From assembly GCA_951406725.2 (NCBI GenBank), contig OX597820.1:101432001-101496000 (forward strand): a stretch of 64,000 nt of DNA, read 5' to 3'. Under the pieces are notes generated by a model, which was given only the letters and a program-made list of their open reading frames with translations, was not told the origin of the DNA and searched no databases. Origin of the DNA: Octopus vulgaris. Lineage: Eukaryota. The position numbers and the translations under genes are program-made. How positions within the stretch are numbered: the first letter of the stretch is position 1; the number at the start of each line of letters is the position of its first letter. This document shows positions 1-64,000 of this stretch, piece after piece.

Positions 1-95
1 ATTTTAAACAGGTAAGATTTCATATATCAACTCAGACAAATCCACCGATGATTGATTTGGCTAGGTCAAAGTATGAAATCTTACCTGTTTAAGAT
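1..95. repeat. Inverted repeat / hairpin
   Basis: Perfect 21-bp arms at 4-24 and 72-92. Confidence 0.9.
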
Positions 96-554
96 TTTAC
101 TTGAAGATAGTGGATTACATGTTATGATGTAATCTATGTATACATCAACAAAATTCTACTGAAACAATTGCCATAAATTTTAAACACGATTTGTGTTCTG
201 TTCATATTTATAAAGTAATATGTCCCACATCTCAGCAGTTTGACATGCAGAAAAATGTATCTTGCATGAGAAAAAAGAGTTAGCATCAATGAATGCATCA
301 GCATCAATGAATGCATCCAACTACAGAATACAGCCTCAAGAAGTCTTGTTCTGCATATGTCACCATGGGAAAAGTGATGTAAATTGATGAAAGAGAAGTG
401 ATAATAAATCTATTCGAATCAGACCTAATGAATAGGTGATATCTGATTTTCAGGAGATTTTCTTAGGCAGAGAGAGATGCAAAAACGCCAGATATGGTCT
501 ATTTTTCAATAAAAAAGATTTCAATCCATAAGATACTAGCAATTCAATACTCAC

Positions 555-689
555 ATCCAGGATAACTTTTGACAGTAACTTTGTGTCATCGACAACATCA
601 AATGTAGCCAGCAACACCTGGTGAGCATATTCTTCCAGGCACATTTTCAATATGAAACCTTTGAAACTTTTTACCATTACTTTTCGATC
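555..689 (-). CDS. PUM3: PUM3 coding exon (DRKVMVKSFK...DDTKLLSKVILD)
   Basis: cag| acceptor, |gtgagt donor, 135 nt; conserved DRK and FD..DDTKL motifs. Confidence 0.95.
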
Positions 690-1919
690 CTGAAATAAAA
701 ATAAAACAACTATATGAAGAACATAACAGAGAACCTATATGACTAAAATATTGTGTGTCTTTTAGATAGGAAAGACTATAGGGGTACCACTGCAAAGTTC
801 TGTTGTCAAATAATGTGTTTAGGGTAAGTTTGTTGGAGCCCACCCCATACCAAGCAAAGAGTTAACGTCAACAATGTAAGCTAACAAAACACCCTTCAAC
901 TTTACAGTAATGTTGCTGTGTGCAATAATATGGTATTCTTTATCTTATGGCACCAATTTACAATCGGGTAGATTTCAATGGGTTGTCTGGTATCCTACAT
1001 TGACTCAAACCAATCATGCTGTCATATATAGCATAGTTATAAGCTAAATAGTATAATTCAAGAAATTCAAGGCCTAAACATTAGGAGGCTTGTAAACAAC
1101 ACACACAAAAAAAAATGTCCAGTAACTGTAAACAGACAGCATGAAAAAGTACAACTTACTAATGTATGCATAGTGTAACAGTTTATAATACTGAAACGAG
1201 ATCTTCCAAAAAGCTCAGTTAAAACAGCCAAGAAACTGTTCTAAGCACAACATGGTACTCCAACACTTGGCAACTTACACTACATTAATACTGGTTTCAG
1301 ATTTTGGCACAAGGCCAGCAAGAGGAGCTAAGTCGATTACATTGACCCCAGTGCTCAACTGGTACTTATTTTATCGACCTGGAAAGGACAAAAGACGAAG
1401 TCGACCTTGGTGAAATTTGACAAATGAAATGCAGCAAAGCACTTCGCCTGACATGCTAACAGTTCTGCCAGCTCGTCACCTTATGCTGTACACTAATTTT
1501 AATAACAGCGTTGTAGAATTGAAGTGTGCAAGTAGGGTAAAGTCTCTGATGTGGGTTTTGTTTCTGGCATTTCATTTCACAGGTGCTGCAAACATAATTT
1601 CCAACTGTATACTATGAGCTAAGTCACCCACACATCACTTCCCTTTTGTAACATACTTAGAGATTATGATATTTCATAATGACTTTCAAACAACTCATTA
1701 AAAGTCACGAGATGATTTATATATATATATATATATAATGTGACCGCGTGTATACCGTTGGTGATTTTTTCCCCTCTGTCTTCCCTTCTCCTATGTTTCC
1801 GACGAAGAGCTCTGCTCAAAACGTTAAACCCTCCTTCTTTCCTGAGCGTCCAATGATACTATATTTGTTCCACGTCCTCGAGTTGTTGTGTTTTTTTGTG
1901 CTTTCATGTTTGGATTTAT

Positions 1920-1958
<39 letters not shown>

Positions 1959-2245
1959 AATAATCGTCGCCCTTTTCAAGCCTAGCCAGGCTTATGGGCC
2001 TAGTTTCCATGATGTATGTGTTCACCCCAGCTGGACGGGATGCCAGTCCATCGCAGCGTTACTCAAGAAACAGGAAGAGAGAGTGAGAGAAAGTTGTGGC
2101 GAAAGAGTACAACAGGGGTCGCCACCACCCCACTGCCAGAGCCTTGTGGAGATTTAGTTGTTTTAGCTCAATAAACACACACAACGCCCGGTCTGAGAAT
2201 CGAAACCGCGAGTCTGCTGCCCTAACCACTGGGCCATTGCGCCTC

Positions 2246-2281
<36 letters not shown>

Positions 2282-5200
2282 ATAACTTAAAGATTAAAAA
2301 CATGGCACATTTCAATTCACTCTTTAACCCTTTAGTATTTAGATTACTTTGTCAAAAATTATTTATTCACATGCCTTTGAATTAATCACCTGTTATCTCA
2401 TAGCTTCAAGATCTCAATAATGTGATTGTTGTTTTTGAGATAACTTTGTAAGACATGTGTGAAAGGCTGGATCTGGTCAGTTTGAATATTAAACAGGTAG
2501 AATATATTAGCCAGATATAATCAATTTAATTGTTAAAGGGTTAATTAACCTCAGGCATTCCCTCCATGAGAGTCAAACAGTGGAAATATGGCCTGTAATG
2601 CTTTTAGAGTAAATGCGAACCTGCAACTAAATAAGAACCCAACAAAAGCTTTTAGAACACAAGTCATGTTTACCTTGGTGTTACCATACCATATACATTT
2701 CATAGCAACACGTGCACCATCTCGGGAATGCACCATATTTACAATGCCCTCTCTCAATTCAGTTATCATTTCCTACAAAAATATAAACAATAATATTTAA
2801 GAATCAGATTAAAAAGGGACAAACATCAAGAAACATTCAAGTTATCAAAATTCTAGACTTAGGAGGAAATCTCAAGTGGACATTATATCAAAGTTCACTT
2901 CTTAAGAATGGAGTACATACAAATAGAAGCATAAATATAATTGTTTGTTTGGAGCTGAATTCAAGAGATGTAACTTCACATCCTATATTCGGTTATGGTT
3001 TAAAACAGGGATAAAAATAATAAAGAGTAAGAAGCAAGCTCCTGATAGAGTAAGTACCACAATTAGGTTTCAGTTCTTAGCTAAAGTCATTTCACTTGCA
3101 GTACAAGTGACATATATATATATATATATATATAAAAAAAAAGCTATGAATATCAAAATATCTTCTTGAACTGAAAGTTGGTAAACATGCACCAGTCCTA
3201 TTTTAAAAGAAATCTATGTATCTATTGGACAATGTTGAGCATGAACACAAACCTAAGAACTAGGAAAGCTACCGCTTAAAGTAACCTTTAGTGCTTAGAG
3301 AGAGAGAGAGTGGTAGACATAAATTTCAACTATAGAAAGACTGGAAGATATCTGTAATTTGAACATGTTGACTTAAAATCCATTAAAAGTTGATGTTGAT
3401 CACTCAAGTACATGCTGTGATGATTGGATTAGAGACCACCAGAATTTTAGAAATAACAGTCAAAAAGTGAAGAGGAAACAGATTGTAACAGAGAGGGATG
3501 CTGATACCATCATTGATAACATACCAAAAAAAAAAAGGGCGGGCTTCTATGTAGTTACTCAACCTGCTAAATGTAGCAGATAAATTCGACCATTTGTTTT
3601 AAGTCCTTAATGTTATGAAAGCATGACCTGCAATAAAGACCAGATGGTCACAGCAATTAATATGGGTTGTATATTATTTGATTAGCTGTCTACATGCCAT
3701 AACTCTGCTTAAATAGATCTGACCAATGCTACTTGAGAAAAAGAAGGATGTATATATTGACTGAAATAGTTTAATTAAAGAATATACCTATTTGTTCATT
3801 CAATTGTTTATCATTGTTTTGTAGGGTTTGTTTATTGTAGTAAAACTGATTTGAATTGATTGATTATAAAGGAACAATACTTACAGTTCGCATAGCTTTA
3901 TCTGCATATAAGAAATATTCCGAAAAAAGACGATGGATGATGGAGTGCGTCAACATGCTCCTGGAAATTTGAAAACACTTCAAATATTAAGCAGATGTCA
4001 TGAAGTATTAAGTAATAAGTATTTAAAATCATTTAGAAGAAATTATCCCGGCTACAGGCAGGTGCCCATGGCTGTATGGTTAAGAAGCTTACATCCAAAC
4101 CGTTTTTTTGTAAAGCCTGGTGTTTATTTTATTGGTCCCTTTTGTTGAACTGCTTTGTCATGGAGATATAAATACACCAGGTTCAGTAGCAAAGTTAGAA
4201 CTCCCTATCTCCAACTGTTATCATCATCATTTAACACCCATGTGCCATGCCAGCAATGGTTGGATAGTGTGAAAAGATCTGATAGGTCTAAAGACAACAT
4301 TGTGCTCTATCTGTTAAGAAGCTTGCATCCCAGCCATGGGTTCAATTTCACTGTGTGGCACCTTGGGCAAAAGTGTTTTCTACTAAAGCCTTGTGAAGGG
4401 ATTTGATAGAGGAAACTGAAAGAAGCCCATCATATATATATATATGCTGGCATGGGTGTGTGATATGAAACTTCTTTCCCAACCACATGGCTCTGAGTTA
4501 GTCCCACTGTGTGGCACCTTGGGCAAGTGTCTTCTACTACAGCCACAGAGTGACTAAAGCTTTGTGAGTGATTTGGTAGACAGACATTGAAAAAAACCCA
4601 GCGTGTGTGTGCATATATATATATATGCATGTGTGTTGTGCCCCCATAACTTAGTGGTTCGATAAAAGTGGCCGATAGAATAAGTACCACTTCTTAAAAA
4701 AGCAGGTCCTGGAGTAATTTGACTAAACCCATCAAAGCAGTATGGCCAGTCCAATGACAAACAAGTAAAAGATAAAAGATATAGTATGTGAGTGATTTGT
4801 ACAGACAGACTCTTATGACTGCAGTTAATAAAATAATGATTTATTACACAGACAGATGTTAAAATTTCATTAGAAGTAGGTATGGTTGTGTGGTTAAGAA
4901 AATAACTTTGCAACCACGAGGTTTTTAAGTTCAATCCTGTTGCATGACACCTTAGGTAAGAGTCTTCTAGTATAGCCTTGGGTCGATCAATTTGATAAAT
5001 GGAAACTCTACATGGAAATCCATGTGCTTTTTCTCTACATGTTTTAGCACTGACAGAGTATGAGTAGAAGTGATTTTTTATGTCATGCACACACAGTATG
5101 TTCCGTTGGTGACACGAGAAAATCACCAAGTACATGCTGAATAGTGGTTTGTATTAGGGCATCCAGCCATAAGAACCATACCAAAGTAGACAGGGGAGCA

Positions 5201-8200
5201 TGATGCAGTCCTTGGGTTTGTGGGACTTTGTAAAACCATCCAGTCCATGACAACACAGTCGAACAGGGATGTTAAATGACGATGAAAGATCAGTGGAATA
5301 GTGTCTATTAGAGGGTGTGGGAATATGAGAACACCAAAATGAATCTTAGAATTATCTTAAGTTTCTATATTTTGAAATAAATGAGTTGAAATACTACTCA
5401 CTTTTCAATGAGAGGAACTAAAATCTCCTTCATGTTTTCCAAAATTGTTTCCTTCTTCTTGGGGTATGCATTAAACATATCTTGTAAACAGGTGATCTGA
5501 TCATTCTAGACCAATAAAAAAGCAGTTGTGATTGAATTAAAAGAAAATTATTAGAAAACAGATTGATAATAATTTAGCGCTCAGTCAAACTGTCCAATCC
5601 AAGCCACCATGGAAAATGGACATTAAAAGACGAAGATTTCTGTTTTTATACATTCTCATTATTTTAATAGTAGTAAAATGGCTATGTAGATATTCTATTA
5701 GCCTACTAAGTCATTATAGGTTTTGACTTGAAATCCACTGTGAGGGAATTGTTTCTGGGCAGATAACATTCTGCATTATTTCAATTTATCTCATCACACG
5801 AAGGTTGCAAGATCAATAAGCAAAGTTAGCTGTAAAAAAACCCAAAAAAACTAGCATCTCATTCAAGGGAAAGAAATTCTCTCATTCACTTAACATGAAA
5901 ATAGAACAAGGCCTGTAAAAGCTGAGAGCATATCATACAGTAACAGGGTTACATACATTTAGGGAGGAGAAAGGGACAATCAGTTACATCACCCCTACTC
6001 TTATATTTGACTAATTTTATTTTAACAACCCTGAGGAAGTCAATCTTGGCAAGATTTGGATCCAGAATGTATAAGGATGGAACTCAACACTGCGAAGCAT
6101 TTTGTCCAACAGTTTATCAATTTTGCTATTCTATGGTTCTCCCTGATAACAATGAAAAAAGAAAAAAACAAAAACAAACTGTAAAGCAAGAATGATTATA
6201 ATCACAGAATTATTCCTTTAACTAAGGATTTCTGAATGACTCAGGTACGTACACTTAAAAGGACGCAATGATGTTTATTAATGGAGAGTCTGAAAATACT
6301 GAAGAGATTGCAATAATACCTTCAAAAACTTATAAGTTGCACCATAGAAATCCTCCAAGAGTGCTTGGCGTTGTGTTGCATTTGCATATTCATTAAATGT
6401 ATACTCAATGATTTCTGATGCTTCCTAAAAATAAATGAAAATACATGTTTTAAGGTCAACACACAATATAGTCCATGTCTTCTGAACTGCTTCACAATAA
6501 TTATGAAGTGAGGGGGGGGAGAGGAATGAGGTGACTGTAAGTAACTGTCTAAGGAACTGGACCTACAGAGTGGCTTCAATTTCCAGTCAAAGCCATTTCA
6601 CTTCAATTATATTACTAATGCCATTAAGAAAATGTATGAGAATTATACTTCACTTGTCTCTTCTGTAATAAATCTGGACAACTGCACCATTTCCATATAT
6701 TGTGATATAATTCTTAAGTTTTGAGGAACAGGAAGGAATAGGTGCAGGAATGGCTGTGTGGTTAAGAAGTTTGCTTTACAACCAAGTGCTTATGGGTTCA
6801 AATACCATTGCACCTTAAACAAGTGTTTTCAACTATAGTCCAGAGCTGACCAAAGCCTTATGACTAAATTTGATGGACAGAAACTAAAAGAAGCCAATTT
6901 TGTGTGTGTGTGTATGTATGTACATACATATATGTGTGTGAGTTTGCGTTTCCTCGTCTTGACATCATGAGATATTTGTAAACAAATGCTACTGGCATTT
7001 AAGTAGAATGCCGTGTTTCCAGTTTCCAGTAAAATGATTTCTAGCCATGGGGAAATACTACCTTATACGGAAACAGGTAAGGGCTGGTGGCAGAAAGGGT
7101 ATCCAGTGGTAGAAAATCTGTTTCTAAATTTCATCTGAGCCATGCAAACATGGAAAAGTGGATAGTAAAATAATGTTGATTTGAAATATTTCAAAATCAG
7201 AGTTTGACACAAGCAAAGTGAAGGAAGATTCAACCATATTTATTAATAATACACATTCCTTGTGCACAAACAGCAGATATTGATAGCAGCAATATCAATA
7301 TCTTATTTTGCATTGTATTAAAATTTTTGTAGCAAAGTTAGACATCTCTATCATTGTCAAACACCCATGTGCCATGCCAGCAAGGGTTGGACTGTTTGAC
7401 AAGACTTGACAGGTCTAAAGACTGCATTGAGCTCTAATATTTGCATTGGCAAGGTTTCTAAGATAGGATGCCCTTTCTAAAACCAACCACTTTACAGTAT
7501 GTACTGGGTGCTTTTTTCAAGTGAGATCAGAATGCAGCCTGTAGCATAAATGTGGCTACAGTAGAGAAGGAAGTCGTGGCTTTCTGCTATGGGATGAGAG
7601 GTTTAAATGAAAGAAAAGGGTCCAGAACAGAACAGGTTTCTTGATATAGTGAAAGTACACAGCAACTCACATTATAAAAAAGAGGGTGGGAATGATTTAA
7701 GTGGAAGTAAAAATCAATAAAAAATAATGGTGTCAACCTCATGCTGGATTCCATTGTCAAACTAGTTGATTTGCTGTATAAGATTACTACAACTCTAATT
7801 AGAAATACATGTGCTAATTTTTATACTCACTCTGTGTCTAATAAGTCTACTTGCTTGGCTGCAAAGTGACTTAAATACTGCATTTCGTTCAGTCTTTGAG
7901 CTGTAAAAGAAATTGAAATATAATTGAAACCAATCTAATATTAAAACAACACCAATGCATATATTAGGTCTTTAATTCTAGTTTATAAAAAATAAAATTA
8001 TAAAGGCATCTTTTCGTTTTTCTTCATAAACAAGCTGAATTAGATACTTCTCGTCCAATGGACCATACTTATTCCGTTCCTGTAAAATCTATTCCCAGGT
8101 ACATTTTTATATTAAAAATGTGACATTTTCATTTGAGGGACCAACTGATCTTCACAATAACATTCCTGTTTTCTTTAACCTAAGAACAATGCCATTCTGA

Positions 8201-11200
8201 TAAAGTCCACAAGGTTCAGTACATATTTTTAGTGACACGATCCTCTTGGATAAGATGCCTGTGTCCCCACTAGTAAATTTTCCAGGGAGATCAATGATTT
8301 ATTTACTACAAAAGCTTGTTAAATTAGATTCAAAAGAAATCAACCTAATAGCCTTCAGTGGTGTAGATAATTCACACTTATGGTCTAAACATGAACAGTC
8401 TTTCTCTCCTTATTTTACCTTAATTTTAGTAAAAGTTGTGTATATACATGTAGGATTGGGGGGGGGGACATCAAAATAGAATGAATGGCTTGAACATATT
8501 ACTAGTAATTATTTTACAGATCCTAATGACACAATAGGTAATGTCACACCTTTCTTCCTCAGACAGATAGTTAAGCTCTAACCTAAACTATCTAAAGCAG
8601 CTTTCTAACAGAGGCAACCAAAAACACAAATGTGGTTACATGACTTGCTAGAAATAGCAGCTGAATGTCCCTCAATTCACATCTTACATCATAAAAAGGT
8701 TACATTGCATACTGTAGTTCAGGGATGTGAAATAACTGAAGGCATGATGGCTATGGCTGAATTGTCTTTGATCAAGGCTGACTAGGCTAAACAGCAGGTC
8801 AAATGCTAATAATCCTATATATGAATCAGTTGGCCTGTTAAAAGTAATAACTACATCTCTTTCAAACCACATCCTACCATTTGAAAGCCATATATTTGGT
8901 AGTAAATACATTGAATAAAAAATAGAATCATCATGGTTGGAATGTCTTATATTGAAGTTGCCTTGGAGATAACAAACAATAATAGCACAAGAGTTGGACA
9001 TTTAAATAGAAAAATGGCAACAATTTCTGATAATTTTAGTATCACAAAAGAAAAAAGATGGGGTAAAGTAGAAAAATTATTGTGATATCTTTCTTTTTCT
9101 TATTCCTGGGTTTATTGTCGCTGCCATTTCTTTCCCTGCTGGTATAGGTTGGATGGGCCTCTGATAAAGCTAAACCTCCAACATACACCTTAATTCTATA
9201 TAAGTTAAGTTAAGTTAATTTTTGGCTCAAAAAGCAAAATGCAAGGCCATGTAGGGGGATATGGAGTTATGTACAGGGAGGGTGTTCATGCAAGAGCTTT
9301 TCGGAGTGACCCCGCAGCCGACGCTCTGGAGCAGGAGAGAAGAACAGCTCTTTCGAGAGGTTAGACTTTCCGCCTATGATGTTGTGAGCGAGAATGAGAT
9401 GACCACGGCGTCATCGTATTTCTAGAGAATAAAGGTCGAGCGTCTTCAGCCTTTCTTCATAAGACAAATGCTTGAGACCAAGAACCATGTGGGTAGCCAG
9501 CTTCTGGACTTAGTAGCAGTGTTCCTTGCAGGTGTCATGCCATTCACATAACCCCTGACATCAACTGAAAGCAGTTTTTATTGTAGAGTTTGGTTTGGCT
9601 GTCCTCCCAGATGCTTCAATGATTTCATGCAAGCATAGCCCAACTAATTAGAGAGAGAGTTAGTTTAGATGAGATGCAGTTTGGGTTTGTCCCAGGGAAA
9701 AGCACCACTGATGCTATATTCCTGGTAAGGCAGCTGCAGGAGAAATACCTAGCCAAGGATAAGCCCCTGTACCTGGCTTTCGTTGACATGGAGAAAGCCT
9801 TTGATAGGGTCCCCCGATCCCTCATCTGGTGGTCAATGAGGAAACTAGGGATAGATGAATGGCTGGTGAGGGCTGTGCAAGCCATGTACAGAGATGCCGT
9901 AAGTAAGGTTAGAGTTGGCAACATGTACACAGAAGAATTCAAAGTAGAGGTTGGGGTCCACCAGGGTTCAGTACTCAGCCCCCTCCTATTTATCATAGTC
10001 CTCCAGGCAATAACGGAGGAATTCAAGACAGGTTGCCCCTGGGAGCTCCTCTATGCTGACGACCTCGCTCTAATCGCTGAGTCACTATCAGAACTGGAGA
10101 AGTTCCAGGTGTGGAAGGAGGGTTTAGAATCGAGGGGCCTTAGAGTCAACCTAGCTAAAACCAAAGTACTAATAAGTAGAAAGGTAGAAAACCCACAAAT
10201 ATCCTCAGGAAGATGGCCCTGCTCGATCTGTAGAAAAGGTGTAGGTAGAAACTCTATAAGATGTACCCAGTGTAAGCTATGGACACATAAGAGGTGCAGC
10301 AATGTCAAAGGTAGGCTAACTGGGAAGATAGTTTTTGTATGTGGCAGGTGCTCTGGAGCATTGACCTCCGAAAATCTGCAGAAAACAACTTCTGTCACTT
10401 TCCGGGGGAAAAACTAGAAGTAGTTGATAGCTTCCGCTATCTAGGTGACCAAGTCAGTAGTGGGGGTGGGTGCGCTGAAAGTGTAACTGCTAGAATAAGA
10501 ATAGCCTGGGCAAAGTTTAGGGAGCTCTTACCTCTGCTGGTGACTAAAGGCCTCTCGCTCAGAGTAAAAGGCAGACTGTATGATGCATGTGTACGAACAG
10601 CTATGCTACATGGCAGTGAAACATGGGCCGTGACTGCTGAGGACATGCGTAAGCACGTGAGGAACGAAGCCAGTATGCTCCGATGGATGTGTAATGTCAG
10701 TGTACTTACTCGACAGAGCATTAGTACCTTGAGAGAAATGTTGTACCTAAGAAGCATCAGTTGTTGTGTGCAAGAGAGACGATTGCGCTGGTATGGTCAT
10801 GTGGCGAGAATGGATGAAGATAGGTGTGTGAGAAAGTGCCAATCCCTAGCAGTTGAGGGAACCCGTGGAAGAGGTAGACCCAGGAAAACCTGGGACGAGG
10901 TGGTGAAGCACGACCTTCGGACGTTAGGTCTCACCATGGAAATGACTAGAGACCGAGACCTATGGAAGTATGCTGTGCGTGGGAAGACCCGGCAAGACTA
11001 GTGAAGCCATAATCCGTGGCCCCTACCTGGGACGTAGTCAGTCCACCTGTGCATACCTTCCTTCTTGTGACACTTGTGAAGACCTGTTGAGGCAAGTGAG
11101 AATCGAATCGAATCATATGGAATCAAATCGAACCAAATCAAAATAGATGAACATCAATGGAATTTGTATCCTTGTGGTACCAGTGCCGGTGGCACATAAG

Positions 11201-14200
11201 AAAACCATCCGAACGTGACCGTAGCCAGTACCGCAATGACTGGCCTCCGTGCTGAGGGCACGTAACAAACACCATCCGAGCGTGGCCGTCCGCCAGCCTC
11301 GTCTGGCACCTGTGTCGGTGACACATAAGAAAACACCATCCGAGCGTGGCCGTCTGCCAGCCTCGTCTGGCACCTGTGTCGGTGGCACATAAAAAACACC
11401 ATCCGAGCGTGGCCGTCTGCCAGCCTCGTCTGGCACCTGTGCCGGTGGCACATAAAAATCACCCACTACACTCTCGGAGTGGTTGGCGTTAGGAAGGGCA
11501 TCCAGCTGTAGAAACACTGCCACATCTGACTGGCCTGGTGCAGCCTTCGGGCTTCCCAGACCCCAGTTGAACCGTCCAACCCATGCTAGCATGGAAAGCG
11601 GACGTTAAACGATGATGATGATGATGATGATGCCAGCCATCACGGTCGCCCCGTGCTTGTTCTTAATTCATCAGCATTTGCCTGTCCTGAAGCATATTGT
11701 CTGCATAGGTTAGGCATTGCAATGATCAGCAATTCTCATTCTTCTCTGCCACTCTGGGTAGATCTTGATAAAACTGCTCATTGGTTAAAAGCTCTCCATA
11801 TAACATTCAGAGCTGTTTTTAATATTCTTGTGCAGCAGCTTTGGTGGAACCAGCATAAAGAAAATAAAAATTTTTTCTAAGATTTAGGGATACCTTCTCT
11901 GTTTTGTAAGTTTTACTGAATATGAACATATGTAATAATTTTGAGCAAAAAATATATTGGAAGGAAAGAGAATATATGAGTGCAATCAACTTACCCATAA
12001 CTAAGAAATTTTCGGACAATGAATTTTGCATATTTTGACTCGACCATCTCAACAACTTTATCTAGAGAATGAAATTGCAAAGTAAAGACTAAGTTGATAG
12101 GAAAAGATGACAATATAAATACATACACATATTTAAATATAAGTTGAAACTGGTATTTGTTTAAGATTTGTTATTTAAAAATTTTTAAAGACTTAACCAG
12201 TTTCACAGATTTCTTTGATCTTCAAAAGTTGAAATAGAAAGACATGGAGCTATTGTTTAACCCTTTAGTGTTCGCATTATTCTGCCAAAATTAATCCTTT
12301 TTCATCCACATTGCCTTGAACTAATCAGGCATTATCTTGTAGCTATGAGATTTTGAAGAGGTAGCTGTTAATTTTTAAAACGACATTGTAGAGTTGGTCT
12401 GAGAGACCAGATCTGGCCAATTTGAACATAAAACAGACAGAATATTTTTGGCCGGATATGGCCGGTTTAAATGTTAAAGGGTTAATGTCCGCTTTCCATG
12501 CTGGCATGGGTTGGACAGTTTGATTGAAGACTGGTGAGCCAGAGGCTGCACCAGGCTCAATCTAATCTGGCAAAGTTCCTACAGCTGGATGTCCTTCCTA
12601 ACGCCAACCACTCCGAGAGTGTAGTGGGTGCTTTTATGTGCCACCGGCACGAGGGCCAGTCAGGCAGTTCTGGAAACGACCACGCTAAAAAGGTGTTTTT
12701 ATGTGCTACCTGCATGGGAGCCAGTGGCACTGGCAATGACCACACTCGAATATTGCAATCCAGCCTCCCATCTCCATGCCACCGATATTATCCAGGGAAG
12801 GGCAAAAGCCGATACACCTTGGCACCAGTGACTTGAAGCAACACAAAATGAAGTGTCTTGCACAAGAACACAACACAAAGCCCAGTCCGGGAATCAAACT
12901 CACTACCTCATGATTGATCTTGTGGCTCTAACCACCGAGGGATGGGTACAGTTGCAAGAATGTGGGGAAGGGTGAGAGGTAGATGGGGGTGGAGACAGTC
13001 AGATGTCATATTAAAAAATAATAAATATGTTCGTTCTGTTTTGTGTGTTCTTCTACCAATTTCTTTATAAATCTGAAAGCTGTTAATAAATAAGGAATAA
13101 ACAGCATTCTTTACCATTTTATGTTATCATTTTCCTTTCCTAACTGCAAATATAGTTCTTTGGAGAGAGGGGAAGAGAGAAATAGAAGTGATTCTATCAT
13201 GTATCTAATAAATGACATACGTTTTAGTTCATCAAACAGGGTAGCTCTCTGTTCCATGTTTCCAAATTGAATAAGACACTGTAATACTCGGGCACCATCA
13301 TGAGTGAAGGCCATCTGAAATAGAGAAGAAATTACTCAAAGTAAATAAACATTTTAATGAGTAGCTAGATGAGATATAGATAGCAATGAAAATAAACTGA
13401 AGTTATACAAATTAGTATGACATTTATCATGTAGTAATAGTCATCATCATCACCATCATTGTTTAGTGCCCACTTTTATATGCTCGTGTGGATCAGACTG
13501 AATTTGTTTGGTGGGATGCCTTTACTGTCATCAACCTTTGCCTGTTTCCCAATGACCAAACCTGTCTTGAAAGATTGGAAACAAAGGACGTTACTTGTAT
13601 GAGAGTGACACATGCTTATACCTATCATGAATTGTCAATGCAAGGAAACAATAACATACATACACACACGTGTGTGAATGTGTGTAGCTCAGTGGTTAAG
13701 TTGCATTCATGATCGTCAGATTGTGGTTTCAATTCCTGGACTAGGTGATGAGTTGTGTTCTGGAGAAAAACACTTTATCACTCAATTCAGTCCATTCAAC
13801 TGGCAAAAGTGAATAATCCTGCGACAGGTTGGTGTCCTATCCAGGTGAGCATTATATATGCCACAGAATCTGTGAAACCAACCTTATGAGCCTATGGTTT
13901 GGGAAAGACCTTGGACCCTTTGCTGATACACACACACACAAAATGGGCTTCATAAAGGTTCCAACTACCAAATCCACTCACACGGCTTTGGTCAGCCCAG
14001 TACTATAGCCCAAGATGTCATGTAATGGGACTGAACTGGAAACCATGTGGTTTGGAAGTAAATGTCTCAACTATGCAGCCATGTTGATGCCTATTAGAAC
14101 GGTTTTCAGACAGAGTCCTAACTTACTTGCCTCTGTTATGGTCTCCACAAGAATCTACAAATGTACAAGAATAGGCTGGCACACTCATTGACTTTATCTG

Positions 14201-17200
14201 ACCTGAGGTTAGGGTAAAAGACTTGCCATATGTACATACAATGGGATTGGACCTAAAATTATCTAATTGACAAGTGAACTTTTTAGCCACACAATAATTA
14301 TTTAACTAAAAGTGTAAAAAAAAATAGTATGGCCAATATTTGAATGTATATCGTACAACTATTAGCACAACCAATACCTGAAAAAAACCCAAAACATTAT
14401 GTACCTATGTGAGAAAGTTTTACTATTGTTTTCTATTACATTTCTTTTTCACATAGCCTGTAACAGTCTCCTTACCCACTCACAAAGTGACAGGAGAAAA
14501 TTTAGATAATAAAGGAGATACTTGTAACAAATACAGTAAACTCACCATTTGTGTTTTGCCTTTTGATATATCCATAAGGTCATTGCAAAGTTTGACTCGC
14601 TTATCAACAGTCAAGTCATGTCTGTGAAAAAAAAAAACCATTACATATTACTAAAGTACACAAATTCTTGGACATTTAAAAAAGACATGACAAACTTCCA
14701 CTATACCGAGATGTATATTATACACATATATATTATTGGCATTTAGTTTAATTAACTCTACAAGTTTACATTAAGAGTTCCATGTCAGCATAATTTGGAT
14801 AGTGGCCGCTGTCATAACTGACTGTCAATTATGAGTGTTTCAGGTGATTTGAACAATGGAACAACCTGCAAGTGAAATTAACATGCAAAAGCTGGGCACC
14901 CCACAGACACATGTACCTTGAATGTAGTTCTGAAGGAGATTCAGCATGACACAGTGCGTGACAAGGCTGGGCCTTTCAAATACATGTACTACTCACTTTT
15001 GTCAGCTGAATAGCCTGGGGCAATGTGAAATAAAATGTCTTGCCCAAGAGCACAATGTGTTGCCGGGAATTGAACACAATCTCACAATCGCGAATAGAAT
15101 ACCCTAGTCACCAAGCCACATGAATTTGGTAAATTCAAGAATATGGGTGAATGAGAAGTTAGTTTCATATATTGATGATATCGTCAACACTTAATGAATT
15201 AGACCTTAATTTTTTTTTTATCTTTTAGGCGCAGGAGTGGCTGTGTGGTAAGTAGCTTGCTAACCAACCACATGGTTCTGGGTTCAGTCCCACTGCGTGG
15301 GATCTTGGGCAAGTGTCTTCTACTATAGCCCCGGGCCGACCAATGCCTTGTGAGTGGATTTGGTAGACGGAAACTGAAAGAAGCCTGTCGTATATATATA
15401 TATGTGTGTGTGTGTTTGCCCCCCTAGCATTGCTTGACAACCGATGCTGGTGTGTTTACGGCCCCGTCACTTAGCGGTTCAGCAAAAGAGACCGATAGAA
15501 TAAGTACTGGGCTTACAAAGAATAAGTCCCGGGGTCGAGTTGCTTGACTAAAGGCAGTGCTCCAGCATGGCCGCAGTCAAATGACTGAAACAAGTAAAAG
15601 AGTAAGAGAGTGAAGAAGACAGTGCCCAACAACCCATTACAGGGGTTAACAGGAAGGTACCTTGAACTGGAGATCTGGCCCAAAACTTTGCTAAAAACAC
15701 TCAGGGCACCTGGTGGGTCTCAAACTGGGTGATGGCTTATGCTTACTATGACTGCATTTGAATTCAGAACACAAAAGAACCAGAAACATAATATTACAAA
15801 GCATCTGGTCTGATGTATTTATAGTTTTACCAGTTCACTGCTATGGATTGGTACTTTTTTTTATCCACCCTGCAAAAGCATAAAAGGTGAAGTTGACCTC
15901 AATAGGATTTGAACTCTGAAAGCAGAAGCTCAAAACAAATCTGATGTTCTAATATTAGACATTTCACCACCTATTTTCAGTTGTATTAAATAAGACAAGG
16001 CAAGATAATGTTTTGTATAGTATCACAGCATCAGCATTGGATAACTTTTAGGATAGAGGATCAGAAATAATCAAATTAGAAATTTTTAAGAAAAATACCT
16101 GAAGTAAATGATGCCTACACTCTTGTTAGTTATCTTCCTAAACATCCATCAATTTTACCTTTTTGAACAGTTGCTTTATAAATAATCAAATTGTGAGCAT
16201 AAGTCTTTCAAATATTATGGTTGTTTCAATCATAGTGGTTTTCCATAGCCATAAGATATTGTAATGTTTAGAAGAGTATTCTAGTTGTACTGATTTTTAA
16301 CAGTTGAAAGGTAAGTTCAGCAAGCTAACAAAACAATTGTAATCGATGTAGTACTCCTACTGCTTACAGTAAATGTGAGAATGTAGCTATGTATAAAAGT
16401 TATTCACTTGGAAACAAATATGTATTTTCCCCACCATGTGCCATGGATAAGTTGCGTTAGTTTGAATAAACTTAGCTGTTTATGAAATTCTATAAAAAGT
16501 ATATATTTCTAAACTCTCAATTTTTCCACCACTATTTTCGTTAAAGAACAGCAGACAAGTAGTAAGGTTGTATTCAGTCACTAGCACCCTCAGTATATGT
16601 GGCCATAATGGTACTTAAAAGCTAAATACATTTTGTTTCAAGTTCTATAAATGTAGATAAATGTTGACTGAACAGACTTTATGGTCAAAGACCTTCCAGC
16701 AATGACCATCCTGTCTTTTTAAGGAATATGTATAGGATTGCATGTCCTTCTGTATTTAAGATAGTAGGGAGTATTTTGCAAATGATTAGGCTGCTTTTGC
16801 TAGCAAGTTGTACAACATAGAGGTTTCCTCAAAGATACCAAAAGTGGTAAATTAAATTCCTGCCCACCATAAAAAAAAAAAACCTGCAATATACCAGTGT
16901 CTTTCAAAGAAGAGAGGTTCCTCCCATTTGCTAAATGTCACAAGAGAAAAAAAAAAAAAAACCAACAACATGCACTGGTCCTGTAGATCCTGATTAGATT
17001 GTACTGGTTTAGCTTAGCTATTAAGAATATGACATTATAGATTCATAACAAGAAAAATTGAATTTTTAACTGGATCTTGAAGAACACACTTCCACTTTGC
17101 ACAACGTAATTACAAAATTCCAAGAAATAAACACAGAAAAATAATCTTACTTTCTCAGTTCTTCCCAAATTTTTTTCGAACTTTGGAGCAGGGCATAATT

Positions 17201-20200
17201 ATTCCTCAACTTTTTAAAATCCTTTATTTCCTCTTTCGCATTTTTATTAGCTTTTTTTGTTCGTTTTGCATCTATTACAAAGAGAGAAGAGTAAAATATT
17301 AGAAACACAAAGTAACACAGATTAAAATACAATAAAACAAGAACATAAGATATTTCTTATTAACTCAGTAGCAAAATTAGTACTTATCAAATTCATTTTT
17401 GTGATTTTCTTTGAAGGAAGAAGGGTGGAGATACCTTCCTGTGATAAAATAAAGTATCTGTAGGCTATAACATTCAAAACTCGTCTGGTTTATATTTTTA
17501 ATCATCTTATAGTCAGGAGAAGAGGTGGAACCTACTACTCTTTCGAAGGCCTTTAAGGCTAGCAGGATGGAGGGAAGGAAATATCTTCAAACCAGGGATC
17601 TTGCCTGAATACAAGCAGCAGAATATGGCTCTACTAAAAGAATCCAAGGTAGCAAATGAAAGAGTTTTTATATCTGACAACAGCTTAAGTTACCCACCCA
17701 AGAAGGCTAATTTGCAAGATTTGAACTTAGAACACAGAGCCAGAACAGATACAAAGTAGCCGATCCATTGTTCTTACAGTTCTGTTAATCCATCAGTCTA
17801 GATTAGTACTTTTTTTTTAGTGACCTTTGAAAGGTTGAAAGGCAAAGTTGAAAGTCATAAGAAATAAATTATATCAGGTAGTGTATTGAAGACAAGTTGA
17901 AAGATTGCAAAAGTTATAATCAGGATTATACTTGGCTTAGAAAGTTTTCTCAGGAATTAGTATATCTCTAAAGAATCTTTTAGGATATCGTTGGTTACAG
18001 TTCTTTATGAAAATGAGTATAGAGATCAAACTATTTTGATTATAATCAGTGAAACATGGGCTGTGACTTTAGAGCACATGCGAAGGCTTGAAAGAAATTA
18101 AGCTAGCACGCTCCACAGGTTGTGTAATACCAGTGTGCACATATGATAGAGTGTAAATGTCTTAAGAGAAAAATTGGGTATTAGAAGCATCAGATGTAGT
18201 GTGCAAGAGAAGACTGTGCTGGTAAGGTAATGTGATGCATAAAGAAGTGCTGATTTCTAACTGTGGAAGCAATAGACCCAAAAAGATGTGGGATGAGGTG
18301 GTAAAATATGATCGTTGGTTGTTGAGTCTTACAGAGGTGATGACAAGTGACCTAGACTTCTGGCAATTTGCTGTGCTTGAGATGACATGTCAAGCTAAGT
18401 GAAATCATTGTGGCTAGAGCTGGAGACATGTAAAAGATGCCCAATGGTCTGTAAAGTGGTTGGTATTAGGAAGGGCATCCAGTCATAGAAACCAAGCCAA
18501 AACAGATAGGAGCCTGGTGCAGATCTCTGGTTTGCCAGTTCCAGTCAAACTGTCTAACCCATACCAGCATGAAAAACAGATGTTAAATGATAATTTGCTC
18601 AGAGTTCAAATGGTAGATACACTGAAGAGTGATGAAAGCTATCACAAAAAAAAAAAAAAAGGAAAATATATATCCTATATTTCAACTTCAGCTTTAACAC
18701 GTCTAACATCATTCTAGATTATGCTACAAATGTATCATTCTAAAAAGTTCATATCTAAATCAAAACTTTTCATTATAATTTCATGTAAGGAAGATTTGAT
18801 AAACAACAGCTTAATAATTCTAATTTTTAACACCAGACCAGAAATTTTGAAGGCAGAGGAAAAATCAATTACATTGAAACCTGTGGGTGACTAATTACAT
18901 TTTTTTTAGTGACCCTGAAAGGATGAATTACAGATGGAAACATCCTTCCTCTTGTTAAGTATTACCTGTTTTTCAAGAAAACTATCAATGAAGGTATAGA
19001 GGAAATGTCAACTAACATTACTATCTGTAGCTCAGCACAGAATATCAACACCCACATCTGTATGCGACAGGCTTTGTAGTTTCCACTAACCAAATTTACT
19101 CACAAAGCACCAGCCAGGACTGTAGTAAAAGGTGCTACATAGTGGGACTGAACCTGAAACTACGTGGTTGCAAAACAAACCTGGTAACCATATAGTCATG
19201 CATGTGCCTTTTTGATATTTTGTTAAAACCCACCACATTTAATACACAGTGTATTTCATTAGAAATAAACTATGTACGAATTTTAGTGACAAAAATATAA
19301 GGAGTGGCTGTGTGGTAAGTAGCTTGCTTACCAACCACAGCCTTGTGAGTGGATTTGGTAGACGGAAACTGAAAGAAGCCCATCATATATATGTATGTGT
19401 GTGTGTGTGTGTGTTTGTCCCCCCAACATCGCTTGACAACCGATGCTGGTGTGTTTGCATCCCCATAACTTAGTGATACAGCAAAAGAGACCAATAGAAT
19501 AAGTACTAGGCTTGCAAAGAATAAGTCCTGGGGTCAATTTGCTCGACTAAAGGCGGTGCTCCAGCAAGGCTGCAGTCAAATGACTGAAACAAGTAAAAGA
19601 GTAAACTGTGACCAAAATAATGCAGTGGTTTTGGCAAAATCTGTTTTGCTTGTATTTCGAAACTGTATATATTACATGAGGGTACTGTTTAATTCTTATT
19701 AAAATTCAAAGGGAAAAATAGGCATCTGAAGGCCACTTACCACCAGCTGCTTCTTTGCTTGTCAATTTATTTTTCAACTTATTTCCTTTCAGTTTAGCTG
19801 GAAGTGATTTACTGTCTTTCAGTTTCTTCAACTTTTTCATTGCTCCCTTAACTTTCACCTGAGGTAAGAGAACAAATTAAGAATTTGTAAACATAAACTG
19901 AAAACAAGACAACATTTGATAAGGATGCTTTTTAAGCGGCATGAGCACTCGAAGGGTCACCAAGTAACTTGCAAGGCAAGGAATCTGAGAAGTGGGGGGG
20001 GAGCATTGTAGGAGGTGATCTTGCATCAGATATTGAAAGGTTATATAACAAGACAGAGAGAGGTGGAACATGGTTACCAAGCCAGAGAGAGAGAGAGAGA
20101 TAACGAGAGAGCAGGAACAGGTGTGCTACACAACAAGCTTCTTTTCCATTTCTGTCTTGCAAATCTGCTCACAAGGTTTTGGTTGGTCTGGAGCTACAGC

Positions 20201-23192
20201 AGCAGACACTTGTTTAAAAATATATTCATCATCATCATCGTTTAACGTCCGTTTTCCATGCTAGCACGGGTTGGACGGTTCGACCGGGGTCTGGGAAGTC
20301 AGGAGGCTGCACCAGGCACCAGTCTGATCTGGCAGTGTTTCTACAGCTGGAAGCCCCTCCGTGAGTGTAGTGGGTGCTTTTTACGTGCCACCGGCAGAGG
20401 GGCCAGAGGAGGCTGCCAAATGGCCACGATCGGTTGGTATTTTTACGTGTCACTGACATGGATGCCAGTCAGGCGGCACTGGCATCTGCCACATTCGGAC
20501 GAACGTGTCACCGGCACAGGTGTCTTAACTACTATTTCCATTCAATTGTCATTTGCTTTTGGTATTTTGTTAGGTATATTGTCTGTTCTTATTTCCATGT
20601 GGGCATGGGTTTGGTAAAATATGTTATTAAGGTACTGCTTTACAGCCAGATTACATTTCTTAACACTTACTTTTCGAGCAATGGATCTCCTAATTTCACC
20701 TGATTTCAAAGACACAAAACAAGTAGATAAGTTATTGACAAAAAGTGCTTACAGCACTGATGCTGTGACTTTCAAGTGAATGCAAATGTAAACAAGCAAA
20801 CACACATCATCATCGTTTAACATCCACCTTCCATGCTAGCATGGGTTGGACAGTTTGATAGGAACTGACCAAGCAGAAGACTGCACCACACTTCTGTGTC
20901 TGTTTAGGCATGGTTTTTACGACTGGATGGATTTCCTAACACCAATCACCATATGGAGTGGACTAAATGCTTTTTACATGGCACCAGTACAGATGAGGTT
21001 AGTTTTGGCATGGTTTTTACAGTTGGATGCCCTTCCAAATGCCAGCCACTTCACATTGTGGACTGGATGCTTTTTAAGTGACACAAGCACTGGAAGGGTC
21101 CCTAAGTAGCTTGCAAGGCAAGGATCTCTGAGAGTAGAGGAGGGCACTGGAGGAGGTGATCTTGTATCAGATGATGAAAGGTTATAATGAGACAGAGAGA
21201 GACAGAAACAGGTATCTTGCTATAGAGGAGGTACATGGTTACCCAGAGAGAGTTAACAAGAAAGAGAGCAGGAACAAGTGTCCTATACAACAGGTTTCTT
21301 TTCCATTTGTCTTCCAAATTTGCTCGCAAGGCTTTGGTTGGTCTGAAGCTAGAGCAGTGGACACTTGCACAAGGTGCTGCATACTGGGACTGAACCTAAA
21401 ACCACATGGTCGGGAAGCAAACTTCTTAACCACACAGCCATGCCTGTGAATTTATCACTTTCTCGTAAACTCCAAATCTAGTGAATCAATGAAGTGAATG
21501 TTATTTCACAAACCTACATAATCTATTAGACTTGTGCCTCCTCATATTCCCAGTTTCTATGTAAGCAGACGAGATAAGTTCCTTTACCTGGAGGCAAACC
21601 TATTACAGGTAAGATCAACAGGAACAGCATCAAACTCAGTACCACAGGCCATCTAAAATACTCAATCAATTTCATGATGCTGCTTACAATGGTAAATTGT
21701 TCCTACCCTGCCTTTAAATGTCTGTTATGCATACAATACATTACTGGTGACAGGGCGTCAACCGCAACTGGTCTCTTCATGTTGTTGTTCAGGAGCCTGT
21801 CATCTATGCTCTCAACATCATCATCATCGTTTAACGTCCGTTTTCCATGCTAGCATGGGTTGGACGGTTCAACTGGGGTCTGAAAAGCCCGAAGGCTGCA
21901 CCAGGCTCCAGTTTTGATCTGGCAGAGTTTCTACAGATGGATGCCCTCCTAACGCCAACCACTCCGTGAGTGTAGTGGGTGCTTTTTATGTGCCACCAAC
22001 ACAGGTGCCAGATGAGGCTGGCGAACGGCCACGCTCGGATGGTGCTTTTTACGTGCGACCGGCATGGAGGCCAGGTGAGGCTGGCAACGGCCACGATCGG
22101 ATGGTGTTTGTTACGTGCCACCTGCACGTAGACCAGTCAATGCGGTGCTGGCTACGGCCATGTTCGGATGGTTCTCTTATGTGCCACCGGCACTGGTACC
22201 ACAAACTACAAATTCCATTGATGTTGATTGATTTCGATTTGATTTTTATGAAGGAGATAATAACAGTACAACATAGTAATGAAACCACTTTGATCATTAC
22301 AATCTAGTTGTTCATGACTGAACAAATGACTTATGATTAAAGGTATTAAATCAATGACGAGCCTTTCTTTCCAGGCATTGTCTATCTAGGACTATATTTT
22401 CTTATGTGTCTTTAAGATGATAGGACAAAATTCCATGGTGATTTCATTTCTATTTATAGCAAGTTCAATAAAGGTGAATTCAATCCAGTTTCATAGACAT
22501 TTCTATCTATTTTATGTATTTTCATTTATCTAAACGCCTGAGTCCTGAAATTATTAAGGAAAAATGATAAAAACAAATGAAAATCTTACCTTTAAAGATT
22601 TTGTTTTCTTTTCCATCTTTTTCACCTCTGCAGTCTGTTCTTCACATCTTTCACTTGGCTGATCATTTTCGTCATGTTCTTCAATAACAGAACATTGTGG
22701 GGTCTTAGCTGCCATCTTTTGAATCCTCATCGATAGTTCAGCCCCATCTGGTTGGCCTCGTGCACTACAGACAGCCTTCTCCCAAGTTACATCTAATTTA
22801 CTCTTAGATTTTTTCGAGAAAGTACTATCTAATGTATTATCCAGAACTGGATGTATCGAACTGATGTCGTTAAGTGGTCCAAGAGAAGTGAGAAAATCAG
22901 ACCTTGTGTCATTTTTAGATTTTTTGGCATTTCCTTCTTCGTTTGCAGTCTCCAGACCGCTATCTGAACTAACGTTTTTGTGTTTACGTTTCTTGGCGTT
23001 TGCTGCTTTGTCGATCTTTTTCTTGGGAGCTGGCATTGACGGTTGAGCAAGCTTCATAGGCTCTTTCTGTATAATGCTGTCTCCTTCGGGTGGACGACGC
23101 AGACTTTGTGATTGAACATCGAGACGAGTGGAGTGGCGGCGGATCTTTTTATGTTTTTTAGTTGTTGTGACGGCGGCCTCGGGACTTTCCAT
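555..23192 (-). CDS. PUM3: Pumilio homolog 3 (Puf-A/KIAA0020), spliced; 12 coding exons in window, 3' part continues beyond position 1
   Basis: Exons 22590-23192, 19741-19858, 17151-17271, 14546-14621, 13221-13314, 11995-12061, 7831-7900, 6320-6424, 5402-5505, 3885-3960, 2674-2772 and 555-689 all have GT-AG borders and compatible phases (1668 nt, 556 aa). The joined peptide (KKIWEELR..AFTHDGARVLQCLIQFG..SKYAKFIVRKFLSYG..HSRDGARVAMKCIWYGNTKDRKVMVKSFK..LLATFDVVDDTKL) matches Puf-A/PUM3 as I recall it. Confidence 0.95.
1960..2248 (-). mobile_element. tRNA-derived SINE with V domain; related copies at ~13680-13920(+), 34900-35110(-), 46930-47170(-)
   Basis: Minus strand has A box TGGCCCAGTGG and the V-domain motif CTGCGATGGACTGGCATCCCGTCCAG. 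Confidence 0.75.
2324..2544. mobile_element. piggyBac-type MITE (TTAA target, CCCTTTA TIRs); second copy at 12257-12485
   Basis: TTAACCCTTTA...TAAAGGGTTAA termini; the two ~225-bp copies are homologous. Confidence 0.85.
2674..2772 (-). CDS. PUM3: PUM3 coding exon (EMITELREGIVNMVHSRDGARVAMKCIWYGNTK)
   Basis: tag| acceptor, |gtaaac donor, 99 nt; conserved H-x2-DGARVAM-x-C-x-W motif. Confidence 0.95.
3885..3960 (-). CDS. PUM3: PUM3 coding exon (SMLTHSIIHRLFSEYFLYADKAMRT)
   Basis: cag| acceptor, |gtaagt donor, 76 nt, phase 2 to 0. Confidence 0.92.
5402..5505 (-). CDS. PUM3: PUM3 coding exon (NDQITCLQDMFNAYPKKKETILENMKEILVPLIE)
   Basis: tag| acceptor, |gtgagt donor, 104 nt, phase 0 to 2. Confidence 0.9.
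6320..6424 (-). CDS. PUM3: PUM3 coding exon (EASEIIEYTFNEYANATQRQALLEDFYGATYKFLK)
   Basis: tag| acceptor, |gtatta donor, 105 nt, phase 0. Confidence 0.92.
7831..7900 (-). CDS. PUM3: PUM3 coding exon (SKTERNAVFKSLCSQASRLIRHR)
   Basis: cag| acceptor, |gtgagt donor, 70 nt, phase 2 to 0. Confidence 0.9.
9202..9488 (-). mobile_element. CR1-clade LINE 3' fragment with (TTAAC)n tail
   Basis: Minus-strand translation MVLGLKHLSYEERLKTLDLYSLEIR*RRGHLILAHNII...FFSPAPERRLRGHSEKL is typical of the CR1 ORF2 C-terminus. Confidence 0.8.
9625..11632 (+). mobile_element. 5'-truncated RTE-clade LINE (RT C-terminal half, 3' UTR, (GAT)n tail)
   Basis: ORFs 9674-10417 and 10339-11001 joined by a frameshift near 10405-10413: QFGF, FVDMEKAFD, GVHQGSVLSPLLF, LYADD, FRYLG, RLRWYGHVARM, RGRGRPRKTW; 63-64 bp tandem units at ~11270-11455; GAT tail. 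Confidence 0.93.
11995..12061 (-). CDS. PUM3: PUM3 coding exon (KVVEMVESKYAKFIVRKFLSYG)
   Basis: tag| acceptor, |gtaagt donor, 67 nt, phase 1 to 2. Confidence 0.92.
13221..13314 (-). CDS. PUM3: PUM3 coding exon (MAFTHDGARVLQCLIQFGNMEQRATLFDELK)
   Basis: cag| acceptor, |gtatgt donor, 94 nt; Puf repeat motif. Confidence 0.93.
14546..14621 (-). CDS. PUM3: PUM3 coding exon (HDLTVDKRVKLCNDLMDISKGKTQM)
   Basis: cag| acceptor, |gtgagt donor, 76 nt, phase 2 to 0. Confidence 0.9.
15228..15611 (+). mobile_element. tRNA-derived SINE with CORE-like body; copies at ~4448-4780(+), 19300-19604(+), 38189-38605(-), 40835-41180(-), 49805-50157(-), 57424-57885(-)
   Basis: A box TGGCTGTGTGG, B box GGTTCAGTCC, TCTTGGGCAAGT motif, internal (TA)/(TG) tract, AGTAAAAG tail; many copies in the window. 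Confidence 0.85.
17151..17271 (-). CDS. PUM3: PUM3 coding exon (DAKRTKK...KKIWEELR)
   Basis: tag| acceptor, |gtaaga donor, 121 nt, phase 1 to 2. Confidence 0.9.
18047..18592 (+). mobile_element. Older degenerate RTE LINE 3' fragment
   Basis: Diverged nucleotide similarity to 10613-11000 (cagtgaaacatgggc...) and to the 3' tail at 11480-11610. Confidence 0.7.
19741..19858 (-). CDS. PUM3: PUM3 coding exon (VKVKGAMKKLKK...KEAAG)
   Basis: cag| acceptor, |gtaagt donor, 118 nt, phase 0 to 1, open frame. Confidence 0.85.
21815..22246 (-). mobile_element. RTE 3'-end copy; related copies at ~12482-12750(-), 20227-20520(-), 27773-27942(+), 39229-39584(+), 50547-50750(-)
   Basis: Closely similar to the RTE 3' UTR at 11140-11632, including the tandem units and (CAT)n/(GAT)n tail. 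Confidence 0.85.
22590..23192 (-). CDS. PUM3: PUM3 first coding exon (Lys-rich, low-complexity N-terminus, 201 codons)
   Basis: ATG at 23192 follows acceptor ttgcag|cg; donor aaag|gtaaga at 22590/22589; phase 0. Confidence 0.85.
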
Positions 23193-24507
23193 CGCTGCAA
23201 AGAATAATCACTTAATTAAAAACAGTAACACGATAAAGCTACAATTAAAAGAAACAAACATACAAGACACATAATACACAAATCATAGACAATGTACTTA
23301 AAATACAGGAACATGATTTTACTTTTTACACAGAAACAAAATTTAAAGAATTCAATATTTTAAAGAATTCAATATTAGAAAAAGTTATCCCTCTCATAAA
23401 CGCATTACTTTTCAGTTAAATGAAAGTGTCTGCATAGATCCAATCGTTATAGAATCAATACATACCGAGAGCGCGTATATTTTAAGATGTCAAGGAGCAA
23501 CTAGTTAAATAATAGACCAGGCAATATATATATAGTATATATATAATAGAAATTACCTTTGTCTAAAGCAAATAAAAATACAACTCTACTAGACTGATAT
23601 AAAACAGGCGGCTGATATAATATCACGTAACTTAAAGAAAGGAATCGATGTAGTGGTGGTGGGGGAGAGAAGGAAACAAAGAAACCGTTTTAAGAAACTG
23701 AATTTTTGAAAAACTGGGCCAGCATCTTACAAGAGTAACTGAAATACGAGATTTTTTTGCTGATTCAGTTCTACAACAATTTTCGTAGATGATTATCCAA
23801 TGTTAGGGGTGAAGTTTGAGAATAAATTAAAATAAATTATCCAATTAAAATCAATCGCGCGCTTTAAATGGGATTTAATAAAAAAGAAAGAAAAGCAACA
23901 TCCAACAGGTTGATATTAAACTAGTATCAAACGAAAATTCAACTAGTGAAATAACTGTAATATATTACATTAACTATCCAGGAAAAAAATATTGGTTAGA
24001 CCATTTTTTTTTTTAGAATAGAATTTAAATCGCATATCACGAGAATAATAATAAAAATGGTTTCAATTTTTGACACAAGGCCGGTAATTTCAGGGAAGGG
24101 ATAAAATGATTACATCGACCCCGCGAGGATGCAAAGCAAAGTCAATGCTGACGGAATTTGAACTCAGAATGTAAAAACGGACGAAATGCCGTTAAACATT
24201 TTCCTCAGCGTGTTAACGATTTTGCCATCTCGTCGACTTCACAACAATAATAAAAGTAATATTTCAAATTTTGGTACAAGGCCAGCAATTTTAGTAGCTG
24301 ATTACATCGACTCCAGTACATGACTGGTATACTGTTTCATCGACTCTGAAATTATGAAAGGCAAAACTAAACTCGGAAGGATTTGAACTTAAAATGTAAA
24401 GACTTGAAACAAATACTTCAAAGCATTTTCCCACTTCTAACGAAATAATAAAGCTTTGAAAGAAAAGAACTAATCTAAATATATTATATTTTATATGTTC
24501 TTGTTGA

Positions 24508-24562
<55 letters not shown>

Positions 24563-24947
24563 TCTTAAAATGTCACAAACATATTTTAAGTAACCTGAAG
24601 TTCATCTACTAAAATGTTAATCTAACGGATTTTATTATTTAGGGGTAAAACTGAGATAAATCACGAATTAAATTAAACTGGATACTTTTTAAAATTCCAA
24701 TGGAATAGGACAAGGTACGTGTAGTCCAGTTTGTTAATAAAAGCTTATAAGTAAACAGAATTAATTAAAAAAAGAATGGATTTTCAAGACAGTCTCTATT
24801 TAATCAGTAGACAAGATGGAACCACGTGTCCGAATTTGGCGAAAATTTATACATAATGTGAATACTAAGTATAAAACAGCATAAAGTTTTTTTTAAATGC
24901 ACAAAACTAAAGTTAAAAAGGACAAAAATATTATAATGATCGCTTAC

Positions 24948-25039
24948 CTTCAAATGTTTCTATTTTAAATCAAATTGTAAAAAAAAAATCCACAAATTTG
25001 AAGATTTTTTTAAGGAAATGTGGCGAATACAAAAGAATG

Positions 25040-25040
<1 letters not shown>
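24948..25040 (-). other. PUM3: Probable non-coding first exon of PUM3
   Basis: Strong donor ttgaag|gtaagc at 24948/24947; the acceptor at 23195 needs an upstream exon. The 5' boundary is a guess based on a pyrimidine-rich CATTCTTTT near 25035. Confidence 0.55.
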
Positions 25041-44177
<19,137 letters not shown>

Positions 44178-44609
44178 TTGTTTATGGAAATAAGACTTCT
44201 TTTGAAGGAAAAACGTTATTGATGAATGAAAAATTTTATTCTGTAGAAAGCTTTTTATTCTATAGAAAATTTAAACACTCGTCCAAATTCTATTTCAGTG
44301 CCACTATATTTTGTATACATTTTATTCTATTTTTGTTTTTTTTATAATTTTTTTTTCTGAAGTATATATTAAGGGTCCAAACAGATTTGCTAACCATTGT
44401 AGTTTGAACAATATATATATTATACATTGTATAGTTTTTATGGAGCAACGCGATTCTTTGAGAAATATATATACAAAATTATATATATATATATAATAAT
44501 TGATATAGGATAAAATTTTTTTTGGGAAAAAAATTTTATCAATGGCCAGCATATCAAAAAATGCCTTTAAAGGTAAAATTTATACATAATTTACAATTAT
44601 CTCGCGTAT

Positions 44610-44670
44610 TTGCCGCTGAAGAGGGGAAAATTTCTTGTGAATTAACCCCGAAATTGGACCAATACGGTAA
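44610..44670 (+). ncRNA. Minimal type I hammerhead ribozyme (Penelope-like repeat) in AK3 3' flank
   Basis: Stem I TTGCCG/CGGTAA, core CTGAAGA (44616-44622), stem II GGGG/CCCC with extension AATTT/GAATT, GAAA (44650-44653), stem III A-TTGG-A-CCAA-T, cleavage triplet AUA. Confidence 0.8.
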
Positions 44671-45543
44671 TAACAAATTTTTTAGAGATTTCTATCGGTT
44701 TGTTTCAAGATGCATAAATTTAATGGTTATCGACAATTTCGGCGTATCTGGCATTAGAATTTTTCTTCTGTCCTTATCTTGTAAATTATATATATATATG
44801 TAATTTTTGTAAATCATCTTGCCAGACATTCAAAATTTTGTAAACATTTTTTTCTGTTTTGTTTATGAAATCTAAGTAAAACAATTGTGTATTTTTAGAG
44901 ATCAGATGAAGTGTATTTTTAGAGATCAGATTTTTTTAGCTTTCACTGGTAAATGGTTCCAAGTCATGTGACTAAACTCAGAAAATGACATATCACAAGA
45001 AAAAACTTTTAAAAACTTTATCTTATATTTGTTTTAACAAATAGTTTATATATATTTTCACATGTATCGTATTTGATCTGCTACTTCAGTATTGGGTTTT
45101 AGGTTTTTTTTATTTTTTTATTTTTATGCTTTCAGATATATTCACTGGTTCTGACATATTGTCAGATCAATCGACTGAAGTTGAGCTTCCTTTTTCTTTT
45201 TCTATTAATTTCTTTAAAAAAAATGATATAAGGCCAAAAAAGATACAACTCTAAATGATGTAAGTTGAGGTATGACTGTATATTATTTTCACAGAGAAAT
45301 TATTCTGATTTTATATCAATAATACCAAACCATTATCATAGAGGTCTTCTCATATTGCCTATTTCTTGTCATTACATTCACTTATCTTACTAATATTTTT
45401 GGGAAAGGCATGAGCGTCATACAATCTTATTTCAACTATAAATATAAATATCTTTATGTGTATAAAAGATTGTTGTTATTGCTATTATTGTAGTATGCTA
45501 TAAGAACAAAAGTTAAAGTTCTTGGAAAGACAAAAACTGGTTT

Positions 45544-45613
45544 TGATATTTTGATTGACATAATGTTCACCTTATTAACAACCCTAGGAAAGGCATGATG
45601 TCACAGTATATCA
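45544..45613 (+). ncRNA. Candidate pri-miRNA hairpin (best copy of a triplicated unit)
   Basis: 70-nt hairpin with basal stem TGATAT/ATATCA, TGACAT/ATGTCA and a ~10-nt loop; its 3' arm TAGGAAAGGCATG is shared with neighbouring copies. Confidence 0.45.
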
Positions 45614-48600
45614 TTTACCTCATTTCTTAAGATATAACTTTGTTCTCATTCAACCTTCTTGTTATTGCTGTGGCAAACGTTGTTATAAGAGGTAAAATCT
45701 CACTGATCTAAGACTGTAGAGTGATTTTAATTTCTGGCTGAAGCCATTCTATTTTTCTTCTACCATTAGTGCCCTTAGGAAAGGCATGCTTCTCACAACT
45801 TCTCATTGTCTGCTTTTTTAAAATGCGGGACGCATGTGCTTTGTGGAAAAACTACCTCTAATATTCCATTAAATGTTATCTCTCTTGTGGAACAAAATAT
45901 ATTTTGTTGGACTCATGATTATTGATTAAATATGTTATATGTAATCTGAATTTGATGTTTGACAAGAATGGCTTCTCATATTTTGCTAGTGTGTGATTGA
46001 AAAGTACAAACATTATAACATTATAACATTTTATTTCTCCACCCAACAGATGTAACGCTTCATATTTGACTTAAAATCTTATCAGGTTTGACATAGTCAC
46101 TCATTTTTTGGGGAGAACGGTCAACAAGTATCAATAACACCCTGGCTCAGTTTAATTAATTACACAAATTTCCCCCTATATTCACTTTGTGGCTAAGGAA
46201 GAAATTATTATGTATGTTGTAGCAGGAGAATGGCAGTGGTCTTAAGAATATGCTGGATTTATTTGTAGCTTCTGTTGCTGACATTCAGCACAAGAAGCTT
46301 TATTGTCGATGTCTTGTATATCACTTCATCTTCAAGTGGTATTGGTATGAAACTATTCCTTTTAGATTGTAGACTCTGTCACTCATAATGTTTTTGTATT
46401 CTAGCAGTTATATAAAAAAAAAATGCAATGTTGTGATTATAAGAAGAAAAAAATGTAGGTGTGGAGGCTAATTACTTGATATAGTATTGAATTATTATTC
46501 ATTATGTATGCTTGGAAATCCAGCACAAACTTCAGTTGATTCTAATGAAGTAATTAAAGTTACAGTCAACTGGGCTTCAGAAGGGTTTTTTTAATATTTA
46601 TTGTCATATAGTACCAAATTTTGAGGTGAAGAGTATGCTTATTGTAAGAATTCTAGTAAGGGATTGGTAGACATGTTGTCAGTTTTGGTGTGATGGAAGT
46701 TAGTTTTGATTTATGCATAATTCAATCCCAGACAGTATAGATGGCCAAAAATAAACCCTGAAATGTATCGGGTAATCATTATGACTTTGTTAGGCCAGCA
46801 ACAAGTTATTGAGTTAATGAAGATTGTTTAAATCTATATAATTGTAAGAAAGAATTAAAATGTATGTTTTGTGGAAGAAAATTACAGAAATTATAAAACA
46901 GTAAAGTAAATCCCTTAGACATTACTGCTTTAAGTCCTAGGACTCATGGGGCTGGTATCTGGTGTCTATAGTGTATAAGTGACCGAGATTACAACATTTT
47001 CCCTGAATGGGATGCTAGTCCATTGCAGAGTTAGTCATGAACGAATGAGTGGACTGGAGCAATGTGAAATGATGTTTTTCTCAAGAACACAATGTACCGT
47101 TCATCTGGGAACCAAAACTATAATCCTGTAATCATGAGTGCCACACCCTAACTACTAGTCTACATACCTTCTGCTATAAAACTTGACAACTATAATAAGA
47201 CTAAACTCAAATGTATGCAGTTAATGAATGAGGCAAGTAGAGGTAAACTAGAAATTCCTATTAAGCTGTGGTCTGTGACACTACTGTATGTAATTCATGG
47301 AGATTTATAATTCTGTTTCTTTTTTTTTTATCACTGCCTTGAGAAAGGTCTGAATGTCTGTTGTACAACCTTTTTTCCATTCCTGTATAAGGTCTGATTT
47401 GTTTTTCCTATGAAAGGGATTATTATTATTCAAAGATCTTAAGGCAGCAAACTGGCGGAATCATTTGTGCAGCGGATAAAATGCTTAGTGGCATTTCTTT
47501 TGGCATTATGTTCTGAGTTCAAATTCCACTGAGGAGACGGCGACTTTGTTTTTGATCCTTTCATGGGTCAATAAGATAAGTACCAGTTGGTCACTGGGGT
47601 TGATGTAATTGACTTACCACCTCTCTCTAAATTTGCTGGCCTTGTGCCAAAATTTAAAATTATATTAACAGTGTTGAGCTGATATAATCGTTAGCATGCT
47701 GGACAAAAATACTGCTAAGTATTTTGTTTATCTTTACATTCTGAGTTCAAATCCTGCCGAGTTGACTTTGCCTTTCATACTTTCAGGATCAATAAAACAA
47801 ATACCTAAGCACTCGTGGGGTCAATGTAATTGACTAGCCTCTTTCCCCAAAATTTCAGGCCTTGTGTATAAAGAATTTTTATTATAGACTTAACTCCATT
47901 TGGGATATCCCAAGTAGACAATTCCTATTTCGTTATGTAAGTATATCAAATTTTCTGTCATGGAATTGTTTTAATGCAAGCAAAAGCTTTGTGTAACGCC
48001 TGATTCAAGCTTTCACTGAGATTCTCTGCAAAGATGTATAAGAAGCATGGAAATGGGTCTAGTTCACGAACAAAATGTTTTGTTCCTCATATCTTCCTAG
48101 CTAAGGCTAACGATAGGTTGATGATAAATACCTTTTAATATAGTCAGATTTCCTTAAATTTTTTTACTGAGGTAGAAACTTAAGAGCCTAATCTATTATC
48201 TTATATAGATTTTCCATCCATTTTGGGTGACTTTCTTGATCTTATACGGTTGCATATTATTTATGCAATTACTTTTTTTTTATATTTGTTAAATGTGTTT
48301 TCAATCACAAACCACTCAATCATGAAGCCAAGGAGTAAGGAAGACTAAGTTATGTCCCTTAACTCTAATATATATATATATATATATATAAAATTGAAGA
48401 AGAGTAGAAATTGATATTAATCAATTAAAACCAGTGGCCTAGCATATTAAAAAAATCCGAAGATTAAAATATTTTTTACATACAAAATTATATCTAGCAT
48501 ATTGACCGTCCACTTTTAGTGGTCAGTCCTTTAAATTATGTATATATATATATATATATATATATGAATATATGGAATTTGATTTATTAAGTATGAATAT

Positions 48601-48690
48601 TGCTTGTTCTCAGGCTACAAAGCCAAGATATACTACATGTATACACAAATACATGCATAATATATGCACATATATATATATATATATATA

Positions 48691-48806
48691 TTTATTATAT
48701 AGAAGGAGCTTCTACAGGACTAGTACTGTTTCATTCAAGAGAAATCTTCAGGAAGATTTCTCTTGAATGAAACAGTACTAGTCTGTAACTCCTTCTATAT
48801 AATAAA
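48691..48806. repeat. Near-perfect long palindrome
   Basis: 32-bp perfect arms 48718-48749 and 48752-48783 around a 2-nt centre, plus 18-bp outer arms. Confidence 0.95.
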
Positions 48807-49537
48807 TTAATCTTACTCTGCTATGTATTGAGTACCTTACTTACTGTGGTTAACCCCGAATCAACCCGGGACCTACATATATATATATATATATATATAC
48901 ACCATGGACTCTCCCATCTTTAGATGATGTACAAGGGTTCAGCAAGAAATTATCAAACAAACACACAGATGATTTGTTTATAGTGATCAAATGTTTGTGT
49001 TCACATAAGCTCATTCCCTCCATCAAATCGACATTACCTGTACAGGTGCACCATGTGCCACATGTCAGATAACGAAATAATCACAAAGCAATGTGAAATG
49101 TAGTGATTTGCTCAAGAACACAATGCAACGCCTGGCCTGGGAATCGAACTCATGATCTTGCAATCATCAGTGCAACACCCTAACCACTAAGCCATGCACC
49201 TTCACACACACATATATATTTATATTCATACATATCCTTCTATTTATAAACACTAATGATAAGGTAGCTACTGAAGGATCTGCTCTCACTGGCTGCTGCT
49301 GCTACTGAGGCAGTTTTTCATCTCTGATATTTATTCCGTTTTTTACACAGCATGTTCATAAGAGATGTTATTTTAGGACTAATATCAGATATATTTTTAT
49401 ATTGTTGAGCAGTATATTACTGATTATGGCATATAACAAATGTCTATATTCTGATTGATTATATATACAGTGTATATATACGTGTATGCTTCTTCCATGG
49501 GTATGAGTAAGTATCTCATTTACTTCTTTGCCACATG

Positions 49538-49596
49538 TATCACTGATGAAGGGAGGGTTCTTTTTGAACTAACCCTGAAATCGGTTTGATATGGTA
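49538..49596 (+). ncRNA. Minimal type I hammerhead ribozyme, paralog of 44610-44670
   Basis: Stem I TATCA/TGGTA, core CTGATGA (49543-49549), stem II AGGG/CCCT with extension GGTTC/GAACT, GAAA (49577-49580), stem III A-TCGG-T-TTGA-T, triplet AUA; downstream flank homologous to 44671-44800. Confidence 0.75.
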
Positions 49597-49753
49597 ATAA
49601 TGGAATTTTTTAGAGATTTCTGTTGGCCTTTTTTCGAGTAGTGTGCGTACTGGGGAAAAAAATTATATGGTAAATGGACAATATGTCCAATTTTCGGCAT
49701 ATTTGGCATTAGAAATTTTTTTTCGTTTGCCCTTATTTATAAGTTGTATATAT

Positions 49754-49788
<35 letters not shown>

Positions 49789-51592
49789 TCTATATATATA
49801 TATCTTTTATCTTCTATTGTTTCAGCCATTTGACTGTGGTGATGGTGGGACACCTCTTTGAAAGGTTTTAGTTGAACAAATTGACCCAGAACTTATTTCT
49901 TTTAAAGCCTAGTAGTGATTCTATTGGTCGTTTTTGCCAAACTGCTAAATTATGGGACAAACCCCCCCACACCCCACACACATACATACATACATATATA
50001 CATATGAATGACAGGCTTCTTTCAGGTTTCTGTTTACTAAATCCATTCACAAAGCTTTGGTTGGTCTGAGGCTATAGCAGAATACGCTTGCCCAAAGTGT
50101 CACACTGTTGAATTGAACTCAAAACCATTTGTTTGGGAATCAAGCTTCTTACCACACACACGCACGCACACATTGTACATGACAGAAGAAAATAGTGTGA
50201 AATGGTTTACTCATAACAGCTTTACATGTGTTTCAGTGACTATTACATAATCATTTACATCATATTCAATGCTACGTGTGACCACTTCTTTTTCAGAAAC
50301 AGTATAAGAAGTGAGGAAGCATGTATCATGATAGATGCTTAATAGCTGTTTGAAATAGAGACACTGTAGATTAGTAGCAGGTATGTAATCTGGTCTCAGC
50401 TTAATAGATTACATAATTAATTTCCAATCATATAGATCAGAGTGTAATATAAAAGTTAAATGTAGAATGAATAGTATAATAGTAGTGAATCATACAGACA
50501 CATACATATAATACACATGCATATATATATATATATATATATATATCATCCTCGTTTAACATCTGTTCTCCATGCTAGCATGTGTTGGACGGTTCGACCG
50601 GGATCTGGGAAGCCAGAAGGCTGCATCAGGCTCCAGTCTGATCTGGCAGTGTTTCTACAGCTGGATGCCCTTCCTAACGCCAACCACTCCGTGAGTGTAG
50701 TGGGCGCATTTTAAGTGCCAGGCGAGGCTGGCAATGGCCATGATCGGATTGCTTGAATAATATCCATAGCTTCACATTTTTATATGTGTGTGTGTGTATT
50801 TATATGTAGATTTGGTGGATCAAATAGAAGACACAGAATGCATGTGATAAAAATATATATGTTATTAAATGCTTGCAAAGTTTCATAGAGCAAGAGCCAA
50901 GAGTTTTGTGCATGGACTTCATGAAACAGTTTGATAAGTGACTGCATAAAACTATGTGCTTGAGTGCTTGAATCATTTTGTAACTTTCATACAATCAAAA
51001 CAAAGAAGTATATATATACACACACACACACACAGACATACACACACACACAGTATATACATAATGTTAATGCACAAAACAAAATACATAAAATTCTTTG
51101 AGAACATTAATCATGGACAAACGAAAGAAAATATTTTGATTTAAATATACTACTGGTTTCAAACATTTTTACAAAGCAATTTAGTCTTGCTGTAGGAGAA
51201 GGGAAAATGAGCTGATATAAATTACATTAATCTTTTATGCTATCAGTTCTAGAAGTTCACATGTTTTTCATGTGAAATTTGTAAGAAAAATGTGTGATAT
51301 CATGGAAATTTAATTCAGTTTAATTTATTTCAATTGTTTTCCACTCTGTAAAGTGGTTGACATTAGGAAGGGCATTCCACCATAAAAAAAACCTCTGGTT
51401 TGCCAACTCCTGTCTAGCTGTCCAACCTATGCCAGCATGGAAAAGAAATGTTATATGATAAGTTTTCCCTTCTCTTACAGTTTAACTAAATCATTTTATA
51501 AAATGATTGAAATCTATAACAAATTTGAATAAAATGTAGAAATTTCTTTCATTTGTTCATAATGATATTCTCAAAGCATTTTATTCTATTCG

Positions 51593-51635
<43 letters not shown>

Positions 51636-53056
51636 CAGAAACATGTTATACATTTTTAATACTAACAACGAAGACGAAACTTGAATAAAGTTTTATTTTA
51701 AAATTTTCTGAGTTGCTTCTTTTATTGAAATATTTATTAGCTATTGATTCATTTGATTCTCTTTGCTTATTGATTGACCTTGAATAACCATATTTTGAGT
51801 GTAATGTAATCTATGTGATTCTGACCCTCTAAGCTTGAGCTTTCTGTTTTGATGTCTTCATTGTGAACCTTATTTGCTCTCTTTTCTCTGTCAGCATCAT
51901 TTAATACCAACTCTCTGTATGTTTATTCACCCAGCATGTGTTGTAACAAGCTAATACCCGGGTACTTACTTTTCCTTGCATTAATAGTAATCCCTACTAA
52001 GCCATGAGGTTGTTAACTTGTAGGAGAGAGCTGTAATTGATTGAATGTTAACCGTTGTTTTGAGATCTGAACTTTAAATGTTTCCTTTTCTTTTTATCTT
52101 TTCATGCACCATATTGCCTTGTTGAAGCGTTTCTGAGGTTCTCAGCCTTTTCGAAGTTTGGTGCCCTCTCAGTTCACTGAATGGCTTTTTACAAACACTT
52201 CCTTCTCAAGTTTTGCCTCCACCCAAAATGTCACTTTATGTGATGGTTTATTATCTTATCCTGCATGTCCCTAGTTCACCCATGACATTTGCTGCTCTTC
52301 TTGTGAACTAACTATGTCCACATAGAGTGCTATCATCCAGATCAAGAACCATTACTCTTACCTGCTATTAGTTTGTCAGAGCCCCTCCATCTTTAAGCTA
52401 TACCCACACAAGAACCTGATAAGCAGTACATTTGCTTACATTTCTCTACAGCAAATATACTGCTTATCATTTTTACAGGACTGCCAATGCTTGGGACAAC
52501 AAATAGTCTCTGCCCTGTGGAAGTTAGATATCACAGCAGAAACTAGGTTATGTAACAGTTTATGTGTGTTGGACATGAGTATAGTATATAGCTTAGGAGA
52601 CAAGCTTTAAACATCTGGGAATAGGTTGGATTTTTCTAATTATCAAATATGGTTCTTTATTTGATCTTCATCTTCTTTTCTACACTCTCCTACACAAGTA
52701 TAAATAACTGTTGATACTCTATCACATTAATGTGTAATCAGTATATTATTTACCCAAGTTCCTAGATAATTTCTTCAGTTGATTTATCTAATTAGTACTT
52801 TTGTAAAAGCTAGGAATGCCAAATTTTTTCTATGAATGTCGATTATTTTCCAATAAATATAAATTTTCATTCTTTTTTAAAACATGAAATCTTGTACTTA
52901 GTCAAAAAGAAACAAATATAATGTTCAATCATCCCTGTTTCTGGTTTAGTCCCGTTACATGGTAACTTGTGCAAATGTTTTCTACTATTGTTACGAAATA
53001 AGTAAGACATTGTGAGTTGAGCTGGTTGGCAGAAACTGAAAAGTTAGTTTATTCGT

Positions 53057-53064
53057 ATATATAT

Positions 53065-53139
<75 letters not shown>

Positions 53140-53230
53140 CATATATATACACACATATATATATATATATACATATATATACACACATATATACATATAT
53201 ATATATATACATATATATACACAGATATGT

Positions 53231-53261
<31 letters not shown>

Positions 53262-53275
53262 TATACATACATATA
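53057..53275. repeat. Compound (CA)n/(TA)n microsatellite
   Basis: Direct reading. Confidence 0.95.
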
Positions 53276-53906
53276 CGTAGTTCATATCGCGAGAATAGGT
53301 GAGAGTGATCTCCCTTGAGTAAATATTGCGCTTTCTGGAACTTTAACGATTTTTATTACATCAGCTTTGACATTTTTCAAACAATAACTATAAATTAAAT
53401 ATAAGAATATGTTAGAACAAAATAACTGTTGGTTATTATATCGAAACCACTACATAAATTGACTCCAAGTTTCATCAAAAATGACATGAACTTAGTAAAT
53501 CGCAATCTAGAAAGATTATATGTAAGTGGTGATTCTTGGTAACTTTCGTGTGAAGAGTATTGTTACGAGATAATAGGATAGTGATTATAAACATTAACTA
53601 AATATTCAGAATAGCTGTTTAAGTAATGGGTGCGAGAGTTCAATCCTACATTTGTAGTGTGATAAATTGGTGCGGTCTAAATTCTGAGAATGTTATAGAA
53701 TGCAACAGAAAGCACCTCAAGAAGACTGAAGGTTGTAATAGCTGACATGCTTTAACTACAACAACTGAGGAAACTGATCGAAATATATTAGTGTATAATC
53801 TATCTATCCATCTACCTATCTATCTATCTGTCTGTCTGCCCACCTAACATAAAACATTGGTTTTATGCACGTATGTATATATGCACGCATGTATGTATGT
53901 ATGTAT

Positions 53907-54321
53907 GGCGGCGAGCTGGCAGAAACGTTAGCATTCCGGGCGAAATGCTTAGTGGTATTTCGTCTGCCGCTACGTTCTGAGTTCAGATTCCGCCGAGGTC
54001 GACTTTGCCTTTCATCCTTTCGGGGTCGATAAATTAAGTACCAGTTACGCACTGGGGTCGATATAATCGGCTTATTCCGTTTGTCTGTCCTTGTTTGTTC
54101 TCTCTGTGTTTAGCCCCTTGTGGGTAGTAAAGAAATAGGTATTTCGTCTGCCGTTACCTTGTGAGTACAAATTCCGCCGATGTCGACTTTGTCTTTTATC
54201 CTTTCGGGGTCGATAAATTAAGTACCAGTTACACACTGGGTTCGATGTAATCGACTTAATACCTATGTCTGTCGTTGTTTGTCCCCTCTGTGTTTAGCCC
54301 CTTGTGGGTAATAATGAAATA
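53907..54321 (+). mobile_element. tRNA-derived SINE with Deu/Nin-type central domain (partial tandem duplication); copies at ~1290-1481(-), 24058-24440(-), 40592-40809(-), 47442-47875(+)
   Basis: Central GCCTTTCATCCTTTCGGGGTCGATAAATTAAGTACCAG resembles the Deu/Nin conserved domain; B-box-like GAGTTCAGATTCC. Confidence 0.8.
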
Positions 54322-54760
54322 TATGTATCTTCAATTTTTTTAATTATAAATCTTCCACTGAGGAAGAAGTCGGTTTCCAACATAGATACAAGGCTCTATC
54401 TTTAGGATGTAGTTAACACAGACAAATTCACATCTAGAATTTGAGAAAAACCTTGCATATTTTTACTGTTCCACTCACAGATTGCACTTGTAATATATGA
54501 ATCGGCCGGTCAGTTTCTCTTCCTGGAAGTTCCAGCTTATCCAGATTCTCCTTTAAGCATCCTCTGACAAAACCTAATGCTCCCATTATTATTGGGATGA
54601 ATATGAATTCATAGTCTGTATAAAGAAGCCGGAGGTTTCGAAACAGTTGTCCATAGATATCTCCTTTTTCTTTGATTTTCAAAGAGATCTCCAGGGCAGC
54701 TGACCTCTATGATGGTACATACCCTTGCCCCTCTGTCTCAAAAAACAATATCCAGCCTAT
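54320..54760 (-). mobile_element. Restriction-like-endonuclease non-LTR retrotransposon (R4/Dong-like) C-terminal fragment
   Basis: Minus-strand fragments RLDIVF..CTIIEVSCP and KEK..Y..L...IPIIMGALG resemble a PD-(D/E)xK REL domain. Confidence 0.65.
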
Positions 54761-55225
54761 ATATATATATATATATAAACAATTAAATATAAATTTTTAC
54801 CAGTGGTCAGCTTGATTAATTAATTAATTAGTTAAGGCCGAAATTTCGAAGTACGGGAATGACTAATCATTTTTTAATTCTCTCAAATTGTCTTGCTCGC
54901 CTACATTCAACATAGAATAAGAATAATCTTTTTCGTGGTAAGGGATTTAACTCCTATTTCTAACGTGTTAGAAAACTACTTAGTGGCTTTTCCCCTTCGG
55001 GCATAATTTTTATACACACATATTATATATATATATCAGTATCGCACGAGGGGTTCAATGGAATGTTAGGTAACAACCCGATTATGTGAATCTGTGCTCT
55101 TAGACATGGCAGTTATGGAATGAAAATAAAAAATGGATATATAATACTGTACACTTCGATTAATAAGCCCACCCTACTGACAAATATATGAGTATATTTC
55201 TTTCTGACTTATGGATTATTAGACG

Positions 55226-55227
<2 letters not shown>

Positions 55228-55280
<53 letters not shown>

Positions 55281-55487
55281 CATGTATGTATATATAAATG
55301 TATATATATATGTGTGTATACATATATGTATATATATATATGCACATATATATATATGTATATGTATATATATATATATGTATATATATGTATATATATA
55401 TGTATATATGTGTATATATGTATATATATACATATATATATATAAATATATATACATATATGCATACATATATATATACACATATAC

Positions 55488-55534
<47 letters not shown>

Positions 55535-55616
55535 CATATGTATACACACGCGCGCTCGTACGCAGACATGCATACATGTGTGTGTATTTACATGCGCGTG
55601 CACACACACACACACA
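55228..55616. repeat. Compound (TA)n/(CA)n microsatellite
   Basis: Direct reading. Confidence 0.95.
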
Positions 55617-55631
55617 TTATTGGAAAATCTT

Positions 55632-55898
55632 GAGTCAACAAGAATGAGTACGGTTGGACATTTATTTTCAATCACTACAATTGTTTCTACGTAACGTAGT
55701 TCGCCAGGCGTGCAAGTACTTGATTATGCAACTGTTTCCCTGCGTTATGAAATCGAGTAGTGTTTCCTCAGGCGATATGTAGATATTCATATTTCGCCTG
55801 ATGAAACACAACTAGATCTCATAATCCAGGAAAAATGCGTAGAAACAATTGTAGTGATTGAAAGTAAATGTCCAACCGTATTCCTTCTTGTTAACTCC
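55632..55898. repeat. ~270-bp fold-back of two inverted hammerhead-bearing repeats
   Basis: Outer 60-bp arms (4 mismatches) and inner ~40-bp arms, centred near 55784. Confidence 0.85.
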
Positions 55899-56224
55899 AA
55901 ATTTTTTTCTGTTATCTATTCACACACGACAAAAGCCCAAACTCACGTGCGTGCACGCACACACACACATGCGCGCACACACGCACGCATGCACACACAC
56001 ATACACACGAACACATGTACATATACTGCAGGCATGTGTGCATTGTTAGAAGTTGGTTTTGGAACCACAAGCTTCCAGGTTCAATCCTACTACCTGCACC
56101 TTGGGCCACTGTCTTCTGCAACAACGCTGGGACCAACCGATGCCTTGTGAATGAATTTCGTAGGCGGAAACTGTGTGGAAGACCACCATATACATATATA
56201 CATACACACATACATATATCAGTG

Positions 56225-56256
<32 letters not shown>

Positions 56257-56305
56257 TGTATGTATGTATGTATGTATGTATGTACCCGTGTTTCTCCTCC
56301 GTCTA

Positions 56306-56757
56306 CCGTAAATCCTCGAGTATAATCGCATTTTTTCCCCAAAATTTAAAGGTCAAAATCCATAGTATGTACTATATACGAGGTTAAAAATGAAAAATAT
56401 TTTCTAAGCAATGTCCGAGTCTCTATTTGCTGTCCGGCAATGTTTATTCAGACACATTTTGTGATGTCGGGCGCGAAAATACCTTAAGCTAAGCCTGAAA
56501 GCAATGAAGTCATAAAAGAATCATCCATAACTTGCAGTAAGCAACATTTATTAAAATAAAAGTATTCAGAACACACAATAACATATAACAAAAACAATTT
56601 GCAAACATTTTTTTCTGTTATCTATTCACACACGACAAAAGCCCAAACTCAGAAGGGGTGCGTATTATACACAAGGTTTAGACTTTTCAGAGGTACAGCC
56701 CCCTAAAAATCTCCTGCGTATTATACTGAAGGGCGGGCTATACTCGAGGATTTACGG
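56306..56757. mobile_element. Tc1/mariner-superfamily MITE, TA TSD, inserted in a SINE
   Basis: TIR CCGTAAATCCTCGAGTATA / TATACTCGAGGATTTACGG flanked by TA; the host SINE resumes after 56760. Confidence 0.9.
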
Positions 56758-56836
56758 TACTTAAACATAACGGTTCGGCGAAAGAAGACAATAGATTAAG
56801 TACCAATGACTTAAGAAAATAATACACAAGCACAAA

Positions 56837-56898
56837 CACGCACGCACGCACGCTCGCACGCACGCAAGCACGCACGCACCCACGCACGCACGCACACA

Positions 56899-56988
<90 letters not shown>
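56837..56988. repeat. (CACG)n-(CA)n microsatellite
   Basis: Direct reading. Confidence 0.95.
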
Positions 56989-56990
<2 letters not shown>

Positions 56991-57657
56991 GTTACTAATC
57001 ATACGGTCACGGTGTCGGCAAATCAAAACGAATGCTCAATGCGTTAGAGAACAGATTGTAACAGTTTTTATTTCAAAGGTTACTTACAATTTGCGAAATG
57101 TTTCATCTGGATGACGGCACAACCGAATACAGATTTATCAGAATAAACAATAAAACAGAGATATGGCTAGGAGATGTTTACAGGGGATGAGAGTGGGACC
57201 ATGTCTACGTGTTGTGTGTGTGTGTGAACGTTGGTGGTGAGTCTCAAGTAATGTGGGGGGCAGAAGTCTTCAGCGGAGGGGAAAACATTAAAAAGGATAG
57301 AACACTATCACCCCGTCGGGTGTTCACACACGCTCATCCACATATAAATTCAATAGAATCAGATAACATATACATACATATATGTTAGATCGCTAGCCAC
57401 TACACATTTTTTACATACATATATACTCTTTACTCTCTCTTTTACTCTTTTACTTGTTTCAGTCATTTGACTGCGGCCATGCTGGAGCACCGCCTTTAGT
57501 CGAGCAAATCGACCCCGGGACTTATTCTTCGTAAGCCCAGTACTTATTCTATCGGTCTCTTTTGCCGAACCGCTAAGTGACGGGGACGTAAACACACCAG
57601 CATTGGTTGTCAAGCAATGCTAGAGGGACAAACACAGACAAACATATACACACACAT

Positions 57658-57724
<67 letters not shown>

Positions 57725-58681
57725 TACGACAGGCTTCTTTCAGTTTCCGTCTACCAAATCCACTCACAAGGCTTTAGTCGGCCCGAGGCTATAGCAGAAG
57801 GCACTTGCCCAAGATGCGACGCAGTGGGACTGAACCCGGAACCATGTGGTTTGTTAGCAAGCTACTTACCACACAGCCACTCCTGATACATATATGATAC
57901 ATATATTCTTTATTTTCTCTCCTTGTTTCTTTCTGTGTTCCTGTCTGTGGAAGAACGTAGGCTCGAAACGTTAAAGACTTTTTCACTTCCCGAGCGTTAC
58001 ACTAATACATTTGTTTGTTGTCTACACCACCTGTCTTCGTCTTTTTTTTTTCTTTTTGGTGAATTCTCCCTATATATGCATACGCATTGACGTATATATA
58101 TACTTATATACTAGCATATACATGCATGCATGCATGCATCCAGAAACACATCATTTCTCTCTCTCTCACACACACACACACAAACAGAAACACACATGCA
58201 CGCACGCACACACACACACACATACACACATACCCATACGTACATCTTTGCGCACCCATACACAACACATGTCCAGTGATTCATTTGGACACACACACAT
58301 ACACACACACGCACACATATATATTCTTTCTTTCTCTCCGTTGTAGCTGGAACAAGAAAGACGTGTTCTTGTTTGTCTCCAGTCCTAGCTTGATTTACGC
58401 GTTCGCCACCACACATATATGTATATAAATAGTAAAGACTATTTACCAACAATGTGGCTGTCTTGGAAGGGATGATTATCACAGTTGTTTAGCCCCAGGA
58501 AACATCGTATGACACAAAATCTGTATTTCCTGTGGCTAAAATTGTCTCTTCCAGAACAGCCACATTATGTTGACAAATAGTCCTTTCTTTAAACTTTAAA
58601 GAACTATTACTGAATATCCCTCTTTGAGAGATTTGGAAATAATAATGTTAATACACACACACACACACATATATATATATA

Positions 58682-59170
58682 TCAGGTATTCCCATAAGTA
58701 ATGTCCGGACGTCTATATTTTCAATTTGTAAACGCTTTGACATAATTTTAGAATGTCTAACGGCATTAAATAATATTTATATGTATTTGGACATATTGGA
58801 ACTAATTAAATTTCATTTTACAGCAAAATCTAATTGAAATTTTTTCTAATTAAAGCTCTTCAAACATGGAAGTGTATAAGGAACATTTGAGGCACATAAT
58901 GCTTTATGAGTTTAAAAAAAGGGAACTCTGCAACTGAAGCGACTCGAAATATCCGCTCCGTTTATGGAGAAGAGTGCCTGAATGAAAGAACTTGCAGAAG
59001 ATTGTTTGTAAAATTCAGAAGTGGAAATTTCAGCCTTGAAAATGAGGCCCGAACAGGACATCCGATTGAGTTTGCTGATAAGCTCCTTTTGGTAGAACTT
59101 GAAAAAGATCACGGAGTTTCAGTTGAAGAATTGGCAAGCAAGCCTTGTTCAAGCCTTTCTGTGATGTATT
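58682..59170 (+). mobile_element. mariner 5' fragment
   Basis: MEVYKEHLRHIMLYEF / KKGNSATEATRNIRSVYGEECLNERTCRRLFVKFRSGNFSLENEARTGHP with a frameshift. Confidence 0.85.
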
Positions 59171-59202
59171 TGAATTAAATATGATACACAAATGTGTGTA
59201 TA

Positions 59203-59245
<43 letters not shown>

Positions 59246-59249
<4 letters not shown>

Positions 59250-59975
59250 GGAAACATCTAGCATCATAGTATCATAATTTTGAAATATCTATAAAACCGT
59301 CAAAAGCTTGTTTATTTTTATGTTTTTTTTTTTTATTTATTATTTTTGTTGCTTAATACGTTTTGCTAAAATTGCTGTTTCTTTTCAGATATCATCAGAA
59401 AAAGGTAATTAAAATTCATTAAAATGACAAATCTATTGAACTTTCAAAAAGGTCAAATTGTTGGTGCTCGTATGGCAGGCGCTAGCGTAACGAAAACAGC
59501 TGAAATGTTTGTTGTATCAAGAAGAACTGTCTCGAAAATAATGACAGCCTTTGAGAAAGAGGAAAACACCTCCTCGTCGAAACAAAACTCCGGAAGAAAA
59601 CTTTTCAGATAGGGATCGTCGGACTCTTACGCGAATTGTTAGAAAGGATCACAAAAGTACAGCTCCCCAAATTACTGCAGAGCTTAATGACCACCTCGAG
59701 AACTCAGTTTCCACGCGAACTGTTTGCCGGGAGCAGCACAAAGCTGGATTTCATGGGAGAGCTGCAATCAGAAAACTACCACTTTCAAAAACAAACGTTG
59801 CGAAGCGTTTAGAATGAAGTAAAAACCTACAAAACTGGTCCCTAGAGCAGTGGAAGAATGTTATTTTCTCGGGCGAGTTACCCTTTACCTTATTTCCGAC
59901 CACCGGTCGAGTATACGTGTGGAGACAGCCAAAAGAAGCATTTAACCTAGACTGCCTTCTTCCAACTGTTAAAAA
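59246..59975 (+). mobile_element. Tc1-like transposon 5' fragment
   Basis: FQKGQIVGAR..GAS, DRDRRTLTRIV, AKRLE*..WKNVIFS..VWR motifs; frameshifted and truncated. Confidence 0.85.
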
Positions 59976-60699
59976 TTTCTAGTTAATTCTAATATATTCC
60001 CTGTGCATTTTCAATTTGTTTTCTTCTCCATATTCTATCATTTGCCGACAGACAAGACACTGTGTGCATGTTGTCACAATATCAACACAAACACGGGATT
60101 ATGCGTGTGTATATGTGTGCGTGTGTGAACTTATGGGTATGTATATGTGTGTGTGTGTGTGTGCGCGCACGCGCATGCGTGCTTTGTACACGCTGAATGA
60201 AGATTATGACCATATATGGCCATACATCAGTGGTATGACATTTACATCAACTTCATGAAATAAATGATGTCAAAATGATGTGGATGCCTCTGATGAGAAC
60301 CCAATAAGGTTTAAAAATCAATTAAGTTTATTCATCACTTTAATGGCGGTGCCCCAGCATGGCCACAGCTCAAGAGCTGAAACTGGAAAACATAAACATA
60401 AACATAATATATATATATATTTGAGTAGTTGAATAAAGGATATTTGTTAACTAGTCGTTCAACTCCATTCTTTCATATACTTATATATATATATATGCAC
60501 ATAACTCTTTACACACTCACACACACAGATATGTACTTGTATGTGTATATATGTGTAGTATTTATGTGTATTTACATATGTGTATTGTGTGTGTTTGTGC
60601 GCGTGTTTGTGTATGTGTGCGTGTTTTCTAAGAGCTACAATGACCCAGGGACCTATAGTTATAATTCTGTGAGGCACTTATCAGACTTTAGGTACTTGA

Positions 60700-62400
60700 G
60701 ACACCGTGGCCCTCGGCTAATAGAAATATAAATACTATTCTTCGCCTTTCTGCCAGCCACCCTGCTCTTGTAGCGCTTCATCTTTTGCATCTTCTGCCTC
60801 TTCCACCGCCTACAATCTGGCGCTACCAAATCTCATTTCTTCCTTCTCTCACTCATTTCAGCGCACCCGAAACCTACGCAGCTTTCTCGTTCATAGTTTT
60901 TCCTTGAGACTATATTCTCTTCCTTGATCCACGTAGCCCTGTCCTCAATGCTACACTTGCCCGTTCTTTTACAAAATCAGTACCCTCACCGGACCCAACA
61001 ATCCCCCCTTTTACATTAGGTACTCTTTACGCTGCATCCCAACAACCTCATATATACGCTCCAACGTCCTCTTTGTAATTTACTCTACATCGGGCAAACC
61101 GACGTCGACTGTTAGACAGGTTCACGAATATCCGATTTGGCAGCAGGTCTCCTGTCTCTCGACATTTCCGCTCCGCCGATCACTCCACCCGACACCTCTC
61201 ATTTTATGACTTGTCCAACAATGGATCTCCCATCAATCACCTCTTTCGGTCAAAATTAATTACTTCAGTTTTTCTAAATTATATTTTCCCTTTATACATC
61301 TCTTCTCTTTACGCCCAATATTCTTTTTCCACATCCTCACTACATCCTACTTACCACCAACAACTACTTACATTTTACAGCAAAACACCCTCACTTCTAC
61401 ACAAACATTCTTAACACACTAACACGTACTTCCACATACACACACACACCTCCCATTGACCGTTCCTTCCCATGTATTCACACCTTTCATTTACATGCAT
61501 ACACGTATGCACACACCATTTTCACCCACATTTTTGTATACGTGGATCACACACGCACATCGGCATACTTACATACACGCATAACCATACGCTTCATCAT
61601 ACATGCTTCACACAACATGCTTCTACATAAATTGCTTGCACTGCCATTTTTTTTACACCATGTACATCGATTTTTTCATTATGCGTGTCATTTCTGGTTC
61701 TAAACCTGTTCATTACAGTTATTTCTTCTCCAAGGAATTTATCAGCTTCTCATCGCAGTCATCTCTTCTTTGTAGATCATAACAGATTCTTATCAGCTTC
61801 GGAACTCTGCCAAACTCTCCGGACATTTTATCAAGGTTATGTAATTTTTACCAATTTCTTTGACTTTCTTTTTCTTCACAGCATTTACACACTTTCTCAT
61901 AACTTAGTTTAAACGGCTCATACTTGTTAAAAAAAGTTTCATACACCCATGTAATTTTGTCATACAGTTGCACAGATATCAGTTAAATCCTTTATGTCCC
62001 ATTTGCTTCACCAATATCTGTTTCATCCTCAAACTCCCTCTCGTTTTACTTTCTCATATACGCGCTTTTATTTCACTCACCTAAATATTACACAAATACC
62101 AATACTCTACAACTTCACTAACTTCTACAGTTATATTCTACACTTGCTAGTCTCAACACATATAGAGCACGCTAAAACACTACTTTTGTGTCCATCTTGC
62201 AGACCTATGTCTATATACCTAGCCCTTCCAACCTTCTTAACGTCCCCTATAGAACAACATTCCCACGTGGTTTCTAACACTCCGCCCGATTTCCCTCTAA
62301 TTGACTATTTCTCCTTTTCTCTTGACGAAGTACTAACACCTGAAACGTTAAAACACTTTGTTCTTTAGTTAATATTTTATTCCTCATGTGTTGTCCTTTT
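60700..62400 (+). mobile_element. Degenerate Penelope-like element (GIY-YIG fragment and 3' end)
   Basis: LYIGQT..RRLLDRF..SPVSRHFRS near 61083-61175; decayed hammerhead (TTGACGAAG..CTGAAACGTT) near 62320-62350; boundaries approximate. Confidence 0.55.
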
Positions 62401-63210
62401 TTCTGTTCATTCTATTTACACAATACATACATACACGCATACAAATATACATAAACACACACGTAAATATATGCATGCATGTATATATATATATATAGGC
62501 ACATACATTCCTATGTATACGCATACACATACAAACATATATAGGTGCTATTTAGTCAAAGGTTTAAAAGTTTGATTTGGAACCACGAGGTCTCAGGTTC
62601 GATGTCGCTACGTGACATCTCGGATAGATCCATATCTTGTGAGTGAAACTGGGTAGTCGGAAACTGTATAGAAGCCGTCGTGTAAATTCATTTAAGTTTG
62701 TGCATTAATATGGTATTTAATAATGTTTATTCTTTCGTCGTGGCTTTGATTATTTTATGATCTAGTTTGTGCGTAATACACAAATATGTGACTAGAATTT
62801 TATATTTTTCATCGCAATACCTTTTTATGGTTGTACTTCTGCATGATGTCTCGCATTAATTATCTTATGGTCAGTTTGTATATAATAAATAATAACATTC
62901 TCTAATGGCATGGACTATATATACGATATCCAACTTAATAGGGTATTGTATATGATATCTAGTAATATTCACTGACAGTTCTTGATATTGAACTACGACT
63001 TGTTGATAAAGAGATTTCCGATGAATAATCACGTGACATATTAAATTTGCGTTGACCAGCGGAGTCTTTAATGTTGCAGCAAGGCTTGAAAAATCGCCGT
63101 CCATAAGAACAAGCTTTAATAGCAGCTGTCTTGAATTGACTGTGAAGAAAAAAGGTAAAATGTCAAAAGGGAAATAATTTTAGCCATGAAATTAAAATGA
63201 AAAGCCGTAA

Positions 63211-63214
<4 letters not shown>

Positions 63215-63300
<86 letters not shown>
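63215..63300. repeat. (CA)n microsatellite
   Basis: Direct reading. Confidence 0.97.
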
Positions 63301-63305
<5 letters not shown>

Positions 63306-63702
63306 TACATAGATACGTCATGTAAAATAATAATTATAATAACAATGAAAACAGAAATTTGGCAAAATGATGCAGAAAGCATCTACCAAATGAATTTAAT
63401 AATTATGTTCAGACAATATGTATCAGGAACATTTCTTATTTCAATAATAAGGGTGAAAAATTAAATATTAATTTCATTAATATCAATTTAAAACCAGTGG
63501 CCTAGAATTTTGAAAACCTGAAGATTCAGAAAAACTATATTATATACATATAATAGGGTTGACCACTAAGTGGATATCCATCATGCTAGAAGTAGACCCC
63601 TTATGGTCTTACCACTAAGAAAAGATTGTTTTCAAGAAAATTCAGCAAACCCCAGAACATAAACGAGCAAGACAAATGAAAAGATACAAAATATAAGTAT
63701 TA

Positions 63703-63762
63703 ATCACAAACCCGGTTTCATTGTTACCACTTACGTAAATGTCCGTAATTCATCAGTGTGAT
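63703..63762 (-). ncRNA. Minimal type I hammerhead ribozyme
   Basis: Minus strand reads AUCACA-CUGAUGA-AUU...AAU-GAAA-CCGGG-UU-UGUGAU: 6-bp stem I, intact core, very short stem III, GUU triplet. Confidence 0.7.
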
Positions 63763-64000
63763 CGTCATAGCAAAATATAGTATGTAGAACTATACACGAG
63801 ACGTCCGCATGAGACTGAACATGCATATAGTTCTACCTATTACATTTGGGGTTATATTTCAAAAGTCTTCGTTCTGGCACGCCAAAATACCGAAAATAAT
63901 TCTGCCGGTAAGAGAACATAGTTATTTTAATTTAAGTAATAAGGGTGAAAAATTGAATATTAAATTGATATTAATCAAATTAATATTCAATTTTTTACCC

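Follow-up and report, generated by a model that had tools for sequence, protein, structure and literature searches.

Two covarying type I hammerhead motifs downstream of an adenylate kinase gene in Octopus vulgaris, probably solo insertions of a retrozyme-like family

Two type I hammerhead motifs lie 4.9 kb apart on the forward strand downstream of an adenylate kinase gene in Octopus vulgaris, within a 64,000-nt stretch of contig OX597820.1 (positions 101,432,001 to 101,496,000 of assembly GCA_951406725.2) that is referred to here as the window. Each motif heads a non-coding unit of about 180-220 nt with a homologous tail of 110-160 nt, and the two units probably arose by separate solo insertions, each from its own diverged branch of a single retrozyme-like mobile family, a reading to which we assign a probability of about 0.55. 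Two independent insertions had been the fallback of a first-pass annotation of the window; the shared tails, the (TA)n flanks and the empty middle now make them the best explanation. The coordinates of all features are collected in Table 1.

Table 1. Features of the window (positions count from its first nucleotide)
Feature	Position	Strand	Remarks
Dispersed fourth copy of the triplicated unit	6554..6668	+	without intact 11-mer; 39 kb away
Adenylate kinase (AK3/AK4-like) coding exon 1	25539..25683	+	boundaries read from sequence
Adenylate kinase coding exon 2	37906..38025	+	
Adenylate kinase coding exon 3	40335..40507	+	best PDB matches AK3, AK4 (E 4e-17 to 5e-17)
Adenylate kinase coding exon 4	41403..41521	+	
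Adenylate kinase last coding exon with stop	44063..44177	+	splice sites and frame taken from the sequence
Hammerhead copy 1, type I	44610..44670	+	AUA triplet; predicted cut after 44664
Unit 1 tail	44671..44778	+	homologous to unit 2 tail; continues into (TA)n repeat
Old tandem triplication, ~188-nt unit	45240..45815		invariant 11-mer at 45402, 45587, 45778
Dispersed repeat copies	47046..47866, also 49087-49252		other copies in window
Perfect inverted repeat, 32-bp arms	48718..48783		strongest hairpin observed between the ribozymes
Hammerhead copy 2, type I	49538..49596	+	geometry as copy 1; predicted cut after 49591
Unit 2 tail	49597..49755	+	about 27 nt longer; self-paired; ends at (TA)n 49756-49802

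A descriptor scan of both strands returned these two motifs as the only matches in 64 kb, with 4927 nt between their predicted cuts; in shuffled windows a strict match was never obtained (0/30) and one loose match appeared in 3/30. Both copies have the three helices of a type I hammerhead, with helix I open, and the core CUGANGA, GAAA and UH at 12 of 12 positions. Helix I of copy 1 has 6 bp, helix II has 4 bp followed by a 2x2 internal loop and a 5-bp distal stem, and helix III, which is palindromic, has 4 bp. The copies differ by 13 substitutions over 36 paired columns, distributed as four double and five single changes in the helices, and none of the 18 pairs is broken. The scan and the copy-to-copy comparison thus bear out the first-pass description of copy 2 as sharing the orientation and fold of copy 1 with a diverged sequence. 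The compensatory pairs listed there are likewise confirmed (G-C to A-U in helices I and II, U-A to C-G in helix III), as is retention of the AUA triplet and of the core; a fourth double change, in distal helix II, lies outside that list. The simulated probability of 0/18 broken pairs is about 1e-4 at the observed transition share and 0.9% if only transitions are allowed. The shuffle control of the covariation tool gave 40/500, on an alignment of two sequences with which it is unable to go low. Since the 13 substitutions in paired columns broke none of the 18 pairs and all 12 core bases are retained, the comparison supports the earlier proposal that the hammerhead fold was under selection. Rfam returned no family at threshold anywhere in the 64-kb window, and its hammerhead models gave no match on either motif even up to E 10. 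A uridine at position 1.7 and loop adenines are kept in both copies. They would allow a contact between U1.7 and a loop-2 adenine, on which a literature search found no paper.

Beyond the motifs the two copies align at 67% identity (blastn, E 6e-12), and the homology of the tails taken by themselves was equalled in 0/200 shuffles. The homology begins at about the ribozyme 5′ edge and stops at (TA)n. Upstream it is at most weak, with 47/200 shuffles scoring as well over 250 nt and 27/200 over 430 nt, and a weak similarity in the 45-60 nt directly upstream (17/1000 and 20/1000, uncorrected) indicates that the homology lacks a sharp 5′ boundary. A TA run lies within 130 nt upstream of each unit (9.7% of background positions) and another 150-230 nt downstream (6.6%). 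The tails diverge by 32% and include an 18-nt identical block, longer than expected under uniform drift (P 0.017). Neither a third copy, intact or decayed (nhmmer; next model match 17 bits, E 0.36), nor head-to-tail tandem copies were found in 64 kb, so that both units are solo, unlike other repeats in the same 64 kb, which recur many times. No clear target-site duplication surrounds the units or the whole segment, where only short low-complexity matches were seen. Terminal redundancy within the units is a weak hint (33/3000 shuffles, uncorrected); circular permutation between the units was rejected, as it came down to a 16-nt match reached in 33/3000 shuffles, one of many tests. Scans of metagenome, viral and prokaryote collections with the family pattern gave no match, as expected for an animal repeat.

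The predicted folding of the two copies comes from an energy model that ignores tertiary contacts and Mg2+. The active fold of copy 1 lies within 1-8 kcal/mol of the predicted optimum. For copy 2 the model favours an inactive rod fold by 9-14 kcal/mol in 25 of 25 sequence contexts. Copy 2 probably cuts poorly, and AK3 read-through RNA could still be cleaved incidentally by copy 1. In the consensus fold of both copies the core pairs with the 5′ strand of helix III, which is not formed. Two copy-1 motifs co-fold as a dimer hammerhead (-36.7 versus -26.2 kcal/mol); a heterodimer hammerhead of copies 1 and 2 was rejected, not being the predicted co-fold. The spans from TA run to tail are more stable than shuffles (4/60 and 1/60 as linear RNA, 1/60 and 0/60 as circles), and copy 1, folded from its ribozyme through the end of the tail, has ordinary stability (18/60 shuffles as good). 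For self-pairing of the monomer, 0-1/60 shuffles did as well for copy 2 and 1-20/60 for copy 1, depending on the boundary.

If the units came from a mobile family, the hammerhead of the source element would have cut multimeric transcripts into monomers, and the palindromic helix III of copy 1 would also permit a dimer fold. Monomers would have been circularised and then copied back into (TA)n sites by a Penelope-type reverse transcriptase. Selection on the fold would have acted within the source-element lineages, the 4.9-kb interval would represent normal 3′-flanking DNA of the host, and the triplet would be an old duplicated repeat of no relation to the units. This reading is favoured by homology that is bounded by the ribozyme 5′ edge and (TA)n, by the TA runs flanking both units together with the (TA)n target preference of Penelope-like elements (excerpts of PMC8557442), and by the stable TA-to-tail folds and the copy-1 dimer co-fold. 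It is also favoured by a middle that holds repeats and no reverse transcriptase or GIY-YIG match, and by a unit length and low GC that fit metazoan retrozymes, given as 170-400 nt and low in GC in passages of PMC7229834. Most eukaryotic type I hammerheads, moreover, are part of repeats (extracts of PMC3088659), and Penelope is an abundant family in coleoids (extracts of PMC8967140).

Several observations weaken the same reading. The "family" here has two members, with no third copy in 64 kb while other repeats recur; the units are solo with no clear target-site duplication, whereas known retrozymes form tandem arrays; and the 5′ boundary is not sharp, with only ordinary ribozyme-to-tail stability in copy 1. 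A second same-strand copy within 5 kb would be a 0.2-4% event for 1,000-20,000 dispersed copies in a genome that we take to be 2.7 Gb. Both copies would still be intact with probability 0.34 under 2% neutral decay, 0.07 under 5% and 0.004 under 10%, so that they would have to be young; across the 105 remaining repeat pairs of the window the median identity is 0.80.

The main rival reading, in which the two copies came from an old insertion or a local duplication and were then kept folded in place by host selection, is doubtful, although parts of the locus fit. Copy 1 lies on the sense strand of the adenylate kinase gene, whose last exon has no Pfam match, and its predicted cut falls 487 nt past the stop codon with neither AATAAA nor ATTAAA between the stop and copy 1. 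With copy 1 retained, cleavage would fall between stop and poly(A) signal of the AK3 pre-mRNA or of an isoform with a long 3′ UTR, and would lower that isoform or aid termination, in the manner of the mammalian Clec2 hammerhead. Both copies being fully intact despite the tail divergence, the absence of a further copy in 64 kb, the 18-nt tail block and the predicted nearness of copy 1 to its active fold all speak for retention. Precedents are described in extracts on the Clec2 3′ UTR (PMC6765202), on repeat-derived vertebrate intronic hammerheads (PMC3088659) and on an Arabidopsis pair less than 5 kb apart at a gene end (PMC7761336), but known cases are few. Upstream of copy 1 there are weaker variants of the poly(A) signal (AATGAA 44225, AATATA 44410 and 44464, GATAAA 44509) and the octopus 3′ UTR median is 350-380 nt (PMC9699675), so the AK3 mRNA may end before copy 1. 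Copy 2 is predicted to be misfolded by about 10 kcal/mol, and the two-copy consensus fold lacks helix III. It is unlikely that these are host-kept hammerheads of which copy 1, by cutting the adenylate kinase transcript, is an invertebrate counterpart of Clec2. The boldest form, with the 5′-OH product as precursor of three H/ACA-like RNAs and copy 2 closing the fragment, is hardly credible.

The interval itself contains the "triplicated hairpins" of the first-pass annotation (45340-45800), of which the triplication stands, any such 11-mer triple arising in 1/500 shuffles, and the hairpins are overstated. Shuffled sequences equalled the fold of unit 1 in 75/200 cases, of unit 2 in 6/200 and of unit 3 in 95/200, and the hairpin of unit 2, the only one to beat shuffles, is equalled by 5/40 random sites. 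A stable short-loop hairpin of ~60 nt is present in unit 2 only; the loop in unit 1 is 34 nt, and candidate-arm pairing in unit 3 amounts to 5 nt. The triplet has no Rfam match to a known miRNA family, and a search of literature supplements, in which mature sequences may be missing, did not find the 11-mer. The 11-mer is kept better than uniform decay predicts (143/200000 permutations); it may resemble the 5′ end of miR-71, a guide for U5 loop 1 and a p53 half-site. An ACA follows each 11-mer at 17, 14 and 15 nt (background 7.2% per position), spacings that are not independent because the units are homologous. ANANNA occurs at homologous places (45500, 45685) preceded by about 35-40 nt of hairpin and followed by about 100 nt, but the units lack the H/ACA architecture of two similar hairpins with an ANANNA hinge and a conserved consensus 3′ hairpin, and their 5′ pocket strands differ. 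The H/ACA rule places the ACA box 14-16 nt from the pocket top (PMC2613932), and the H/ACA-like features of the triplet appear partial. A 20-nt stretch upstream of copy 2 matches the triplet at blastn E 0.34. Descent of the triplet from decayed ribozyme units was rejected (65-91/100 shuffles score as well), and an HxFP-like peptide read from the minus strand in each unit is without Pfam support. Weak Rfam miRNA matches in the interval, which are far below threshold and coincide with AT repeats and with the perfect inverted repeat, were also rejected.

The first-pass annotation had proposed that read-through RNA cut at both sites would release a 4927-nt fragment with 5′-OH and cyclic-phosphate ends, able to circularise and to yield small RNAs from the triplet. 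The geometry fits, with both intact motifs on one strand; RtcB circularises such ends in vitro for 350-nt retrozymes (passages of PMC7229834); and the over-conserved 11-mer is followed by ACA near the H/ACA distance. Against this, copy 2 is predicted to be inactive, AATAAA occurs between the sites at 46750, 47791 and 48801 along with seven ATTAAA, the interval holds dispersed repeats (911/4711 of its bases have further copies within the window), and described retrozyme circles are much smaller. The released or circular miRNA precursor is therefore not supported and very improbable; the triplet also failed most miRNA-hairpin checks, and a fourth copy of its unit lies elsewhere in the window. 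It is also very unlikely that a single Penelope-like or LTR-retrozyme insertion, long dead and decayed on the inside, left the units as its terminal repeats (pLTRs or LTRs). Their direct orientation and few-kb spacing recall the Penelope pLTR hammerheads about 3 kb apart in extracts of PMC4209133, but six-frame searches of the interval found no reverse transcriptase or GIY-YIG match and only a sub-threshold Endonuclease_7 match (E 0.021), and no convincing target-site duplication surrounds the segment. Terminal repeats are identical at the start, so 32% divergence with intact ribozymes would need selection in place anyway, and a 4-bp helix III without an extra base at 9/10.1 is unlike metazoan minimal Penelope hammerheads.

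The solo-insertion reading places the units between described systems. As in the metazoan non-LTR retrozymes of Cervera and de la Pena 2020 (PMC7229834) and PMC7761336, the hammerhead is a canonical type I with helix III formed, heading a non-coding AT-rich unit near 200-300 nt with predicted self-pairing that in copy 1 depends on the boundary; some mussel retrozyme circles are also reported there with a blocked ribozyme fold. The octopus units differ from those retrozymes in being solo, 4.9 kb apart and without a target-site duplication found, and in a helix II with an internal loop and distal 5-bp stem. With the minimal Penelope-like hammerheads of Cervera and de la Pena 2014 (PMC4209133) and PMC8557442 they share type I topology, dispersed single motifs, a long helix II, (TA)n flanks and, in copy 1, a palindromic helix III. 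Unlike those in PMC4209133, they have a 4-bp helix III (there absent or 1-2 bp), no unpaired base between 9 and 10.1 and, in copy 2, A10.1-U11.1; unlike Penelope-like elements, they lack a linked RT/GIY-YIG frame. Among host-retained hammerheads, which include amniote intronic copies (PMC3088659), that of the Clec2 3′ UTR (PMC6765202) has its cut past the stop and before the first canonical poly(A) signal, as is predicted for copy 1; the octopus motifs are continuous rather than split and present in two copies. The Arabidopsis thaliana chromosome 4 pair (passages of PMC7761336) is also two hammerheads within 5 kb, one at a gene 3′ end, but is type III with the gene-proximal one antisense; at least one of the pair has demonstrated expression and cleavage, whereas the octopus cuts are predicted.

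Literature searches found no paper describing cephalopod hammerheads. If the units are ordinary insertions, they add to cephalopods a repeat family whose hammerheads have an extended helix II and which escapes Rfam. If they were host-retained, a housekeeping gene of a non-vertebrate would carry a self-cleaving RNA at its 3′ end, a rare case, and the role of isolated genomic hammerheads would become directly testable, with the two covarying copies as natural controls.

Scanning both strands of the 64 kb with a type I hammerhead descriptor returned two matches, copy 1 and copy 2, which align without gaps and are identical at 12 of 12 core positions; shuffled windows gave a strict match in 0 of 30 and a loose match in 3 of 30. 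Of 18 helix pairs compared between the copies, nine are unchanged, five carry one-sided changes, four have changed on both sides and none is broken; five of the 18 form a distal helix II stem past a 2x2 internal loop, which was included after the sequences were inspected and is likewise predicted by RNAalifold. All 13 substitutions in these pairs are transitions, and random scattering of 13 substitutions left all pairs intact in roughly one trial in 10,000 when the transition share was as observed, and in 0.9% with transitions only. The core identity has P 0.011 given a tail identity of 68.5%, and sliding the pairing partners lowers pairing to 25-47%; the covariation tool's own shuffle control, a weak one with two sequences, gave 40/500. 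Rfam hammerhead models matched neither copy up to E 10. Because pairs and core are kept despite the substitutions and pairing falls on sliding, selection on the fold somewhere along the path between the copies is well supported by the sequence comparison, as the first-pass annotation had proposed, and its two covarying motifs stand, on the same comparison, as real type I hammerheads.

Positions of the features discussed, relative to the window
Feature	Position	Strand	Remarks
Copy 1	44610-44670	+	predicted cut after 44664
Copy 2	49538-49596	+	predicted cut after 49591
Imperfect palindrome	44509-44540		32 nt, some 70 nt before copy 1
Shared 12-mer	44524, 49653		upstream of copy 1; copy 2 tail
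Direct repeat	44887-44931		21 nt
5' splice-site-like, strong	45258, 49505		just before triplet; about 30 nt before copy 2
Triplet	45240-45815		
11-mer	45402, 45587, 45778		
Fourth triplet unit	6554-6668		
Possible fifth look-alike	28236-28298		AK3 intron 1
AATAAA	46750, 47791, 48801		between the ribozymes
Perfect inverted repeat	48718-48783		32-bp arms
Near-perfect hairpin	48700-48805		contains the inverted repeat
Adenylate kinase gene	25539 to stop codon 44175-44177	+	five exons
Open frame	22554-23207	-	217 codons, splice-like ends
Reverse transcriptase remnant	9623-10417		with PHD-like finger; Pfam RVT_1 E 1e-25
Tc1/mariner transposase remnants	58900-59817		two

Homology continues for a further 110-160 nt past each ribozyme (0/200 shuffles), and in both units, each a hammerhead with its tail, it stops at a (TA)n repeat. 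Upstream homology was absent over 250 and 430 nt (47/200 and 27/200 shuffles), and the nearest 45-60 nt are weakly similar (17/1000 and 20/1000 shuffles, uncorrected). A TA run lies at most 130 nt upstream of each unit (background 9.7%), and the spans between TA runs, 265-281 nt as folded, exceed most of their shuffles in predicted stability. A search for target-site duplications gave nothing convincing, and pattern scans for the hammerhead family in metagenome, viral and prokaryote collections gave no match. The direct repeat, whose copies hold a 10-11 nt block common to both tails, is possibly a fragment of this element, with a model score short of significance, and the 12-mer, found nowhere else, would fit a more-than-unit-length insertion (P about 0.01, uncorrected).

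Our preferred reading, at a probability of about 0.55, is that the units are retrozyme-like mobile elements, which Penelope-type enzymes would move. The majority of eukaryotic type I hammerheads are located in repeats, according to PMC3088659, and the units agree with such elements, as described in PMC7229834, PMC7761336, PMC8557442 and PMC8967140, in their size, AT content, self-pairing and (TA)n flanks. This reading carries costs. The units are solo, not tandem, and neither a model of the two motifs nor an nhmmer search found a third copy in the window. A second copy this close would arise by chance in 0.2-4% of cases given 1,000-20,000 dispersed copies and an assumed genome size, a figure softened by the window having been chosen for the pair. 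Both copies must also be young, since the probability that both are intact, 0.34 when decay is 2%, is as low as 0.004 when it is 10%; the 105 other repeat pairs in the window have a median identity of 0.80. Retention of both hammerheads by the host, which we regard as possible but rather doubtful, would account for the solo units, the missing third copy, the close neighbour and the intactness, as well as for the position ahead of the first canonical poly(A) signal (AATAAA and ATTAAA are absent from the stop codon to the first cut, where four weaker variants occur), and it has precedents in PMC6765202 and, for an Arabidopsis pair, PMC7761336. Against it, copy 2 is predicted to misfold, and the mRNA possibly ends upstream of copy 1 because the octopus 3' UTR median is 350-380 nt (PMC9699675).

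Folding models, which leave out tertiary contacts and magnesium, bring the active fold of copy 1 within 1-8 kcal/mol, whereas the preferred fold of copy 2, a predicted rod with the core buried, lies 9-14 kcal/mol below its active fold in 25 of 25 flank combinations. This, together with a two-copy consensus fold in which the core pairs with the 5' strand of helix III, would count against easy activity. Copy 1 has a palindromic helix III, and a pair of copy 1 motifs is predicted to co-fold into the dimer hammerhead (-36.7 vs -26.2 kcal/mol); neither two copy 2 motifs nor one motif of each copy are predicted to do so. A double cut freeing a 4.9-kb small-RNA precursor, the function first suggested for the bracketing pair, would require an active copy 2, transcription across three AATAAA sites and functional small RNAs; with those sites in place and copy 2 predicted to misfold, it is very improbable. 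We give as little credence to the copies being terminal repeats of one dead element (PMC4209133). A six-frame Pfam scan of the interval found no reverse transcriptase or GIY-YIG remnant, and 911 of its 4711 bases recur elsewhere in the window. The inverted repeat is MITE-like, and with the longer hairpin that contains it (-63.9 kcal/mol, z -14) it would outdo the triplet as a small-RNA or editing substrate. No partner exon was established for either splice-site-like sequence.

The triplet, annotated at first as a miRNA-like cluster, is a unit of about 188 nt that was triplicated in tandem long ago (47-57% identity in alignment), since homology persists with the shared 11-mer (1/500 shuffles) masked, clearly for units 2 and 3 (0/300) and weakly for unit 1 (11/300 and 34/300). 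A fourth copy (profile E 3e-5; 0/300 shuffles), ranked first among 554 tiles outside the triplet and missing an intact 11-mer, points to a dispersed repeat; the possible fifth look-alike is very weak and not significant (nhmmer E 1.2). The hairpins of units 1, 2 and 3 were matched in stability by 75, 6 and 95 of 200 shuffles, that of unit 2 also by 5 of 40 random sites, and no Rfam family scored above threshold; with two of three hairpins like shuffles and a dispersed copy, the miRNA proposal is not supported. The 11-mer was also missing from the supplements searched of PMC9699675 (four files) and PMC11701709 (one file), a weak negative, as mature sequences are perhaps unlisted there. Its conservation beyond uniform-decay expectation (143/200000), an ACA 17, 14 and 15 nt downstream and an ANANNA box whose position units 2 and 3 share speak for some function and suggest H/ACA guides over miRNAs; against this, the hairpin proportions are wrong and the consensus 3' hairpin does not form. 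The triplet is probably a dead repeat; an H/ACA-like role and some other binding motif are each unlikely, and a miRNA slightly more so.

The setting is AT-rich animal DNA with abundant microsatellites and dispersed repeats. Pfam ADK matched three of the four adenylate kinase exons scanned, and the structures nearest to exon 3 are AK3 and AK4. The minus-strand open frame, without a Pfam match, probably belongs, as an exon, to a gene that is divergent from adenylate kinase. Among the sequencing-run matches listed, 20 of 24 contain all or part of the stretch and 19 at least half of its words, with seven studies and three organism labels represented, and one of these runs may come from the source sample. 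Such matches attest the stretch as genuine DNA and do not bear specifically on the ribozymes. No description of cephalopod hammerheads was found among the open-licence papers listed, and subscription papers or hammerhead-survey supplements may list these motifs.

Follow-up and report, generated by a model that had tools for sequence, protein, structure and literature searches.

Does the messenger RNA of an octopus adenylate kinase gene cut itself? In the window, by which we mean the whole 64,000-nt stretch of Octopus vulgaris DNA that was analysed, a sequence-only reading had noticed an apparently intact hammerhead ribozyme on the sense strand, downstream of the stop codon of a gene that it called AK3. 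It proposed that AK3 transcripts may self-cleave there, as Clec2 transcripts of rodents can, which would detach the poly(A) tail or define a non-canonical 3' end. Our analysis supports that interpretation in part. The hammerhead is confirmed as a sequence motif whose cleavage is predicted, and it is probably inside the 3' UTR. Because the motif belongs to a repeat with hundreds of genomic copies, the most likely explanation is that it is a passenger: a copy of a non-autonomous, Penelope-mobilised retrozyme that cuts the AK3/AK4-type mRNA little or not at all (probability of about 0.8).

The motif (Table 1) has the invariant core of a type I hammerhead, CUGANGA, GAAA and UH, as seen both in the sequence and with a descriptor. 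According to the descriptor and to pair counts across two families, it also has the three helices of the class, and the strand ends lie in helix I. The first core element, CUGAAGA, is at 44616-44622 and GAAA is at 44650-44653. Stem I is formed by UUGCCG (44610-44615) and CGGUAA (44665-44670), with 6 pairs, 1 of them G-U; stem II pairs GGGG (44623-44626) with CCCC (44646-44649), and beyond it a 2x2 internal loop is followed by a 5-bp outer helix. Stem III is a palindrome, UUGG-A-CCAA (44654-44662) plus U44663, with a full span of 44653-63. The cleavage base is A44664, with the predicted cut on its 3' side. The core, the three stems and the position are all as first described, and the motif begins 433 nt past the end of the stop codon (44177), where about 430 nt had been claimed.

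Table 1. Features of the window that bear on the hammerhead (positions are counted from the first base of the window).
Feature	Position	Strand	Basis
Earlier coding exons, AK3/AK4-type gene	near 25539, 37940, 40334, 41403		
Last coding exon, AK3/AK4-type adenylate kinase	44063..44177, stop 44175-44177	+	motif scan; PDB match E 0.007
Weaker hexamers upstream of the hammerhead	AATGAA 44225; AATATA 44410 and 44464; GATAAA 44509		
Inverted 5'-truncated arm, unit 358-468	44484..44596	-	blastn, 95% identity
Sense 5'-truncated arm, unit 169-376	44598..44797	+	blastn, 93% identity
Type I hammerhead motif	44610..44670	+	sequence, descriptor, pair counts, folding
ATTAAA	45868 and 45925		hexamer scan
First AATAAA past the stop, candidate poly(A) signal	46750..46755	+	hexamer scan
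Sister-family copy, 70% identical to the unit	49487..49752	+	descriptor, blastn
Third hammerhead-like motif, different repeat family	63709-63760	-	

A descriptor with stems of 6, 4 and 4 bp, applied to both strands, had a single match in the window and none in 100 Markov-shuffled versions of it, while the loosest descriptor matched 3 times, compared to a shuffled mean of 0.04. A match to an Rfam model does not define a type I hammerhead; the class is given by the core and the helices. The Rfam models, which had been put forward as a check on the motif, gave no hammerhead: there was no match across the window at gathering score, and the hammerhead families had none in 44000-46500 at E<=10. A possible reason for the missing match is the length of the outer stem II. 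Also, the hammerhead is not the minimum-energy fold of 44600-44680, and the stability of that fold is no better than that of shuffled sequences (z -0.74).

The sequence-only reading had spoken of a minimal type I motif with a palindromic stem III, as is typical of Penelope-like elements (PLEs) and retrozymes. The data agree with type I and with the likeness to these elements, but "minimal" is loose, as stems I and II are of canonical length. In the minimal hammerheads (min-HHRs) of PLEs, helix I is short, helix II is long with an extra 5' base, and helix III is absent or has 1-2 bp (PMC4209133). The motif here is not of that kind: its stem I has 6 bp, there is no extra base, and stem III is a 4-5-bp palindrome.

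Three of the earlier exons of the host gene match Pfam ADK and ADK_lid, and the best PDB matches are AK3 and AK4. We call the gene AK3/AK4-type because the scores of vertebrate AK3 (66.1 bits) and AK4 (65.4 bits) are nearly equal; the earlier identification as an adenylate kinase stands, but the scores do not separate AK3 from AK4 (we write AK3 below for short). The hexamer scan bore out the earlier observation that there is no AATAAA from the stop (44177) to the hammerhead. Use of the first one beyond it, a candidate signal, would place the hammerhead in a 3' UTR of about 2.6 kb.

Sequencing runs suggest that transcription reaches this far. Among 24 rows of runs, whose kinds were guessed, 20 contained part of 44050-46400. 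Four of these (X1-X4, from one study, guessed to be RNA, with contigs totalling 96-109 Mb) contained 0.80-0.82 of the words of that stretch, shares that carry no information on strand, continuity or ends. Downstream of the element lies 67% of the stretch, and this is DNA without close copies elsewhere. Because most of the stretch is such downstream DNA, the locus is probably transcribed well past the hammerhead, if X1-X4 are RNA, and the hammerhead is therefore probably inside the 3' UTR. The shares are compatible with a whole transcript as well as with a 3' fragment: the value of 0.82 could be the sum of 0.74 (downstream) and 0.08 (the part of the repeat upstream of the cut), among many possible sums. 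(The probable 3' UTR also holds an old repeat just 3' of the element, at 44940-45290, with 68-78% identity to about 40 scored places.)

The hammerhead is one of many. We searched the genome (2.8 Gb in 227 contigs) with 44560-44720 and obtained 1598 candidates, of which 40 were scored and had 88-98% identity, self excluded. An exact 21-nt half of the hammerhead had 416 genomic matches (reversed control, 0). A pattern spanning this family and a sister family had 1518 (control, 0), or one per 1.84 Mb, and this is a lower bound because the copy at 44610 itself departs from the pattern. The sister family has 2303 genomic candidates and outnumbers the first family among the first 100 matches of the two-family pattern. 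Its copy in the window has a core that begins at 49543, a predicted cut after 49591, and a worn stem III.

With the motif on the minus strand at 63756, the 64-kb window holds three hammerheads from three repeat families (44610, 49543 and 63756). The third motif has a short palindromic stem III. Its family has 1163 candidates with 84-91% identity and also has inverted arms; among 8 loci, the core was present in 5, and no PLE frame was found nearby. Just past the end of the window (L153) there is a 78% match to positions 81-169 of the first family's unit.

What kind of element carries the hammerhead? The repeat unit is 465-468 nt, non-coding and low in GC, with one type I hammerhead each; none of the frames of at least 150 aa is contained entirely within it. 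(The reference unit was taken from locus L007, and arms were aligned to it with blastn; u376 denotes position 376 of the unit.) The copy in the window is a head-to-head inverted pair with TA-rich DNA on both sides. The inverted arm lacks the hammerhead and ends at the long 3' end of the unit (u465-468), at a TA-rich tract. The sense arm, a lone truncated monomer, holds the hammerhead and stops at the short 3' end (u376), where a short TA run follows.

The same two ends recur across the family. We examined 42 loci, mostly best-scoring matches and not a random sample, from which the self locus and overlapping duplicates (L015, L016, L017, L020, L082 and L138) were excluded. Of 96 segment 3' ends, 60 were at u456-468, 26 at u372-378 and 10 elsewhere. 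Short ends ran into TA-rich DNA in 21 of 26 cases; long ends continued into the first base of the next unit in 27 of 60 and into TA-rich DNA in 23 of 60. Both orientations were present in 24 of the 42 loci. In the natural tandem dimer L026, the two cores and cut sites are 468 nt apart, and by eye we saw 3 same-strand pairs at 465-468 nt among the first 100 listed matches to the 21-nt half. Tandem copies with two intact hammerheads are thus found in the family, although not at the window copy.

The published description of PLE insertions (PMC8557442) comprises partial tandems, a 5'-truncated copy in inverted orientation, microsatellite targets and, optionally, a tail, and in an anole PLE, two start sites of reverse transcription set the tail and both strands are cut at AT-rich DNA (PMC11167929). 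We found the partial tandems, the inverted 5'-truncated copy, the tail and the microsatellite target in the octopus family as well, although the tail is about 90 nt compared to the published 30-40 nt. As separate observations, all 13 opposite-strand pairs less than 1 kb apart among the first 100 listed 21-nt matches point outwards (minus then plus, by eye), and a B-box-like word near the start of the unit hinted at a tRNA-derived SINE.

We propose that such a copy would arise as follows. Tandem source copies would be transcribed, and successive hammerheads would pair via their palindromic stem III as a double hammerhead, which would release monomers of 465-468 nt, perhaps as circles. A Penelope-like RT/GIY-YIG protein would then nick TA-rich DNA on both strands, and reverse transcription starting at two RNA sites (u376 and u465) would yield two 5'-truncated arms that point outwards. 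This is the arrangement seen at 44484-44797. Once in an mRNA, the lone motif would have no neighbouring partner, and competition from its flanks is predicted to disfavour the active fold.

Of 57 extracted hammerhead copies, alignment A1 takes in 52 (32 of them distinct) and leaves out 5 that have indels; the structure scored on it is that of the window sequence. Pairing was found in 97.7% of 608 cells, as compared to 25-48% in slid controls. In each of four helices (stems I, II and III and the outer stem II), one pair is altered on both sides between the two families, and these paired changes are essentially single events, family 1 versus family 2. The number of covarying pairs was no better than in shuffles (211 of 500 reached it); the cell count exceeded the shuffles (0 of 500 reached it). 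Judged from this pairing, the hammerhead structure is maintained by the element, under selection.

Stem III is palindromic in both families (AUUGG-A-CCAAU in family 1 and AUCGG-U-CCGAU in the sister family). Its inner G-C pair is impossible in a hairpin and therefore points to a double hammerhead, a form that has been described for metazoan type I motifs, with a helix III of 1-2 bp in the dimer-dependent ones (PMC4209133). Indeed, two isolated 61-mers are predicted to fold as a double hammerhead (-35.3 versus 2 x -12.4 kcal/mol). The hammerhead looks as if it was built to act as a dimer. A monomer stem III of 4 bp with a 3-nt loop is possible, and by this fold some monomer cleavage could occur. 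The predicted probability of the active monomer fold was 0.044 for the isolated motif; with AK3 context it fell to 0.006 (103 nt) and to <1e-4 (201-479 nt), but this argument is weak because the same method under-predicts folds that are presumably active: it gave stem III 0.07 in the whole unit and the double hammerhead 0.02-0.05 in the natural tandem dimer. (The method ignores tertiary contacts and co-transcriptional folding.)

Could the passenger copy nonetheless cut a measurable share of AK3 transcripts, remove their poly(A) and lower AK3 output, either co-transcriptionally as a monomer or in a pair with element RNA? We consider this unlikely, although it is the alternative that survives best. 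The core and stems are perfect, but the active fold is predicted to be rare in context, and the intermolecular stem III has a probability of 0.00-0.02. The first AATAAA lies beyond the site, and the word shares of X1-X4 favour transcription past it (if these runs are RNA). Known relatives point both ways. In vitro, hammerheads from mussel and coral retrozymes are reported to cut efficiently as monomers, with a rate of about 0.1 per min for the mussel ones (PMC7229834). In contrast, single motifs of the PLE type gave no monomer cleavage (PMC4209133), 8 of 9 Xenopus retrozyme dimers were uncleaved (10.64898/2026.07.22.740005), and an anole PLE hammerhead site was without RNA-seq ends (PMC11167929). 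If the AK3 mRNA were cut, the importance of the locus would be greater, because a natural element ribozyme would be trimming a housekeeping transcript.

It is very unlikely that element RNA cuts host 3' UTR copies in trans, as a double hammerhead formed via the palindromic stem III. If true, a selfish family would, through trans cleavage, regulate AK3 and other copy-bearing genes in a dose-dependent way. We found no case of natural trans-cleavage of a host mRNA in the literature searched. A hetero-dimer of the AK3 copy with the sister-family copy at 49537 was not predicted, and between the AK3 region and the whole unit, the predicted pairing was via the antisense arm and not via stem III. That arm, at 44484-44596, is antisense to the element RNA over 113 nt. 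If the arm and the element are both transcribed, the predicted duplex between the two RNAs could expose the AK3 transcript to RNA editing or small-RNA silencing.

The passenger reading also holds that the unit is non-autonomous. We looked at 85 loci, some of them overlapping, with flanks of 1.5 kb, and at 4 longer stretches, and found no RT/GIY-YIG frame joined to the unit; there, the unit does not show the arrangement of an autonomous PLE, an RT and GIY-YIG frame between terminal repeats. The unit is probably non-autonomous, because its own start follows the long end directly, without a coding body. The genome does contain young autonomous PLE families. With blastn, the unit had no similarity to PLE terminal repeats beyond the TA-rich ends, in 30 loci of one family and in 33 loci of the same family plus a second group (two PLE groups were compared; PLE candidates number thousands, and the best 150 per query were scored). 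It is therefore the insertion pattern, and nothing in the terminal repeats, that points to mobilisation by a PLE.

Judged solely on target and age, the strongest candidate source of the mobilising enzyme is a PLE family (L113, L114 and L115; G000 C1, C3 and C4) whose copies end in (TA)n and in some cases have a tail of about 45 nt. By eye, the family has a minimal hammerhead-like motif, with U for the first core C, about 200 nt past the stop. A second PLE group (L106-L112) has open frames of 976-1091 aa, and two of its members (L111 and L112) carry a hammerhead whose stem II is long and whose stem III is palindromic. We also considered spaced same-strand hammerhead pairs (L149-L151) as the ends of an autonomous element and rejected them: they are independent insertions or a duplicated pair.

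Alternatively, the repeat might be the pLTR of an unsampled autonomous Penelope-like family, with the copies as its truncated ends. The insertion architecture would be identical, many of the thousands of PLE candidates lie outside the best 150 scored per query, and 5 of 85 loci have a PLE fragment no more than 1.5 kb from the unit. However, microsatellite or other DNA lies between the unit and each of these 5 fragments. Furthermore, in 27 segments the unit start comes straight after the 3' end with no body between, and the 5.4-kb same-strand pair at L149 encloses only an opposite-strand PLE fragment. This makes the pLTR origin highly improbable, and we retain the view that the unit is a non-autonomous retrozyme.

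Has the AK3 copy been adopted by its host gene? Compared to the column majority of the family, it differs at 1 of 61 sites in the motif and at 5 of 112 outside (p 0.43), a comparison of low power for one young copy. Its overall divergence from the family majority is about 3.5%, and the family median is 3.3%. Across 47 copies, there were 87 differences in 2864 positions inside the motif and 212 in 5595 outside (p 0.08). In copies that were fetched by another part of the unit, the core and stems were intact in 17 of 26. Thus, there is no sign of local selection at the AK3 copy, which appears to drift like the others. At a density of at least one copy per 1.84 Mb, some UTRs should be expected to contain a sense copy.

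That the hammerhead was domesticated, as a conserved regulator or an alternative AK3 3' end like that of Clec2, is the least probable reading of all: the sense orientation, the probable 3' UTR position and the intact motif would fit, but the divergence is that of an ordinary copy, the motif shows no excess conservation, unselected copies are equally intact, UTR copies are expected by chance and are reported for Xenopus retrozymes (10.64898/2026.07.22.740005), and the Clec2 ribozyme is a discontinuous type III hammerhead kept across mammals (PMC6155905, PMC2950038). The proposal of AK3 self-cleavage as a Clec2-like feature of the gene is therefore not supported, in view of the hundreds of near-identical copies, the lack of extra local conservation and the apparent dimer-like design.

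The passenger retrozyme adds a further family to this class of elements, apparently the first noted in cephalopods: we found no cephalopod example in the literature searched (main texts, with few subscription papers), and a 2026 ribozyme preprint does not mention octopus, mollusc, retrozyme or Penelope. With its clear Penelope-type insertion signature, the family lends support to a recent suggestion that the enzymes of Penelope elements carry animal retrozymes along. A further implication is that an intact UTR hammerhead in such a genome is to be expected by chance, with three hammerheads in one 64-kb window.

The element most closely resembles the non-LTR retrozymes of animals. As in those, the unit is AT-rich, has no coding function, measures a few hundred bases and contains a single type I hammerhead; the element also occurs as monomers and dimers, and it shares its genome with autonomous PLEs (PMC7229834; 10.64898/2026.07.22.740005). 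There are two related families, as in mussels (PMC7229834), and occasional 3' UTR copies, as in Xenopus (10.64898/2026.07.22.740005). The unit of 465-468 nt compares to retrozyme RNAs of 170-400 nt and repeats of 150-450 bp (PMC7229834; 10.64898/2026.07.22.740005), although consensus lengths reach 972 bp in the preprint (10.64898/2026.07.22.740005). In contrast to those retrozymes, the octopus copies, known here from DNA, are mostly dispersed, truncated and inverted, and the arrays seen have at most about 3 units.

With endonuclease-bearing PLEs, the family shares the partial tandems, the inverted 5'-truncated arm, the two 3' ends, the TA-rich targets and the palindromic stem III (PMC4209133; PMC8557442; PMC11167929), but the unit has no RT/GIY-YIG frame and its tail is longer, about 90 versus 30-40 nt (PMC8557442; PMC11167929). 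Its hammerhead differs from the PLE min-HHRs in the 6-bp stem I, the 4-bp stem II without an extra base before it, and the longer stem III (PMC4209133). Finally, the Clec2 hammerhead is also on the sense strand and downstream of a stop codon, in the 3' UTR, but it is discontinuous, type III and conserved, and it lowers reporter expression by 80%, whereas the motif here is type I and multi-copy (PMC2950038, PMC6155905).
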